A stretch of DNA of 64,000 bases from Candidatus Saccharimonadota bacterium (lineage in GTDB: Bacteria; Patescibacteriota; Saccharimonadia; Saccharimonadales; CAIOMD01). The notes below the pieces were generated by a model. The model was not told where the DNA came from and did not search any database. It was given only the letters and a program-made list of their open reading frames with translations. The stretch lies in assembly GCA_031973215.1 (NCBI GenBank), contig DALYDK010000004.1, positions 12,019 through 76,018 of the forward strand. The letters run 5' to 3'. Below, piece after piece: positions 1-64,000 of this stretch (positions within the stretch are counted from its first letter, which is position 1; each line of letters opens with the position of its first letter). The position numbers were made by a program, and so were the translations under genes.

Positions 1-474
1 TTCCATTCTCTTTTGCTTAAAATTCCAGTAGTCAAGGACATTGTAACCAAGATTGCAGTTGCCCGTTTTGCAAGAACATTCTCAAGCTTGCTTTCATCGG
101 GTGTTAGTGTGCTTGAAGCTATTAAAGTTACTTCAGGGGCCATTGGAAATAAGGTTATAGAAAAAGAACTGAATGAAGCAGCCAAGGCGGTACAGGGTGG
201 GCATCAACTATCGGATCCCATACTTCAAAGTAAACATTTCCCAAAAATAGTTGGACAAATGCTTGCCATAGGTGAAGAAACAGGAGAAATCGATCAAATC
301 CTTGTTAAAGTAGCTGATTTTTACGAAGAAGAAGTCGAAACTATGATAGACGGGCTGAGTTCAATAATTGAGCCTGTTATGATTGTTACGCTAGGTGGAA
401 TGGTGGGTCTACTTGCCGCTTCGGTAATGGGCCCATTGGCATCGGTTGGCAACAGTATAAGTGCTGATTCTTAA
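1..474 (+). CDS. pilC: type IV pilus platform protein PilC/GspF family, C-terminal part (5' end outside window)
   Basis: Frame is open from base 1 (the track starts it at 13). GspF-type C-terminal repeat (IGEETGEIDQIL, FYEEEVE, EPVMIV.LG). Lies directly upstream of the pilin genes. Confidence 0.85.
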   Translation, partial: FHSLLLKIPVVKDIVTKIAVARFARTFSSLLSSGVSVLEAIKVTSGAIGNKVIEKELNEAAKAVQGGHQLSDPILQSKHFPKIVGQMLAIGEETGEIDQILVKVADFYEEEVETMIDGLSSIIEPVMIVTLGGMVGLLAASVMGPLASVGNSISADS

Positions 475-491
475 AAAACATCAAATAAATA

Positions 492-519
492 TTGACTGAA
501 TTGTAATTCTGTTTATAAT
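492..519 (+). promoter_or_regulatory. sigma70-type promoter of the major pilin gene
   Basis: TTGACT (492-497), 16-nt spacer, TATAAT (514-519), upstream of the pilin ATG at 603. Confidence 0.55.
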
Positions 520-527
520 CATAAGCA

Positions 528-557
528 AGATACATACTCTAAAAGGTATGTGTATCT
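528..557 (+). other. stem-loop in the pilin 5' UTR
   Basis: AGATACATAC (528-537) pairs with GTATGTGTATCT (546-557) with a 2-nt bulge. Lies between the promoter and the AGGAGG at 584-589. Confidence 0.45.
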
Positions 558-602
558 GGTAAAAATAAGAAAATAACATAACTAGGAGGGTGGGCATACA
601 CT

Positions 603-1049
603 ATGACCTCACGAAAACTTAAACAATCTGGTTTTACAATTGTAGAACTATTAATTGTTATAGTCATTATCGGTATCTTAGCTGCTATCGGTTTTGTTAG
701 CTATAGCAACGCAACAAAAAAAGCAAGGGACACAGAAAGAGAAAGCGATGTAAAAGCAATCGCAGCTAAAGCAGAAGAATACTATGCATCTGACGCTACA
801 AACGCAGGTACATACCCAGCAGACTGTGCTACTCTTCAGGGATTAAGCGGTCTAACAGCCGACACTTTCCACGCACCAAAGGGTGCTGCTGGAGCTAACT
901 GTGCAGCCACAGGTACACCTGCTTCTAACAATGACATCTATGTTTATGCTTTAAGCACAACATCAGGTCAACCAAAGTTTACTATTACTTACTTTAGCGA
1001 ATCAGGTAACGCTACTAAGGTATACAACTCAACAGAGAAAAATCCCTAG
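603..1049 (+). CDS. major type IV pilin (prepilin with class III signal)
   Basis: N-terminus KQSGFTIVELLIVIVIIGILAAI matches the G|FTxxE cleavage/methylation motif plus hydrophobic helix. Small size, own promoter and own terminator. Confidence 0.85.
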   Translation: MTSRKLKQSGFTIVELLIVIVIIGILAAIGFVSYSNATKKARDTERESDVKAIAAKAEEYYASDATNAGTYPADCATLQGLSGLTADTFHAPKGAAGANCAATGTPASNNDIYVYALSTTSGQPKFTITYFSESGNATKVYNSTEKNP

Positions 1050-1076
1050 TAATTAGATCAGAATAAGAACTACTTT

Positions 1077-1103
1077 AAAAACCCCTCGAACAGAGGGGTT
1101 TTT
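1077..1103 (+). terminator. rho-independent terminator after the pilin gene
   Basis: AAAAACCCCTC / GAGGGGTTTTT hairpin with GAACA loop and T-run. Confidence 0.8.
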
Positions 1104-1148
1104 AAGAATTAATAAAAACTTTGCTTATGTTAAAATATAGTTACAACT

Positions 1149-2708
1149 ATGAAACACAAAGGTGGGAAAAAACAAAAAGGATTCACCATTCTAGAGGTGT
1201 TAATTGGAATGGTAATTATTGCCGTTTTAATTGTAAGCGCCGCTAGCACATATATTGCTCTACAATCATCTGCGGCTTTAGCTAGGCATAAATCCATAGG
1301 GACGGAACTTGCTACGAACAAAATTGAATACCTAAAAGCCCTACCCTATGACAACCTTGCAGTCTCCGGTGGAGCAATATACCACCCCTCCCCCCTACCT
1401 GCATCGGAAACAAAATCTATAAATGGCTACACCTATACTATTAAAACCAGCATAAATTACATAGACGATGCCTATGATGGTTGTGGAAATTATGCAAACC
1501 AAACCATTAAAGAATCGCTATGCCGCAACTACCCTCCTCCAGCTGGTGCTCCAAATACCGATCTTAACCCAGCAGACTATAAAATTGCCAATGTAAAAGT
1601 TTACGGTTATAACAATAAAAAATTTGCTGAACTCGATACACAAATAGCTGCAAGAGTTGCCGAAACTGACAGCACAACCGGCGCCCTAAGCGTAAGCGTA
1701 ATGGACGATAGCGGAAATCCAATTTCTGGTGCAACAGTTCAGGCGGTGAATAACACAGTGTCGCCTAATGTACTGGTTACCGACAGTACGGACGCAAACG
1801 GAAACGCAATATTCTACGGCCTACCTCCAGATAGTAATACCGATTACGTCATAAGTGCATCGAAAAACGGATATAGCTCCCTTTCAACTATTGCTTCCAG
1901 TGGATCTTTGAGCGCTACTTACCCTAGTCAAGCAATTTTTAGTCAGACTGGCTCGAATGTCACTCTTGTTTTAAGACCAATGACAACTAATAGCCTTGCC
2001 CTTGCTACCGTAGATACAAATGGCAATCCATTAAGTGGCGTCAAAGTTGCAATAAAAGGTGGTTACAAAAAGTATCAAGATACTACAAATACAGAATATT
2101 ATTATAATAATCAAAGCCCATCTGATATTAGGCCAACTTCAGACGCAAGTGGATTAATATTTGTTCAAAATCTTGTTCCTGGAGAATATATTGTTTGTGG
2201 TGATTCCGGTAATAGTGGTTGCAACATTGGTGGCACAAACTACATAGTTGCCGCAGCGGTGGCCAACCAATCTGACCATTCGTTTAACCCCATGAGTGTT
2301 CCATCCTTTACTTCAAGCAGTCCACTTTATAGTGGATACAGTCAACTTATAAGACTCATTCTGACAACCAGCACTGCCTTTCCAACAATAAAATCAATTA
2401 CTCCATCGCAAGTTGATCAAGCAAATGTAAGCAATTTTCATTTCATGCTGGAGGGAACAAACTTGACATGCTATTCACAAGGTAATGGATGCCCAACCAC
2501 CGTAAGACTCCGTGAGCAAGGAGGGCCAACGGCAACAGCAACAAATTGCTATGACGACGAAAATACATCAGGAGTAAAAATGGAATGTGATATCGACCTT
2601 TCCAACATGACTGCAGGCATGAAATATCTTGAAATAGCAAACGGTGGCGGGACTTTATCTATCCCATTCTGGGCAGACGCAAAAGGGGGTGTTGGTGTAT
2701 CGCTCTAA
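1149..2708 (+). CDS. large pilin-like protein (prepilin N-terminus plus beta-sandwich repeat passenger), candidate minor pilin or adhesin
   Basis: N-terminus KQKGFTILEVLIGMVIIAVL (G|FTxxE). Two carboxypeptidase-regulatory-like modules (VMDDSGNPISGATVQAV, TVDTNGNPLSGVKVAIK). Confidence 0.7.
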   Translation: MKHKGGKKQKGFTILEVLIGMVIIAVLIVSAASTYIALQSSAALARHKSIGTELATNKIEYLKALPYDNLAVSGGAIYHPSPLPASETKSINGYTYTIKTSINYIDDAYDGCGNYANQTIKESLCRNYPPPAGAPNTDLNPADYKIANVKVYGYNNKKFAELDTQIAARVAETDSTTGALSVSVMDDSGNPISGATVQAVNNTVSPNVLVTDSTDANGNAIFYGLPPDSNTDYVISASKNGYSSLSTIASSGSLSATYPSQAIFSQTGSNVTLVLRPMTTNSLALATVDTNGNPLSGVKVAIKGGYKKYQDTTNTEYYYNNQSPSDIRPTSDASGLIFVQNLVPGEYIVCGDSGNSGCNIGGTNYIVAAAVANQSDHSFNPMSVPSFTSSSPLYSGYSQLIRLILTTSTAFPTIKSITPSQVDQANVSNFHFMLEGTNLTCYSQGNGCPTTVRLREQGGPTATATNCYDDENTSGVKMECDIDLSNMTAGMKYLEIANGGGTLSIPFWADAKGGVGVSL

Positions 2709-3300
2709 TAGACAGCAAGGCTTTACAATTACTGAACTCATTATGGTTCTAGCGACTGCAGCTATTTTAGTAACTGCTTTAATCGGGTTTTTTAACGGAA
2801 ATATCAATCAATATTTTAGACTCCAGGCTGATGGCCTTGCCTATAGTGAAATTACCCAAAATACACAAAGAGTTGCAAAAGTAATTAGAGGCCTAAAGTA
2901 TATAGAGGTTGCTGAACAAGATAGAATTGTTGGATACTCATATTTTGCGCCATCAGAGCAATACACATCTAAAATAACTTATGAACTAGTTAATGGAAAT
3001 ACAAAAATGCAAGCAACAGTTATTCCTATGACTGCAGACTACCCTTTGGGTACGCTAATTACCGGGCAGACTCGAACAGTAACAATTATTAACAATTTTT
3101 ATAAAATAACTGGCGTAAACACCTTTGAATATCTAGACGCTTCCGGAAACACTATGGCTTTCCCAATTGATTCAGCAAATATAAATTCAATAAAAAGCGT
3201 TCGGATCAAACTCAATGTTAAAGGCTACCAAACAAATTCAAATAATGTTATTAGTAATGAAGTTGTAGTGAACCTAAGAAACAGAAAGACTAATTTATGA
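2695..3300 (+). CDS. minor pilin-like protein (prepilin N-terminal domain)
   Basis: QQGFTITELIMVLATAAILV motif. The track starts at GTG 2644 inside the upstream gene. GTG 2695, 5 nt after AAGGGGG, gives a typical 8-aa leader; the start is uncertain (2644/2689/2692/2695). Confidence 0.65.
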   Translation: MYRSNRQQGFTITELIMVLATAAILVTALIGFFNGNINQYFRLQADGLAYSEITQNTQRVAKVIRGLKYIEVAEQDRIVGYSYFAPSEQYTSKITYELVNGNTKMQATVIPMTADYPLGTLITGQTRTVTIINNFYKITGVNTFEYLDASGNTMAFPIDSANINSIKSVRIKLNVKGYQTNSNNVISNEVVVNLRNRKTNL

Positions 3301-4883
3301 GAATGAAGCATCAAATACAAGATGGATTTATTATTGCTTGGGTTATTTCATTAATGCTAGCACTGGCATTCGTTATTACGGCTGCTCTGAGTGTTATATA
3401 TCTTAACCTTGGTAATGCTGTCCGAAATAATCAAAGCCAGTTAGCATTCAACATCGCTGACGCTGGCATAAACTACTACCTTTGGCACCTAAACCATGAC
3501 TCGGCCGACTTTAAAGACGGCAACACATCAGCAACTGTAATATCTAGTGGTAAATACAGTGGCTATTACGGTCCTTTTGAACATAATTATAAAGATGATA
3601 ACGGCAATGTTGTTGGCAAATATATCTTATACGTCAAACCAAAAACTGCTGGCTCAACAATCGGAGAAATTATTTCAATAGGTAAAACAAGTGACGGCAA
3701 AGCTACTAGAACTGTCCAAGCAGATCTAGGGGCTCCATCATTTGCAACGTATGGACTTGCTACAGCCGGTATGACTTGGTTTGGAGCTAATGAATCGGCT
3801 GACGGAAAAATACACTCTAATGTTGGTATAAGAATGGATGGTGCGAGTAACTCAGATGTAACTAGCGCCCGCTCAACATATGTACCTTCTTCGTCCCTGG
3901 GTGGAAATGGCTCTACAAGCAGACCAGGAGTGTGGTGTAGCACTAGCGTCACCACGCCAGTAAATTGCAATACTCGTTCAAAAACAGACTGGCGATACCC
4001 TGTGCCAACAATTGATTTTGCAGCCATTGTCGGAGATAGATGTGAACTCAAAAAAACTGCATTTATGGCCGACGCCAGCACTCAGGCATATGCTAGCGGC
4101 ACCACTCCTTGCTCTAATGTCCCAAACGTTAGAACTGCATCATATATCCCAAGATATAATTCATCAGGTGCATTTAGTGCAACTACAGGCTATTTAATAG
4201 AACTAAATAACAACAATACTTATAATTTATCTAGGGTTACAAATGAAACTTACACCTATAGTAGCGCTACTAACTATACAAATCCGTATACATCTGCATT
4301 ATCTAGAACCAGTGTTGCAACAAATATTCCCATTCCCGCAGAAGGTGTCATATTTGTAGAAGATAACCTGTGGGTTAGAAGCAATACTCAATTTAGAGGA
4401 AGAGTAACCATTGTTGCAGCCAGGCAAGCCGATTCAAACACGGCTAATATTATCGCAGCTGATGATATTGAATATTCGACAAAAAATGGACAGGATGTAT
4501 TAGGGCTAATTGCCGAGGGTAGCTTCTTAATTGCACCATATGCACCTCCCAAGCCAGATGCGGCAACCAGTAATTTTCCATTTAAAATACATGCAGCAAT
4601 AATCGCCGGAGGAGATGTTAGGTTTCCGTCTAGCTATATGACAAGAAGCGTTACCGAATGGACAACTAGCACAAGGCGCATGGAATATTTTGGGTCAATA
4701 GGCATGACTAACGAAAGCGGAGTATGGACTTGGTCTACAAGCTCTGGAAGTTCTACAGTAGCTGGGTTCCAGTACAACACAACAAGCTATGACTATAACC
4801 TGCTGTACGCCCCACCCCCACACTTCCCAATAACCGATACCTACAACATACTCAATTGGCGCGAAAAACTAACTACACCATAA
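3297..4883 (+). CDS. large pilus-associated protein with PilX-N-like hydrophobic N-terminus
   Basis: N-terminus QDGFIIAWVISLMLALAFVITAAL followed by a 500-aa Ser/Thr/Asn-rich extracellular region. 4-nt overlap with the upstream pilin-like gene. Confidence 0.55.
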   Translation: MRMKHQIQDGFIIAWVISLMLALAFVITAALSVIYLNLGNAVRNNQSQLAFNIADAGINYYLWHLNHDSADFKDGNTSATVISSGKYSGYYGPFEHNYKDDNGNVVGKYILYVKPKTAGSTIGEIISIGKTSDGKATRTVQADLGAPSFATYGLATAGMTWFGANESADGKIHSNVGIRMDGASNSDVTSARSTYVPSSSLGGNGSTSRPGVWCSTSVTTPVNCNTRSKTDWRYPVPTIDFAAIVGDRCELKKTAFMADASTQAYASGTTPCSNVPNVRTASYIPRYNSSGAFSATTGYLIELNNNNTYNLSRVTNETYTYSSATNYTNPYTSALSRTSVATNIPIPAEGVIFVEDNLWVRSNTQFRGRVTIVAARQADSNTANIIAADDIEYSTKNGQDVLGLIAEGSFLIAPYAPPKPDAATSNFPFKIHAAIIAGGDVRFPSSYMTRSVTEWTTSTRRMEYFGSIGMTNESGVWTWSTSSGSSTVAGFQYNTTSYDYNLLYAPPPHFPITDTYNILNWREKLTTP

Positions 4884-4923
4884 GGCGGTATGGTAAAATA
4901 AACCATAAGGATTAAAAATACAA

Positions 4924-5985
4924 ATGAGCGTGGGAAATATATATACAGACAAGCCATCATTCGGCCTTGATATTGGTTCTAGCACCATTAAAGTTATGCA
5001 GATAGATAGCCAGAAAAATAACCTTAAAATTACTGGCTATGGAGCTGTAAGCTTTGAGCCCAAAATTATGGACAATGGCATTATAGTTGACCTTGAGGGC
5101 ATGGCCAAAGCAATAAAGAGCTTATTCGATAATCACTTAATAGGAAAAATCACCACTAAAAGAGTTGCCATGTCACTGCCTACTAGCCGCACTTATAGTC
5201 GGGTACTCACACTGCCAAAGCTTTCGAAAAAAGAGCTACAAGAAGCTATTAAGCTAGAGGCTGAACAGTACATTCCCGTTCCAATTGACGATTTATATAT
5301 AGATTTTGAGAATGTAGGTATAAGCGGCGAAAACTATGACTACTTTATGGTAGCTATTCCCAAAGCCATAGTAGACTCATACATGCAATTAGCAGAGATA
5401 TTAGGCATAGAAGTGTCTGTACTGGAAACAACAATGAATGCTTCTAGTAGGCTAGTATCTCAGGCAGAAGAAATAAATAGCGCATCTTTATTCATTGATT
5501 TTGGTTCAGTTTCTGCAGATCTCACAATATACGACGGAAAACCAATTGTAACTGGTACGGTTCCCGGCGGTGGAGCAACTTTTACTAATATTATTGCCCA
5601 AAAATTAAATGTTAACGAAAGAGTCGCAACAACTATAAAAAGTAAGTATGGACTTGGGGTGTCTAAAAAACAAAAAGAAATAAACGAAGCTCTCAAACCA
5701 GCACTAAATACACTTATTAAAGAAGTTAAAAAAATGCTCCGTTATTATGAAGATAAAACTGCCGGAAAAAGAAGCATAAAACAAATTGTTACGCTGGGCG
5801 GAGGCGCTAACATGCCCGGTCTAAACGACTATCTAACCTCTGAGCTTAGAATGCCCACAAGGATGTGCCACCCCTGGACTCATATTAGTTTTGGGAAACT
5901 TCAACCTACTAGCGATGTTGAGAAAACTATGTATGTAACAGTTGCCGGTCTTGCACTTATTGACCCTAAGGAGATATGGAAATGA
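4924..5985 (+). CDS. pilM: type IV pilus assembly protein PilM (actin-like ATPase fold)
   Basis: GLDIGSSTIKVMQI ... ID(F)GS..ADLTIY ... LGGGANMPGL pattern of the PilM/FtsA-like family. Followed by pilN/pilO-like genes. Confidence 0.85.
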   Translation: MSVGNIYTDKPSFGLDIGSSTIKVMQIDSQKNNLKITGYGAVSFEPKIMDNGIIVDLEGMAKAIKSLFDNHLIGKITTKRVAMSLPTSRTYSRVLTLPKLSKKELQEAIKLEAEQYIPVPIDDLYIDFENVGISGENYDYFMVAIPKAIVDSYMQLAEILGIEVSVLETTMNASSRLVSQAEEINSASLFIDFGSVSADLTIYDGKPIVTGTVPGGGATFTNIIAQKLNVNERVATTIKSKYGLGVSKKQKEINEALKPALNTLIKEVKKMLRYYEDKTAGKRSIKQIVTLGGGANMPGLNDYLTSELRMPTRMCHPWTHISFGKLQPTSDVEKTMYVTVAGLALIDPKEIWK

Positions 5986-6581
5986 TAAATCTCCTACCGT
6001 ATGACTACAAAGAGCAAATTTTATATGCCAGAAAAAATAGGCAACTAGTTAAATGGAGTGTAGCCCTAGGCATTGCAATGTTTATAGTAATCGCCGTATC
6101 AGCCATTGGTACTATTTTTCTATACAAAACAACAAAAGATTACGAAAAGATAGTTTCTACAAATAAAAGCTCTTTAGAGGAAAAAAACCTAGAAGCAGAA
6201 TATAAAGACATGGAAAAACTTTCTGCCAACTTTAAAACAGTTGTTGACATAGCTAGCCAACAACTTATTTATTCACGAATACTTAAGGCCATTGCTCCCC
6301 TGCTGCCCGCAGACACCGAACTAAATGGCCTAGAGCTCACCCAAGGACAAAGCGGTGTAGAGATTAAAATTAATGGCGCTAGTCAAGAAACCCTAACTCA
6401 GGCATTTATAAACCTTTCATCTAAAAACAATGGTATTTTTGAAAAGGCAGATTTTAATAATGTTAGCTGTAAAGAGATAAGTACTAGCACAGAACAACAG
6501 TATCCATGTACGGCCAGTATAAAGGGGCTTCTAGCTAAGAACTCTAGCTTCTACTTTATAAATTCAGGCGGTAAACAGTAA
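5976..6581 (+). CDS. pilN: PilN-like pilus assembly protein
   Basis: INLLPYDYKE start, single N-terminal TM segment. 10-nt overlap with pilM. Confidence 0.65.
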   Translation: MEMINLLPYDYKEQILYARKNRQLVKWSVALGIAMFIVIAVSAIGTIFLYKTTKDYEKIVSTNKSSLEEKNLEAEYKDMEKLSANFKTVVDIASQQLIYSRILKAIAPLLPADTELNGLELTQGQSGVEIKINGASQETLTQAFINLSSKNNGIFEKADFNNVSCKEISTSTEQQYPCTASIKGLLAKNSSFYFINSGGKQ

Positions 6582-7189
6582 TGAATGCTAAAAAAGTATA
6601 CATCTCGTTAATTGTAATTATAGTACTGCTTGTAATAGCTACAGCCGGTGTATTTTACGGTGCAAACGTTATGCTTAAAAAAAGCTCGACAAAATTAAGT
6701 CAGCTAAAAGTTGAAAACGCAGTTTTAGAACAAAATGAAAAGGTTTACCAAAAAGCTAAAAATGATCTTCTTAAATACGAAGACCTTAAAAATGCGGTAG
6801 ATGAAGCATTGCCAAAAGAAAAAGATCAGGCAAAGGCTTTGAAAGAACTGATTCAAATTGCATCTACAACTGGAGTAAAAATTGAAAAAATAGAATTCAC
6901 AGACTCTACCCTTGGCGATAAAGCAAAAGCCACAGGAAGCAACCCTAGCGCCGCAAGTTCAGCAGTAACCCAGGCTAAGCCAATAGCCGGAATATCAGGC
7001 GTACAGGGTATTGAAATGAAAATTACGCTTGCTGGACCTAATGATAAAACTTCAATAAATTATAATAGTTTTATAAATTTCCTTGATTTAGTTAGCAATA
7101 ATCGCAGAAGCATGCAAATTTCTAACTTAAATATTCAACCGAATTTAAAAAAAGCAGATTTAACAATTAACATATTTGTAAAGCCATGA
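6581..7189 (+). CDS. pilO: PilO-like pilus assembly protein
   Basis: N-terminal TM segment plus coiled coil. The start abuts the pilN stop. The call rests on position and architecture. Confidence 0.5.
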   Translation: MNAKKVYISLIVIIVLLVIATAGVFYGANVMLKKSSTKLSQLKVENAVLEQNEKVYQKAKNDLLKYEDLKNAVDEALPKEKDQAKALKELIQIASTTGVKIEKIEFTDSTLGDKAKATGSNPSAASSAVTQAKPIAGISGVQGIEMKITLAGPNDKTSINYNSFINFLDLVSNNRRSMQISNLNIQPNLKKADLTINIFVKP

Positions 7190-7470
7190 ATGATATATTA
7201 GAAAACTTAAATAAATACCTAGACCCAATTAAAAATTTTTTTGATAAGTACCTAGCTTACATATATTTTGCAATCGTTGCCGCAATGGTTGGATTTATTA
7301 TGATTAGAGTCAGTTCTTTAATTAACTCAGATCCAAGCATCCAACAAGAAACTACGGTAAAAATTATCAACATTAACTCGGATCAAGCCGAAAAAATTCG
7401 TGGACTTCAGGATTTAAATATTGACGCAAGCCCCAACGCTAACGCTGGTAGGGAAAATCCATTTCAGTAA
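7186..7470 (+). CDS. small single-TM protein, last gene of the pilus operon
   Basis: 4-nt overlap with the pilO-like gene; one TM helix; no recognisable family. Confidence 0.4.
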   Translation: MNDILENLNKYLDPIKNFFDKYLAYIYFAIVAAMVGFIMIRVSSLINSDPSIQQETTVKIININSDQAEKIRGLQDLNIDASPNANAGRENPFQ

Positions 7471-8113
7471 CCATTACTTTGTTCAGTAACTTGTCTTCTT
7501 CGGGGTATTCATAGTGCATAGGCTTAAGGCTATTTCTATAGCTTCCTGCTTGGCCTGTCGAAATCAAAAAATCGTCTTTGGCATCTAAAATAATTTTTGA
7601 AACTTTATTAGGATCCGGGCAATAACTAAAAACAAAATTTGCCTGTTCACCAGCTGTTTCTATTTTAACTGTTCCAAAATTGAATAAATTTGCGAAAAAA
7701 CCTTTTTGATGACTAGTAACATCTTCGACATTAGCAAGTGATATTTGGGATACCTTTCTGTTATATATGCCCTGCTGTAATACCTGTATTACGTTTCTAT
7801 CAGTAACAGTCAGTCTGGATTGTCTATAGACAAAAGTTGCTACGGCGATAATTAAACATAAAATTACAATACTAACAGAAGCAAAAAAAGCAACCACTGC
7901 ATAAGCTGTAGTACTGCCGAAAACTGTTGGTAATAACAGGCCAATTATTAACATAGCAACTATAAAGCTAACAAATGCGGCAACGAACATTATAATTAAA
8001 GCAAATGGATGCTGATAAGCAATAGCCAATATGTGCTCATTTTGGTCAATATTATCCATGGATCTGACTTCAGATGCATTTTTGTACTTCGGCCCAAAAA
8101 TTAGCTTATCCAT
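7439..8113 (-). CDS. membrane protein with bacterial PH (bPH_2/YdbT-like) domain
   Basis: Two TM helices, then LTVTDRNVIQ...GTVKIETAG, typical of bPH_2. Confidence 0.6.
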   Translation of the reverse strand: MDKLIFGPKYKNASEVRSMDNIDQNEHILAIAYQHPFALIIMFVAAFVSFIVAMLIIGLLLPTVFGSTTAYAVVAFFASVSIVILCLIIAVATFVYRQSRLTVTDRNVIQVLQQGIYNRKVSQISLANVEDVTSHQKGFFANLFNFGTVKIETAGEQANFVFSYCPDPNKVSKIILDAKDDFLISTGQAGSYRNSLKPMHYEYPEEDKLLNKVMVTEMDFPYQR

Positions 8114-8141
8114 TCCAAGCTCATTATAGCAATGAAAAAAT

Positions 8142-9149
8142 CTAAGAAATACTAGGATTTTTTTTGCCTAGATGCTTATAGGCCTTATGAGTAACTTTTC
8201 TACCCCTGGGTGTGCGCTCGATAAACCCAATTTGCATTAAATATGGTTCATAAAAATCTTCAACTGTAGATCTTTCATCGCCAAGAGATGCGGCTATGGT
8301 GTCAACACCTACGGGACCACCGCCATAATTATCAATAATAATTTCAAGTAGCATTCTATCGGACCTATCTAAACCTATTTCGTCTACCTCTAGTAAAGAA
8401 AGAGCCCTATCTGCCTGATTAGTATCAATAATTCCGTCGCCGTTTATATCAGCATAATCTCTCACTCTTTTAAGTAATCTGTTAGCTATTCTAGGAGTCA
8501 ACCTAGAACGGGTCGAAATCACATGGGCAGCTTCAGGCTTTATATCTATGCCTAATATATCAGAAGATCTGTGAAGGATTTTTGATATTTCATCAGTATT
8601 ATAAAATTCTAAACGATGTATTATTCCAAATCTATCTCTAAGTGGTGCCGCTAAAGAACCAGTTCTAGTTGTGGCTCCAATTATTGTAAATTGAGGCAAA
8701 TCTAGTCTTAGGCTCCTGGCGCTAGGACCTTTTCCTAGCATAATATCTAACTTGAAATCTTCCATTGCACTATAAAGAACTTCTTCGACTGATCGATTTA
8801 ACCTATGAATTTCATCAATAAACAGAATGTCACCATCTTGAAGATTTGTAAGTAAACTAGCTAGATCACCCGATCTTTCTATAGCCGGCCCACTAGTAAC
8901 TCTAATTTGTGCACCCATCTCATTAGCAATAACCGTAGCCATGGTTGTCTTACCTAAGCCCGGCGGACCATAAAGTAAAACATGATCTATCGGCTCTTGG
9001 CGTTTTTTTGCGGCGTCTATGGCAAGCTTAAGATTCTTTTTAAGGTTTTCTTGTCCAATATATTCACCAAAACTTTTTGGTCTTAGTGAATTTTCATTTT
9101 TTTCCTCCACCTCGTCACTGGGTCCAGGATTTACTATCCGCTCTATCAT
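8142..9149 (-). CDS. ruvB: Holliday junction branch migration helicase RuvB
   Basis: GPPGLGKTT Walker A, DEIHRL, and the C-terminal winged helix typical of RuvB. Confidence 0.95.
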
Positions 9150-9730
9150 CTTGAATTGCTCCTAAGGACAGTTTTTATTTTTTCTTCAACAGACAGAGCA
9201 GGATCTAATTTAGACAATGCTTGCGTTGCGTCATAGGAGCTGTATCCCAAGGATACCAAAGCCTCAAAAGCCTCATCATTATTGGCAGAAAGCTCACTAA
9301 TAACAATATTGTCTGAATCAGATAATCCCTCAAATCCAATTTTATCCTTAAGATCTACAATTATTCTTTCCGCCACTCTCTTACCAACACCACTTGCTGC
9401 TTGGAGATACTTAATATTACCCTGAGATATTGCTTTTTTAATTTCTTGGGCACTACCTATATTCATAATTGAAACCGCCATTTTCGGCCCTACCCCATTG
9501 ACCGTTACAAGTTTTTCAAAAAAATGTTTTGTGTCGTTATCCAGAAAGCCAAACAGATCATGAGATTGCTCTCTTATATTTTCGTATATAAAAAGCTTAG
9601 CTTCTCCGCTTTGCTCAATATTATTTAGGTCATTTGTATTCATATATACCTGGTAACCGACCCCATTAACTAACAATACGACCGAGTCTAGATTTTTATT
9701 TTCTACAATTCCATGAAGCTGAACAATCAT
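9146..9730 (-). CDS. ruvA: Holliday junction DNA helicase subunit RuvA
   Basis: GVGYQV, VNGVGPK and HhH motifs. 4-nt overlap with ruvB. Confidence 0.9.
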
Positions 9731-9743
9731 AACCTATAGTATA

Positions 9744-10214
9744 TCAGGGTCGCTGCATAGAGTGGGTTAAGGCAGCAGCCAATGCGTCCGCGCAATCATC
9801 TGGCTTGGGCCTTTCGCTTAAACCTAGCATTATTTTTACCATTTCTTGAATCTGAGATTTATCGGCTTGGCCATAACCAGTCAGCGCCTGTTTTATTTGC
9901 AGAGGCGTATATTCGGCAACTGGCACCCCCAAATTCGTCGCAGCAAGAAGCATAACCCCTCTAGCATGGCTAACACTTATGGCCGTGGTAACATTCCTGG
10001 CAAAAAATAATCTCTCAACCACCACAACATCGGGGTTGTTAGTTTTAATAATTTCAAGCAAAGAATCATAAATAGTCTTAAGTCTTAACTCCAAAGCCTG
10101 ATGAGCTGGAGTTCTAATAACCCCGGCTTCAATCATTTTGTGTTTATAGCCGTCTGTATCAATGACGCCAAAACCAACTATTCCGGTTCCAGGATCAATA
10201 CCCAGAACCCTCAC
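9744..10214 (-). CDS. ruvC: crossover junction endodeoxyribonuclease RuvC
   Basis: MRVLGIDPG..., VERLFF, ADA.A.AL catalytic pattern. Confidence 0.9.
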   Translation of the reverse strand: MRVLGIDPGTGIVGFGVIDTDGYKHKMIEAGVIRTPAHQALELRLKTIYDSLLEIIKTNNPDVVVVERLFFARNVTTAISVSHARGVMLLAATNLGVPVAEYTPLQIKQALTGYGQADKSQIQEMVKIMLGLSERPKPDDCADALAAALTHSMQRP

Positions 10215-10940
10215 TTAAACCTCTACACTATCTGCGATTTCGAAGTTAGTATGAGTAGATACGACGTCTTCCATTTCTTCTATGGCATCAATTAAATTCA
10301 TAGCCTTGCGCGCAGTCTCTGAATCGGAAATTTCTATAACGCTATTCGGCACAAAAGTTAGCTCTGCCTCAAGAAGCTCTATATTGGCTTTAGTAAGATT
10401 ATCTCTTACTTTTGCTAGTTCTTTTGGATCGGTGTAAACCTGAATCTCATTATCGTCTTCTACGGCATCTTCTGCACCGGCATCTAGAATGGTTAAAATT
10501 AAATCGTCACCGCTTCCTTTAACTCTAATGCTTCCTTTTCTGCTGAATTGAAATGATACCGCTCCACTTTCGGCAATATTTCCGCCTTTTTTATTGAAAA
10601 CATTTCTTACTTCTGGGTAGGTTCTATTTAAGTTATCTGTAGCACATTCAACAAGTATTCCTATTCCTCCGGGACCATAGCCTTCATACATAACCTCCTG
10701 AAGCTGAGCAGCAGATTTGTCTGCAGCTCTTGCTATAGCGCGATCAATATTTGCATTCGGCATGTTAGAGGCTTTGGCCTTTTCTATTGCCATAGCTAAA
10801 CTAGGGTTAGTAGTAGGATCGGTGCCCTTTTTTGCCGCTACGGCAATTAAGTTACCAATTCTAGTGAATACAGCACCTCGTTTGGCATCATTAGCTGCTT
10901 TCTGTCTTTTAATTGTTGACCACTTTGAATGTCCAGACAT
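10215..10940 (-). CDS. YebC/PmpR family DNA-binding transcriptional regulator
   Basis: MSGHSKWSTIKRQKA..DAKRG..F signature N-terminus. Confidence 0.95.
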   Translation of the reverse strand: MSGHSKWSTIKRQKAANDAKRGAVFTRIGNLIAVAAKKGTDPTTNPSLAMAIEKAKASNMPNANIDRAIARAADKSAAQLQEVMYEGYGPGGIGILVECATDNLNRTYPEVRNVFNKKGGNIAESGAVSFQFSRKGSIRVKGSGDDLILTILDAGAEDAVEDDNEIQVYTDPKELAKVRDNLTKANIELLEAELTFVPNSVIEISDSETARKAMNLIDAIEEMEDVVSTHTNFEIADSVEV

Positions 10941-10971
10941 ATAAAAACCTCATATTTTAATAATTCTTTAT

Positions 10972-12369
10972 TTATATTTTAACAGATTGGAGTCTCTTTC
11001 TGAGGCCAATGTAAAATATTAATATAGAACCATAAATAAGTAGCATAGAAGTAAAGCCAACGGAAACAAGTTTGTAAGCACCTGGAACTGTTGCTAGCTT
11101 TTCAGTAATTAATATCATAAGGTTCAATAGCAGCCTGGCTGGAATTGCCAAATACGCTGATAGGTTTGGCAAAATAGCTCCAATCAATCCTGCTATAAAT
11201 GAAAAAAACATAGCTAAAGGAACAAGTGGCACGATGATTATATTTGCTATTATTCCAATTAAAGAAACTCTGCCAAAAATCATCATAATTAGTGGAGTTG
11301 TCATAACCTGAGCCGAAAATGATTCGACGGCCATAGATGCAAAACCGTTATTATTTTTTATTCTAAACAAACGAATTAATATGGGTGCAATAATTAAAAT
11401 TCCAACAAAGGCCAAGAAAGACAGGTACCAACCAATATCGGACCAAATATAGTATGGGTTATAAAAAGCCGTTATCGATGCTACCAATAGAATGAGTAGA
11501 GCTGGTCTAATTTTTCTTCCAAAATACCAAGCAGTCAAGCTTAAAAATGAAACAAGCGATGCTCTAACTATTGATGGAGAAAATCCACTAATTAATATAA
11601 AACCGTATATTAGCACTAAAGAAATAAATAACAATTGAAACCTAGAAAGCTTAGAGCCAATTCGTCTGACAAAATTAACAATTATCGTTAAGTTATATCC
11701 ACTAACAGCAACAATATGGACAAGCCCGACAATTGTTAAAGCTTCCATTAAATATTCCGGCAACAAGCTTCTTTGACCTACTAAAATGCCTATAGCAAAG
11801 CTTGCAGCCGGTTCCGGCAAAGAAGTTTCAATGCCAATAATAAACTTAGTTCGAATATTATCAATTAGCGAATTGGTAGTAGCAATTGCATTAATATCAG
11901 CATAAGACATTGAAGCCTGTCTACTGCCGACACTCGGATATAGTTTTCCAGTAGCCTCAACTAGGTCGTAACGATAAACCGCCGGGGAACCAAATCCCTT
12001 AATTTTTACTTTTCCGGGGATGCTTTTGCCGTCAACTTTAACTGAACCAACAGTAAATTCCAGTTGAGAACTATCAGAATAAAAACCATCCTCAGAAGCA
12101 ATGCCGGTGATTGTTACTTTTTTATAGTAAAAATCTTGATAACTAAGGTTTTGCTGTTGTAGTAAACCTCCCCTGTACAGACCACCCGCAAAAGCCGCTA
12201 AACAAACGGTAAATATAAATGCTGTTTTAAATCTGTAAAAAATTACAGCAAGCAGTGAAAATATAAGGAAATAATATATACTAATAGGTTCAAAATATTT
12301 AGATATAAAAAGACCAAAAAGTAAAAAAATACAGATAAAAATTAATGTGTTTGTTTTTGTCAGAGCCAT
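10972..12369 (-). CDS. comEC: ComEC/Rec2 family competence membrane protein (no metallo-beta-lactamase domain)
   Basis: Polytopic membrane protein with an OB-like periplasmic insert and the Competence-domain pattern (HIVAVSGYNL, SGFSPSIVRA). Confidence 0.8.
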   Translation of the reverse strand: MALTKTNTLIFICIFLLFGLFISKYFEPISIYYFLIFSLLAVIFYRFKTAFIFTVCLAAFAGGLYRGGLLQQQNLSYQDFYYKKVTITGIASEDGFYSDSSQLEFTVGSVKVDGKSIPGKVKIKGFGSPAVYRYDLVEATGKLYPSVGSRQASMSYADINAIATTNSLIDNIRTKFIIGIETSLPEPAASFAIGILVGQRSLLPEYLMEALTIVGLVHIVAVSGYNLTIIVNFVRRIGSKLSRFQLLFISLVLIYGFILISGFSPSIVRASLVSFLSLTAWYFGRKIRPALLILLVASITAFYNPYYIWSDIGWYLSFLAFVGILIIAPILIRLFRIKNNNGFASMAVESFSAQVMTTPLIMMIFGRVSLIGIIANIIIVPLVPLAMFFSFIAGLIGAILPNLSAYLAIPARLLLNLMILITEKLATVPGAYKLVSVGFTSMLLIYGSILIFYIGLRKRLQSVKI

Positions 12370-12463
12370 ATCTAGTTATTACTAAATATAAACTAAAGAA
12401 GGCAACATTTACAATTTTACTTGTTCGTGATATATTAACCCCTGTTGTTTTAATAAAACATAT

Positions 12464-12540
12464 GGGCCCATAGCTCAGCCGGTTAGAGCACCTGCCTTTT
12501 AAGCAGGGTGTCGTGGGTTCGAGCCCCACTGGGCCCTCCA
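12464..12540 (+). tRNA. tRNA-Lys (anticodon TTT), CCA encoded
   Basis: Hand-folded cloverleaf: GGGCCCA/TGGGCCC acceptor, GCTC/GAGC D stem, CCTGC-CTTTTAA-GCAGG anticodon arm, GTGGG-TTCGAGC-CCCAC T arm. 77 nt. Confidence 0.92.
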
Positions 12541-12548
12541 ATAAAAAA

Positions 12549-12573
12549 GTTCCAGTACTTCTGGAGCTTTTTT
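12549..12573. terminator. bidirectional rho-independent terminator
   Basis: GTTCCAG-TACTT-CTGGAGC hairpin flanked by an A-run and a T-run, between tRNA-Lys (+) and the convergent gene ending at 12572 (-). Confidence 0.6.
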
Positions 12574-13069
12574 ATTTGTGCTTTTTATCGTGCTTAGAAA
12601 TATGAACGCTTTTATGAAAAACAAAATAAAAAAGCGAGCCTAGTAATCCTGTAACTACTGCTACGCCTATAAAATTATCTAAAGTCTGATACAAACTAAG
12701 ATTTTCGATTGTGTTTTTTTGATCATATGAAAGCTTTGAAACTACTAAAAATGTAGCCACGAGCGATGCAGACGCCCCTACGACTATATTAAATATTAAG
12801 TCTTTAGGCTTAGATGTTTTTCTGTACAGAAAAAGCACCAGTGCTGAACCAAAAATTAATATAAATATTTGAACAATGCTGTACATTGGTAGAGACAAAC
12901 CGGTGAATATTGAATTTAAAAATTTTGTCGTTTCAACAGATACTTGTTTTGACGCCAACTCACCTGCAATCAGCAATAAATATCCATAAACCGCGTTCGA
13001 CCTAAATGCCAGCGGTACAAATAAAAACAAAAATGCCGATAAACCTAAAATAACGTATAAACTTATCAT
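12572..13069 (-). CDS. hypothetical polytopic membrane protein
   Basis: Four or five hydrophobic helices; no recognisable family. Confidence 0.5.
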   Translation of the reverse strand: MISLYVILGLSAFLFLFVPLAFRSNAVYGYLLLIAGELASKQVSVETTKFLNSIFTGLSLPMYSIVQIFILIFGSALVLFLYRKTSKPKDLIFNIVVGASASLVATFLVVSKLSYDQKNTIENLSLYQTLDNFIGVAVVTGLLGSLFYFVFHKSVHISKHDKKHK

Positions 13070-13093
13070 TTATAAATTAAGCATAACATTTAT

Positions 13094-13570
13094 TTATTGA
13101 ATATCTTGAAATATATCACCCATTTTTATTCCATATTTTTTTACTACACCTGAATTTAGTTCCAATATATACTTAGATTTTTGTTCTATTTGAAAGATCT
13201 CTGGATATGATTCTGGACTCAAGCCTTCCTTTATACCAACTACCTTTGCGTTATCGTCTAGCCAAATTACATCAATTGAAAAATTCATATCTTTCATCCA
13301 AATTTTCCAATTACCAGATGTATCATATACAAACAACATTCCTTGGTTGGATGGTAAAAACTTACTTCCAGAAAGACCCTTTTCTTTGTCTTTTTCGGAA
13401 GTTAATTTTTCAATAAATATTATATTACCGTTAACAGTAATACTATCAAGTTGATGACCGCCTTTATACAAAGCAATCAGCAATAAAATAGACAAACCAA
13501 AAAACAAACTAAAAATAATGTATCTTTTTTTAGGCACCAATTTTGTCTTTTTTATGTCTTTGTTTGGCAT
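13094..13570 (-). CDS. DUF192 domain protein (signal-anchored)
   Basis: GMLFVY...W.KDM.FSIDVIWLD pattern of DUF192. Confidence 0.7.
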   Translation of the reverse strand: MPNKDIKKTKLVPKKRYIIFSLFFGLSILLLIALYKGGHQLDSITVNGNIIFIEKLTSEKDKEKGLSGSKFLPSNQGMLFVYDTSGNWKIWMKDMNFSIDVIWLDDNAKVVGIKEGLSPESYPEIFQIEQKSKYILELNSGVVKKYGIKMGDIFQDIQ

Positions 13571-14432
13571 TTCTTTCTATGTATTCAATTATTTTCGTTG
13601 CTACATCCCTGTTTGTTATTTTCTCTATTCCAAACCCGGGGCTGGAATTAACCTCAAGCACCAGCGGACCTCTTGAACTTCTCATCATATCTACGCCACA
13701 CACAGGCAAATTCATTGATTTCGCCGCTCGGACTGCTGTCTTAATTTCTTCGTCTGTTAGCTTAACGGCCTTGCCCTCACCACCCTGGTGTAAATTTGAT
13801 CTGAAATCATCATCTAGGCTCTGCCTTTTGTAACTGGCAACGACTCTTTTACCTACTACAAATGCTCTGATGTCCGTTCCTGCAGATTCTTTTATAAATT
13901 CTTGAACTAAAAAGTTCACACCTTCAACATAAAACGCCTGCATTACAGCTTGGGCTGCTTTTTTGGTTTCTGCTAATACAACACCATTTCCGTGAGTACC
14001 CCTAGCAACTTTAATAATTAGCGGGGTACCGCCGGCTTGCTCTATAACATCATCAAAATCTGCAGTATCTCTTGCAAACACAGTCTTAGGAACTCCTACT
14101 CCTGCTTTTGCTAGTAGTTGGTAGGCACGCAGTTTATCGCGTGAACGGTTTATAGCTATTGAACTAGCTGTAGTATATGTGCCCTGCATTTCAAATTGCC
14201 TAACAACTGCTGTACCATATTTTGTATAGCTTTGAGCAATTCTAGGTATCATGACATCAAATTTTTCTAACGGCTCTCCCTTGTAGTGCACAACCGGGTT
14301 ATTTTTTTCTACGCCAATATAACATTTAGCGTAGTTAATAATTTTGACTTCATGCCCTCTTTCTAGAGCAACTTCTTTAAGCCTCTTAGTGGAATAGTTC
14401 TTTGATCCTTTTGATAAAATTGCAATCTTCAT
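13530..14432 (-). CDS. rimK: RimK family ATP-grasp alpha-L-glutamate ligase
   Basis: MKIAILS...YSTKRL, ATP-grasp core (PLIIK...GTHG.GV, EFI.E..G.DIRAFVVG), LEVNSSPG. Confidence 0.9.
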   Translation of the reverse strand: MKIAILSKGSKNYSTKRLKEVALERGHEVKIINYAKCYIGVEKNNPVVHYKGEPLEKFDVMIPRIAQSYTKYGTAVVRQFEMQGTYTTASSIAINRSRDKLRAYQLLAKAGVGVPKTVFARDTADFDDVIEQAGGTPLIIKVARGTHGNGVVLAETKKAAQAVMQAFYVEGVNFLVQEFIKESAGTDIRAFVVGKRVVASYKRQSLDDDFRSNLHQGGEGKAVKLTDEEIKTAVRAAKSMNLPVCGVDMMRSSRGPLVLEVNSSPGFGIEKITNRDVATKIIEYIERNAKQRHKKDKIGA

Positions 14433-14441
14433 AATATATCC

Positions 14442-14834
14442 TTAATCTGATGGGTCTACCAGAAATTTTCCTCTTAAAAATTTTCTGCCAATAATTACTT
14501 CGTAGTTCATACTAGATCTGTCGGTGAGAGAGATTTTAATTTTCCTTTTACTGCCTTTTATTCTGACAAAAGTATTAATAAAAAACCTCTGCTGCTTTTC
14601 ACCATTAGAACTTTTAACATATTTAACTGAAAAGTTATCATTCCAAATAGTTTTTTTACTGTTAAATGGCTTAAAGCTAAGGTGATACTTCCCGTGCCTG
14701 TTAATGATTTTAATATTAGATGCATGGAGCGCACCGCTATCTGCGCCGGTATCAATTTTGGCCAGCACATATTCATCGCTAAGTTCTGGGAACTTAACTT
14801 TTTCATAAATTTTAAGCGTAGGTAATTTATTCAT
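14442..14834 (-). CDS. retropepsin-like aspartic protease (PF05618 / RimB-like partner of RimK)
   Basis: AKIDTGADSGALHA active-site-like motif. Lies immediately upstream of rimK. Confidence 0.7.
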   Translation of the reverse strand: MNKLPTLKIYEKVKFPELSDEYVLAKIDTGADSGALHASNIKIINRHGKYHLSFKPFNSKKTIWNDNFSVKYVKSSNGEKQQRFFINTFVRIKGSKRKIKISLTDRSSMNYEVIIGRKFLRGKFLVDPSD

Positions 14835-15011
14835 GAAGATTTAGGCTTAGAATAGCACATTAAATTGTATAAAAACATCTTATACTATATCATTTTTTTT
14901 AATATTTGTAAATATTATTGGTTGGCTTTAACTACTCTTAAGAAGACTAAGCCAATAACTGCAAATACAATTAATAAAATCATGATTATCATGGTAATAA
15001 AACCTTGTTGG

Positions 15012-15623
15012 CTATTCCTCTTCATAAACAACTCTGTCTTTAGACTTTATGAGAAAACGGTCAATTAAGCGCCAAAAATTTGTCTCACTATGTTTATTTA
15101 CATCTATTTCTGGATGAAATTGAGTGGCAAATAAATTTTTATGCTTATGATGGATAATCTCTACTCCGTCATCACTTTCTGCTAAAACAGAAAAGCCCGT
15201 TCCATCTAGCTCATCTACGACCCATGCATGTCGCTCATGAACAAACAGGTCTCCATGGCCTAGTATTTCATGACCTATATGGTTAAGTTTGACTGGTATA
15301 TTTTTATGTTGAAGATTATTTAATTTTTTTAAACTTCCGCCCATGGCGTAGGCCATCATCTGAAGACCAAGGCATATACCAAATATTGGTACTTTGGAAT
15401 TTCTAATGAGTTCAAATTCTTGCTCGTAGTAATGCCGACCGTTCAGTTCATCTACAACTTCTTGTTTCATGCCACCAGAAAGAATAATTAAGTCGGTATT
15501 TTTCGGAACGAATATTTTTTTGTTAGGAACATAATCGTAAATTGAATATGTATGGTCCTTAGATATTTTTAAGACTATATTCTCTAAATACTGACTACCA
15601 TTGTTAATAATAAATATATTCAA
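15012..15623 (-). CDS. class I glutamine amidotransferase (GuaA N-terminal-like)
   Basis: NNGSQY, GICLGLQMM (nucleophile Cys) and FHPE (His-Glu) motifs. Confidence 0.75.
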   Translation of the reverse strand: MNIFIINNGSQYLENIVLKISKDHTYSIYDYVPNKKIFVPKNTDLIILSGGMKQEVVDELNGRHYYEQEFELIRNSKVPIFGICLGLQMMAYAMGGSLKKLNNLQHKNIPVKLNHIGHEILGHGDLFVHERHAWVVDELDGTGFSVLAESDDGVEIIHHKHKNLFATQFHPEIDVNKHSETNFWRLIDRFLIKSKDRVVYEEE

Positions 15624-15670
15624 TTTATTCCTTTATTTGTTTGATCTATCAATAAATATTTTATCAAAAA

Positions 15671-16762
15671 TTAGCTGAAGAATCTTTTTTTACTAGGTTC
15701 TTCTTGAAATTGCTCTAGTAGCTCTTTCTGCTTTTTAGTAAGTTTGGTTGGTGTTTCTACAATAACTGTGACTATATGCGGACCTCTATGGCTGCTTTTT
15801 GGATGAGCTACACCATGACCAGAAAGTTTAAAATCTGTTCCGCTCTGCGTGCCGGGAGGAATTTTCATAATTACTTTTCCGTCTACTGTTTCTACTGATT
15901 TTTCTCCACCTAAAGCAGCAGTAACCATATCTATTTTCTCGTGGCTTAAAATTATATCTCCTTCTCTTGTGAAATGTTTGTGAGGTTTAACTCTAATGTG
16001 TATATACAAATCACCCTTAGGTCCATTAACAATTGATTCGCCGTATTCGCGAAGCCTAATTGTGGCGCCATCATCAATGCCGGCAGGAATTTTTAAGTCT
16101 ACCTTTTTTTGTATGCGCTTTACTCCCTTGCCATTACAAACTGAACAAGGTTTTTCGGGAATCTTACCAGAACCATGGCACGTTGGACAACTCTGAGCCT
16201 GTTGAATATTACCCAAGATGGTTCTAACGGAGGTTACTACCTGACCGGAGCCTTTACACGTATCACATGTTTTTAATTCGTAACCCGGCTCTGCACCGCT
16301 ACCCTTGCAGTGTTCACAATCGGAATCTACATTTAGTTTTATGTCTTTCTCAACACCAAAAACAGCTTCTTCAAAACTTAAATCAAGGACGGTTTCTATG
16401 TCTCTACCACGCCTTGACCTAGGCCTGCCTCCTCCAAAAAAACTACCGAATATATCACCGAACCCACCGTCGCCAAAGTCAAAATTAACATTTTGTCCAT
16501 TAAAATTAAATCCTTCAAATGGATTACCACCGGCTCCTGAGTTTCCGCCAACACCCGCATGACCAAACTGATCATACCTTTGTCGTTTTTCTGAATCTTT
16601 CAGTACTTCATAGGCTTCGTTTATTTCTTTGAACTTACTTTCATCACCACCTTCTTTGTCGGGGTGGTGTTGGACGGCAAGCCTTCTGAATGCTTTTTTA
16701 ATTTCATCTGCAGAAGCATCTTTTGAAACACCTAGGATTTCATAGTAATCTCTTTTTGTCAT
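15671..16762 (-). CDS. dnaJ: molecular chaperone DnaJ
   Basis: J domain with HPD, Gly-rich linker, four CxxCxGxG zinc motifs. Confidence 0.95.
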
Positions 16763-16765
16763 GAT

Positions 16766-17197
16766 TTATATAATACTCCCTTTGTACTGCAATGATCGAA
16801 TCTGCATTTGCATATTATAGTAACGATTATCACCTTCTAAGTAGCTATCTCCGTCTATTTTAAAACCAAGCTTTTCATAAAACTGACAGTTAGTCACCAA
16901 GCATCTTAGTGTTAGATTATGTAAGTTCATATTGTTAGATTCATTTATTAAATATTCAACTAATGATTTACCTACCCCAGAGTTTCTATGCTTGGGGTCT
17001 GTGACAACTCTAGTAATTTTTCCACTATTATTGAGAACATCTAATCTCGCTGATCCGACTATAACATTATTAATTTCATAGACAATTAAAAGACCCTTAG
17101 TGTCGCCAATTTCTAGAACATTCTTATAATTTTTTAAATAACTTAGACACTCTTTTCGATGCATAAGGATGGCTTCGTAGTCACGGCTACTAGCCAT
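16766..17197 (-). CDS. GNAT family N-acetyltransferase
   Basis: RNSGVGKSLVEYL acetyl-CoA loop. The track start (17242) overlaps the dnaK 3' end; the internal ATG at 17197 (MASSRDYE) is the more plausible start. Confidence 0.7.
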   Translation of the reverse strand: MASSRDYEAILMHRKECLSYLKNYKNVLEIGDTKGLLIVYEINNVIVGSARLDVLNNSGKITRVVTDPKHRNSGVGKSLVEYLINESNNMNLHNLTLRCLVTNCQFYEKLGFKIDGDSYLEGDNRYYNMQMQIRSLQYKGSII

Positions 17198-17216
17198 CCT
17201 TATAAAATTAAATTGA

Positions 17217-19094
17217 CTATTTTTCTGGTTTTTCGTCAACAACTTCGCCTTCTACTGGACCGTCATTTTTTTCTTCACCGGCTGGTGGAGTTGCCTGTTC
17301 ATATAGCTTCGCACCAATTGGCATCAATTTATCATTTAACTCTTTAGCAGCTTTTTCAATATCATCCTTGTTGGTGCTATCTAAATGCTTTTTAGCTTCT
17401 TCAACTGCTTCATCTAGGGCTTTTTTGTCTTCTTCGGACAATTTATCGCCGTTGTCATTTTTGAGTTTTTCTGCCTGGTAAATTGAGTTCTCTAAAGTGT
17501 TTTTAGCATCAACTGCTTCTCTTTTCTTTTTGTCTTCTTCGGCATGTGATTCAGCTTCTTTGGCGGCTTTTTCTACATCTTCCTTAGACAAGTTACCGCT
17601 ACCAGAAATGGTTATACTTTGCTCTTTGCCAGTACCTTTATCTTTAGCAGAAACATTTAAAATGCCGTTAGCATCAATATTAAAGGTTACTTCAATTTGA
17701 GGAATTCCTCTTGGTGCTGGTGCAATACCGTCAAGAATAAACCTTCCCAAGCTCTTATTGTCTGCGGCCATTTCTCTTTCACCTTGAAGGACATGTATTT
17801 CAACTTGTGGCTGATTATCGGCCGCCGTGCTGAAAACCTCGCTTTTACTTGTTGGGACCGTAGTATTTCTGGTAATTAGCTTTGTGCTTACCCCACCCAT
17901 AGTCTCGATACCAAGAGATAGAGGAGTTACATCAAGAAGTAGTACATCTTTTACATCTCCAGCTAAAACACCGCCCTGGATTGCCGCTCCAATAGCAACA
18001 ACTTCATCTGGGTTAACACCTTGCATTGGGTCTTTGCCAAATATTTTTTTAACTTTTTCTTGGACAGCAGGCATTCTTGTCATGCCTCCAACTAAAACTA
18101 CAGCATCAATATCGCTAGTTTTTAGGCCAGCATCTTTAAGTGCTTTTTCACAAGGTATAGCTGTTTTATCAACCAGTTCACCCACTAACTGCTCTAGCTT
18201 AGCTCGAGTTAGTGAAGTTTCGTAGTGCATTGGGCCGTCTGCGTTAGCAGTAAGAAACGGTAAGTTAATATTTACTTCATTTGTTGTACTTAGTTCAATT
18301 TTAGCTTTCTCTGCTTCATCACGAAGTCTTTGCATAGCAGCTTTGTCGTCTGTTAAATCAACTCCGTTTTGCTTTTTAAAATCATCAACAAAGTAATTAA
18401 CAATAACTCTATCAAAATCAGCACCACCCAAATGGGTATCTCCATTTGTGCTTTTTACTTCAAATACTCCGTCACCAAGCTCTAGAACTGAGACATCAAA
18501 AGTACCACCTCCTAGATCATATACAACAATCTTTTCATCGCTGGCTTTCTTGTCTAAACCATAAGCTAATGCAGCAGCTGTTGGTTCGTTGATTATTCTT
18601 TTCACTTCAAGACCTGCAATTTTTCCTGCATCTTTAGTAGCTTGTCTTTGAGAATCATCAAAATATGCTGGGACTGTAATAACTGCTTCTGAAACAGGTT
18701 GACCCAAAAAGCTTTCGGCGTCTGCCTTTAGCTTGCTAAGCACCATAGCACTAAGTTCTTCTGAGCTATATGACTTATCTCCCATTTTTACTTTTACGCC
18801 GTTGCCGGATTTAACAATTTCATAACCTAATAGCTTAATGTCTCTTTGGACTTCTTTATCTTCCCATCTTCTACCAATGAGTCTCTTCATTTCGTAAATA
18901 GTGTTTTTTGGATTGGTCACGGCCTGTCTACGAGCCAATTGGCCTACTAATCTTTCGCCACTTTTATTAACGGCTACCACGCTAGGAGTGGTTCTGCTGC
19001 CTTCTTTGTTGGATATAATTTCGGGCTTCCCACCTTCCATTACCGCCATAGCACTGTTGGTTGTTCCTAAATCTATTCCTATAATTTTTCCCAT
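17217..19094 (-). CDS. dnaK: molecular chaperone DnaK (Hsp70)
   Basis: [17 protein letters not shown] and the full Hsp70 architecture. Confidence 0.97.
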
Positions 19095-19104
19095 TATAAT
19101 CTCC

Positions 19105-19617
19105 TTATTTCTTAGTTACTCTTACCATTGCTGGTCTTATTATTCTTTCTCCTAATGAAAATCCAGTCTGTAAAACTTCTGCCACTACTTCGGACTGACC
19201 TTGGCTGTCGTCCATTGATACTGCATCATGCAAATTTGGATCGAATTCGTCACCTACTTTGCCGAATTTTACTAATCCAATTTTAGTTAATTCTTTATTA
19301 AGCTGGCTGGCTAAAGTATTTATTCCTTTTACCCATTGATGATCTTTTATATCAGACGGCTCGTGCATTATGGCACGATCAATACTGTCGATAACAGGCA
19401 GAAGCGCGGTAGCCGCCTGTTCTTTGCCGACTAATATTGCATTTAGCCTTTCTTCTTCTGAGCGCCTTTTGTAGTTAATAAACTCTGCCTGGACCCTTTG
19501 AAGATCACTTGTTAAATCGTTTAATAGCTGTTCAACTTCAGACTTTGTAAACAATTCTTCTTGTTTTTTTGTCTTCTTTTGAACCGAATCGTTAGTTGAG
19601 GATTTATTACTCTTCAA
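19105..19617 (-). CDS. grpE: nucleotide exchange factor GrpE
   Basis: Coiled-coil N-terminus and FDP..H.A C-terminal motif; lies between hrcA and dnaK. Confidence 0.9.
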
Positions 19618-19634
19618 GACTTCACTCCTTCAAT

Positions 19635-20348
19635 TTATAAATTATTTTCAAGTGCCTGACCGGCATACTTAACAAGATTCATAGTTTGCGCATAATTCTG
19701 CCTAGTTGGCCCAACAACCCCTATATAGCTATTATCGCTATATGGGCTGCGGTATTTGCAAACTATTAAACTACAACCACTGCTCTTACCAACTGGATTT
19801 TCAGAACCTATGTAAACACTAAGTGGTTTGTTTGGGGCTGCCTCATACAACCATGGCTCCAAATTGTCTAACAATGAAGCGACTTGTTGGACAGCGTTGC
19901 CGGCGGCAAATTCTGGTTGCATAAACAAATTAGCTATTCCACTCATATAAAGCTGATCACCAATAGTACCAATAGCTAAATTCCTTGTAATTTCAACCAA
20001 GCTATCTACGGCTGACTTAATAGTTTTTGAAGCCATTCCAGCAGACCTAATACGAGCATCGATCGCTCTCGCACTGCGATCCATGAGTGACATATTATTT
20101 TCGCTGGCATCAGCAAAGTCAGATACTTTATTTACATAATATCTATAGCCTTTGTCAGTTGGAATTCTGCCGGCTGAAGTATAAGGCTGTTCAATGTAGC
20201 CCATTTCTTCTAATCTAGCCATTTCAGACCTTATTGTTGCCGACGAAACGCCGAAAAGTTTTGCAAGTAGCAAAGAACCAACAGGTGCTGCAATTTCTGC
20301 ATACTGCTCAACTATTGATCGTAATATTTGCTCTTGTCTTTCAGTCAT
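19635..20348 (-). CDS. hrcA: heat-inducible transcription repressor HrcA (short form, 237 aa)
   Basis: LTERQ..IL..IV..Y...PVGS...SSATIR.EMA.LEE.GY...P.TS.GR.PT.KGYR.YV N-terminus. A CIRCE operator lies upstream. Confidence 0.9.
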   Translation of the reverse strand: MTERQEQILRSIVEQYAEIAAPVGSLLLAKLFGVSSATIRSEMARLEEMGYIEQPYTSAGRIPTDKGYRYYVNKVSDFADASENNMSLMDRSARAIDARIRSAGMASKTIKSAVDSLVEITRNLAIGTIGDQLYMSGIANLFMQPEFAAGNAVQQVASLLDNLEPWLYEAAPNKPLSVYIGSENPVGKSSGCSLIVCKYRSPYSDNSYIGVVGPTRQNYAQTMNLVKYAGQALENNL

Positions 20349-20380
20349 TATATTAAATAAAGTGCTTAGTTAACACTACT

Positions 20381-20410
20381 ATGATAGATTAATTAGCACT
20401 CTAATGTCAA
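20381..20410 (-). promoter_or_regulatory. promoter of the hrcA-grpE-dnaK operon
   Basis: On the minus strand: TTGACA (20410-20405), 18-nt spacer, TATCAT (20386-20381). The -35 box lies inside the CIRCE spacer. Confidence 0.6.
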
Positions 20411-20419
20411 GAGTGCTAA
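20393..20419. promoter_or_regulatory. CIRCE operator (HrcA binding site)
   Basis: Perfect consensus TTAGCACTC-N9-GAGTGCTAA. Confidence 0.95.
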
Positions 20420-21168
20420 TTTAAATTTCTAAGGAGTTCTTTTAACAGTTTTTTTGAAGTTTTTTGGTTCTCTAAAATTTTTTCATACCTAACAAGGCTG
20501 TCTATTTTGTGGACTGTGTCTTGCAAATTATCGTTAATAACATAGGTTAGGAAATTGTTATTAATTGCATATTCGAATTCTTTTCTGGCGCTCGTTAATC
20601 TTCTTTTTAGCTCCTCTTCAGACAAAAATCCCCTACCTTTTAATCTTTTCATCCATATTTCAAAACTAGGTGGCAACAGAAACACAGGAATAACATTGTG
20701 GCTAAGCCGTATTATTGAATCACATCCAACAAAATCAATATCTGTAATAGCATACTTGCCCGCACTCTTTGCTCGTCTTAATTCAGCAATATTTATTCCA
20801 GAAGCTTGTTGACCGTGAATTACAGCAGCTTCTATATATTCACCCTTACGAAGCGAATTTAAAAAATCTTTTTCTTCTTTAAACCAGTAAACTTGTCCAT
20901 TTTTTTCAAGCTCGCCATTATTGCGCCTTGGTGATCTTGTAGTGTCAGAAACAATATAGTGGTAATCGCCCAATTCTACTAAGTGATTTATTACCGAATT
21001 TCTGCCGGCCGCCGTAGGCGCGACTAAAAGTGTCAATTTTATTTTGCTTAATTCATTAATAATGACCCTTTTTGGCTCATAGTTTTTCAATAAAACCTTA
21101 ATACGATCTAAATTTAGTTTATTGTCTAAGCCCTTACTCATATCTATACTATATGTTAATAATTGCAT
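20416..21168 (-). CDS. guanylate kinase-like protein with non-canonical P-loop
   Basis: Colinear with Gmk (SDTTRSPR, LPPS, RL.GRG), but Walker A reads APTAAGRNS instead of xPSGxGKS. Confidence 0.65.
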   Translation of the reverse strand: MQLLTYSIDMSKGLDNKLNLDRIKVLLKNYEPKRVIINELSKIKLTLLVAPTAAGRNSVINHLVELGDYHYIVSDTTRSPRRNNGELEKNGQVYWFKEEKDFLNSLRKGEYIEAAVIHGQQASGINIAELRRAKSAGKYAITDIDFVGCDSIIRLSHNVIPVFLLPPSFEIWMKRLKGRGFLSEEELKRRLTSARKEFEYAINNNFLTYVINDNLQDTVHKIDSLVRYEKILENQKTSKKLLKELLRNLN

Positions 21169-21187
21169 TATACGAAAGGATTTAGCA

Positions 21188-21646
21188 ATGACTAAGGCGT
21201 TTGATTTTAAGCTTAAAGATCAAAACGAAAACACAGTTTCTCTTTCTGACTTCAGCGGCAAATGGGTAGTATTATACTTTTACCCGAAAGATGATACGCC
21301 TGGTTGCACAAAAGAGGCGTGCAACTTCAGAGACGGCAGGGCCGTTCTAGAAGAACTGGGAGCAGTTGTGATTGGTATTTCTAAAGATAGCGTTTCGAGC
21401 CATAAAAAGTTTAGCGAAAAGTACGGACTAAATTTTATTTTATTAAGCGACCCCGATGCGGTTGTAATAAAAAAATACGGCGCCTGGGGTGAAAAAAGTA
21501 TGTTTGGTAAAAAATATTTCGGAATCAATAGGAATACAATCTTAGTAGACCCAAGTGGCAATATTTATAAAGAATATAAAGGAGTAAACCCCGCAAAACA
21601 CATTAAGGACATATTCTTAGACCTAGAAAAGGCTATTGCAAATTAA
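21188..21646 (+). CDS. bcp: thioredoxin-dependent peroxiredoxin Bcp
   Basis: YFYPKDDTPGCT peroxidatic Cys motif. ATG 21188 is preceded by AAAGGA; the track start 21122 is an upstream non-ATG codon. Confidence 0.9.
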   Translation: MTKAFDFKLKDQNENTVSLSDFSGKWVVLYFYPKDDTPGCTKEACNFRDGRAVLEELGAVVIGISKDSVSSHKKFSEKYGLNFILLSDPDAVVIKKYGAWGEKSMFGKKYFGINRNTILVDPSGNIYKEYKGVNPAKHIKDIFLDLEKAIAN

Positions 21647-23418
21647 TCTCTTTTTAGCATTACGGTAAATGCTTCGGCCGGGATATCTACTTTTCCAAAC
21701 TTTTTTAATCTTTTTTTGCCTTTTGCTTGTTTTGCTAATACTTTCTTTTTTCTTGAAACATCGCCACCGTACAGTCCGCTTGTGACGTCTTTTCTGTAAG
21801 CACTTATGTCTTCCCTAGCAATGAATCGTCCACCAATAGCAGCCTGAAGAGAAACTTGAAAATTTTGCCTAGGTATAACTTCCTTTAATTTCTTAACCGT
21901 CTCTCTGCCTATGTAATCAGCCTCGGTTCTATGGACCATGACACTGAGCGCATCCATCTTTTCGCCCGCCACTAAAAAGTCTAGCTTCACTAGGTCTTGA
22001 GCTATGTAATTGCTTAGTTCGTAATTAAATGAGCCATACCCACTAGTTATGCTCTTTAGTTGATCGTAAAAATCTGTTAATAAATTTGCTAGTGGTGCTT
22101 CAAATTCAATTAAGGCTAGCTGTGCATCTACAAAGCTAATATTTTTTTGTAAACCTCTTTTATTTGAAATTAATTGTATTACTGGGCCAACATAATCTTT
22201 CGGACATACTACTTCTCCTTTAATCCAAGGCTCCCTTATTTCTTCAATAGATGCTGGGTCCGGCAAATCACTGGCACTTTTTATATCAACTTCTTCTCCG
22301 TTATTTAACAGTAAGCGATAGTCAGTACTTGGATTTGTTACTACTAGCTCAAGCCCATATTCTCGTTCTAGCCTTTCTTTAACAATATCCATATGCAATA
22401 AGCCAAGAAAACCTATTCTTACTCCAAATCCTAATACTGGCGAATTTTCTGGTGAAAACTGTAGCGCCGAATCACTCAGCGAAAGCTTTTCTATAGCGTC
22501 TTTTAAAAGTTGATAATTTTCATTGCTGTCTGGGAAAAAACCAGCATATACAAAAGGCTTCACTTCTTTATATCCCGCTAAAGCCTCTGATGCAGGATTT
22601 TTAGATAGTGTTACAGTGTCGCCGACCCTAGCTTCTCTAGTGCTTTTGAGATTTGTTACAATATAGCCTATTTCGCCTGTAGATAAGCTAGTCGATGGCA
22701 ACATTTCAGGGCTTAAGCTACCAACTTCAAGAGCAAGGCCAGAGCTCGCCGTACCGATCATGGTTATAGAGCTATTTTTATCAATTTTTCCATCAACAAT
22801 CCTGACGTAAAGAATTACACCTCTATAATCATCATAGTAGCTATCAAATATTAAAGCCCTTGTTTGGCCACTCGGATTACCGCTAGGAGGAGATACTGTG
22901 TCTATTATTAAATCAAGAACTTCCGCAACCCCTTCTCCTGTTTTGGCAGAAATCTTAAGGATTTCTTCTGGGCGACATCCAAGCAAAGAAACCACTTCTT
23001 TGGTAACTCTTTCAACATCGGCGGCTGGAAGATCAATCTTATTTAGAACAGGTATAATTTTTAAATCTGCTGCTAGTGCTAAATATACATTCGCAAGTGT
23101 TTGGGCCTGGATTCCCTGACTCGCATCTACAACTAGTATTGCCCCCTCACAGGCAGCTAAACTACGTGATACTTCATAGCTAAAATCTACATGGCCTGGC
23201 GTATCAATTAAGTTCAATTGATAACCTTTGTAGTTCATTCGAACAGGAGCAAGTTTAATGGTTATACCCTTTTCTCTTTCCAGATCCATTTTATCTAAAA
23301 GCTGAGATTTCATATTACGCTTTTCAACTGTACCAGTAATTTCTAATAGTCTATCAGCCAAGGTGCTCTTTCCGTGGTCAATATGAGCAATAATACAAAA
23401 ATTTCGAATTTGATCCAT
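21643..23418 (-). CDS. lepA: translation elongation factor 4 (LepA)
   Basis: IRNFCIIAHIDHGKSTLADR, DTPGHVDF, and the LepA C-terminal domain. Confidence 0.95.
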   Translation of the reverse strand: MDQIRNFCIIAHIDHGKSTLADRLLEITGTVEKRNMKSQLLDKMDLEREKGITIKLAPVRMNYKGYQLNLIDTPGHVDFSYEVSRSLAACEGAILVVDASQGIQAQTLANVYLALAADLKIIPVLNKIDLPAADVERVTKEVVSLLGCRPEEILKISAKTGEGVAEVLDLIIDTVSPPSGNPSGQTRALIFDSYYDDYRGVILYVRIVDGKIDKNSSITMIGTASSGLALEVGSLSPEMLPSTSLSTGEIGYIVTNLKSTREARVGDTVTLSKNPASEALAGYKEVKPFVYAGFFPDSNENYQLLKDAIEKLSLSDSALQFSPENSPVLGFGVRIGFLGLLHMDIVKERLEREYGLELVVTNPSTDYRLLLNNGEEVDIKSASDLPDPASIEEIREPWIKGEVVCPKDYVGPVIQLISNKRGLQKNISFVDAQLALIEFEAPLANLLTDFYDQLKSITSGYGSFNYELSNYIAQDLVKLDFLVAGEKMDALSVMVHRTEADYIGRETVKKLKEVIPRQNFQVSLQAAIGGRFIAREDISAYRKDVTSGLYGGDVSRKKKVLAKQAKGKKRLKKFGKVDIPAEAFTVMLKRD

Positions 23419-23441
23419 ACTTATCTGTAATTATAGCAAAA

Positions 23442-25013
23442 CTATATCTTTACTGGCTTTAAAATAATATCTTTAATCTTTCTTAGAATAATATCGGCTT
23501 CAGGCAGACGTAAAATTTTTGCAACAATAATAAAGACCGAGAATGTTACAAAAGAAATAATACTAAGCTTAACTACTAACACAAAACCTAGGTCGGCAAG
23601 CTGCAGGGGTAAAAATTGCATAATAAAATAAGTACCTAAGGCTGCAAAAGCAGTAGCAATTCCTGCTCTTAATAAGTAGTTCAGGAATGGCCCAGAAAAA
23701 AGCTTGGGATCTCTTTTGGTAATAATAACCGTTAAAATCATTACTTCAACAAAGGCAACTATTCCCTGGGCCATGGCCAAGCCAACTACCCCAAATGCAT
23801 CCGGCTGAGATAGAAAATATGCCAAAAATATATTTAGTACAATAATAAATAGCGAAACATATAATGGTGTTTTTGTGTCTTTATATGCGTAGAAATACCT
23901 AGAAATAATTGTATATATTATTCTAAAAAATATTGCAAAGCATAGCACCCCAAATATAATGGCTATTTCTTTACTACTACGGGCAAAAATAATTCTAGCC
24001 AAATAAGCTCTAGCAAAAAATGCTACTACAACAACCGGTAAAGCCAAAAATATTAGAATCTGCAACACTCTGACATATTCTTTTCTAAATAAATCTGTAC
24101 GGCCCATTGCAAGCTTGTCTGTTAACCTTGGAAATGCCGCTGTTGATATAGAGTTTCCAATTAACATTATCGGTGCATTGTGTAAAATCATTGCATTTTC
24201 ATACCACGTCACCGAACCAGTTACCAGTTTAGAGGCGAATCTTGTTTCAACTATCGCATTAATATAATCAACTCCCTGGTCTATAGACCTGGCAGGTAAA
24301 ATACGCAATACTTCTCTAAAGTTTTTATCTTGAAAATTAATTTTTGGAATATACCTAAAATTAATTCCGATCATACCAAATGACGCAACAACAAGCTGCA
24401 ATATTGCACCTATTGCCACGCCAATACTCAAGCCCACAACACCTAAAGAATCACCAAAAATATATATACTAGCAATAATTGCACCGTTATAAAACAATGG
24501 AGCAATAGCAAAAAAGAAAAACCTTCCAACAGACTGTTGAATAGTAGTCAGTAGTGTAGAAATTGAAAATATAAACACATTTACAGATACAATTCTCATT
24601 ATTGCAACAGAAAGCTCAAGTTGCTCGGGGGTAAATCCTGGAACCACAACATATCTAAGTAGCGGCTCGGCAAAAATCATAAGCAAAACAGAAACTATAA
24701 GCGTAAGAATGCCTAGAGCATTAAGAAGATAACTAGAAACTTCCCATGCTGACTGCTTATTTTTTCTTAGTCGTTCGCTAAGAATTGGTAAAAATGCAAC
24801 TCCTAGGGCACCCGAAGCTAAGGTAAAATAAACAAAATCTGGAATTTTAAAAGCCGCAAAAAAAGCATCTGTTTCAAAATTATTAAAATTGGCATTAATG
24901 AGTTTAGTTCTAATAATTCCAAGAACTGTTCCCGCCAAAGATGCACCGGCTAAAAGAAATGCAGCTGAGCCAAAACTAAGTCTTCTATTTGCTCTTGAAA
25001 GTAATCGATTCAT
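23442..25013 (-). CDS. murJ: lipid II flippase MurJ/MviN family
   Basis: 14-TM MOP-superfamily profile with a typical MurJ N-terminus. Confidence 0.85.
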   Translation of the reverse strand: MNRLLSRANRRLSFGSAAFLLAGASLAGTVLGIIRTKLINANFNNFETDAFFAAFKIPDFVYFTLASGALGVAFLPILSERLRKNKQSAWEVSSYLLNALGILTLIVSVLLMIFAEPLLRYVVVPGFTPEQLELSVAIMRIVSVNVFIFSISTLLTTIQQSVGRFFFFAIAPLFYNGAIIASIYIFGDSLGVVGLSIGVAIGAILQLVVASFGMIGINFRYIPKINFQDKNFREVLRILPARSIDQGVDYINAIVETRFASKLVTGSVTWYENAMILHNAPIMLIGNSISTAAFPRLTDKLAMGRTDLFRKEYVRVLQILIFLALPVVVVAFFARAYLARIIFARSSKEIAIIFGVLCFAIFFRIIYTIISRYFYAYKDTKTPLYVSLFIIVLNIFLAYFLSQPDAFGVVGLAMAQGIVAFVEVMILTVIITKRDPKLFSGPFLNYLLRAGIATAFAALGTYFIMQFLPLQLADLGFVLVVKLSIISFVTFSVFIIVAKILRLPEADIILRKIKDIILKPVKI

Positions 25014-25028
25014 CTGCTTTTTCTTTTG

Positions 25029-26903
25029 CTAATAAAGTTTTGCTTCAGTAGGCAATGATGTTCCTTTTAATATTTCAAGCACTTCTTCTGCTTCAACTGT
25101 TTCTTTTTCTAGTAGTGCATCTTTAAGCTTTTCTAGGAAGGCTTTATTTTTCTTAAGTACGCTTCTTGCTCTATTAGCAGCTTCGGTTATTAATGACTCT
25201 ACCTCATCGTCAATAATTTTGGCAGTCTCATCTGAGTATTGTCTTTCATGGACTAACCTTTCCATCATCATACCGTCTTCGACATGGAATACTTGGTCTC
25301 TTAATTTTTTGCCCATTCCCTGATTAACAATCATCTCCCGTGCCAGTTCGGCGGCTTTCTGAAGATCATTACCAGCTCCAGTTGTAACACGATCCGGGCC
25401 ATAAATAATTTCTTCTGCAATACGTCCGCCAAGCATTCTGGCTAAAACGTCTTTGTACTCAATTATACTGTGATAGCTTTTGTCTTCAGGTGGGATAAAC
25501 CACGTAACACCACCAGTACCGCCCCTAGGAATAATTGTAACCTTATGGACCATATCACTGTCCGGTAGAGTGTGACCAACAACAGCATGCCCCGCTTCAT
25601 GATATGCAGTAAGCTCTTTTTCTTTTTCGTTCATTACTTTACTTTTGCGTTCTGGACCAATAGCTACTTTTTCAAATGCATTAGTAACGTCTTCATTAGT
25701 AATTACATTTCTATTAGCTCTGGCGGCTATAATAGCGGCTTCATTTGCTATATTAGCCAAATCCGCACCGCTAGAACCAGCTGTTTTGGCAGCAAGTGAA
25801 TCTAAGTCTACGCTTTTATTTAATGGCTTTTTAGCAAAATGAACCTTTAATATTGCTAAACGATCTTTTCGGTCGGGTAGTCCTATACCAACTCTTCGAT
25901 CAAAACGACCAGGCCTTAGAAGCGCCGGATCTAAAACATCCATTCTGTTAGTAGCTGCAAGGACTATGACATTTTGTCCTTGTTCAAACCCATCCATTTC
26001 AACAAGAATCTGGTTAAGGGTTTGCTCTCTTTCATCGTGTCCTCCACCCATACCGCTGCCTCTTTTACGACCAACAGCATCAATTTCGTCTATAAAAATA
26101 ATACAGGGTGCATTCTTTTTGGCCTTACTAAATAGATCCCTAACCCTGCTGGCACCAACGCCAACAAACATCTCAACAAACTCTGATCCCGATATGCTAA
26201 AGAATGGCACGTTAGCCTCACCGGCAACCGCCCGGGCCATCATCGTTTTACCTGTTCCCGGAGGACCTACTAATAGAACACCTTTAGGAATTTTTGCTCC
26301 AACAGTTTCAAACTTTTTAGGATACTTTAAGAATTCGACTACTTCTTCTAAATCAGTTTTGGCTTCTTCATTGCCGGCAACATCTTTAAATTTAACCGTT
26401 TCTTTTTCATTACCATAAAGCCGCGCGCTACTTTTGCCAAAACCTAAAGCTTGGTTACCTTGACCCTGAGCAGACCTAAGCATAAATAGCAGTACTCCAA
26501 CAATTATGATCACTGGCAGTAAATTAATCGCCAGTGCGGTCCACGTTGCTCCACTGTTAGAAGCTTCCTTAAAGACAACCTCTACATCTCGGTTCGTTAG
26601 ACCCCCGGGTCCATAAAGAGTTGCGTTATTTTCTTTTCTTGTCTTTTCAGTGGGCTTGTCATTACCCTTTGTTGTGACTTCAATGTTACTTCCCTGAACT
26701 GAAAGCTTAACAATTTCACCACTATTCGCTCGATTCATAACATCGTTAAATGTCTTTTCTTCAAGTTTAGATGGCTGCCTGTAACTAAATAAAAAAATAC
26801 CTATAAAAAGTAGAATAATTAGCACAAAACCCGTGTTTTTTATCCAGGTTTTTTTAGTCGAACCTTTTTTAGGCGGTTGTTTTCGTTTATCCATATCCGA
26901 CAA
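25029..26903 (-). CDS. ftsH: ATP-dependent zinc metalloprotease FtsH
   Basis: GPPGTGKT Walker A, DEIDA, SRH region, HEAGHA zinc motif. Confidence 0.95.
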
Positions 26904-26940
26904 TTATAACTGATTCACCTCTTGTTAATCTAGTACTTTA

Positions 26941-27828
26941 TTAATAAAAACGAGCAGATCTTTTAGTGATAATTATTTTTCCTCCGGCAAATTCTATAAC
27001 TTTTCCCGGTTTTAGCGTTTTAATACCTATGGCTATGTTATCAATATTTTTTTTATCGTAATTTTTATAGCCCAAGTTTCTAAGTAGATAATGTATAAAT
27101 TCTTGAGACAAATTATCCGGTAATGATATGAACTTCTGCCTGCTAATTACAGGCCTTCCCTTGTGTTGAATTTGTGAAGCGAGCCTTGCAAGAAGTGGCT
27201 CAATTTTTTTATTAAGCTCCTTACTTGTTTTAATGTATTCCAAAAATTTACCTCTTTGAAGATCGCTCATCTTAGGAATTACCTGTAGTCTTACTCTGTT
27301 TCTTAAATATGCCGTGTCTAAATTTGTATAATCTTCTACCCAATTTAAATTTTTTGTCTGCGCATATTCTAGGATTTCTTTTTTAGAAAAAATTAGTAAT
27401 GGCCTTGATATGTATTTGTTGCTCTGCATAGAACTGATACCCAAGCGACCAGTACCTCTTAAAATATTAATAATTGCAGTTTCTATCTCGTCATCTTGAT
27501 GGTGAGCCGTGACAATTAAGTTTGCATGAGTATCTTTTTTTATTTTTTCAAGAAACTCATATCTTTTATTTCTTGCAAAATCCTCGCTTGCGCCAGAACC
27601 CAATTGACCTTCGGCGTAAAAAAAAGGTTTATTGTATTTATTTGCTAGCTTCTCTACAAAGATCTTATCTTCATAAGAGTTACCTCGAATACCGTGATCA
27701 TAATGAGCGACAACGAACTTATAGTTCATATTAGACAAAATATCTAGTAAAACAACAGAGTCAACTCCTCCTGAGACGGCTAAAATAAAGTTATCTGACT
27801 CTAAGTGTGGCTTGTAATTCAATAACAT
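26941..27828 (-). CDS. tilS: tRNA(Ile)-lysidine synthetase TilS (short form)
   Basis: PP-loop SGGVDS. Lies directly upstream of ftsH (no hpt gene between them here). Confidence 0.85.
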   Translation of the reverse strand: MLLNYKPHLESDNFILAVSGGVDSVVLLDILSNMNYKFVVAHYDHGIRGNSYEDKIFVEKLANKYNKPFFYAEGQLGSGASEDFARNKRYEFLEKIKKDTHANLIVTAHHQDDEIETAIINILRGTGRLGISSMQSNKYISRPLLIFSKKEILEYAQTKNLNWVEDYTNLDTAYLRNRVRLQVIPKMSDLQRGKFLEYIKTSKELNKKIEPLLARLASQIQHKGRPVISRQKFISLPDNLSQEFIHYLLRNLGYKNYDKKNIDNIAIGIKTLKPGKVIEFAGGKIIITKRSARFY

Positions 27829-27833
27829 GTAAA

Positions 27834-27857
27834 TAAAAAAGCCAATCTAATGTGGCT
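27834..27857 (-). terminator. hairpin plus T-run directly after tRNA(CAT)-1
   Basis: Minus strand: AGCCA-CATTAGAT-TGGCT followed by TTTTTTT. Confidence 0.5.
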
Positions 27858-27858
27858 T

Positions 27859-27935
27859 TGGTAGCAGGGGCGAGAATTGAACTCGCGACCTCAGGCTTAT
27901 GAGTCCTGCGCTCTAACCATCTGAGCTACCCTGCC
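27859..27935 (-). tRNA. tRNA with CAT anticodon (elongator Met or lysidine-modified Ile2; undecided), CCA encoded
   Basis: Hand-folded, 77 nt: GGCAGGG/CCCTGCT acceptor (G1-U72 wobble), CAGGA-CTCATAA-GCCTG anticodon arm, GCGAG-TTCAATT-CTCGC T arm. Confidence 0.88.
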
Positions 27936-27990
27936 TTAAGGTTTAATACAGACGATATCATACCAAAATATAATCTGTTTTACCAAATTT

Positions 27991-28017
27991 AAAAGCCTCC
28001 CAACAATCTAGGAGGCT
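27991..28017 (-). terminator. rho-independent terminator
   Basis: AGCCTCC / GGAGGCT hairpin; on the minus strand it is followed by TTTT. Confidence 0.5.
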
Positions 28018-28051
28018 CCTAAAAGAGTTTACCTACGCAGCTTAGGAATTT

Positions 28052-28132
28052 TTAAGCAAGCATTTGATCTATGCTTAAAAATCTTGGATCACTTGTAGGA
28101 GAAAACTCATAAGCAAGAGATATATCGCTCAT
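28052..28132 (-). CDS. candidate unannotated 26-aa small ORF (MSDISLAYEFSPTSDPRFLSIDQMLA)
   Basis: ATG preceded by AAGGA at 8-nt spacing and followed by a terminator. Below the ORF-track size cut-off. Confidence 0.25.
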   Translation of the reverse strand: MSDISLAYEFSPTSDPRFLSIDQMLA

Positions 28133-28227
28133 AAATTTTTCCTTTTTTTTAACTTTTTTGCTTTTTAGGCAATACCGTTATACTATACCATTTTCGTATT
28201 TTTGTCAAGTTAATAATGTTGTAAAAA

Positions 28228-29280
28228 TCAACCCAGTAGAGTCTTAAGTTGATGAATTAACTTCTTGATATCTTGAAAGTTATTAACCAAGTAATTAGAT
28301 CTTAGCAGCGCTTCATCTATAGCGATTTCTGCCGATACTACAGTAATTAGTTCAGAGCTTGCTAGAACTGTCGTTAAGCCACCGTCTAGGCAAATTGCTT
28401 GCCTGTTTTTAATATTCAGGATTTTACTAAATCTTAAAATATCGGCACTATTTACAGATATAAAACTCATTAATGGATAGTCAGCCTCCATTATAGACTT
28501 GTTACTTTTTTGCTCGAAATATTTTTTATCTATATGGGCCATACCTGGTGTAATAGCAATTAATCTTTTTGCAGTAGATTCATCTGTACAAAAAATTAAG
28601 TTTTTTCCCATCTGATGACTAATTATTCTAATCATTTCCTTAACTGAGTCAATTGGGGCGGGAAAATTAACAATTACAGTGTCTATTAACTTGGGTGAAA
28701 TATAGTCAGTTGACTCATTTATGATGATTTCATTATTTTTTAAATTTTTCTGAATTTTCTTAAGTTTTCTTCCCAATTTCTGATGATGCTTTTCCATACT
28801 ATTTAGATATGTATCACTGCCCGTTGCAACCACCACCCCAACGGCATGGCCGTACGTTACGCTAGATCCAGCAAATGCCATGTTTTTTAAACTTAAAATA
28901 TTGTCATATTTAGCATGAGTTGTGTTTGAATTTTTATAAACGGCGACCTCAGATCCATCTAGAACAGATTGATTTACAGACAAATTATCAACGGCAATTA
29001 ACCTAATATCGGCTGGAACCACTTTATTTTTTTCTAATAGTACTATGTCACCAAGAGCTAATAAATTATTCTTTGTTTGTGTTCGCTTTCCGTCTCTGAT
29101 GACAAATGAGCTTAATAAACTCCACACTATATCGGGAAAATAACTAATATTGTTACCACCTAGCTTTGCCACTCTAAGAGCGGCTTCGGCAGAAGATAAG
29201 CCAGATTTGTCATTTGTTATAAAAAATTTCAATAGATCTGGTGCTGAAATTGATTGCCACTGCTTATTAAATCCGGCCAT
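28228..29280 (-). CDS. soluble, TM-less P-type ATPase-like protein with degenerate catalytic motifs
   Basis: Cation_ATPase_N-like LSSAEAALRVAKLGGN. A-domain-like VIRDGK...GDIVLLE...VPADIRL...SVLDGSE (TGES replaced by DGSE). No DKTGT motif and no TM helices. Confidence 0.6.
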   Translation of the reverse strand: MAGFNKQWQSISAPDLLKFFITNDKSGLSSAEAALRVAKLGGNNISYFPDIVWSLLSSFVIRDGKRTQTKNNLLALGDIVLLEKNKVVPADIRLIAVDNLSVNQSVLDGSEVAVYKNSNTTHAKYDNILSLKNMAFAGSSVTYGHAVGVVVATGSDTYLNSMEKHHQKLGRKLKKIQKNLKNNEIIINESTDYISPKLIDTVIVNFPAPIDSVKEMIRIISHQMGKNLIFCTDESTAKRLIAITPGMAHIDKKYFEQKSNKSIMEADYPLMSFISVNSADILRFSKILNIKNRQAICLDGGLTTVLASSELITVVSAEIAIDEALLRSNYLVNNFQDIKKLIHQLKTLLG

Positions 29281-29369
29281 ATGAATGATTCCTATAAGTT
29301 AATGTTATTATCATTGCCCGTTGATAGCAATTTAATAGATTGTCAAAATATCGTATAATTATTAACAAC

Positions 29370-30755
29370 ATGGGTGGAAAAAATAAAAAACCAATTTCAT
29401 TTGACTATGACTTAGTTGTCATTGGGGCCGGTACCGCAGGGAGTGTAGCTGCAAACCTGGCTGCAAATCATGCTAAAAAAGTAGCCATTATAGAAAGTAA
29501 TAAAATCGGAGGAGAGCAACTCTGGTCAACTACTATACCTACTAAATGGCTTATGGAATCATTAAAATTTTATCAAAAAGCTAAAAAAGCCAATTCTCAA
29601 GGCTTAGATATAAGCGTTTCGCCGATTAGTATAGACAAAATAAAACATTATTTAAGAAAAACTCAAAACAAAGCATCTGGGGCAGAAACAAATGTATTTA
29701 AAGATGAAAACATAAAAACATACAATGGTAACGCAGATTTCATAGACAAATACCATATTAGTATTAATGGTAAAAAAATATCATCAAAATACTTTCTGAT
29801 TGCCCCAGGGGCTTCTCCAGACAATTCTATTGCCAAAAAGTTTAATGTAACCAATTTTCTTACATATAGAGACCTAGCTGAGCTTAATTTCAGTGGCAAT
29901 AGTTTTTGTTTTATAGGAGCCGGGTCAGTCGCGTATGAATATTCGCAAATACTTACAATGCTAGGATTTAACGTGCATGTAATAGAAAAAAATAATCATA
30001 TATTGCCCAAGTCCGATAACGAAGTAAGCGATATATCTGAAGATATCCTAATTAAACATTCAGTTAAACTACACACTGCTAGTTTTGTCGAAGATATTAA
30101 ACAAAGCAACAGTAAATCAATTATTCATTTTATTAAAAACCAAAGAAGGTACCGTTTGGCTGTAGATAACTTAGTGTTGGCATCCGGTAAAATGCCTAAT
30201 GTAAAAAACTTAGGCCTAGAAAATGCTAATGTTCATTTTGACGAAAAAGGAATTAAAACTAATAGGAAAATGCAAACATCACAAAAAAACATATTTGCGG
30301 CAGGTGATGTCGTAGGTTCCGAGTCGGGATACGAAGCAATATATGATGCACAAATTGCAGTTCATAATATGTATTTTAGAAAAAAACTAAAAAAATCTAG
30401 AAAAGCTATTCCGAAAGTTGTTTATGGCTCTACAGAAATTGCAACCGTTGGTGTTAGCGAATTGCAGCTAAAACTATCGGGTAAAGTATACCAATCCTCC
30501 ATAGCGCCCGCTGGTATAACAGCAAGATCTCTTTACGGTCAATATGAACTTGGATTTGTAAAAATACTTGCTAACCACAAAGGCATAGTTGTTGGCGCAA
30601 GTGTAGTTGGAGAAAACGCTACAGAGCTTATTAATATATTGTCAGTTGCAATTAACAACAATATGCAAGCTTGCGACTTAGCAAAAACCGTTTATTCAAG
30701 TCCTAGCTGGTCAGAATCTATCAAAATCGCAGCAAGCAAAATTTATTGCTTATAA
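29370..30755 (+). CDS. FAD/NAD(P)-binding pyridine nucleotide-disulfide oxidoreductase homologue lacking the redox-active cysteines
   Basis: DLVVIGAGTAGS, FIGAGSVAYEY and AAGDV dinucleotide motifs. The GGxCxxxGCxPSK site reads GGEQLWSTTIPTK. The C-terminal HPxxSE reads SPSWSE. Start taken at ATG 29370 (the track uses TTG 29340). Confidence 0.8.
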   Translation: MGGKNKKPISFDYDLVVIGAGTAGSVAANLAANHAKKVAIIESNKIGGEQLWSTTIPTKWLMESLKFYQKAKKANSQGLDISVSPISIDKIKHYLRKTQNKASGAETNVFKDENIKTYNGNADFIDKYHISINGKKISSKYFLIAPGASPDNSIAKKFNVTNFLTYRDLAELNFSGNSFCFIGAGSVAYEYSQILTMLGFNVHVIEKNNHILPKSDNEVSDISEDILIKHSVKLHTASFVEDIKQSNSKSIIHFIKNQRRYRLAVDNLVLASGKMPNVKNLGLENANVHFDEKGIKTNRKMQTSQKNIFAAGDVVGSESGYEAIYDAQIAVHNMYFRKKLKKSRKAIPKVVYGSTEIATVGVSELQLKLSGKVYQSSIAPAGITARSLYGQYELGFVKILANHKGIVVGASVVGENATELINILSVAINNNMQACDLAKTVYSSPSWSESIKIAASKIYCL

Positions 30756-30777
30756 AAAACTGCCATGAATATGGCAG
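30754..30777 (-). terminator. rho-independent terminator (copy 1 of a duplicated hairpin)
   Basis: CTGCCAT-GAAT-ATGGCAG; on the minus strand it is followed by TTTTTT. Overlaps the stop codon of the plus-strand oxidoreductase gene. Confidence 0.65.
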
Positions 30778-30791
30778 TTTAATTGTGCATC

Positions 30792-38292: not shown

Positions 38293-39501
38293 TTATGATT
38301 TTAGCGCAGCAAACCTTTGACTTAAAATACCAAGTGAAGCTATTGAGCCAACTACAAACATTGCTTTTAAAATGGATATATCATTTTCAATCATAAGAGA
38401 TGCAATAAATGCACCTCCCCAAAAAAGTAAAAGCCCTAGCATTCTAAAGTTATCAATTAATGTTAAATATACAATTCTATAGCCAGGGACACTATCAGCA
38501 GCATCATAAAGACCTTTCATATATGGCATTTGATAACTTGCCGATACGGGCTCATTAATTAAACTAATAGATATCGCCTGAATCGGCGTTACAACAAAGG
38601 GCCTGAGTAAATGGATGAAGCTATTAATGTAGACACCAACTTTAAAAAGCAATCCACCCCTGTGGTTATCAATTAGCTTGCCTATCAGATATATTGCTAA
38701 TAATGAAGCTGCAGTACCTATCGACACAAGAAGCCCAATTGCTGCATAGGTATTGTTCTGAAATATTACCAAAGCAATAAACAGGGGCCATATAACAATA
38801 CTTACAATATTCTCAATTCCAAAAAAGAAAGCAGATATAAAATCTCTTTTATGTCGACGCCACGGAAATCCTTTGAGAGTAATAGCTTGGTTAGTCTTAA
38901 TTGGCTCAGCTGTTTTAAATAATGGCACAAGCGAAGAAGCTAAAATAACAAGAGCAATTACTATTGTAGCTTTAGGGTTTACGAAACTAGCAACTACACC
39001 CCCCACTAACGGCCCAATAGACGCACCAACCCTTCCGCAAATAGTAATGAACCCAATTTCTTTACCACCATGTTCCGTATGTTTAACCTTGGAAAAATCT
39101 ACCTGCAGAGCTATTCCAAATAGTGCATACGAAAGCGACCCAAGAATACTAAGAAGCGCTAGAGGCCAATTAACAGAATCAATTGTTACCAGTACACCAA
39201 GATAAACCATTTGCACGGCAGTTCCCAGAGCCATACTGTGCTTTGGGCCAAGCGCTGCTATGCTTTTGGCGGCTACATAAGAAAATAACGGCCTAGTGAT
39301 CGCCCAGACTACCATCATTAAAAATATATCAGTTAAGTCATAGCCTAATTTATAAAGATATATAGGAACAAAAATACCTATGACACTCATAGCTAAAGTA
39401 CGAAGAAACTCACTTGCATAAAGCTCGCTCAGCTCGTCAAAACTGACAGTGCGCCAGAAGTGCCTTTTCTTTAGTAATATTTGTATTGCTTTTTTTACCA
39501 T
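38293..39501 (-). CDS. MFS-type transporter
   Basis: About 12 TM helices in a 6+6 arrangement. Confidence 0.65.
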   Translation of the reverse strand: MVKKAIQILLKKRHFWRTVSFDELSELYASEFLRTLAMSVIGIFVPIYLYKLGYDLTDIFLMMVVWAITRPLFSYVAAKSIAALGPKHSMALGTAVQMVYLGVLVTIDSVNWPLALLSILGSLSYALFGIALQVDFSKVKHTEHGGKEIGFITICGRVGASIGPLVGGVVASFVNPKATIVIALVILASSLVPLFKTAEPIKTNQAITLKGFPWRRHKRDFISAFFFGIENIVSIVIWPLFIALVIFQNNTYAAIGLLVSIGTAASLLAIYLIGKLIDNHRGGLLFKVGVYINSFIHLLRPFVVTPIQAISISLINEPVSASYQMPYMKGLYDAADSVPGYRIVYLTLIDNFRMLGLLLFWGGAFIASLMIENDISILKAMFVVGSIASLGILSQRFAALKS

Positions 39502-39556
39502 TTTTATTTTTTAGCTTTGTGTTTATTATATCAGAGAAGTTTTATAAGATAGTACT

Positions 39557-40828
39557 ATGCATATATATTTTTCTGGTATTGGAGGAACGGGTCTTGGGCC
39601 TTTATCGTTGATAGCCAGTCAAGCAGGATTCATTGTTAGTGGTTCCGACAAACAAGAAAGCAAGTACACAGACTATTTAAAATCAAAGAATATTTCTGTA
39701 TATATTGGTCAGGAAGACGATACAAATATTAAGAACGCTCATTCAAAAATGCCGATAGATTGGTTTGTATACTCATCAGCTCTGCCACTCGAGAACCCCA
39801 ACCACCCAGAAATTAAATTTTGCGAAAATAATAATATAAGGGTCTCTAAAAGAGATGAACTGCTGAATTATATTATTGAAGATAAAAAACTTAAATTACT
39901 GGCAATAGCCGGCACGCACGGCAAAACAACAACTACCGCAATGGCAGTCTGGGCCTTCAAACAGCTTGGGCTACCAATTAGTTATTCAATTGGAGCAAAG
40001 ACAAATTTCAGCGAAATGGGAGAATACAACCACCAGTCTGAATATTTTATTTATGAATGTGATGAGTTCGATAGAAATTTCTTATCCTTTAAGCCTTACT
40101 ATTCTCTTGTAACAAATATCGACTGGGACCACCAGGAAATTTATCCCACCAAACAAAACTATGATGTTGCTTTTAATCAATTTATGGATCAATCAGATAA
40201 AGTTATTATTAGAAAAAAAGAGTTAGTCGGTGATATTGTCAGCAAAAATAACATGATAATTATCGACGACAACTATAAAGATGCCTTACTTAGCCTAGCC
40301 GGAGCTCATAATCGTCAAAACGCTTCTTTGGTAGTTAAATTTTTGGAGCTTGAGTTTGGAGATAATGACAGATACACTGAAATTCTTAGCAACTTTCCCG
40401 GTACATCGCGAAGATTTGAAAAAATCAAAGATAATTTATATACAGATTATGCGCATACACCAGAAGAAATTACGGCAACAATTCAGCTAGCCAAAGAACT
40501 ATCTGATAATGTAGTAGTGGTATACGAACCATTAACAAACCGAAGGCAGCATTACTGTAAAGAACACTATTACAATACATTTAATGCCGTTCAAAAGCTT
40601 TATTGGTTACCAAGTTACCTAGCCAGAGAAGACCCTTCCCAGCCAATACTTAGCCCCAATGAACTTATTAAATATATGTCTAATACTAGCGTAGCGGAAG
40701 CCGCCGAGAAAAATGATATTTTACAAAAGCATATTAATGATCATCTAAAATCTGGACACTTAGTGCTACTATTAGCCGGCGGTGGAGGTGGCAGCCTAGA
40801 CGAATGGGCTCGCAAAAACTTTAGCTAA
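39557..40828 (+). CDS. Mur ligase family protein (MurC/Mpl-like UDP-N-acetylmuramate ligase)
   Basis: HIYFSGIGGTG N-terminal Rossmann motif and IAGTHGKTTTT P-loop. Confidence 0.8.
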   Translation: MHIYFSGIGGTGLGPLSLIASQAGFIVSGSDKQESKYTDYLKSKNISVYIGQEDDTNIKNAHSKMPIDWFVYSSALPLENPNHPEIKFCENNNIRVSKRDELLNYIIEDKKLKLLAIAGTHGKTTTTAMAVWAFKQLGLPISYSIGAKTNFSEMGEYNHQSEYFIYECDEFDRNFLSFKPYYSLVTNIDWDHQEIYPTKQNYDVAFNQFMDQSDKVIIRKKELVGDIVSKNNMIIIDDNYKDALLSLAGAHNRQNASLVVKFLELEFGDNDRYTEILSNFPGTSRRFEKIKDNLYTDYAHTPEEITATIQLAKELSDNVVVVYEPLTNRRQHYCKEHYYNTFNAVQKLYWLPSYLAREDPSQPILSPNELIKYMSNTSVAEAAEKNDILQKHINDHLKSGHLVLLLAGGGGGSLDEWARKNFS

Positions 40829-40833
40829 TATAG

Positions 40834-41145
40834 CTAAAGACCAACCGATTGATAATCTATTACAGGCTTAGACAGCTCGTCTTCACTGCCAATTGGTTGA
40901 AGCTGGCTTTTGATTTTATTGTTAAAATCTTCGATATCCTGGCTCTTTACTGGACTGGTGGTATCGTACTTACTAAGATCTGTGGAATTTGCAGCCTTTA
41001 CACCTTTTTGAATTTGCTTAACTGTTGCAAAAGAATCTGAATTAAAAAATATAATAGTCGATACAGCAACTAATGATGCGGCAATAGCAATAACAATCAA
41101 GAGCGCTAAAATCGGATTAAATCCTTGTTGTTTTTCATCAGACAT
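40834..41145 (-). CDS. hypothetical signal-anchored protein (103 aa)
   Basis: Its start codon abuts the upstream gene's stop; one TM helix. Confidence 0.45.
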   Translation of the reverse strand: MSDEKQQGFNPILALLIVIAIAASLVAVSTIIFFNSDSFATVKQIQKGVKAANSTDLSKYDTTSPVKSQDIEDFNNKIKSQLQPIGSEDELSKPVIDYQSVGL

Positions 41146-41714
41146 TATAGAGAAAGCCTTTTCTTCAATGGATTAAAAGTAGTTTCGGGTGCAGTTAGTA
41201 TTAGTATCCTAAGTTGCCTAGATTGTATCAATAAATCATTTTGAAGCTCTTTATATTCCGCCAAACCAGCCTTAAACTGCTCTGGCCTTTGCTGACAATC
41301 AATTATTCTAGTATCGTCAACAACCTCACCCATTTGATCTGCTGTAATAATTATTTGATCTTGTTTTTCTTGAATTTTACCAATTAATAAATCAAGTTCC
41401 GATGCATCAACACCCTGGCGAATCATCCTTAGCTCAAGTGCTTTAATTTCATTTTGTAAATTTGAATATATATCGACTCTTTGTCTAACCTGGAAAGCTG
41501 TTGATAGCTGGTTAGCAGTCATTTGTGCTTGTAATTTTACACAATTAGCAACTACATTGGCTCTATCTTGATCAGTTAATATGATGGAATGCTCTGTAAC
41601 TAACCCGTTAAGCCTTTGCTCTAAATTTTTTTCTTCTTCTGCTAGAACTACGCTTTGAAATGTAATGAATATACTCAAAATAGATGCAAATATAAGTACT
41701 GGAATTTTTATCAC
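41145..41714 (-). CDS. hypothetical secreted coiled-coil protein
   Basis: Signal peptide (IFASILSIFITFQSVVLA) and heptad-rich sequence. Confidence 0.5.
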   Translation of the reverse strand: MIKIPVLIFASILSIFITFQSVVLAEEEKNLEQRLNGLVTEHSIILTDQDRANVVANCVKLQAQMTANQLSTAFQVRQRVDIYSNLQNEIKALELRMIRQGVDASELDLLIGKIQEKQDQIIITADQMGEVVDDTRIIDCQQRPEQFKAGLAEYKELQNDLLIQSRQLRILILTAPETTFNPLKKRLSL

Positions 41715-41737
41715 ATCTAATATTTTAACATGTATTC

Positions 41738-43789
41738 CTATTCTATAGCTTGTGGTTCTTCGGAGTTAATATTTACTATCACCGCATTAGTGTCGGTTAA
41801 ATTAACTGGCTTTACTAGTAAGTAATTTTCATTTATCCAGAACGTGTCAGACAAATTACTCAAAGAAATTTCATCGTAATTTATTCGTTCTGAGCCACTT
41901 TTATTAACTACTAAATATATCCCCTTTGTTTTCTTTTCTAATATTGATAGTTTTGATCCAGAAGGAGAATATTTCTTAATAGTGTTAATCGATATATCCG
42001 TGTTCAGACTACCTACTTCTTCGATATTATAATTATTAAAATTAATTCTTTGCCATTTCTTATCGGAGGTATTAACCGCAAAAATCGAATCAGATATTTC
42101 TTCAATTGCCCATATTTCTTTATTTAAGATAGTTTTAACACCCGAACCATCAGTTTGAACGCTAAATAGTTTAGAGTTTTTGCCGGTCGTAGAATAGTAA
42201 ACAGTACTCTTCCTTATAAAATAGTCTGAGAAATTATCGGATTTAGCTAATTCCGTAGTAGTATCGTTTGAAGTATCAAAGGATATTATTCTCTGTCTTC
42301 CTTCTTGAGCCGCACTAGGACCAGCAACTGTTTTAATAAAAATAATTTTAGGTCCATCCCACCCTATAAGCGAGATTTTTTCGGACTGAGTGCCAGGAAC
42401 TTTTTCGGCAATTTTTTTATCAGGAAGTACTATGAATAAGTCACTAAGTAAATAGCCCTCGGAGTTTGTTTGACCCAAACGAGTAGAAACAAATGCTGCC
42501 ATCTGCTCTTTGCCAGTTGGTTTAGGCAGGATTGACATTGATTCAAGGTTTTCAGAACCAGTACCGCCAAAAATTGTAACTCGATTCTTACCATCAAGAT
42601 CTATTTTTTCTAGGTTATATTTTCCGTCTTTTTCAGTAATAAAATAATTAGGAACCGACGGAACTAGACTTATCTGTGATTTTTTGTCACTTAAAGTTAA
42701 AGTTTGGTTTCTATAATCATCTGATTCTATTTTGATATCCTTTGGAGCATTTTCATCTATAACAATTTCAGCAACACCATTTTTATTAGCAGTAACCCTA
42801 GAATCAGCAGACATAACAGAGACTCCCTCTATTCCCTTTTTTGTCATCCAGTCAGTTATTGTAATACTGTATAAATTGCCAGAAGGATTCAAGCCAAATG
42901 GCGCGCTAATAGGATTACTACCCCATCCAATTGTTACGTTTTGATTGATCTCATCAAAAGATCTTTTTTTAATATTAATAGTAGTAGGCCCTAATTTTAA
43001 TTTTTCGGCTTTAACGCTTCCGCTATCATCACTAATATACTTGTAACCTTGGATATTTATTTCTGCTCCGCTAATAGGAAAGTTTGTCTTTGAGTCCACC
43101 ACCTTAAAACTAATTGAAGATCTAGCTCCTAAATTATTAAGAATTAGGTATCTCGTTTTTGGTACAACAAATAATAATATAAGCGCAGTAACTAAAGTAA
43201 GTAGCAAAATAATGAGTAGTTTTTTCTTAGATATTTTATGATGCTTTTTATGACTGACAGTATTTTTATTTTTTTGACTTTTTGAAGGTGAAGCTTCTCT
43301 TGATTCAATGTCTTCAACGGCCAAAGAAACTTTAGATGAATAAATTGAATCTGTATTGTCTAAATCGGTATCGTGTTCTGTTTTCTCAACTTTTTTTGAC
43401 AGCTCTTCGGCTTCTTCAATAGTAATTGATTTGTCGGCAACAATATCTGGTTCTGCTATATCGTCTTTAGCTTTGTTTGGTTCGTCCTTGGGTGCTTCAT
43501 CTACGGGAACTACTTTTTGCTTTTTTGTTTTAACACTCGGCAAGTCTAATGGTGGCTTGGGGACGTCGGATGAAAGTGGCGTAATCTCTTCGGCCTTATG
43601 TACTTTTTTGCTAGTAACTTCTGGTTCTGAGATATGTTTGATATTTTCTGTCAGCGGATCATTCTTAATATTCTCTGACGATGGCGTAGTTCTAAGCGGT
43701 GGTGGACCCATCAACTCTGTAACCTGAGCTTGAATTTCATCAAAATACTCAGATTCATCTAGTGTTGGTTTATTATTTTTTTTTGGCAT
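41738..43789 (-). CDS. large envelope protein: disordered Lys/Glu/Pro-rich N-terminus, TM helix, beta-sandwich and beta-propeller-like region
   Basis: 683-aa ORF. KKLLIILLLTLVTALILLFVV TM helix; a carboxypeptidase-regulatory-like segment (VVDSKTNFPISGAEINI). Confidence 0.55.
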   Translation of the reverse strand: MPKKNNKPTLDESEYFDEIQAQVTELMGPPPLRTTPSSENIKNDPLTENIKHISEPEVTSKKVHKAEEITPLSSDVPKPPLDLPSVKTKKQKVVPVDEAPKDEPNKAKDDIAEPDIVADKSITIEEAEELSKKVEKTEHDTDLDNTDSIYSSKVSLAVEDIESREASPSKSQKNKNTVSHKKHHKISKKKLLIILLLTLVTALILLFVVPKTRYLILNNLGARSSISFKVVDSKTNFPISGAEINIQGYKYISDDSGSVKAEKLKLGPTTINIKKRSFDEINQNVTIGWGSNPISAPFGLNPSGNLYSITITDWMTKKGIEGVSVMSADSRVTANKNGVAEIVIDENAPKDIKIESDDYRNQTLTLSDKKSQISLVPSVPNYFITEKDGKYNLEKIDLDGKNRVTIFGGTGSENLESMSILPKPTGKEQMAAFVSTRLGQTNSEGYLLSDLFIVLPDKKIAEKVPGTQSEKISLIGWDGPKIIFIKTVAGPSAAQEGRQRIISFDTSNDTTTELAKSDNFSDYFIRKSTVYYSTTGKNSKLFSVQTDGSGVKTILNKEIWAIEEISDSIFAVNTSDKKWQRINFNNYNIEEVGSLNTDISINTIKKYSPSGSKLSILEKKTKGIYLVVNKSGSERINYDEISLSNLSDTFWINENYLLVKPVNLTDTNAVIVNINSEEPQAIE

Positions 43790-43852
43790 AAGCTTATTAA
43801 CTATTCTAACACGAACAGCTAATTATTTTGGCTAGCTAAGAACTAATTTAGA

Positions 43853-45160
43853 CTACGGCGCAAGTCTGTTAATGTCCCTTGGAAACGCCGAAGCCTCTTT
43901 TACGTTATTAAGACCAATTATTTTTTGCACCAGCCGTTCAAGCCCCATCCCAAAGCCTCCATGAGGAGGTAAACCATATTTAAATGCCATTAAATAATAT
44001 TTGAATCCCGGATTATTTACATCGGCACCAATTTTATTAAGCTGCTCAACCAATACTGAGTAATTATTCTCACGCATACTACCCGTTGCGATTTCAACAC
44101 CCCTAAATAACAAGTCGCACCTAATGGCAATATTTTTATCTTCTTCGCTTATTTTATGATAAAACTTTGCCTCTGAAGCAGGCCAATCGGTTATAAAAAT
44201 TGCCTCACAATCAAAATTCTTTTTAGACCATTCACAAATCCATTTCTCTTCTTCGGGTCTTAAGTCTTTTTCGCCGGTAGTGTCAACTCCATTTGCTTTA
44301 GAGAACTTTTCATGAACTTCTTGTAATGTTAGTTTAGGAAATATTTCTTTTAATTTAGGCGGCGTTGCATTCCATCTTTTTAATTCAACTTCATAATTTT
44401 TCCATGCAGCTGTTACGGCATCATTGACAATTTTGCTCATAATTTCCATTAGCTCGTCAAAATTTATAAAACCAGCTTCAGCGTCTATGTGAATAAATTC
44501 AGTCATATGTCGCGTAGTTGCGCTTAGCTCGGCCCTGTAAGTCGGATTAATCTCAAAAGCTCTTTCAAAAACACCAACCATTATTTGCTTATAAAATTGA
44601 GCGCTTTGCGCTAGTGTTGCTTCTTTGCCAAAATAATCTAGCTTAAAGACTTCTGCTCCGCCCTCAGTTGCACCGGGTAATAATTTTGGGCTATTGAACT
44701 CAATAAAATCTTGCGAAATAAGAGATTTTCTTACCTCATCTTTTACTGTACTTTGAATTTTTAAAATGGCAGTTTCTTGAAGATTTCGAAGGCCAATAGG
44801 TCGATACTCAAAAAGTGTATCTAAATTATCTGGTTTATGATCAAGGGGTTTATCTATCTCAACAGGTGGAGCCTCCTCTACTGGTACTATGACTTCAATT
44901 GAAACATCATGAAGCTCGGCTCCTCCTGGCGCCCTTTCATCAGCAACAACATTTCCAGTTGCACAGACAACAGTTCCAATCTGTAAACCTCTAAGCTTCT
45001 CAACTTCTTGCTTGTCTTCGACTAATACCTGAATAAGTCCTTTTCGGTCACGAATATTTATAAAATTTAATCCACCTAGCAGTCTTTTTTTGTGAATCCA
45101 ACCGCATACAGTAACTTTTTTGCCAGCAACAGCGGCAACTTCATTAGATAGTGTTCTCAT
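43853..45160 (-). CDS. aspS: aspartate--tRNA ligase, archaeal/type-2 form
   Basis: Class II aaRS motifs (FRGVEIATGSMRE, GLPPHGGFGMGLERL) and an N-terminal OB fold. Confidence 0.85.
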   Translation of the reverse strand: MRTLSNEVAAVAGKKVTVCGWIHKKRLLGGLNFINIRDRKGLIQVLVEDKQEVEKLRGLQIGTVVCATGNVVADERAPGGAELHDVSIEVIVPVEEAPPVEIDKPLDHKPDNLDTLFEYRPIGLRNLQETAILKIQSTVKDEVRKSLISQDFIEFNSPKLLPGATEGGAEVFKLDYFGKEATLAQSAQFYKQIMVGVFERAFEINPTYRAELSATTRHMTEFIHIDAEAGFINFDELMEIMSKIVNDAVTAAWKNYEVELKRWNATPPKLKEIFPKLTLQEVHEKFSKANGVDTTGEKDLRPEEEKWICEWSKKNFDCEAIFITDWPASEAKFYHKISEEDKNIAIRCDLLFRGVEIATGSMRENNYSVLVEQLNKIGADVNNPGFKYYLMAFKYGLPPHGGFGMGLERLVQKIIGLNNVKEASAFPRDINRLAP

Positions 45161-45180
45161 ATTTGTATAATTATAACAAA

Positions 45181-46221
45181 TTATACATGGCTACCAGAAT
45201 GTGATTTGTGTTTTTGAAGCGCATTCTTTTTTGCAACTGCCCTTAGATCATCATAATGATCATCTTCATCCCTAATTGGATGTCCAATAATTTGCTTAAT
45301 CACATCCTCAATTGACAACACTCCAACCACATCTTCAAACTCATTTACAACTACAAATAAATGATGCTTTGTTCGTATAAATCCGTTTAGTGCATAATCT
45401 AAAGTTTGTTGTTCATTTATAAATTTAACATCGTCGCGCATTACTCTAGCAACCGGCTTGGGCTTCTTAACCCTAACCGCGTCCCTAAGGTACAAAGTAC
45501 CAACAATATTTTGATCGCTACCTTCAAAAACAGGAAACCGAGAATGACCACTATCATGCAGCTCGCCAATAACTACTGGGGTTAATAGCTCTTCTGAATC
45601 TACAAATTTTACGGTATTAAGTGGTGTCATATGATCGGTGACTAATTCTTCACCAAAAAGCAGTGCCCTTTCGGCAATTTTTAGCTCGTGTTTAGTTACT
45701 TCGTCTTTAAATTCGTCCGCATTATGTCTAAGAATTTCCAAAAGCTCATCCTTGCTCTGAATTAACATAAACGGCTCCGGTTGAATCCACCGCCCAACCC
45801 ACTTTTCAAGCCTCCTGAGTATTGGAAAAGATTTTCTAAGTATTATTTCTAGATACGGGCTAACAATGGCAGCCATATGAAGGCTTGGCTTTGGCCGTTT
45901 TGACCAAGGCAAAATAGCATGAAGAACTACAATTAATGGAACATTTATAAGTAAAGCCACCCATGCGCCCCACTCTCCAAAAATATCTTTTATTAATAAA
46001 ATTATAGATGTTGTTAAGAATCCTAAAATGAACCATAAAAACATCCATAGTTGCATTCCATAAGATCTTACTGGATATACTTTTTTGGCATCTTCATTGC
46101 CTTTTCTAGCTTGTCTTTTGAGCTCAGGCACACTCATAAATTCAAAGCTTCTTATCAGGAGTATTCCATAAACTGTCAAGCAAACTAGTATTATAAATAA
46201 AATTATTTCTATTGTTATCAT
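45181..46221 (-). CDS. CNNM/HlyC-CorC family membrane protein (DUF21 plus CBS pair)
   Basis: N-terminal 3-4 TM DUF21 domain followed by a CBS-pair sequence. Confidence 0.8.
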   Translation of the reverse strand: MITIEIILFIILVCLTVYGILLIRSFEFMSVPELKRQARKGNEDAKKVYPVRSYGMQLWMFLWFILGFLTTSIILLIKDIFGEWGAWVALLINVPLIVVLHAILPWSKRPKPSLHMAAIVSPYLEIILRKSFPILRRLEKWVGRWIQPEPFMLIQSKDELLEILRHNADEFKDEVTKHELKIAERALLFGEELVTDHMTPLNTVKFVDSEELLTPVVIGELHDSGHSRFPVFEGSDQNIVGTLYLRDAVRVKKPKPVARVMRDDVKFINEQQTLDYALNGFIRTKHHLFVVVNEFEDVVGVLSIEDVIKQIIGHPIRDEDDHYDDLRAVAKKNALQKHKSHSGSHV

Positions 46222-46303
46222 GGTTATCTTTAAAATATTTTAACTAAAAAAATTAATTTAACCTAATGATGATGATAAAATAAATAGAAGCAGGGAGAAA
46301 CAA

Positions 46304-46942
46304 ATGGATAAAAAATTTTTGATTATTTTAGCAGTGGTTTTAGTAGCTTTATTTGGATTATTCTTTTTGACGGGTAACAAAAAAGATTCGGGAAACAACT
46401 CTGGCACTGAAAGTTCAACTGTAAGTAATCATTCAAAAGGCGGCAATAGTAAAAATGTTGAGTTATTAGTTTATGGCGATTTTCAATGTCCGGTTTGTAG
46501 TGAATTCGCTGTTATAGAAAATGCTATTTATGAAAAATATAAAGATCAAATTAAATTTACCTATCGACACTATCCTCTTGACACAATTCACCCTAACGCT
46601 CGCGCTGCCCACAGAGCGGCTGAAGCTGCAGGAATCCAGGGTAAGTTCTTTGAGATGCATGACCTACTTTATCAGAATCAAAATATTTGGTCAGATTCGG
46701 CAAATCCGAAAACAACGTTTGAATCTTATGCGGAACAATTAGGCCTAGACATAAACAAGTTTAAAGCAGATTACGAAACTCAAGCCGTAAACGCAACAAT
46801 AAATGCAGATAAAAATGAAGGCACTGGCAAGGGCGTACAAGGTACCCCAACCTACTTCATCAATGGTAATAAACTAGATAATAAAAACCTATCTTCAGTA
46901 GATGATTTTAGTAAAGTTATTGAACAGTATATTAATCAGTAA
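46304..46942 (+). CDS. DsbA family thiol:disulfide oxidoreductase (membrane-anchored)
   Basis: YGDFQCPVCSEF CxxC motif and GTPTYFING. Confidence 0.85.
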   Translation: MDKKFLIILAVVLVALFGLFFLTGNKKDSGNNSGTESSTVSNHSKGGNSKNVELLVYGDFQCPVCSEFAVIENAIYEKYKDQIKFTYRHYPLDTIHPNARAAHRAAEAAGIQGKFFEMHDLLYQNQNIWSDSANPKTTFESYAEQLGLDINKFKADYETQAVNATINADKNEGTGKGVQGTPTYFINGNKLDNKNLSSVDDFSKVIEQYINQ

Positions 46943-47149
46943 ATAATAAACTGTTGCCAATCAGGCCTTTTTACCTCAACCTGAAGGTTTTTAGTTCCCG
47001 AAGAAACAGCCCTTATAGGTATATTCATTTTTTCCTCTTTTTTGTCTCTTTTGTTTTTTAAATTGACAATTATAATTCTAAAGCTTAGTCAAATTTGTGT
47101 CAATATTTGTAAAAAATTGTTATTATTAAATAGATAGGAAAAATAAAAA

Positions 47150-48826
47150 ATGCACGGTAATGTTTTCACCGAAATAAGCCTAATTATAGCTATTGGAGCA
47201 GCTATCTCGTTGGTGATGCGCCTAATTAAGCAGCCATTAATAATTGGATATATTATTACCGGCCTGCTTGTGGGACCATCATTTCTAAATCTAATAAAAA
47301 ATAGTGAAACTATAGATGTTTTTGCGAGCATAGGCGTAGCGTTACTGCTATTCATAGTCGGACTGGGGCTTAATCCAAAAGTTATTAAAGAAATTGGTAA
47401 AGTTGCTGGCATCACTGCATTTGCTCAAATTGCTATAACAAGTATATTCGGATATATATTTGGTCAGTTTGTTGGATTTACCAAGACAGAAAGTCTGCTT
47501 CTTGGCCTTGCCCTTAGTTTTAGTAGCACAATTATTGTTCTAAAACTGTTAAGTGATAAAAAAGAACTAACTAGACTTAACGGGAAAATTGCGATCGGTA
47601 TACTGCTTATTGAAGATATTATTGCAACTTTATCATTGATATTCATTTCTGCCAGAGCAGATGGAACATTTTCTGTAAACGCATTGTTATTCTTAGCGGT
47701 TAAAGGAATTTTGCTACTAGCCATATTAATTTTAATAAGTAATTTATTGCTCCAAAAAATGAATAATTTCATAGCCAGCAATCAAGAGCTATTATTCTTG
47801 TTTGCAATAGGCTGGGGTTTTGGCGTGGCTTCTATATTTTTACAAATTGGCTTTTCAATAGAAATTGGAGCACTATTTGCAGGAATATCACTATCTGCCC
47901 TTCCATACGCCCAAGAAGTATCATCTAGACTACGACCGCTTAGAGATTTCTTTATTATTCTGTTCTTTATTTCGCTTGGCAGTGGCCTATCCCTAGCGAG
48001 CGCAGGTGAAAATGTTTTACTAGCAATTATTCTTTCTGTTTTAGTTCTAATTGGTAAGCCTTTAGTTTTTATGATTGTCATGGGCTTAAATGGCTATACG
48101 AAATCTACTAGTTTTAAGGTGTCGAACTACTTATCTCAAATTAGTGAATTCTCGTTGATAATTCTGGTTCTAGGCTTTCAAAATGGTCTTATTAGAGAAT
48201 CGATAATTTCTTTAGTTACAATGGTTGCTCTAATTACTATCGCAGTCTCTACTTACACAATTACTTACAATAATCAAATATATGCATTCTTAGAAAAAAG
48301 ATTATCTCTTTTTGAAAGACGAATAACAAAGAAAGATGAAAAAAGAGCAATTAATTACGATATGATTCTTTTTGGTTATAAAAAGGGTGGTCAAGAGTTT
48401 ATACGAACAATGAAATCAATAAACAAAAAATTCATCGTGGTAGATTACGACCCCGACGTCATTGATACATTAGAACAGCAAAACATTCCATATGCATACG
48501 GTGACGTTTCAGACCCAGAGCTACTAGAAGAACTTAACTTAGGACACGCTAAATCGATTGTTTCGACAATTACAGATTTTAATACCAATGACTTTTTAGC
48601 AAAATGGGTAGATAAAGTTAATCCTTCGGCCGTTTTTATTTGCACTGCTGATTCTGCTCAAGAAGCTTCCGATTTATATCAAAGTGGGGCAGATTATGTA
48701 ATGTTACCCCATTTTGTTGGTAGTGAAAAAATGAGCTCATTTATCAGAAAAAATGGTTTTAGCAAATCTGAATTTTACAAATTCAGAGAAAAGCATCTGC
48801 AATATCTAGAAACACATTATTCTTAA
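47150..48826 (+). CDS. CPA2 (Kef-type) cation:proton antiporter with C-terminal RCK/TrkA-N domain
   Basis: PLIIGYIITGLLVGPS N-terminus, 12-13 TM helices, C-terminal Rossmann domain (MILFGYKKGG). Confidence 0.85.
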   Translation: MHGNVFTEISLIIAIGAAISLVMRLIKQPLIIGYIITGLLVGPSFLNLIKNSETIDVFASIGVALLLFIVGLGLNPKVIKEIGKVAGITAFAQIAITSIFGYIFGQFVGFTKTESLLLGLALSFSSTIIVLKLLSDKKELTRLNGKIAIGILLIEDIIATLSLIFISARADGTFSVNALLFLAVKGILLLAILILISNLLLQKMNNFIASNQELLFLFAIGWGFGVASIFLQIGFSIEIGALFAGISLSALPYAQEVSSRLRPLRDFFIILFFISLGSGLSLASAGENVLLAIILSVLVLIGKPLVFMIVMGLNGYTKSTSFKVSNYLSQISEFSLIILVLGFQNGLIRESIISLVTMVALITIAVSTYTITYNNQIYAFLEKRLSLFERRITKKDEKRAINYDMILFGYKKGGQEFIRTMKSINKKFIVVDYDPDVIDTLEQQNIPYAYGDVSDPELLEELNLGHAKSIVSTITDFNTNDFLAKWVDKVNPSAVFICTADSAQEASDLYQSGADYVMLPHFVGSEKMSSFIRKNGFSKSEFYKFREKHLQYLETHYS

Positions 48827-50052
48827 TTTTTTGCAGTTCTAAATAAGTCTTCTAAGATTTTTTCTACAATTTTTGTAAAGCTATTTTTAGGGTTATTATG
48901 ACGCGTCACCTTGTTATTGCTCGTATTAACCTCTACGCGACATTCAGGGCATGCAATAGAGCTTCTTTTAACAATGGCATCTACTGTTTTTTTACAAAAT
49001 GGACATGTTACGCATTTCATGCCATCGTTAGTTCTTGTAATGGTTTTAAGCAAAGATTCTTCGGATGTAGATAAGTAACCTCCACATGAGATAAATTCAA
49101 GACCTTCCGCACTGGCTCTTTCTGATGCCAATGAAACCTCTGACTCTATCGAAAGTGTTTTGGCGCCCTTGTTTTCGTACCTGTAAATCAATGCACTGGC
49201 AACCATTTTTGTTAATTGAACTTTTTGACTTAGCCTTTCTGAATAATTGGAATTAGACAGGGCAATTGATTGTAAATTACTCATATTATAATCAAGCAGG
49301 TCTTTTTGATTTTTTACAAACACATAGGTTTCCAGGTTGCTATAATCAGTTCTACCTTGACGATGCCGCATATTTGTTTTTGCACTCAGCAAAGTGTCAT
49401 ATTCGCATATTAAAGTATCTAAATCATTAGCACCACAATGAAACCTTAGACCAAGTAAATCCTTAGAGTCGGAAATTGTCTCTCCTGTAATTTTAGACCA
49501 TAAATCTAAGTCGGAATTATCAACAGAAGCGGTGGCGAGTATTACGGAGTCATTGTGTTTAGTGTATTGACGAATAAATGCCAAACGGCGGTGGCTATTA
49601 AAACCTTCCTGGTTCACAAAATCCTTGCCATACTTAAGCTCAAGTTCTTCAGGATAGGCAGATATTACCAAAAAACCATCACCATTCTTGCCAGATCTGG
49701 CTAACTCTTCAACCGCAAGACCTTCTTGATACTCTGCTTCTCTAATTGCAACTAAATCTTTCTGTCGAACATCAAATTTGGCCTTATTTTTAGTAAGCTC
49801 ATAAGAATTTTGCCATAAATCTAGTAAGCTCGATCCACCCTTACTGACCAAGCCTGAATCTGTAGATTTAAATTCGAACTCTGTGCGAATAGGCCCATCA
49901 ATTATTTCCGCAAATCTAGTTGCCTCTTCGTCTGCTACCTGTTCCAGTAAATTGCTTTCGCCACTCTTGGCAAATTCTTCGAGCATATTTATGCTCGACA
50001 TCTCAGGATCGTATCTGAAGTGACTTTTATTGTTTGCTGTTAAGCTATTCAC
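48823..50052 (-). CDS. hypothetical protein with C-terminal CxxC...CxxC zinc ribbon
   Basis: 409-aa ORF with a GTG start in the track. CVTCPFCKK...CPECRV near the C-terminus. No recognisable family. Confidence 0.5.
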   Translation of the reverse strand: MNSLTANNKSHFRYDPEMSSINMLEEFAKSGESNLLEQVADEEATRFAEIIDGPIRTEFEFKSTDSGLVSKGGSSLLDLWQNSYELTKNKAKFDVRQKDLVAIREAEYQEGLAVEELARSGKNGDGFLVISAYPEELELKYGKDFVNQEGFNSHRRLAFIRQYTKHNDSVILATASVDNSDLDLWSKITGETISDSKDLLGLRFHCGANDLDTLICEYDTLLSAKTNMRHRQGRTDYSNLETYVFVKNQKDLLDYNMSNLQSIALSNSNYSERLSQKVQLTKMVASALIYRYENKGAKTLSIESEVSLASERASAEGLEFISCGGYLSTSEESLLKTITRTNDGMKCVTCPFCKKTVDAIVKRSSIACPECRVEVNTSNNKVTRHNNPKNSFTKIVEKILEDLFRTAKN

Positions 50053-50080
50053 TTAACTGATTCAGAGATGTATATACAGT

Positions 50081-50193
50081 CATCCTGCTCGGGACTCTGC
50101 CTTTCTGGTGAAATAGTTGTTTGCGGTGGTCTGGCTTGCTAAGAAATAGCTTACAGTTGCGGCACAGCTCATGAATTACACATGATTCCCTAG
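50081..50193 (-). repeat. G+C-rich structured unit, copy E (no adjacent tRNA)
   Basis: Shares GCTCGGGA and TGCCTTT(CT)GGTG with copy B. Has a GCUA-UUUCU-UAGC hairpin at the position of the A/B apical hairpin. Lies between a TATAAT promoter and the 409-aa ORF. Confidence 0.55.
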
Positions 50194-50236
50194 AACAACA
50201 ATTTATTAATCACACTTAATTTACAATTATTTGCTT

Positions 50237-50265
50237 ATTATACCCTTTTTTATAAAGGCTGAAAA
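50237..50265 (-). promoter_or_regulatory. candidate promoter upstream of copy E and the 409-aa ORF
   Basis: Minus strand: TTTTCA, 17-nt spacer, TATAAT (50242-50237). Confidence 0.35.
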
Positions 50266-50939
50266 CTATTTATGGCATCTGCAAAAATCTGGGGATTAGG
50301 CCTATTGTTCTGATCTACATAAACAAAAAAGAATGTATGTTTTTGACCACTTGAACCTTCCATAGCTTGACCATAGCCGCCGTCTTTACTAATAGCTGCT
50401 GTCTGAACAAATACATTACCAATATCGCATACAAATGGTATGCCCTGCCAACTAGTATTCCAAACCTTGTTCGCATCATTAGCCGGATTATACTTAGGTG
50501 CTCCAGCAAAATCTGAGCAATCGCCCGATAATTGTCCAGGAGTTAGTCTTTTGCCGTCGTTATAAACCATCATTACCTCATCTACTGCGTAATCTTTTGG
50601 AAAAACATCAACAAATATCCTTAAGTACCTTGCGTCATCATTTTTCTTTTTATCTTGCAGTTCATAGTAAACTTGTGTAGCCAAAGGATTTTTTTTACCG
50701 TTATTTTCAAAGGTCGAAGGAACGCTAATTGCAAAATATTCTGTTTTAATGGTTTTTTTTGCGTCTTTTGGAACAAACTGAGTATCGCTACTTTTTACAA
50801 ATGTAGCAGTTGTTGATTTATTATTTTTTAGAAAAATGTACCAAGCCCCAATAACTAAAGATATAGCCAAAATAAGTAACAAAAATGCTGCGGCTTTGTT
50901 AGAGATTTTTGGTTTGTTTTTTTTGTAAATTATGTACAT
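50250..50939 (-). CDS. hypothetical signal-anchored extracytoplasmic protein
   Basis: One N-terminal TM helix; no recognisable family. Confidence 0.5.
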   Translation of the reverse strand: MYIIYKKNKPKISNKAAAFLLLILAISLVIGAWYIFLKNNKSTTATFVKSSDTQFVPKDAKKTIKTEYFAISVPSTFENNGKKNPLATQVYYELQDKKKNDDARYLRIFVDVFPKDYAVDEVMMVYNDGKRLTPGQLSGDCSDFAGAPKYNPANDANKVWNTSWQGIPFVCDIGNVFVQTAAISKDGGYGQAMEGSSGQKHTFFFVYVDQNNRPNPQIFADAINSFQPL

Positions 50940-50954
50940 TTTCTAACCTATGAG

Positions 50955-51698
50955 CTAAGGTGCTGGTGAGTTTGGCACAACTACAACAAAAGTTGCTCCA
51001 CTGGGCATAGTCTCGCCCTGAGGCAAACTACCAACAGTATATCCCAGAAGCTCAGCTGTTTTCTTGGCGGCTTCTGGCTCTTTTCCGGTAACATCGACAA
51101 CTATTCCTGATGTAATAGCTGTTTGTGGGTTCGTTTTGCTAACAACAACAGCATTGTTAATTTTTTGCTTAATAGCCTGTTCTGCAGCTTCGGTTTTATC
51201 AGCCGGAGCAATGACTGCTATGTTTACAGTGCCAGCTAATATTTTTGAATACTGATCAGAAGAAATTATTTTTTTCTCAGATGGCCTGTACAAAACAACA
51301 GTGTCAGCTTTTTCATATGCAATTAAAACATCGTTAAGTTTTGCTTCTTTCAAAAACTTAGTATCTTTTTTTAATTGTTCTAGTGATTTTTCATCTTTAA
51401 AAACAACAAATTTTGTCGGTTTTTCTTCATCATAACTAGGTATTTTATAAAGCGCCGACACTTCAGTAACAGTCTTCTTAGTTCTTTCTTCTTCCGTCAT
51501 TGTTAGTTCTGTGTATTTATCATCTAATTGTTGATATTTAACAAAATAAAAGCCGCCAAAAATTAATGCAATTAATAGTATTGCCGTATAAATATATGGA
51601 GTTTTTTTCTTGCGCCTTTTTGGCCTTGGTGAATGCGTCACGTCTTTTGAAGTTGTTTGCGGAGCTGATTCTTTTGCTTTAGGTTTTTCGTCTTTCAT
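50955..51698 (-). CDS. membrane-anchored protein with LytR_C-like C-terminal domain
   Basis: TM helix; C-terminal VVDVTGKEPEAAKKTAELLGYTVGSLP resembles LytR_C. Confidence 0.5.
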   Translation of the reverse strand: MKDEKPKAKESAPQTTSKDVTHSPRPKRRKKKTPYIYTAILLIALIFGGFYFVKYQQLDDKYTELTMTEEERTKKTVTEVSALYKIPSYDEEKPTKFVVFKDEKSLEQLKKDTKFLKEAKLNDVLIAYEKADTVVLYRPSEKKIISSDQYSKILAGTVNIAVIAPADKTEAAEQAIKQKINNAVVVSKTNPQTAITSGIVVDVTGKEPEAAKKTAELLGYTVGSLPQGETMPSGATFVVVVPNSPAP

Positions 51699-51775
51699 TA
51701 TTACCTCTTAGTTATTTGTTAGAGTCTTTGACATAATTATAATTCTTAGCCCAATTTAGCACAAGCTTTATAAGA

Positions 51776-52786
51776 TTATTGAGCTTTTTTCAATATCACC
51801 TTAAATGATGAACCAACACCTTCAACGCTGTCTACGCAAATAGAGCCCTCGTTTTTAGACAGTATGCTTTTTGCAATAGACAAGCCTAGCCCGTACCCCT
51901 TTTGACCTTCTTTTGATCTGGAAACATCCGCTCTATAAAACCTATCAAATATATGTTTCATATTTTCTTTTGATATACCTTTACCGTTATCCTTTATTTC
52001 AACCACGGCTTCCTGTCCTGAAACCCGGGTATTAACTGTAACCTGTTTACCCTTGGTGCTATATTTAATAGCATTTTCTAAAATAATAATTATTGCTTGT
52101 TCTATGCTGGCGGGGTCTACATTTACCATAATGGCATCTGAAGATTTTTTATATATTATTTTTATATTCTTATTTTTGGCCATAGCATCTATTTTATTTA
52201 GTGCTCCATCAATCAAATCCCTTAAATCGATTAATTCAAAGTTCATTGCTTCGTACTCGTTATATCTGGCAACCTGCAAAAGCATGTCGGTAAGCCCGGT
52301 TAGCTTATGAAGCTCTTCTAGGTTGGACTCTAGCTGATCTTTTGCTTCTTCAAGAGTTAACTGTGGATTCATTAAAGTAACTTCAGTCTCTGTTTGCATT
52401 GCCGCAATTGGCGTTCTTAGTTCATGACTCGCATCTGCAGTGAATCTCTCTAAAGATCTGTGGGTATTCTCAATAGGCCTAAGAGTCCATCTAGCCAGGT
52501 AATAGCTCAAAAGACCACCAACAGCAATAACAAACAAGTTTACTACAGTAAGTCTTAGTAAAATTCTTCCTTTGGCTTCTATGTATTGATTATTGGCTTC
52601 TTGCAAAAATGCACTTTTTGCATAATTTGGCATGTTAAATCTGTCCAACCTACTACTGTGTAATTTAAGGTCGTTTTCTATTTCATCTACTGAAAGTTGA
52701 TAAATATTAACACTAAAAACAAAGCTTATAACAGCAAGTACTAGCAAATAAAAACCAGCTAGCTTAAGGTATGTTTTTTTAAACAT
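51776..52786 (-). CDS. sensor histidine kinase
   Basis: H-box FTADASHELRTP; N, G1 and G2 boxes (ENAIKYS, DNGKGI, GYGLGLSI). Confidence 0.9.
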   Translation of the reverse strand: MFKKTYLKLAGFYLLVLAVISFVFSVNIYQLSVDEIENDLKLHSSRLDRFNMPNYAKSAFLQEANNQYIEAKGRILLRLTVVNLFVIAVGGLLSYYLARWTLRPIENTHRSLERFTADASHELRTPIAAMQTETEVTLMNPQLTLEEAKDQLESNLEELHKLTGLTDMLLQVARYNEYEAMNFELIDLRDLIDGALNKIDAMAKNKNIKIIYKKSSDAIMVNVDPASIEQAIIIILENAIKYSTKGKQVTVNTRVSGQEAVVEIKDNGKGISKENMKHIFDRFYRADVSRSKEGQKGYGLGLSIAKSILSKNEGSICVDSVEGVGSSFKVILKKAQ

Positions 52787-53470
52787 CTATGATTTTTCCC
52801 CAAAGAAATAACCAAAGCCCCTTTTAGTATTTATGTAGCTTGGTTTTTTAGAGAATGGCTTATCGACCTTATTTCTTAAATATCCAACATAAACCTCTAC
52901 GGTATTGGGTAAAATATCGGCATCATAATTCCAAACATGTGAAATTATTGCATCTTTAGTTAAAATTCTTTCAGGGTTATTCATAAAATACTCAAGCAAA
53001 GCAAATTCTTTTGCCGTCAGGTTAATTAATTGTCCATCTCGTTTTACTGCAAAAGTTTCTCTGTTAAGAGAAAGGTCTTTGTATTTTAATAAATTATTAA
53101 GAGTAGCTTTGGGTCGCCTTAGAAGGGCTCTAACACGAGCAACTAATTCAACAAATGCAAATGGCTTTACTAAATAATCGTCAGCACCGCTATTCAACCC
53201 ATGCGCCCTATCTAGAACTTTATCTTTAGCAGTTAGCATAATTATAGGTACATGATTTCCACTAGACCTTAATTCTTCAATTATTCCAATACCATCAACA
53301 GTCCCTGGTAGCATTCTGTCTAGTACTAGCAGGTCGTATGGCTCGGTTGTTGCCATGGCTAGCCCGGTATCGCCATCATAAGCTATGTCAACAGCATAAG
53401 ACTGCTGCTCTAATCCTCTTTTTATAGCGTTTGCAATTTTGTGTTCATCTTCTACAACTAGAATTCGCAT
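52787..53470 (-). CDS. OmpR family response regulator
   Basis: Receiver domain (DLLVLDRMLP, K at LTAKD) plus a winged-helix C-terminus (RGFGY). Confidence 0.95.
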   Translation of the reverse strand: MRILVVEDEHKIANAIKRGLEQQSYAVDIAYDGDTGLAMATTEPYDLLVLDRMLPGTVDGIGIIEELRSSGNHVPIIMLTAKDKVLDRAHGLNSGADDYLVKPFAFVELVARVRALLRRPKATLNNLLKYKDLSLNRETFAVKRDGQLINLTAKEFALLEYFMNNPERILTKDAIISHVWNYDADILPNTVEVYVGYLRNKVDKPFSKKPSYINTKRGFGYFFGEKS

Positions 53471-53548
53471 ATACTATATTTTAATCTTTATTATCTGAAA
53501 AGTAACTGAGAATTTTATAAAAATAATATTAGTCGAGTTGTATGCGTG

Positions 53549-53797
53549 CTACTTTGTAGCCGAAGCACAACAGTAAGGACATCCACACTTAGAGGCTTCT
53601 GCTGAACTTACTATAGATAATTGAGAATTATTTACGTCTGAATTATAGCTAGCGGTAACTACCTTATGGTAAATATGGCCTATAATTCTCCATCTGAAAT
53701 CATTGTTAACAAACAACGTAATCAAAAAAATAGCTATTGTTAACATGCAGAAAATCAATAATGTATTTATGGAAGTATGGATATTTACTTTATTCAT
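53549..53797 (-). CDS. small membrane protein with Cys-rich C-terminus (KCGCPYCC)
   Basis: One TM helix; lies upstream of the two-component genes on the same strand. Confidence 0.4.
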   Translation of the reverse strand: MNKVNIHTSINTLLIFCMLTIAIFLITLFVNNDFRWRIIGHIYHKVVTASYNSDVNNSQLSIVSSAEASKCGCPYCCASATK

Positions 53798-53863
53798 GAT
53801 TGTTTAATTTTAGTTGTTTATGTTTTTTATTATATTACATAAACTACTTATATAATAAACAAT

Positions 53864-54130
53864 ATGCTGGTCAACAAAGACAATATACAACAGGGTACAG
53901 TTCACAATCTTCCGGATGATATCTTGGAATCGCTTAAAGAAGATTTATCGCTGGCGGAAAGATGGAATGACCTTACCCCGCTAGCTAGAAATGAATGGAT
54001 TTGCTGGACCATTTCCGTAAAAAAACCAGAAACAAGAAAAAAACATATAGAAAGAATAAAAACAGATCTTTTAGCAGGTAAACGGCGGCCTTGTTGTTGG
54101 GCGGGTTGCATTCACAGAAATAAAAATTAA
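53864..54130 (+). CDS. YdeI/OmpD-associated family protein
   Basis: W..LTPLARNEWICWI..KKPETR..I pattern. Confidence 0.7.
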   Translation: MLVNKDNIQQGTVHNLPDDILESLKEDLSLAERWNDLTPLARNEWICWTISVKKPETRKKHIERIKTDLLAGKRRPCCWAGCIHRNKN

Positions 54131-54519
54131 TTAGAACCTTTTATCAATACATAAAAACAAAAAGCACTAACAAAAGTTACTACTGACATTATGCGCTCAA
54201 AAATTGTTTCTGCCGTAATGTTCCCAACTGTATTCATAAGCATCATAGCCATGAATATAATTAAAACTACATATAATAACCGAGAGCTAACTACTGCTCT
54301 TACATACTCAACCCTCATTGCAACAAACCAAATCATTAATATATTTACTGCCAGTGAAACAAACTCAAGTAGCAATATTTGATTATGATTAATCACCCTG
54401 CCACCCCATACCATATCACTAGGAATAAGACTAATTATCACCATTACTGCAATCATTATTCCAAAAATAGAAAAAAGTATTAAAGTATTTGCTGCTATTT
54501 TATTTTTGTTTTTTATCAT
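54127..54519 (-). CDS. hypothetical 4-TM membrane protein
   Basis: Hydrophobic ORF; no recognisable family. Confidence 0.45.
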   Translation of the reverse strand: MIKNKNKIAANTLILFSIFGIMIAVMVIISLIPSDMVWGGRVINHNQILLLEFVSLAVNILMIWFVAMRVEYVRAVVSSRLLYVVLIIFMAMMLMNTVGNITAETIFERIMSVVTFVSAFCFYVLIKGSN

Positions 54520-54670
54520 ATCTATATTTATTATTATAAAGCTTTTTTTAATTCATAAGCATTGTATTATATCAACAACATTAATTCTTCAGTATGCATA
54601 CAATTGAGTTCTTGCTTCTGTATTAATTCAGCTTATAGTTATAAGTGTTACTAACCACAAGGAGAAACTT

Positions 54671-54931
54671 ATGACTAAACAATGTCAAAGCTGTGGAATG
54701 CCCCTCCAGACCAAAAAAGGCGGTGACTGTAGGGGAACGGAAGCCGATGGCTCAAAAAGCGAAAAATGGTGTAGTCTTTGCTATAAAAATGGTTCATTTT
54801 GCAGAGCTGACTGCACTTTAGAAGAAATGAAAGCCATTGTAGATAACGCCCTAAAAGAAAAAGGTAGTGGTCATTTAATGCGCTGGGTGGCACAAAAACA
54901 GCTGCCTAGGTTAGAACGTTGGAAAAAATAA
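54671..54931 (+). CDS. putative zinc-ribbon domain protein (Zn_ribbon_2-like)
   Basis: CQSCGMPL...GTEADGS...WCSLCY.NG.F pattern. AAGGAG RBS at 54660-54665, 5 nt before the ATG. Confidence 0.65.
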   Translation: MTKQCQSCGMPLQTKKGGDCRGTEADGSKSEKWCSLCYKNGSFCRADCTLEEMKAIVDNALKEKGSGHLMRWVAQKQLPRLERWKK

Positions 54932-55041
54932 AATATTAACTTTATTTTCACGCAAAAAACCACCCAAAACAAACCCAGAGCCAAAATCACACTGAGCTCT
55001 TAGGTAATTTCAAACTTTTTCTGAGGGTATTTTTGGATCAA

Positions 55042-55073
55042 TAAAAAAACAGAGAAGAGTGAGTCTTCTCTGT
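55042..55073 (-). terminator. rho-independent terminator
   Basis: ACAGAGAAGA-CTCAC-TCTTCTCTGT on the minus strand, followed by TTTTTTT. Confidence 0.8.
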
Positions 55074-55091
55074 TAAAAAATGTTGGTATAT

Positions 55092-55253
55092 TTAAATCTT
55101 GGAGAGTATCCAAATAGCGCCCGCAAGCGCAAGAAAGAATAGCCCCAAACCAACTGGGGAACCCCAGCTGAACCACGATCCCCATGATCGCCAATGCCTA
55201 TGGGTTTGTTCATACCAATCCATAGCTTCTTTTTCTTCTGTCTTTTTAGACAT
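55092..55253 (-). CDS. unannotated 53-aa Trp-rich small membrane protein (MSKKTEEKEAMDWYEQTHRHWRSWGSWFSWGSPVGLGLFFLALAGAIWILSKI)
   Basis: ATG preceded by AAGGAG at 8-nt spacing, with a strong terminator 18 nt after the stop. Below the ORF-track cut-off; the track shows a different, less convincing frame (55000-55194). Confidence 0.55.
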   Translation of the reverse strand: MSKKTEEKEAMDWYEQTHRHWRSWGSWFSWGSPVGLGLFFLALAGAIWILSKI

Positions 55254-55469
55254 AAATACGACTCCTTATTATTTTAATAGTGAGTCTCATAAATCGTTAA
55301 CCAGTAAAATATTTATTCCCCGAGACTTAGGATATTTTATTAACTGGACTTATTAACACTTTGATTATAACAGAATTAATTGGAATAATTTTGGACTATA
55401 TGGTGTCTTATTTATTTCATTGCCAAATTATAAATATTTCTTGTATGCAAAATTAATAGGGTTCAGAAT

Positions 55470-55670
55470 CTATTTTAGGTATTTACCTGCAACGCTTAAC
55501 GCAAACGAAGTAAGGATGATAAATATATTAACAAAGAAAAGTTTAGTAAGAATAGAGTGGTCTTCTGGCTGAATAAATACAACCAGTGAGCCAAGTAGCC
55601 CAAAGACTAACGACGATGAGATAAATACTCTGGTAGCTATTTTTGCACAGCTCAAGTATACCAAAATCAC
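55470..55670 (-). CDS. small 2-TM membrane protein
   Basis: 4-nt overlap with the upstream DUF1697 gene. Confidence 0.4.
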   Translation of the reverse strand: MILVYLSCAKIATRVFISSSLVFGLLGSLVVFIQPEDHSILTKLFFVNIFIILTSFALSVAGKYLK

Positions 55671-56218
55671 CTATGTCGGGTTGCTTCTTGGCACATTAAT
55701 GCCAACTTGTTAGCTGTGTTTGCATTTCTAATTGTTACTGATTTGTAAGATTTTGTACCAGCAATTTTACTGTATCTTGTGCGACTAAAAGTTTTTATTG
55801 GCGCCGACCAAAAAATTACAGGTTCATAAAAGCCTACTTTTTCATATTCAGGATTAGCATCTCCTACTTCACGCATAACATCAACTGCTTTGTTTGGCGC
55901 AATGACAAAAAGTGCATCATGTTTAGCGTCTTCTTTATTCCACCACTGTGGAGCATTATCGATTGCCCTAACAAGGTCTATCGCAGAAATAACAGCACAA
56001 ACAACATGAAACCCAAACTGCCCCTCAATAGCTTCTTCGCATTTTGTGACCAATTTAGCCAAATCAGCCTCATTGGACTCAAATAAAACATTACCCGAGT
56101 TTATGTAAGTTGTTACATTACTAAATCCTGCTTCCTCAAAGCATGTTTTCAGATCTGTCATTGAGACTCTGTTTTTGCCTCCGACATTTATACCTCTTAA
56201 CAACGCAACGAAATTCAT
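55667..56218 (-). CDS. DUF1697 domain protein
   Basis: ALLRGINVGGKNRVSM.DLK N-terminal signature. Confidence 0.8.
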   Translation of the reverse strand: MNFVALLRGINVGGKNRVSMTDLKTCFEEAGFSNVTTYINSGNVLFESNEADLAKLVTKCEEAIEGQFGFHVVCAVISAIDLVRAIDNAPQWWNKEDAKHDALFVIAPNKAVDVMREVGDANPEYEKVGFYEPVIFWSAPIKTFSRTRYSKIAGTKSYKSVTIRNANTANKLALMCQEATRHR

Positions 56219-56431
56219 ATTAACTAGTTTATAACATTGAAAGATTAATTAAATCACTAAGTTATATCTTCAAGTACAGCTTCCAAATTACTTAGGCTGA
56301 AGTATTCTATTTCTTTATCAATCTGGCTAAATTTGTATTTATTTCATGAGCCGTATTTTGAGCTGCTTGGTTTATTGGCGTCTGCACTGAATTATTGTTA
56401 CTGTTTATTTCTACATTGTTTTCAGTATTTT

Positions 56432-57202
56432 TTATTTTTTTTCGGCATTCAGTAGCTGTTCAACAGTAACAAATTTGTAGCCATCGGCTTTTAGATTGTT
56501 AATTATCGGCTCTATGGCATTTCTAGTTGCTACTTTATCATTCATGGCATGAAGAATAATTATAGATCCAGGGCTTACACTATTTGTTACATTACTAATA
56601 ATTGCTTCTGTATTCCCATAACTATCTCCATAAGATTCCGGCTCTATGTTCCACATTATTGTCTTCATGCCAATTTTATTAACATAGTATGGCAGGTAAA
56701 CAAGCTTTTTGCCGTATGGTGGACGGAACATAATCTCACCTTTATAACCAGCTTTTCTTATTGCACTGTTAGTTTTGTTAACTTCTGACTGTATTTTATT
56801 TGGCAATGTAAATACAAGCCTTGGATGTGTGTATGAATGGTTTCCAATTTGATGCCCAGCCTCAATAAGTTTTTTGGTTTGCGATAGATTTTTATCTATT
56901 GAAGATCCCATTAAAAAGAATGTTGCCTTTACTTCGTTTCGACCAAGAATATCAATTATTTCTTCGGTTGCGCCGGCACTAGGACCGTCGTCAAAAGTTA
57001 GCGCAACAATTTTTTCGTTAGTTTGTACCCTATCTGTTAGGCCCCCAAATAACTGAAAAGTTCGGGCGTTAATTAGAATATATAATGAATAAGCCACAAT
57101 TAATATGACAATCACAACTAAAACCTGCAACCATACTTTTTTGGAAACCATATTTATTTGTTGATGTTTGTTTGAGCTCATAGCCTCATTATACAAAAAC
57201 AA
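56432..57202 (-). CDS. polysaccharide deacetylase (NodB homology domain), membrane-anchored
   Basis: LTFDDGP, GNHSYTHP and LHAMN motifs. The start could instead be ATG 57181, which lies 7 nt after a TATAAT (a possible leaderless mRNA). Confidence 0.85.
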   Translation of the reverse strand: MFLYNEAMSSNKHQQINMVSKKVWLQVLVVIVILIVAYSLYILINARTFQLFGGLTDRVQTNEKIVALTFDDGPSAGATEEIIDILGRNEVKATFFLMGSSIDKNLSQTKKLIEAGHQIGNHSYTHPRLVFTLPNKIQSEVNKTNSAIRKAGYKGEIMFRPPYGKKLVYLPYYVNKIGMKTIMWNIEPESYGDSYGNTEAIISNVTNSVSPGSIIILHAMNDKVATRNAIEPIINNLKADGYKFVTVEQLLNAEKK

Positions 57203-57238
57203 TTGAGGATTATTTATCCTTATTAATAACTATTATCA

Positions 57239-57256
57239 TGGCTCGGGAGACAGGAT
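57239..57256 (-). repeat. 18-nt copy of the tRNA-Asn 3' end (positions 59-76)
   Basis: ATCCTGTCTCCCGAGCCA versus tRNA-Asn ATCCAGTCTCCCGAGCCA (62945-62962): 17/18, same orientation, 5.7 kb away. Confidence 0.85.
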
Positions 57257-57384
57257 GCCTTTGGTGCGCTTCAAGCTTACTCGAAACAAGTTTCTGCGTG
57301 AGCTTGCCTGGCGCCCGAACCGCGAGGCTATGGTATTTTCTTTCAGAAAATCCCAATCGCTGTTTAGAATTCAACCCCAGAAAT
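57257..57384 (-). repeat. G+C-rich structured tRNA-trailing unit, copy B (body)
   Basis: 57280-57300 is 18/21 identical to 30839-30859 of copy A. GGCGCCCGAACC (57310-57321) is the reverse complement of 31756-31767 in copy C, so it has the same sense relative to the tRNA. AU-rich hairpin AUUUUCU-GAA-AGAAAAU. Confidence 0.7.
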
Positions 57385-57417
57385 GAAAAAACCGCCGGCA
57401 AATGCCGACGGATTTTT
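57385..57417. terminator. terminator hairpin following the tRNA 3' fragment
   Basis: CCGCCGGCA / TGCCGACGG hairpin (one mismatch) flanked by an A-run and a T-run. On the minus strand it is followed by TTTTTT. Confidence 0.65.
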
Positions 57418-57419
57418 CA

Positions 57420-57444
57420 TGGCTCCCGCAACCAGATTCGAACC
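57420..57444 (-). pseudogene. tRNA 3' fragment (T loop to CCA) of a tRNA-Asn-like gene
   Basis: GGTTCGAATCTGGTTGCGGGAGCCA is 19/25 identical to the tRNA-Asn 3' end, with discriminator G and A72 as in tRNA-Asn. No matching 5' half lies upstream. Confidence 0.65.
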
Positions 57445-57523
57445 AAGTGTCTCTATCACCTAATTTTTGGCTCACTTCATACTAGCTTACATCTGTTATT
57501 TATCGTAATTATTATTCGAATTT

Positions 57524-57775
57524 CTAAGAAATACCAAGTACAAGATCTACTTTTTTTCTATCAAAACCTAGTATCTTTTCTTCAGAACCATCTTCTGTTT
57601 CGATAATTGTAAAAGGAACGCCCAGCTGACCACTTTTTTCAAAAAGTTCTTGAGCTACCGATTGATCTATATCTGCATGTTTCTCTTCGTACGCAATATC
57701 TTTGCTTTGTAGATAACTCTTAAGCATTTTGCAGTATGCGCACGTCGCTGTGCTGTAAATTGTAATCTTTGACAT
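57524..57775 (-). CDS. NrdH/glutaredoxin-like small redoxin
   Basis: ITIYSTATCAYCKMLK CxxC motif and GVPFT. Confidence 0.8.
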   Translation of the reverse strand: MSKITIYSTATCAYCKMLKSYLQSKDIAYEEKHADIDQSVAQELFEKSGQLGVPFTIIETEDGSEEKILGFDRKKVDLVLGIS

Positions 57776-57777
57776 AA

Positions 57778-58284
57778 CTACTCCTTATTATTAGGTTCCA
57801 AATAACTACTAAACGACCGTATATAATGACATGTATAACCTCCCGGGTTTTCTTGCAAGTAATCTTGGTGGTAGGGTTCTGCTGGCCAGAATTTTGTAAA
57901 TGGCTCAAGAGTTGTAACAACCGGATTAGCCCAATTCCCCGAATCATTCACTAGCTTAATCATTGCTTCCGCATCTTTGCGCTCTGATTCGTCCTGGTAG
58001 AATATGGCTGATCGATATGCAGAACCCACATCGTTACCCTGCCTATCGAGCGTAGTTGGGTCATGGACTCGAAAAAAATAATCTAGTAATTTCTTGTACG
58101 ATGTTTTTGTGTCGTCGTATGTAATCTCAAGTCCTTCAGCGTGACCTGGATGATTACGATAATCAGGATTATCGTTAGAGCCACCCGTGTAGCCTACCTC
58201 AGTATCAATTACGCCCATTTGTTCTCGAACAAGGTCTTCGAGACCCCAAAAGCAACCACCAGCAAAATATGCTTTTTTAATCAT
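57778..58284 (-). CDS. msrA: peptide-methionine (S)-S-oxide reductase MsrA
   Basis: [10 protein letters not shown] active site. Start taken at ATG 58284 (8-nt overlap with msrB); the track's 5' extension is unlikely. Confidence 0.9.
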
Positions 58285-58660
58285 TATTGCCAACTTTCTT
58301 TGTATCAAAATCAAGAGATAGCGAGTTAATACAGTAGCGCATACCTGTCGTATCAGTAGGACCGTCATTGAATATGTGGCCTAAGTGACCACCGCAAGCA
58401 GCACATACCGCTTCTACCCGTACCATCCCGTGTGAGCTATCGGTAACTTCTTTAACGGCACCAGGTAACGCATCGTCAAAACTAGGCCAACCCGAACCTG
58501 AATCAAACTTTGTATCAGACGAAAAGAGTTGTGCATGACAGTTTGCGCAATTGTACATACCCGACTCTTTGTTATTTAGATACTTACCTGTAAATGGTGC
58601 CTCAGTAGCTTTATTGTGAAGTACGGCTTTTTGTTCATTTGTTAAATGGTCATTTTCCAT
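58277..58660 (-). CDS. msrB: peptide-methionine (R)-S-oxide reductase MsrB
   Basis: Two CxxC zinc motifs and RYCINS catalytic motif. Confidence 0.9.
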
Positions 58661-58683
58661 GCTGCTTTGCTCCTTCTTTAAGT

Positions 58684-60402
58684 TTAACTACCAAATGTAA
58701 ATGCGTTAACCGTAACGCCTGTCGGGAATGTTAAAGTTAACTTTTTACCAGTCATGTACTTATCTAAATTCACAATTTTATATAAACGAGCGCCATTAAT
58801 GCTAACTTGATTTTTCGAATTAACATCAGCCCCACCAGGAGAGCTTTGACCGTCAACTGACACTCCAACTAGCGCTCCTGGAGGCCCACTCATTACAAGA
58901 TAAACTTCTTTTCCTGAAAAGTTAAAACTAAGTTTTGATTCGTTAGAAAGACTTTGGCTAGACTCATCATTAATTTGCCATTGCCCACCTAGTGACCACT
59001 CATTCGCCTTTAATGTATTGGCTAATGTGTAACTGGCGGGTTGATTGGCTACGAATTGGTCTGTGTTGGCAAAGCGTTCGGCGCGTTCGTAGCCTAAATA
59101 TGTTTCCGGGGTTTGTCCGCGAGCGCTTGAGTTTATGCTACGGTCAACTTCAATCTTATTCGTTACTGTCTGTCCAGATTCTTTAAGTAATGCCTGAATG
59201 GTTTCTTCAGTTTCTGTATAATCACCCTCGCCAAAATGCGTGTACCTAACCTGACCATCTTTATCTATCAAATACTTTGCTGGCCAGAATCGATTTTCAT
59301 AGGCTTGCCATGTAGCGAAATCGTTGTCTAGGGCTACAGGATACTTAATATTTGCGTCTTTAACTGCATCTTGTACATTCTTTGTAACTTTTTCAAATCC
59401 AAATTCTGGGGCATGAACACCAATTATTACTAGCCCGTCATTATTGTATTTATCGTACCAAGCATTTAAATATGGTTGCGTACGCTGGCAGTTAATACAA
59501 GAATATGTCCAAAAATCTACTAAGACGACTTTCCCTTTCAGACTTTCAATTGTTTGTGGGTCGCTGTTAATCCAAGCGGCAATGTTCTTAAGCTCAGGTG
59601 CATCATATGCTGTGACATTAAACTTTTGCTTGTTGACTGAACTATTGCTATTAGATTTGGGAGAGTTATTGTTTTCTGGAACCAGCTTTTCTTCCAGTAG
59701 CTTTATACTCAAAAAGTCTTTTTCAACCAGGTATGTTTGCACTTTTTTGTCCAAACCAGTTGCGACAAAAATACCAACAATGATGAATAGAATAGCTATA
59801 ATTCTTTGAAACCATCCTTTTGGATCGCTGGCCCATTTTATTCGTGCGAGTAGTCTACGACCAAGTAAAGCAATAGCTAATAATGCAGTGGCAACACCGA
59901 GTACGTAGAAAGTTAGATAAAACATTCCCAGTAATGCGCTTGAGGGCAGTACTGTAGCTATAACCCAAGCATAGGTTGGACTACAGCTACTAAAAATTGG
60001 CCCAAGTGCGGCACCAATTAGAATTGCCGATATCACGCCATTCTCTTGCTTGTAGGCTTTGCCGAGTAGGCCTTGCGATCTATGCTCGATACCGAGCTTA
60101 CCAATTACTTGCGCCCATAGGTCCGGGAACAACATAAAGAATCCAAGAATTATTACTAGAACGCCCGAGCCAATAGCCCAAACTCTTGGATCAATTCCAA
60201 TGAGTGCCGTCGAGGCTTTCAGCAGGATTGTAAAGAGTATTAAGGAGATGACCAAGCTAGCAGTAATTATGTAGGGCCGCCATTTATCCTTTTTATCTCC
60301 AGCCAAACTACCACCAAGGATAATTGGCAGTAGCGGAAGTACGCACGGGGCTAGTGCAGTTAGTAGCCCCGCGACGTATGATAGGAATGCTGTAAGCAGC
60401 AT
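58684..60402 (-). CDS. DipZ-like fusion: CcdA/DsbD transmembrane electron-transfer domain plus thioredoxin-like (TlpA/ResA-type) domain plus C-terminal beta-sandwich
   Basis: [10 protein letters not shown] CcdA motif, 6-8 TM helices, then [16 protein letters not shown] redoxin motif. Confidence 0.85.
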
Positions 60403-60409
60403 ATGGCTA

Positions 60410-60958
60410 CTATGACTTTATGCCAGCAACGGCTTTATCTAATGATGTTGCAGACCATTGTGCTGTTTCGTTGCCACTATTATCTACTTGAACAAATGTG
60501 TACTGAGTTGTGACACCGTATTTTTGGCGTAAGTCAGTTGAGCTATCAAAATCTGTTTTAATAAGCGTTACGCCTGCTGGAATTTTAGACATATCGGCAT
60601 TTATTTCTTTATCGATACCTTGGCATATTGGGCACCAGCTTGCATGGAAGAAGTATACCTTCTTTGAATCAGCATATTTGCTCGGGTCTTTATTATAGTC
60701 AGCAAGTGTTACGTATGAACCTTGCTTGGCCATAGCGTCTTCTTTCGTCATGGCGTCACCTTCTTTTGCCATCTTGTCCTTTTCCATGGCTGCTGCTTCG
60801 TCTTTTTTCATCATAGCTTCGTCGGTAGCCTTTTTCTCCATGGCCATCTTTTCTTGCTCTTTTTTATCGTTCTGATTATTGCTGTAGGCCAATGCACCAC
60901 CACCGACTAAAAATAGTCCGACGACTATGCTTACGATTACTAATGCTTTTTTGTTCAT
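60410..60958 (-). CDS. signal-anchored thioredoxin-like protein with Met/Lys/Glu/Ala-rich linker
   Basis: FFHASWCPICQ CxxC motif. ATG 60958 is preceded by GAGGG; the track begins at GTG 60970. Confidence 0.75.
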   Translation of the reverse strand: MNKKALVIVSIVVGLFLVGGGALAYSNNQNDKKEQEKMAMEKKATDEAMMKKDEAAAMEKDKMAKEGDAMTKEDAMAKQGSYVTLADYNKDPSKYADSKKVYFFHASWCPICQGIDKEINADMSKIPAGVTLIKTDFDSSTDLRQKYGVTTQYTFVQVDNSGNETAQWSATSLDKAVAGIKS

Positions 60959-61037
60959 GATTACCCTCACTTACGTTTTATTGTTGATCTAAGTATAATT
61001 AAGCGATACACACAATGTCAAGTTGACTTAACAATTA

Positions 61038-61403
61038 CTATTTACCATCTTTGGTTCGCTGGACGTTAATTTTTGTAGCTATCATTGCCAGAAGTGCTAT
61101 GGGAATTGCAGGATCTAGATTGTGATGAAGGCTTTGAACTATAAGTGCGGTAATAAGTACAAGCGAGCCAACAGTATATGCGGAACGACTTGCTAAAGCT
61201 TGGTTCTGCATTTCTCGTTCATCGTCGGGTTGTTCACGCCAAAACAGAACTAAGAATGTCGCAATAAGACCGAGTACAGCTGCGAGGATTAACATCTGCA
61301 CGCTAGTGGGCATAACGAAGGTTTTTGGGGCAACAGCCAACAATGCAATGATAGCTAAGCCAAGAAGCAGGATGACATCAAGTAATTGTTTATATTTTTT
61401 CAT
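61038..61403 (-). CDS. hypothetical 4-TM membrane protein
   Basis: 14-nt overlap with the upstream HTH gene. Confidence 0.5.
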   Translation of the reverse strand: MKKYKQLLDVILLLGLAIIALLAVAPKTFVMPTSVQMLILAAVLGLIATFLVLFWREQPDDEREMQNQALASRSAYTVGSLVLITALIVQSLHHNLDPAIPIALLAMIATKINVQRTKDGK

Positions 61404-61614
61404 ATTGAAAGATCTCCTCCACCTTCTTGTCTAGTATAGCGGCAATCCTTAGCGCAAGCAGTACACTCGGTACATAGTTACCTTTTTCTATAGCGATTAT
61501 TGTTTGACGTGTGGCTTGTACTTTGTCGGCGAGATCATCTTGGGTCATCTTTAAAGAAGTACGTGCCTCGCGTACAGTATTCACCACCGTGTGTTCTTTA
61601 TCTCGTATAAACAA
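61390..61614 (-). CDS. XRE family helix-turn-helix transcriptional regulator
   Basis: LKMTQDDLADKVQATRQTIIAIEKGNYVPS HTH_3 pattern. The exact start is uncertain (TTG 61614 or GTG downstream). Confidence 0.8.
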   Translation of the reverse strand: MFIRDKEHTVVNTVREARTSLKMTQDDLADKVQATRQTIIAIEKGNYVPSVLLALRIAAILDKKVEEIFQYEKI

Positions 61615-61723
61615 CTATTCTCTCCTAGATGTATAGTTAACCATACATATAGTAACACGCCATCAGGGAAAGCAGCATAAATAGCCACCAAATGGTGGCT
61701 ATTTATGCGGGTTCGATCAATTA

Positions 61724-62014
61724 CTACATCTTAGCTAGTTCGTAAACGACGACGCTGGTAATCATAGGGTTGGTCTTAGCTAGTGCAATCGCTTCTTCTT
61801 TGCTCTCAGCACTAATGATGGAATAGCCAGTTAAGGCGTCCATTCCCATTTCAAGTGCCGTAACATCAGTCTTTGAGACTTCGCTACCATCACTGAATGG
61901 ATTGCCTCCGTCGATCATTTTGTCACCGACTTCTTCGAACCATTTCATCCAAGCCTGACCAATTTCTGGCGTTGGTTGCATAAAACCTTTGTATAAAAAT
62001 ATGAACTTCTTCAT
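61724..62014 (-). CDS. YCII/DGPF-like small protein
   Basis: 96-aa alpha+beta protein (FIFLY...GY.II.A.S.EEA..LAK..P); weak family call. Confidence 0.5.
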   Translation of the reverse strand: MKKFIFLYKGFMQPTPEIGQAWMKWFEEVGDKMIDGGNPFSDGSEVSKTDVTALEMGMDALTGYSIISAESKEEAIALAKTNPMITSVVVYELAKM

Positions 62015-62382
62015 TTCTTCGATCCCTTCTTTAGTTTATTCTCGCCCTTCTGAATACTGGCGACGTAGTTCTCCAGTTTTTCTTGATTGTTCCCCCAATA
62101 AGCATGATATTGAGTTATCCAATTTTGCATCAACAATAGTGCTGTTCTGTCTAGTGCTAGGAAGTTGGTTTTGCCAACTTTCTTGCGCAGGACTAAACTT
62201 GCTTGCTCGAGCACTCTGATGTGCCTATGTATAGCTGGCAAAGACAACTTTTGTTGATCTGCTAACTGAGCAATAGATGCTGGGTGTAAGCCAAGTGTAT
62301 ACATAATTTCTCGCCTGTGTTTGTTGGCGAGGGCGGTAAACACTTGGTCTAGTGACTCGGTATCATTAATCTTAGTTAACAT
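62011..62382 (-). CDS. ArsR family transcriptional regulator
   Basis: ALANKHRREIMYTL...SIAQLA....SLPAIHRHIRVLE winged-helix pattern. Confidence 0.8.
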   Translation of the reverse strand: MLTKINDTESLDQVFTALANKHRREIMYTLGLHPASIAQLADQQKLSLPAIHRHIRVLEQASLVLRKKVGKTNFLALDRTALLLMQNWITQYHAYWGNNQEKLENYVASIQKGENKLKKGSKK

Positions 62383-62427
62383 TAATGTTAAGTGTACTCT
62401 ATTTATAGTGAACTGTATAATCTAAAT

Positions 62428-62724
62428 ATGGAGATCAATTTCAAGAGCAAACTATGGGAATGGTCGGGCAAAGGTGCGTGGTGTTTCGTTTCCTTACCGA
62501 AAGAATACTATGACGAAATCAAGGTAATAAGTAGCTCGCCAAAGAGGGGTTTTGGATCTGTAAAAATTGAAGCGAGTGTTGGAAAAACAGTATGGAAAAC
62601 ATCGATATTTCCAGACACAAAATCAGGTACTTACTTGCTCCCAGTTAAGAAAGAGATTAGAAAAGCTGAAAATCTTAGTATTGGGAGTGTCATAGATATG
62701 AAAGTAAGATTGATCGATTATTAA
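62428..62724 (+). CDS. DUF1905 domain protein
   Basis: W.F..LPKE......GFGSVKI.A.VG...W.TS.FP pattern. ATG 62428 lies 6 nt after TATAAT (62416-62421), suggesting a leaderless mRNA; the track starts at GTG 62392. Confidence 0.7.
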   Translation: MEINFKSKLWEWSGKGAWCFVSLPKEYYDEIKVISSSPKRGFGSVKIEASVGKTVWKTSIFPDTKSGTYLLPVKKEIRKAENLSIGSVIDMKVRLIDY

Positions 62725-62731
62725 TAGCGAC

Positions 62732-62750
62732 AGGTCTAGGGAACAGGTCT
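62732..62750. repeat. AGGTCT-N7-AGGTCT site, copy 1
   Basis: AGGTCTAGGGAACAGGTCT; its partner lies 174 bp away. Confidence 0.6.
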
Positions 62751-62796
62751 GATTTTGGAGTGCTTGCTCCTTCAGGACGGGAGGGGCTGGGTTAGA

Positions 62797-62875
62797 ACTA
62801 ATTTACAGGGGTAAAATGAAAGAACCGCCATTTCTGACGGTTCCAACATTTGTAACTTACGAACTGTAAATTAGT
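62797..62875. other. 12-bp inverted repeat enclosing a hairpin
   Basis: ACTAATTTACAG (62797-62808) and CTGTAAATTAGT (62864-62875) enclose GAACCG/CGGTTC (62822-62843). On the minus strand the inner hairpin plus GGCGGTTCTTTCATTT resembles the terminator of copy B. Confidence 0.55.
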
Positions 62876-62905
62876 ATTTCTCTGACCAAAGAGAGAAGTT
62901 ATTGT

Positions 62906-62924
62906 AGGTCTAGGAACTAGGTCT
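62906..62924. repeat. AGGTCT-N7-AGGTCT site, copy 2
   Basis: AGGTCTAGGAACTAGGTCT, 20 nt from the tRNA-Asn 3' end. Confidence 0.6.
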
Positions 62925-62944
62925 ACGTTTTTCTCTGCTTGGTC

Positions 62945-63019
62945 TGGCTCGGGAGACTGGATTCGAACCAGCGACCTAGTGGTTAACAGCCACCCGCTCT
63001 ACCGCTGAGCTACTCCCGA
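62945..63019 (-). tRNA. tRNA-Asn (anticodon GTT), CCA encoded
   Basis: Hand-folded, 75 nt: TCGGGAG/CTCCCGA acceptor, GGTGG-CTGTTAA-CCACT anticodon arm, GCTGG-TTCGAAT-CCAGT T arm, discriminator G. Confidence 0.9.
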
Positions 63020-63187
63020 TTAATCCAAGCATAAAACTTGGAAAATAAATTATAAGGTGCGTCAGGTGAGACCTGAATTACAGGTGATAATTATAAATAC
63101 AAATATATATGTCGTCAATTATTTGTTATATGTCAATCTAGTATTAGTAGCCAAAACTATATACCATATCTAAAAAGGAGGTTTTAA

Positions 63188-63847
63188 ATGAAAGATTTAT
63201 TAATTGGCATTGCTGCCATGGGCATAGGTACGCTACTGTGCTTTGCTGGCTATAAAGTAGCCAGAATATTAATTCCTATATGGGGATTTTTTGCAGGCTT
63301 TTTTATGGGCGCAGCAGGTGTATCCGATGCTTTAAATAATCAATTCTTAGGTACAACGCTTGGAATTGTAGTTGGGTTAATTCTAGGTTTAGTTTTTGGT
63401 TTGTTTGCATACTTCTTCTTCAGCCTAGCAATTGTTCTAATGGGCGCATCTTTTGGATACTGGCTAGGCACCGGCTTAGTAACAATGCTAGGTTTTGACA
63501 AAGGTTTTCTATCAGCCACGGTTGGAATTTCTATAGGCGTTGTTTTTGCAATATTGGCAATTATTATTAACGCACCAAAGTACTATTTAATTGTTACAAC
63601 CGCTTTTGCGGGCGCTGTATCTGTATTTGTTGGATTCTTAATACTTATAAACAAAATTAATCTAGACAGCCTTAGCTATATTGACGGCAACGACATAAAG
63701 GTGTCTGTTCTATGGAGCATTTTGGCTGCTCTACTAGGTATTTTTGGATTAATCTTCCAGGTACTAAATACCAGAAATCAAGAAATAGAAAAATGGGGAA
63801 CGCCTTTCGAAAAACCAGTAAACACCACCCCCTCAACCCCAGCCTAG
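63188..63847 (+). CDS. polytopic membrane protein (DUF4203-like)
   Basis: AAAGGAGG RBS; six or seven Gly/Phe-rich TM helices. Confidence 0.6.
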   Translation: MKDLLIGIAAMGIGTLLCFAGYKVARILIPIWGFFAGFFMGAAGVSDALNNQFLGTTLGIVVGLILGLVFGLFAYFFFSLAIVLMGASFGYWLGTGLVTMLGFDKGFLSATVGISIGVVFAILAIIINAPKYYLIVTTAFAGAVSVFVGFLILINKINLDSLSYIDGNDIKVSVLWSILAALLGIFGLIFQVLNTRNQEIEKWGTPFEKPVNTTPSTPA

Positions 63848-63870
63848 TAATATTTAGGCAAAATAAAAAA

Positions 63871-63899
63871 CGACTCCCGCTTTCTGGGAGCCGTTTTTT
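63871..63899 (+). terminator. rho-independent terminator
   Basis: CGACTCCC-GCTTTCT-GGGAGCCG followed by TTTTTT. Confidence 0.75.
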
Positions 63900-63911
63900 A
63901 TTAGAACCAAA

Positions 63912-64000
63912 CTAAGCCTGAGGAGCTGGTGCCTCTGGTGTTTTAGCCACTAATGGACCTTGGTATTTGTCTGAGCCAAAGCCTAGAATTAATAAACCAA
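63912..64000 (-). CDS. 3' end of an unknown CDS continuing beyond the window (...GLLILGFGSDKYQGPLVAKTPEAPAPQA*)
   Basis: Minus-strand frame is open to the window edge and ends at TAG 63914-63912. Confidence 0.3.
   Translation of the reverse strand, partial: GLLILGFGSDKYQGPLVAKTPEAPAPQA

Follow-up and report, generated by a model that had tools for sequence, protein, structure and literature searches.

A redox island junction behind tRNA-Asn and a recurrent tRNA-tagged unit in Saccharibacteria-like bacteria

The stretch of Candidatus Saccharimonadota DNA analysed here (the window; 64,000 nt) carries at 57236–57444 two pieces resembling the 3′ end of tRNA-Asn, which raises the question of how they came to lie apart from the intact gene and on either side of a G+C-rich body. 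The preliminary description had a unit lying between two tRNA remnants and attributed the layout to insertion events.

The island junction at tRNA-Asn

The intact resident tRNA-Asn (GTT; 62945–63019, minus strand) is identified by ARAGORN, Rfam (tRNA, 70.9 bits) and junction alignment. The tRNA-Asn-like piece GGTTCGAATCTGGTTGCGGGAGCCA (57444–57420, minus strand) has, as first described, 19/25 identity to the T-loop-to-CCA part of this gene (63019–62945), and a degenerate T-loop…CCA pattern matches the window at these two places only (0.01 matches expected). It was also correctly described as lacking a 5′ half, with no tRNA reported there by ARAGORN or Rfam even at E ≤ 10, and as unable to pair with the 5′ strand of the resident tRNA. 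No functional non-canonical tRNA was found at the fragment, ARAGORN giving five tRNAs in the window and none at 57420–57520; this check of the fragment as part of a tRNA (ARAGORN, Rfam) thus favours the original observation.

The fragment is followed, as reported, by a terminator: a scan finds an intrinsic hairpin with A-tract and T-tract (TGAAAAATCCGTCGGCATTTGCCGGCGGTTTTTTCA; 57384–57419, minus strand), which comparison with a related locus (L268) identifies as the original trailer of tRNA-Asn. The G+C-rich body is present but spans 127 nt (57383–57257), not 128 bp, and the distal 18-mer ATCCTGTCTCCCGAGCCA does match the tRNA-Asn 3′ end at 17/18 positions but lies at 57256–57239, not 57253–57236. 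This 18-nt copy of tRNA-Asn positions 59–76, here termed S′b, gives a match reached in 0/100 shuffles. The nine-base repeat TCATGGCTC is present at 57236–57244 and 57417–57425 as noted, is weakly unusual (2/100 shuffles equal it), and is GAGCCA|TGA at two CCA junctions and nothing more. The two orfs predicted here, rightly judged spurious from the start, have no Pfam match at E ≤ 1, and the underlying sequence is wholly different past the fragment in related contigs.

The 5.5-kb segment between fragment and tRNA (57445–62944, minus strand) is a mobile ‘redox’ island encoding DUF1905, ArsR-like HTH, HTH_3, DUF2178, thioredoxin, a DsbD/CcdA-thioredoxin fusion, MsrB, MsrA and glutaredoxin; a recombinase gene is absent. 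The CCA of the resident tRNA-Asn is its left junction. In other contigs the island is found directly behind the CCA of three distinct tRNA-Asn alleles, and its left end always begins directly past the tRNA CCA. The acceptor strands of the alleles beside the island are TCGGGAG, TCCGGCG and TCCCGGG; host tRNA 3′ ends differ among contigs, each pairing with its own 5′ strand. The right-end fragment (57420–57444), by contrast, is constant in 10 contigs (one G/T variant), and the neighbouring sequence diverges exactly past its CCA. Because the fragment is constant while the adjacent tRNA-Asn alleles differ, it is better explained as an att arm of a mobile element than as a local tRNA leftover. The proposal that it derives from another tRNA-Asn allele accordingly needs amending: descent from a foreign allele may hold, but as an island-borne candidate att arm, not as the relic of a local tRNA. 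Judged from sequence similarity, such an allele may be its ultimate source, the 3′ end of an L005-type tRNA-Asn (CCGGGAGCCA) being 9/10 identical to that of the fragment (GCGGGAGCCA).

In the relative L268, an identical tRNA-Asn is followed directly by the same terminator and unit (~90% identical to the window unit, our estimate from the alignment), ending in an exact S′b. The 18-mer is thus reproduced at the orthologous locus and, as had been proposed, belongs to the resident tRNA-Asn. A search for the empty site with the exact deacetylase protein returned only island-bearing contigs, and it was an 86% homologue that led to L268. Island junctions and L268 together confirm that insertion events produced the layout, but the unit does not sit between two tRNA remnants: unit plus 18-mer are the usual 3′ neighbour of the intact tRNA-Asn. 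The original model, in which successive insertions left two independent, decayed tRNA-Asn remnants with junk in between, is hardly credible, being refuted by L268 and the family-wide data: insertions did take place and the body has a tRNA-Asn-like 3′ piece on either side, but L268 has body and 18-mer beside an intact tRNA, the body is conserved, covarying and recurrent behind many tRNAs, and the fragment moves with the island.

These comparisons show that 57236–57444 is the junction left by a 5.5-kb island inserted exactly between the CCA of tRNA-Asn and its terminator. Ancestrally, tRNA-Asn was followed by its terminator and then by a ~200-bp unit ending in the 18-nt copy of positions 59–76; the island, itself without a recombinase, later integrated between CCA and terminator, bringing its own tRNA-Asn-like 25-nt right end and displacing the unit. 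The same arrangement (tRNA, then a cassette ending in NCCA, then terminator and unit) is found at L152, L223, L186, L206, L218 and L243, and by eye at about 20 more loci. At L269 and L268, islands begin directly after or inside S′b.

No integrase gene was found in the window island (precomputed Pfam, all island genes), and the window codes for no recombinase, reverse transcriptase or TnpB (island-gene Pfam; Pfam on 20 large orfs). The same 20 orfs were considered as possible partner proteins and yielded housekeeping genes only. Genes for large serine recombinases (LSRs; Resolvase + Recombinase, Zn ribbon optional) are present at 7/92 unit loci. They converge on and overlap tRNA 3′ ends or the fragment, abutting or overlapping this same arm in L003 and L006 and running into the 3′ ends of genuine tRNA genes (tRNA-Glu or tRNA-Gly) in L218, L243 and L252. 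In LSR systems the outer recognition motif of attP lies ~5 bp further from the centre than that of attB. The distance from a GTTC motif to the CCA end is 29 nt in eight island arms, compared with 24 nt in real tRNAs; the window fragment has tRNA-like spacing (24–25 nt), without the additional 5 nt of the other arms. Divergence exactly past CCA in all contexts, together with an arm 19/25 identical to the tRNA, is the pattern of an LSR-type junction. The island right end would then be the arm that the element contributes to a site-specific att site, with crossover in the last few bases (GAGCCA), and the integrating enzyme is most likely an LSR acting in trans. tRNA 3′ ends are not known to be typical LSR targets.

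A family of tRNA-tagged units

The unit displaced by the island (window copy B, minus strand throughout) begins past the terminator with a degenerate antisense arm (57357–57383). This arm is complementary, in decayed form, to the T-arm and acceptor 3′ strand of tRNA-Asn, as judged by eye against the reverse complement of the tRNA 3′ third, and the family-wide pairing test for it is weak. An apical hairpin, GGGATTTTC-TGAAA-GAAAATACC (57331–57356; MFE fold, with equivalents in other units), is followed by a sense-arm stub (57309–57330) that ends in the T-loop-like GGTTCG and then the subfamily motif GGCGCCA, common to copy A and L141. The conserved core hairpin and a linker occupy 57257–57308, with CGCAGAAACTTGTTTCGAG (57298–57280) in the covarying helix (RNAalifold and pair counts, 82 cores; 53 bits with core covariance model R1), and S′b (57239–57256) ends the unit. 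The window contains two further members of the family. Copy A (31662–31834, plus strand) follows an initiator-like tRNA-Met (31587–31661) and consists of a terminator, a diverged unit without a match to R1, and the 18-mer GTCCTGCCCCGCATACCA. Copy C (30792–30964, minus strand; repeat family D20) follows a tRNA-Met (31040–30965) with terminator, unit (56 bits with R1) and exact 18-mer, and is itself followed by a second terminator copy (30752–30791, minus strand).

A metagenome pattern scan for the core hairpin gave at least 118 matches, placing it 90–120 nt past tRNA genes of at least 17 isotypes. The general layout is tRNA, terminator, TGG(T) with an antisense copy, now decayed, of the 3′ third of the tRNA, a hairpin and GGTTCG, then the conserved covarying core hairpin, a variable hairpin and an exact 18-nt tRNA 3′ tag. 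At least 34 distinct units have ≤1 mismatch to the last 17 nt of their own tRNA; among the matches listed, the tag repeat is 18–19 nt in 25/34 distinct units (mode 18 nt), so that it begins at tRNA position 58/59, and in the tRNA gene it directly follows the T-loop TTCRA. Some orthologous tRNA-Met sites have a unit and others lack one; units also occur in tandem in L133, L166, L183 and L227, and belong to subfamilies that turn over at one locus. The terminators flanking a unit are usually unlike each other (3/34 alike, among the matches listed), and a reading of the flanks by eye places a terminator past many S′b copies. No promoter-like site was found inside the window units, and copy C has no room for a promoter on the antisense strand.

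IMG/VR gave 0 matches and blastn none in INPHARED or PLSDB, and a phage or plasmid origin was rejected on these searches. Among Rfam 15 families there is no match at gathering score for copies A, B or the canonical L227 unit, with chance matches only at E up to 5–10, and no description of a comparable element was found in the literature searched. The invariant GGTTCGGGCGCCA was abandoned as a search key, since a contig scan with CNNGGTTCGGGCGCCA gave only chance matches in G+C-rich genomes. The units apparently form a large, undescribed family behind many tRNA genes in Saccharibacteria-like bacteria.

Several of these features bear on how units arise. Were they decaying local duplications of tRNA genes (pseudo-tRNAs), functionless and immobile, the sense copies of variable region, T-stem and 3′ end, the acceptor-like 5′ strand kept in some units (L133, L147) and the decay of the antisense arms would be accounted for. 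We consider this very improbable, given one non-tRNA core hairpin common to at least 17 isotypes and many genomes, an S′b that stays exact while other parts decay, no D-arm or anticodon arm, and no tRNA detected in units by ARAGORN or Rfam.

The tag could instead come from reverse transcription of mature tRNA, starting at CCA and stopping or jumping at a putative m1A58, with the retro-copied units integrating by 18-nt homology. The repeat boundary at 58/59 in all isotypes with its mode of 18 nt, the constant presence of CCA in the tag, the T rather than A often seen by eye at unit position 58, and the templated process that re-programming to at least 17 isotypes calls for would all fit. However, CCA is gene-encoded here, so its presence in the tag is no proof of RNA origin; the unit also holds sense and antisense copies of positions ~44–57, past the supposed stop, and a reverse transcriptase is seen neither in the window nor among recurrent neighbours. 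The failure of a survey of Patescibacteria to detect group II introns (PMC13011429) also counts against this origin, and on balance we judge it improbable.

Core structure and what the unit may do

In 82 cores (RNAalifold and pair counts), 92.2% of helix cells are paired, compared with 77.4% in shuffles, and double-change cells number 144 vs 40, a value equalled in 0/500 shuffles. The hairpin, in RNA form CGCAGAAG-CUUG-CUUCGAG, has a highly conserved loop sequence. On the tRNA-sense strand G·U exceeds A·C by 12 to 2 in the four clean pairs, and by 27 to 14 in all six variable pairs. C(GNA)G triloop hairpins number 17 vs 1.6 expected.

Other structural identities were considered and rejected. 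An antisense-strand RNA with a 5′ PBS-like seed disagrees with the tRNA-sense folding strand (G·U > A·C) and with the missing promoter space in copy C. A permuted tmRNA or a split or permuted tRNA has no support from ARAGORN or Rfam, and there is no complementary 5′ strand; tmRNA, standard or permuted, was sought by ARAGORN (window and loci) and Rfam and none was found. For a self-cleaving ribozyme or k-turn core there is no Rfam match, and a hammerhead core misfits on a hand check. Pairing of the unit 5′ and 3′ arms is barely above shuffles (mean z −0.88; z < −2 in 6/32), which speaks against a tRNA-like fold and leaves a folded attC-like or attP-like palindrome unsupported; no IntI was seen. 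The hairpin and antisense-arm grammar of the unit was recovered in a gene cassette in L152 (p = 0.006) and failed in four others. With an antisense arm in only 1/5 gene cassettes tested, units and islands are evidently not one kind of element.

The unit might be a mini-cassette, non-autonomous and anchored to the 3′ ends of tRNA genes, a reading inferred from layout and distribution that we put forward tentatively and with well under even confidence. The 18-nt tag would be its att or homology site and would offer islands a second place to land; a trans-acting enzyme would recognise the core in its tRNA-sense-strand fold, and the unit would supply a replacement terminator for the tRNA. Speaking for it are the variable presence, tandem copies and subfamily turnover of units, the usually unlike terminators on their two sides, the lack of a promoter-like site in the window units, the islands that begin directly after or inside S′b, and the excess of C(GNA)G triloops. 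With no recombinase, reverse transcriptase or TnpB in the window, the mobilising enzyme has no candidate there. S′b matches the tRNA allele of its own host exactly, whereas island arms reach ~75% identity, so a simple LSR mechanism with an element-borne arm fails to explain S′b. Also against a mini-cassette is its need for one enzyme serving at least 17 isotypes, and the covariation, the G·U bias and the terminators past S′b suit an RNA gene equally well.

Such an RNA gene would be a structured ncRNA in tRNA sense. Read-through of the tRNA terminator would produce it, processing would cut it back to its own CCA in the manner of a tRNA, and its last 18 nt would mimic the cognate tRNA, serving as a tag, a decoy for 3′-end-binding factors or a guide at the 3′ end. 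A guide of this kind would comprise a scaffold of ~110–130 nt and 18 nt matching the tRNA gene past the universally conserved T-loop TTCRA, as in a TAM-adjacent ωRNA or a crRNA homing guide. The strongly covarying core helix and conserved loop, the excess of G·U on the tRNA-sense strand, the exact and length-fixed S′b, the terminators seen by eye past many S′b copies, the TTCRA preceding the target in the tRNA, and the keeping of the element at many tRNAs in streamlined ~1-Mb genomes all argue for it. On the other hand, tRNA and unit are separated by a strong terminator, with no promoter-like site in between; neither the window nor the recurrent neighbours yielded a TnpB, IscB, Cas or IS110; a guided nuclease that targeted an essential tRNA gene of its own cell would kill it; presence varies and tandem copies exist; and C(GNA)G triloops are best known from hyperstable mini-hairpins of DNA. 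Weighing these points, we think an ncRNA unlikely, though the main rival to the mini-cassette.

More broadly, Saccharibacteria may possess in these units a new class of element, structured RNA or folded ssDNA matched to tRNAs, whose conserved scaffold bears an exact, templated 18-nt tag (positions 59–76 of the neighbouring tRNA), which is possible but in our view doubtful. Members of such a class could be a programmable guide or tag marking tRNA 3′ ends, for example steering or licensing cassette integration at CCA or mimicking the tRNA end, with a protein partner. Taken jointly, the island history, the unit family and the mini-cassette reading form the explanation that we consider rather probable as a whole.

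Island integration at a tRNA 3′ end is by itself fairly ordinary. Here, tRNA 3′ ends in ultra-small CPR genomes appear as LSR-associated landing sites for arrays of single-gene cassettes and for islands, an integron-like route of gene gain in organisms held to be gene-poor. The tRNA-linked element family is abundant, conserved and covarying, its members are tagged with an exactly matching 18 nt of their own tRNA, and Rfam and the phage and plasmid collections searched contain nothing comparable. Were expression or templated mobility of the element borne out, tRNA identity would be tied to genome plasticity by a new mechanism, which can be tested directly in cultivable Saccharibacteria.

Likeness to known systems

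Retroviral primer binding sites (PBS) are 18 nt long with a boundary beside A58, and the Mauriceville retroplasmid captures tRNAs. Like these, tmRNA and viral tRNA-like structures (TLS), the unit ends in tRNA 3′ sequence with CCA, its 18 nt and A58 boundary being those of a PBS. It differs from tmRNA, TLS and PBS in having no cloverleaf or acceptor/T minihelix (weak arm pairing) and no tmRNA by ARAGORN, and from PBS systems in carrying its tag in tRNA sense on the folding strand, with no reverse transcriptase.

The homing crRNA of type V-K CAST matches an adjacent tRNA gene, and the ωRNA of TnpB has a 3′ guide next to a TAM. The unit shares with these a scaffold followed by a 16–20-nt match to a neighbouring tRNA segment preceded by TTCRA, and the tag length (18–19 nt in 25/34 units, among the matches listed) with a target past TTCRA agrees with a guide architecture. 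Unlike CAST, TnpB and IscB systems, there is no Cas12k, TnpB, IscB, Tns or transposon end (20 large window orfs and recurrent neighbours), and the sequence upstream of the unit holds a terminator and no promoter.

Remnants of CIME or MITE type likewise comprise a short gene-less element between direct repeats of the target 3′ end, with tandem arrays and presence or absence among relatives. The units differ in their covarying core, their antisense copy of the target and a fixed 18-nt tag matched to at least 17 different tRNAs, and are thus not derivable from deletion of one integrase element.

As in Islander-type tDNA islands (PMC4383910), an intact tRNA and a direct repeat of its 3′ part bound the island, and insertions pile up at one tRNA; unlike in that model, which predicts an island-derived tRNA 3′ end and a host-derived distal fragment, the tRNA here retains the 3′ end specific to its host, and it is the distal fragment that is constant and comes with the island. 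This places the crossover at the very end of the tRNA gene rather than in its anticodon loop or T-loop. The enzymes also differ, there being no tyrosine integrase here and the associated enzymes being serine recombinases. Compared with LSR attP/attB systems, the window island is unlike in having no LSR gene and an arm with tRNA-like spacing. Exact junctions and arms that resemble the target half-site are shared with such systems, LSR genes adjoin and read into the junction at other loci, and in eight arms an outer GTTC lies 5 bp further out than in the tRNA, which may correspond to the difference between attP and attB half-sites.

Layout of the locus and its island-free counterpart

Read on the minus strand, the locus at 57236-57444 opens with a tRNA-Asn-like fragment (GGTTCGAATCTGGTTGCGGGAGCCA; 57444-57420). 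The fragment agrees at 19/25 positions with the segment from T loop to CCA of tRNA-Asn, of which the window has a single gene (63019-62945, minus strand; ARAGORN). A hairpin with T-run (57419-57384) lies directly 3′ of the fragment, followed by a G+C-rich body of 127 nt and an 18-mer (ATCCTGTCTCCCGAGCCA; 57256-57239) that agrees with the 3′ end of tRNA-Asn at 17/18 positions, a match equalled in none of 100 shuffles. This upholds the preliminary description as an observation and, in part, as an interpretation: neither ARAGORN nor Rfam detected a tRNA or tRNA half at or upstream of the fragment, which had been said to lack a 5′ half; the 18-mer match stands, 3 nt away from where it had been placed; the repeated TCATGGCTC (GAGCCA followed by TGA, at two CCA junctions) is real, though only mildly unusual; and the two predicted ORFs, already suspected to be spurious, have no Pfam match.

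Two divergent tRNA-Met(CAT) genes in the window also carry one unit each of this architecture (tRNA and unit together, 30752-31040, minus strand, and 31587-31834, plus strand): copy C (exact 18-mer, 30809-30792) after tRNA-Met (31040-30965), and copy A (18-mer, 31817-31834) after an initiator-like tRNA-Met (31587-31661). Copy C has an additional terminator, nearly identical to its first. Copy A has decayed (its tag agrees at 14/18 positions, ungapped), and the core covariance model does not detect it. Its tRNA has a U1.G72 end pair and just two G-C pairs beside the anticodon loop, features in which the E. coli initiator tRNA differs.

The position of copies A and C directly behind their own tRNAs suggested that copy B (57236-57444) had been parted from tRNA-Asn by the intervening 5.5-kb island. 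An island-free relative was sought and reached through an 86%-identical deacetylase (L268): here an identical tRNA-Asn is followed directly by TGAAAAATCCGTCGGCATTTATCGGCGGTTTTTTCA and a unit ~90% identical to copy B (estimated from the alignment), with a tag (ATCCAGTCTCCCGAG) exactly matching its tRNA-Asn. This orthologous region ties the 18-mer to the resident tRNA-Asn, as had been proposed, and makes the body a native tRNA-Asn neighbour. Intact tRNA-Asn, the TGAAAAAT... terminator and a unit are also found together in L169, L251 and L173. Small single-gene cassettes lie between tRNA and unit in three loci, and all inspected units not directly behind a tRNA are preceded by ...NCCA and then the terminator, NCCA closing the inserted element (judged by eye). 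The cassettes, 0.6-0.9 kb and exactly at tRNA CCA ends, encode a methyltransferase-like protein (by sequence; L152:4890-5715), a small unknown protein (L223:396-1036) and a membrane protein (L186:477-1371; oriented-sequence coordinates). Every one of them closes with a tRNA-3′-like arm, so that the arrays follow an integron-like grammar.

The redox island and associated recombinases

Contigs encoding an identical glutaredoxin were used to gather relatives of the island, and carry the same 5.5-kb gene set (DUF1905, ArsR-like, thioredoxin, DsbD/CcdA, MsrB, MsrA, Grx, in this order). The left end always directly follows the CCA of a tRNA-Asn. These tRNA-Asn alleles differ in their acceptor strand (TCGGGAG, TCCGGCG or TCCCGGG), which in every case pairs with the 3′ strand of the same allele. 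The right end is the same 25-mer in all contigs, with one G/T variant, and beyond its CCA all contigs differ (unit plus deacetylase, other genes, another island related to the first, or an element headed by the gene for a large serine recombinase (LSR)). Given a fixed left end, a constant right end and varying outer contexts, the fragment travels with the island, and crossover in the last few bases (GAGCCA) is indicated. We infer serine-integrase-type integration at this point.

The island (57445-62944; also L001-L010) encodes oxidative-stress functions (Trx, DsbD/CcdA, MsrA, MsrB, Grx, ArsR) and has no recombinase gene; its proteins are 100% identical across at least three host backgrounds. 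The left ~250 bp comprise one long hairpin and three CTAGACCT repeats, and in L005 it is followed by another island, whose left end is homologous.

When ORFs of ≥150 aa from 92 unit-bearing loci among the matches listed were clustered, LSR was the only recurrent mobile-element protein (7 of these 92 loci); five LSRs gave Pfam matches to Resolvase (5/5), Recombinase (3/5) and Zn ribbon (1/5). The LSR gene converges on, and overlaps by its last codons, the 3′ end of tRNA-Glu (L218, L243) or tRNA-Gly (L252), or the Asn-like fragment (L003/L006). L218 mirrors the window's arrangement in full: tRNA-Glu, an LSR element of 5.6 kb with ...CTCTTGGCTCACCA at its end, terminator, and Glu-type unit with exact tag. 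The distance from T-loop-like GTTC to the CCA end is 29 nt in eight island arms vs 24 nt in real tRNAs, fitting the manner in which serine-integrase attP and attB half-sites differ in spacing, although the window's own arm has tRNA-like spacing and does not share this. We therefore read 57420-57444 as the element-side arm of a probable serine-integrase-type attR, for which the enzyme would be supplied in trans. The LSR ORFs read across the att junction (L218:1234-2809, L243:3019-4621, L252:1979-3610, L003:6294-6356), with the last ~10-20 codons lying antisense to the 3′ end of the tRNA; excision would thus alter the C-terminus.

The island part belongs to an already known kind of element. In the classical tyrosine-integrase case the island restores the tRNA, and it is host DNA that ends up displaced (PMC4383910), whereas here the arrangement is reversed and the distal fragment is island-borne.

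A family of tRNA-linked units

Scanning JGI metagenomes for the exact core hairpin pattern (CGCAGAARYTTNNTTCGAGYA) gave at least 118 loci. Among the matches listed, 83 distinct cores have a GGTTCG-like motif 5′ of the hairpin, and the upstream tRNA, where present, mostly lies ~90-120 nt before it. At least 17 isotypes are represented (Glu, Leu, Met, Ala, Asp, Arg, Ser, Pro, Asn, Lys, Phe, Val, Gln, Trp, Cys, Thr, Gly). The last 17 nt of the tRNA recur ~40-65 nt after the hairpin with ≤1 mismatch in at least 34 distinct units; in the 34 listed, the repeat measured from the 3′ end is mostly 18 (n = 16) or 19 nt (n = 9; 17 nt, n = 3; 16 nt, n = 2; 20-21 nt, n = 4) and thus starts at tRNA position 58/59, and only three also duplicate the trailer that follows CCA. 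At position 58 these units often carry T in place of the tRNA's A. In the consensus, the tRNA is followed by a long A-tract/T-tract terminator hairpin, TGG(T) with a degenerate reverse complement of the 3′-terminal third of the tRNA (CGAACC included), an apical hairpin, a sense stub ending GGTTCG, the core hairpin, a variable hairpin, G(C/A)T and the 18-nt tag.

Rfam 15 gave no match for copies A and B, a canonical unit or other contexts of the hairpin, IMG/VR no exact match to the core hairpin, and PLSDB plasmids and INPHARED phages no blastn match. The literature searched yielded no description of such a tRNA-linked element; group I introns are known at position 35/36 of Patescibacteria tRNAs, with no group II introns reported there (PMC13011429). 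The family, the valuable result of this locus, appears to be undescribed. Elsewhere, the window encodes type IV pilus PilM and ComEC, gene content that points to a Saccharibacteria-like organism, and three ORFs (3297-4883, plus, 528 aa; 48823-50052, minus, 409 aa; 50955-51698, minus, 247 aa) match no Pfam family at E ≤ 1e-5.

Fold and possible nature of the unit

Across 82 cores among the matches listed, the core helix is paired in 92.2% of cells vs 77.4% in shuffles, with 144 double-change cells vs 40 (144 reached by 0/500 shuffles) and a covariation score of 0.426 vs 0.146 (slid controls ≤0.096). G.U/U.G outnumber A.C/C.A by 12 to 2 in four cleanly aligned variable pairs and 27 to 14 over all six, identifying the tRNA-sense strand as the folding strand. 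Pairing between the 5′ antisense arm and 3′ tag is weak (mean z -0.88), so a tRNA-like or attC-like fold is not supported.

Small C(GNA)G triloop hairpins (GCGAAGC, GCGTAGC, GCGCAGC; e.g. window 57331-57356, L227:1140-1152) are ~10-fold enriched in 32 units (17 vs 1.6 expected), with TAGCGA-like motifs recurring beside them. Hairpins of the GCGAAGC type are familiar chiefly as hyperstable mini-hairpins of DNA, and the excess hints at single-stranded DNA folding of the units. The CGCAGAAG-CUUG-CUUCGAG hairpin is also found in other conserved non-coding contexts (L154, L177, L263; L210, L256, L259; L212, L214; L168, L262), where neither tRNA tag nor Rfam match was found; it may serve further RNAs as a structural or protein-binding module that is used repeatedly.

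At the orthologous tRNA-Met sites, units vary between relatives. Behind tRNA-Met(C) the window has one unit, L133 two, and L134, L138 and L141 none; most relatives have one behind the initiator-like tRNA-Met, with quite different bodies, and L145 and L148 do not. Tandem arrays are found in L133, L166, L183 and L227. In L269 and L268, islands start directly after or inside the tag, which thus behaves as a second att site.

The history and anatomy of the locus, the family and its structural conservation are established. For the nature of the unit we tentatively prefer a non-autonomous mini-cassette that would be anchored to the 3′ ends of tRNAs, which would explain the CCA boundaries, two different terminators, missing promoter, presence/absence pattern, tandem copies and use of the tag by islands. 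This does not account for a tag that matches each host allele exactly, is always 18 nt long and serves 17 isotypes, features that point instead to a templated or RNA-level process. Because of them two other readings are retained, a tRNA-tagged or guide-like RNA, which we consider rather unlikely, and a tag made by reverse transcription, which seems very improbable. The tag starts at position 58/59 in all isotypes, and a retroviral primer-binding site shares both this boundary and the 18-nt length.

Follow-up and report, generated by a model that had tools for sequence, protein, structure and literature searches.

The 5,525-bp segment at 57420-62944 of the window (the whole 64-kb stretch of a Candidatus Saccharibacteria genome analyzed here) is probably a non-autonomous gene cassette at a tRNA-Asn integration hot spot, where it would lie as a passenger with an attB-like site at either end and be carried along by flanking recombinase elements, in the manner of psiSCC or CIME. 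Judged from sequence comparisons, this 5.5-kb oxidative-damage repair block appears to be a real mobile cassette, devoid of its own recombinase and recently transferred between species. The reading is built on the boundaries of the cassette, its near-identity between species, its foreign composition, and the insertion points of recombinase elements, which coincided with the cassette ends. The features, from the tRNA gene leftwards, are as follows.

62945-63019, minus strand: tRNA-Asn(GTT), found by ARAGORN (Rfam tRNA, 70.9 bits), native to this host
62945-62969, minus strand: last 25 nt of tRNA-Asn, GGTTCGAATCCAGTCTCCCGAGCCA, the putative left, B-type arm of the docking site
62726-62944, minus strand: module D, non-coding, ~219 nt, the tRNA-proximal cassette end, beginning directly after the tRNA CCA
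62428-62724, plus strand: DUF1905 protein, 98 aa, sub-cassette A (Pfam PF08922, E = 6.6e-25)
62011-62382, minus strand: ArsR/SmtB-family regulator, 123 aa, sub-cassette A (Pfam HTH_20/HTH_5)
61724-62014, minus strand: 96-aa protein without family assignment, sub-cassette A, conserved beside ArsR in loci L011 and L027
61615-61723, minus strand: seam between sub-cassettes A and B, with a terminator hairpin (61670-61713) and then the XRE promoter region
61390-61614, minus strand: XRE-family HTH regulator, 74 aa, first gene of sub-cassette B (Pfam HTH_3, 3.6e-11)
61038-61403, minus strand: membrane protein paired with XRE, 121 aa (sub-threshold Pfam matches only)
60410-60958, minus strand: thioredoxin-fold protein, 182 aa (Pfam Thioredoxin, 4.3e-8, residues 93-175)
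58684-60402, minus strand: DipZ-type fusion, 572 aa (Pfam)
58277-58660, minus strand: MsrB, 127 aa (Pfam SelR, 2.9e-50)
57778-58284, minus strand: MsrA, 168 aa (Pfam PMSR, 2.9e-57)
57524-57775, minus strand: glutaredoxin-like redoxin, YruB/NrdH-like, 83 aa, CAYC motif (Pfam Glutaredoxin, 1.4e-11)
57420-57513, minus strand: conserved distal end of the cassette; homology stops at 57420, where the mobile unit truly ends on the left
57420-57444, minus strand: frag1, last 25 nt of the distal end, sense GGTTCGAATCTGGTTGCGGGAGCCA, mimicking the tRNA 3' end
57257-57419, minus strand: module B, trailer-type, with a rho-independent-like terminator (57392-57411), outside the 5.5-kb cassette
57239-57256, minus strand: frag2, 18-nt copy of the host's own tRNA-Asn 3' end, closing a 181-bp remnant

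Extent, composition and transfer of the mobile unit

The original prediction regarded 57239-62962, bounded by an 18-nt repeat of the tRNA-Asn 3' end, as a decayed island. Both the tRNA-Asn gene at the block edge and the repeat were confirmed; the latter matched 62945-62962 at 17 of 18 positions and was the sole match with four or fewer mismatches on both strands of the window (chance expectation ~1e-4). The predicted extent was not borne out, as all other contexts shared only the DNA from 57420 to the CCA end of the tRNA gene. Throughout this interval the contexts were 98.8-100% identical and the identity broke off sharply at its limits, homology on the left ending exactly at 57420. The cassette always ended with the same frag1, beyond which the sequence was specific to the host. 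We regard 57239-57419 as a separate, older remnant of the same tRNA-Asn hot spot, closed by the 18-nt repeat. frag2 was found in every contig having the flanks of the window, and the first 45 nt of module B were similar to the sequence after tRNA-Asn and frag1 in MAG L011. A third tRNA-derived repeat, also predicted, matched the tRNA 3' end at 20 of 26 positions (57420-57445), and signs of the tandem accretion proposed for this tRNA were present.

The related loci were of Candidatus Saccharibacteria or Saccharimonadales MAGs. Cassette DNA was found directly after the CCA of tRNA-Asn genes that were 68/75 and 54/75 identical to that of the window, in Saccharibacteria with flanks of 44-49% G+C. 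The tRNA-Asn genes themselves differed between hosts, while the sequences were identical from the first base past the CCA onward. Between hosts with 7 to 21 differences among the 75 positions of tRNA-Asn, eight of the ten cassette products were 100% identical; the XRE regulator was 98.6% identical, and the alignment of ArsR covered 111 of its 123 residues. Since near-identical DNA follows clearly different tRNA-Asn genes, we consider the transfer recent and inter-species, and the term "decayed" does not fit a block in which all ten genes are intact and their products near-identical across species. The block stood behind different tRNA-Asn genes of different species at ~100% identity; neither this distribution nor the composition refuted the predicted island.

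The base composition of the window was non-uniform by both G+C and GC3. The predicted enrichment was real (0.412 in 57239-62962 against 0.3645 in the rest of the window), albeit not at the "mid-40s against mid-30s" estimated by eye, and no other 5.7-kb stretch of the window was as rich in G+C (next highest, 0.398). GC3 was 0.37 for the ten island genes, against 0.286 (sd 0.027, maximum 0.34) when 41 further long ORFs of the window were treated as genes (Mann-Whitney p = 5e-5). The G+C of the island was 0.41 in every host, with flanks from 0.36 (window) to 0.44-0.49. Altogether, horizontal acquisition of a sequence of foreign composition at the tRNA-Asn 3' end was supported.

Gene content and modular organization

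Nine of the ten predicted gene calls were confirmed. Pfam recovered the glutaredoxin-like protein, MsrA, MsrB, the DsbD_TM, Redoxin and Thioredoxin_10 fusion of DipZ type, the thioredoxin, the XRE and ArsR HTH proteins, and DUF1905. Searches of Pfam, NCBIfam and PDB sequences gave the 96-aa protein no match, leaving its "YCII-like" assignment unsupported. As for the XRE regulator and its membrane partner, the former was confirmed and the latter was weakly DUF2178-like (PF09946, flagged weak in the precomputed annotation); the pair was kept in all relatives. Two matches to NCBIfam for the 83-aa redoxin, GlrX_YruB (1.7e-17) and GlrX_NrdH (2.8e-8), and that of ArsR/SmtB to HTH_metalloreg (4.6e-13) were under the respective cut-offs. 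The DUF1905 protein was called as 98 aa in related contigs as well, and MsrA as 168 aa in all of them, a 196-aa ORF being an upstream extension. In agreement with the prediction that the block carries no integrase, none of the ten ORFs was a recombinase by Pfam, and tblastn of the recombinase found elsewhere detected no copy in the 64-kb window.

The DipZ-type fusion comprises a CcdA/DsbD transmembrane electron transporter, a CxxC redoxin domain and a C-terminal Thioredoxin_10 domain. Its homologues, so named by NCBI, formed a continuum of identity from 100 to 57%, with named members mostly of Saccharibacteria, and contigs bearing the exact 572-aa protein were spread over 36 blocks of the collection, with at least four different neighbourhoods. 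A hydrophobic anchor or signal is present at the N terminus of the 182-aa protein, which also has a linker rich in Met and the active site WCPIC and is probably extracytoplasmic. In the translations judged by eye, MsrA, MsrB and the glutaredoxin-like protein had no N-terminal hydrophobic segment and are probably cytoplasmic. We infer the physiological role of the cargo as follows. MsrA and MsrB, with the glutaredoxin-like protein as reductant, would constitute a cytoplasmic branch for methionine-sulfoxide repair, while the DipZ-type fusion would send electrons outwards in a membrane branch together with the anchored Met-rich thioredoxin. The XRE-type regulator at the head of the redox part probably controls that part, to which the small module of ArsR, the 96-aa protein and DUF1905 would have been joined.

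The cassette is modular. The hairpin at the A/B seam is an inverted repeat with 21-nt arms, 90% complementary. The unit of frag1 followed by D, which separates the two cassettes elsewhere (junctions between cassettes in L005, L009, L011, L026 and L028), was absent at this seam. Homology to L002, L028 and L011 ended at 61613-61660, and in those loci D lay immediately upstream of XRE. L027 contained a mini-cassette in which the tRNA gene and D were followed by DUF1905, ArsR, the 96-aa homologue and, directly after it, frag1. AGACCT(A/G) direct repeats occur in module D as two pairs, beside a 14-bp imperfect hairpin and another hairpin that resembles a terminator; the mean column identity of the module was 78% in an alignment of nine copies from different contexts. 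The terminator scan recovered the predicted hairpins of both ends, GGCGGTT(T/C)TTTCATTT on the tRNA strand, at 57392-57411 and 62821-62844. The 94-nt distal end was kept at 80-86% on other cassettes.

Recombinase elements and the route of mobility

Elements of ~8-11 kb were inserted at exactly the junctions that bound the cassette. Besides a recombinase, they encode an HTH_17 protein and carry a replication gene of RCR type. The recombinase has the Resolvase, Recombinase and Zn-ribbon architecture of a large serine recombinase (LSR). The LSR gene read across the junction into the true tRNA-Asn in four lineages (L029/30, L031/32, L033-36 and L040/41) and into frag1-type ends, exactly after frag1, in three (L002, L027 and L042/43); the seven lineages were 55-100% identical to each other. 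Among the called genes of the retrieved loci, none was listed with a Phage_integrase domain. Identity at the junctions was limited to GAGCCA, and the crossover dinucleotide can be placed no more closely than inside GAGCCA(A); the right-hand half-sites (D, various trailers and the recombinase 3' end) gave no clear common motif. The direct repeat of a classical tyrosine integrase is at odds with these junctions, which coincide with the insertion points of the LSR family.

The spacing from GTTCG to CCA was 24 nt in frag1, equal to that of the real tRNA, while the LSR elements terminated in an arm, GTTCGCAA-N15-GAGCCA, of 29 nt. We read this 5-bp offset as a probable attP/attB difference, and Rutherford and colleagues reportedly described in 2013 a 5-bp offset between LSR attP and attB half-sites. 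DBD2 is positioned differently on attP and attB (PMC12286644). Thus read, frag1 and the host-specific sequence after it are predicted to be a second attB-like site. Copies of D were preceded by a tRNA, a frag1 end or the P arm of a recombinase element. In L002, an element ending with Fic and a P arm was followed by D, the cassette from XRE to NrdH, frag1 and an LSR element; in L001, a P arm stood immediately before another D, which heads a CsoR/P-type ATPase cassette. These arrangements appear to be extant intermediates of the kind that co-mobilisation predicts.

We infer that this LSR family moves the cassette by co-excision. The cassette would be the DNA between two attB-like sites, namely the real tRNA-Asn 3' end joined to D and the tRNA mimic frag1 joined to whatever comes next, and LSR elements would integrate at exactly both. 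With both sites occupied, recombination between the proximal element's attL and the distal element's attR would excise a composite circle carrying the cassette. The circle could integrate at the tRNA-Asn of another species, after which each LSR element could excise alone, leaving the precise junctions of tRNA with D and frag1 with the trailer that match the window. No empty site in the same species, excised circle or composite circle was observed, and the contigs with the flanks of the window all entered the island. LSR chemistry proceeds without duplication of the target sequence, so the tRNA-like ends (frag1 and frag2) are not accounted for by the LSR model.

One alternative is a classical decayed tRNA island, in which a tyrosine-integrase element entered the tRNA-Asn 3' end, duplicated 18 nt of it (57239-57256 and 62945-62962) and lost its integrase, with 57239-62962 as the unit. 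The 17/18 repeat is real, non-random and fits the acceptor stem of this host, the block has no recombinase, and its composition is foreign. Nevertheless, the other contexts all share DNA from 57420 only and not from 57239, the tRNA of each host is native and intact to the CCA with only GAGCCA shared at the junctions, and a tyrosine integrase was seen in none of the related loci; the genes are intact and near-identical between species, and therefore the unit is not decayed. This origin is contradicted for the 5.5-kb unit and very improbable overall, although that of the 181-bp remnant could still fit it. It is unlikely that a separate recombinase encoded elsewhere inserts a cassette circle at the tRNA-Asn CCA end, with the junction of frag1 and D as a genuine attP of ~315 bp, the AGACCT repeats as arm sites, and the LSR elements merely having the same target. 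Conserved ends as long as ~94 and 219 nt are typical for an arm-type attP, and the two pairs of direct repeats in D and the frag1-D junctions in several contigs agree with it. On the other hand, no candidate enzyme was present in ~40 related loci, P arms of LSR elements abut D directly in L001 and L002, recombinase genes abut frag1 directly at the same nucleotide in three lineages, the frag1 spacing is attB-type, and one enzyme is the simpler account of both types of junction.

Alternatively, the block could be exchanged with no site-specific step, taken up by natural transformation and recombined through homology in its flanks (tRNA-Asn to one side, a D-like copy or trailer to the other). This is conceivable in that Wang and colleagues reportedly found natural competence in Saccharibacteria in 2023, and the D-like copies after frag1 in L005 and L009, 84-89% identical, could support recombination. 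We consider it very unlikely, as the window and the L001 context have no homology past frag1, and the breakpoints, so far uniform at GAGCCA, are the same to the nucleotide in all contexts although the tRNAs differ at 7-21 positions. Assemblers may also have attached the shared repeat to flanks that do not belong to it, or merged variants into a single consensus: the comparative data are entirely metagenome contigs or MAGs, contig breaks are frequent at the island edges, and an N run lies beside the tRNA in L011. Chimeric flanks across a shared 5.5-kb repeat are possible in such assemblies, yet each junction type was contiguous, the same flank pairings recurred in independent samples and assemblers (L001/L004/L007; L003/L006/L008; L005/L009), and allelic differences, e.g., the frag1 SNP of the L001 type, followed the context. 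An artefact is thus extremely improbable, and we retain passage of the cassette between LSR elements as the preferred explanation.

Comparison with known systems

The predicted likeness to CcdA-Etrx-MsrAB envelope repair holds for the DipZ-like transporter and the anchored thioredoxin but not for MsrA, MsrB and the glutaredoxin-like protein, which by eye lack an N-terminal hydrophobic segment. As in pneumococcal CcdA-Etrx-MsrAB2, one cluster combines methionine sulfoxide reductases with a surface thioredoxin and a CcdA-type conduit that takes electrons through the membrane, and the CcdA, redoxin and Thioredoxin_10 architecture is that of mycobacterial DipZ. In contrast to CcdA-Etrx-MsrAB2, the two reductases reside in separate proteins, MsrA and MsrB, whose branch is probably cytoplasmic, and the outward branch terminates in a Met-rich thioredoxin.

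Pavlovic, Bellanger, Guedon and colleagues are said to have proposed co-excision for streptococcal CIMEs, in accretion-mobilisation by ICEs. The CIMEs likewise are non-autonomous units between att-type sites, in tandem with an autonomous element using the same site. On the other hand, CIMEs and ICEs use tyrosine integrases, longer identical repeats and conjugative movement; no conjugation genes were seen here.

Tycheposons of Prochlorococcus share with the present case a streamlined genome with flexible genes concentrated beside tRNA genes, the outward displacement of older elements by new integrations, leaving partial tRNAs and degenerate elements, and integration and replication modules with niche or defence cargo (10.1101/2020.12.28.424599). 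Their integration leaves partial-tRNA direct repeats, whereas GAGCCA alone is common to the junctions here, and 910 of the 937 integrase-carrying elements use tyrosine recombinases, only the remainder LSRs (10.1101/2020.12.28.424599).

In staphylococcal SCC islands (SCCmec, ACME and psiSCC; CcrAB/CcrC at the rlmH/orfX 3' end), as here, the 3' end of a single conserved gene is the target of an LSR. In the present case that gene encodes a tRNA rather than a protein, the hosts belong to the Patescibacteria, and defence cargo accompanies the RCR-type replication gene of the elements. A single gene, which reads across the junction, encodes the recombinase. The shared organization comprises tandem arrays of elements and recombinase-less cargo units between copies of the integration site, as in psiSCC and composite islands (10.1101/336396, PMC6243372), and in both systems every unit supplies a new docking site for the next.

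The tRNA-Asn locus and the limits of the mobile unit

The original prediction placed a tRNA-Asn gene at the right edge of the redox-repair genes, and both ARAGORN and Rfam detected the gene at this position. The tRNA gene, the stretches resembling its 3' end, and the non-coding module behind its CCA are as follows.

62945-63019, minus strand: tRNA-Asn(GTT), called by ARAGORN and Rfam
57239-57256: 18-nt repeat (frag2), 17/18 match to the tRNA 3' end
57420-57445: tRNA-like stretch, 20/26 match to the tRNA 3' end
62726-62944: module D, non-coding, 78% mean column identity over nine copies

When both strands of the window were searched, the repeat at 57239-57256 was the sole match with four or fewer mismatches. 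The exact protein of the DipZ-type fusion encoded in this region was recorded in 36 blocks of the collection. We read 20 contigs with this exact protein and found at least four neighbourhoods among the ten places shown. BLAST of the window against those contigs gave 98.8-100% identity from 57420 to the tRNA gene, followed by an abrupt end. In line with the predicted island, the tRNA-Asn genes in front of such copies match that of the window at 68/75 and 54/75 positions, and the acceptor stem is self-consistent in each of the tRNAs compared (L numbers denote the compared metagenome or MAG loci).

tRNA-Asn genes of the compared contexts
Locus; acceptor 5' strand; identity to the window tRNA
Window; TCGGGAG; 75/75
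L001 / L004; TCCGGCG; 68/75
L005; TCCCGGG; 54/75

The island begins one base past the CCA end of tRNA-Asn, and the sequence after CCA (GACCAAGCAGAGAAAAACG...) is identical in the contexts of the window, L001 / L004, and L005. Every cassette copy is closed by a mimic of the tRNA 3' end, termed frag1 (sense GGTTCGAATCTGGTTGCGGGAGCCA, window 57444 to 57420), after which each context continues with its own tRNA-trailer-like sequence. The cassette junctions have only GAGCCA in common. As the shared DNA is limited by the CCA end of the tRNA and by frag1, we define the mobile unit as 57420-62944 (5,525 bp). Judged from these junctions, the cassette is inserted at the extreme 3' end of tRNA-Asn. The 18-nt repeat had been regarded as the end of the island but is located 181 bp outside the shared unit. 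The segment in question, 57239-57419, ends in the 18-nt copy of the host's own tRNA end and is kept in every contig with the window's flanks. Its trailer-type portion (module B, 57257-57419) carries a terminator, and the start of this portion resembles the sequence after tRNA-Asn and frag1 in L011. We read 57239-57419 as a putative remnant left by a previous event in this hot spot. If the 181 bp are such an older remnant, the idea of tandem accretion at this tRNA was right in spirit, albeit with the roles of the two repeats swapped. The terminator-like hairpins reported for both non-coding modules are indeed present, on the tRNA strand.

The G+C content of the island is 0.4085 against 0.364. 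For the interval initially delimited (57239-62962), the value is 0.412 against 0.3645 elsewhere; this is the highest of any 5.7-kb stretch of the window, as had been noticed by eye, but the difference is smaller than the mid-40s against mid-30s % assumed then. The composition was found to be non-uniform in codon usage as well: GC3 is 0.37 in the ten island genes and 0.286 (sd 0.027, maximum 0.34) in 41 further long ORFs of the window that were treated as genes (Mann-Whitney p = 5e-5). The island remains at 0.41 in all hosts, while the flanking DNA is at 0.36 in the window and, in L001 and L005, at 0.44-0.49. Window 1-6000 is a second stretch of ~40% G+C, and the maximum outside the island is 0.398 (5.7 kb from 701).

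Those related loci that come from species-representative genomes bear the titles Candidatus Saccharibacteria or Saccharimonadales MAGs, and all comparative sequences are metagenome contigs or MAGs. In principle, the pairings of flanks could be chimeric across the shared 5.5-kb block. Against chimerism, independent samples show the same flank pairings, and every junction lies in contiguous sequence. None of the contigs with the window's exact flanking proteins showed an empty site; all of them enter the island or break inside the tRNA. The junction predicted for an empty site is CTCCCGAGCCA joined to TGAAAAATCCGTCGGC. The left-flank deacetylase is a 249-aa protein with an ATG start by exact-protein match, and the TTG-start version matched nothing. 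Upstream of tRNA-Asn (window 63188 onward; L017, L029, L031, and L033), synteny extends across distant Saccharibacteria and comprises LexA-like, Wzy_C, Bac_transf, and glycosyltransferase genes, with a variable downstream side. The tRNA-Asn locus can thus be regarded as a conserved anchor with a flexible arm. Elsewhere in the window, three tRNA-Met(CAT) genes occur within 4 kb (27859-31661; two minus, one plus) and a tRNA-Lys gene at 12464-12540.

Redox cargo and its probable function

Ten ORFs lie between the repeats and encode a glutaredoxin-like redoxin, MsrA, MsrB, a DipZ-type fusion, a thioredoxin, a small membrane protein, an XRE regulator, a 96-aa protein, an ArsR regulator, and a DUF1905 protein. 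The 96-aa protein had been labelled YCII-like, but no family match was obtained in Pfam, NCBIfam, or PDB sequences, the last of which returned nothing meaningful. MsrA, 168 aa long in every gene call, is a separate protein from MsrB (127 aa). In the 572-aa fusion, Pfam detected DsbD_TM, Redoxin, and Thioredoxin_10, the architecture of the DipZ type (Rv2874); the CcdA-type transmembrane electron transporter (DsbD_TM / DsbD_2) occupies residues 4-211, and both the CcdA cysteines and a CINC redoxin motif are present. The thioredoxin-domain protein bears WCPIC, a Met-rich linker, and, by inspection, an N-terminal hydrophobic segment. By eye, such a segment is absent from MsrA, MsrB, and the glutaredoxin-like protein. 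These three proteins probably repair methionine sulfoxide in the cytoplasm, while the family assignments suggest that the DipZ-type fusion and the anchored thioredoxin constitute a putative outward electron path. In the CcdA-Etrx-MsrAB system, MsrA-MsrB is membrane-anchored or exported, whereas the two enzymes here are separate and lack a hydrophobic start by eye. The likeness to the pneumococcal system is thus valid for the electron conduit but not for an exported Msr.

The DipZ homologues form a continuous series of identity, and the named members, DipZ in NCBI naming, are mostly of Saccharibacteria. By their distribution, the genes have likely resided in the phylum for a long time and move between its members. 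A host-derived, actinobacterial origin found no support in this series, which includes one Propionibacteriaceae-labelled MAG at 59% and one Limnocylindrales-labelled MAG at 69%. A co-occurring island copy in the sample of L003 (L017:2178-3799) lacks a single base at two positions of the DipZ transmembrane part. In both cases one G of a GG doublet is lost, and the two deletions together split the gene into 450-aa and 90-aa ORFs, which is either a real inactivation or a sequencing error.

Cassette arrays and large serine recombinase elements

By comparison with the related loci, two cassettes are fused in the island. L027 presents tRNA-Asn followed by module D, DUF1905, ArsR, a homologue of the 96-aa protein, and frag1 as a 1.4-kb unit, and L002, L011, and L028 have module D directly before the XRE-to-glutaredoxin genes and frag1. 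In the window, the frag1-D unit between the two parts is absent, and the terminator hairpin (61670-61713) directly adjoins the promoter region of XRE. Junctions of frag1 with D between cassettes were found in L005, L009, L011, L026, and L028. All nine copies of D are preceded by a tRNA, a frag1 end, or a P arm (the distal end of the recombinase elements described below). An extra copy of D in L001 heads a CsoR / P-type ATPase cassette. More distant DipZ modules belong to arrays of this kind as well; that of L037 follows tRNA-Asn at a distance of ~8 kb downstream and is preceded by two arm relics. Copper-type modules comprising CsoR, DUF305, MauE-like or lactonase-like proteins, and a P-type ATPase were observed in the same arrays (L001:15309-21000 and L037:6218-8120); that of L001 has its own copy of D, and that of L037 is directly upstream of the XRE-DipZ module.

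The conservation of module D is far above that of a neutral tRNA trailer. The module contains a 14-bp hairpin, two pairs of AGACCT(A/G) direct repeats, a terminator, and an internal stretch resembling a tRNA T arm, GTTCGAACCCAGCC. One compensatory change from C-G to G-C was found in the first hairpin of L001, and this change would fit an inverted-repeat DNA site equally well. RNAalifold on the nine copies predicted hairpins, but the covariation term was near zero, so that a structured-RNA reading of D is unsupported. The Rfam scan of 57000-63200 returned tRNA only.

Two loci carry unusual arrangements. L011:7672-7742 reads tRNA-Asn, 22 nt of native trailer, NNNNNNNNNN, and frag1, then D, the cassette, and frag1, and finally the same trailer, with a run of N beside the tRNA; this could be an empty site mixed with a circle or tandem form, or mis-scaffolding. 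In L012:12053-14556, four copies of another tRNA-3'-like fragment (GTTCGAATCCCTCATCCCCAGCCA and degenerate versions) occur within 2.5 kb after a diverged XRE-DipZ-glutaredoxin cassette, and no tRNA gene is present in the 21.7-kb locus. The fragments could represent minute cassettes or scars in an array.

Directly after frag1 in L002, we found a gene for a 521-aa large serine recombinase (LSR) with Resolvase, Recombinase, and zinc-ribbon domains, the frame of which crosses the junction. The assignment is based on PF00239 (1.9e-11) and PF07508 (1.4e-16), while PF13408 scored 20.8 bits, under its cut-off of 25.3, and is precomputed for most homologues. No match was found among PDB sequences, and the homologue search yielded over 1,100 proteins (E <= 1e-20). 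We examined seven lineages with 55-100% identity to the L002 protein. The 3' end of the gene reads into a true tRNA-Asn in L029/30, L031/32, L033-36, and L040/41, where the junction is ...GAGCCA followed by A(T/G)TT(G/T)(A/G)AC, and into a frag1-type cassette end in L002, L027, and L042/43; the reading frame always spans the attachment junction. The elements are about 8-11 kb (e.g., L031:1256-11506 and L033:464-11509) and have a common core of HTH_17, a ~290-350-aa protein, a SpoVG-like protein, a ~372-aa protein, and the serine recombinase. The HTH_17/MerR-like gene is conserved, and the ~372-aa protein is a G2P / Phage_CRI rolling-circle initiator at the Pfam threshold in L042 and DnaD_N-like in L002/L029. 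Their cargo varies and includes type III R-M, SNF2/PLD with MmeI-like R-M, an OLD-nuclease and UvrD pair (Gabija-like), and detoxification enzymes. A MAG with the label Nomurabacteria contains one of the elements. The LSR elements are an abundant integrative family in Patescibacteria.

At their far ends, the elements carry GTTCGCAA-N15-GAGCCA (L031, L033, and L042) or a divergent version (L040), and the host trailer follows. The spacing from GTTCG to the terminal A measures 29 nt in these P arms, compared with 24 nt for the arms of tRNA and frag1, and the crossover identity is as short as GAGCCA(A). In structural work on the LI integrase, attP half-sites reportedly differ from attB half-sites in that the outer DNA-binding motif lies 5 bp further outward. 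The positioning of DBD2 differs between attP and attB (PMC12286644). On that reading, the tRNA end and frag1 would be B-type arms and the GTTCGCAA arms P-type arms. Relic P arms are found directly before D in L001 and L002, which puts D in the B' position of attR. Among the right half-sites (the recombinase 3' end, D, and trailers), no clear common or symmetric motif was found, and an inverted TTCGAACC is present only in the trailer of L033, not as a general feature of these half-sites. In the viral collection, no match was obtained with the D-start pattern or by the protein-pattern search with the L033 recombinase, and the 16-mer of the tRNA-recombinase junction gave 17 matches, all by chance, with neither recombinase nor tRNA; thus no episomal attP form was recovered.

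Recombinase-less cassettes and known mobile systems

None of the ten ORFs is a recombinase by Pfam, in agreement with the earlier statement that no integrase is left. A search of the 64-kb window with the LSR found elsewhere likewise returned no gene of this family. Phage_integrase (tyrosine integrase) domains are absent from the ten ORFs and from the gene lists retrieved for related loci. A classical tyrosine-integrase island is at odds with this absence, with true ends that share GAGCCA only, and with a frag1 that differs from the host acceptor stem. The cassette ends are the very sites of LSR elements, which follow frag1 in L002, L027, and L042/43 and tRNA-Asn in L029, L031, L033, and L040. 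Cassettes in tandem with autonomous LSR elements were also found, on both sides in L002 and on the distal side in L027. The data point to the abundant LSR family as the agent of cassette movement.

In the mechanism we propose, the cassette would be the DNA between two attB-like sites, tRNA-D and frag1-trailer. LSR elements would integrate at both sites, and recombination of the proximal attL with the distal attR would then excise a composite circle with one attP. The circle would integrate at the tRNA-Asn or frag1 site of another cell, where separate later excision of each LSR element would leave clean tRNA-D and frag1-trailer junctions. Integration beside an existing cassette would yield the internal frag1-D junctions. 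The cassettes would thus be mobilized by LSR supplied in trans, and L002 (P arm, D-cassette-frag1, recombinase element) and L027 have the organization of predicted intermediates. Neither a circle nor an empty site was seen. Since serine recombination proceeds without target duplication, the model does not account for the tRNA-like ends frag1 and the host-specific frag2. The TGCGGGAGCCA of frag1 is closer to the P-arm end (GTGCGAGCCA) than to any tRNA-Asn acceptor, and we speculate that frag1 arose from a P arm through the loss of 5 nt.

The genomes of Saccharibacteria, like those of other Patescibacteria, are very small, and these organisms live on other bacteria and are difficult to manipulate genetically. 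To our knowledge, gene exchange in these bacteria is poorly characterized. An intact cassette for oxidative-stress repair has moved very recently between clearly different species of Saccharibacteria and landed at one precise nucleotide position. Its cargo suggests that oxidant tolerance is a traded, niche-dependent trait in these epibionts. The cassette types seen include redox repair, copper resistance, and regulators. We tentatively suggest, as a reading that has slightly less than an even chance of being right, that the 3' end of tRNA-Asn is a docking site across Saccharibacteria, possibly also in other Patescibacteria, where one LSR family inserts and shuttles recombinase-less cassettes between species, each with a tRNA-end mimic at one end and a conserved D module at the other, through which docking sites are restored, in an SCC-like or integron-like exchange. 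If true, a large share of the flexible genome of bacteria with ~0.7-1 Mb might be attributable to this exchange system, which would also offer a native integrase/attB pair for engineering them. Confirmation of the recombinase link would define the main flexible-genome locus of the group, explain the spread of recombinase-less cargo, and provide a site-specific integration tool consisting of the recombinase and a ~50-bp site at tRNA-Asn.

In the searchable open-access papers and preprints on Saccharibacteria or Patescibacteria and serine recombinases, tRNA-Asn, or genomic islands, we found no description of this system. The closest known systems are the SCC composite islands, CIMEs, and the tRNA-linked tycheposon islands of Prochlorococcus. 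The mobilization of psiSCC/ACME by Ccr recombinases and the accretion-mobilization of CIMEs follow the same logic as the mechanism proposed here. In contrast to these systems, the target of the serine recombinase is here the 3' end of a tRNA, the passenger cassettes are edged by tRNA-end mimics and a conserved D module, and the hosts belong to a different group.
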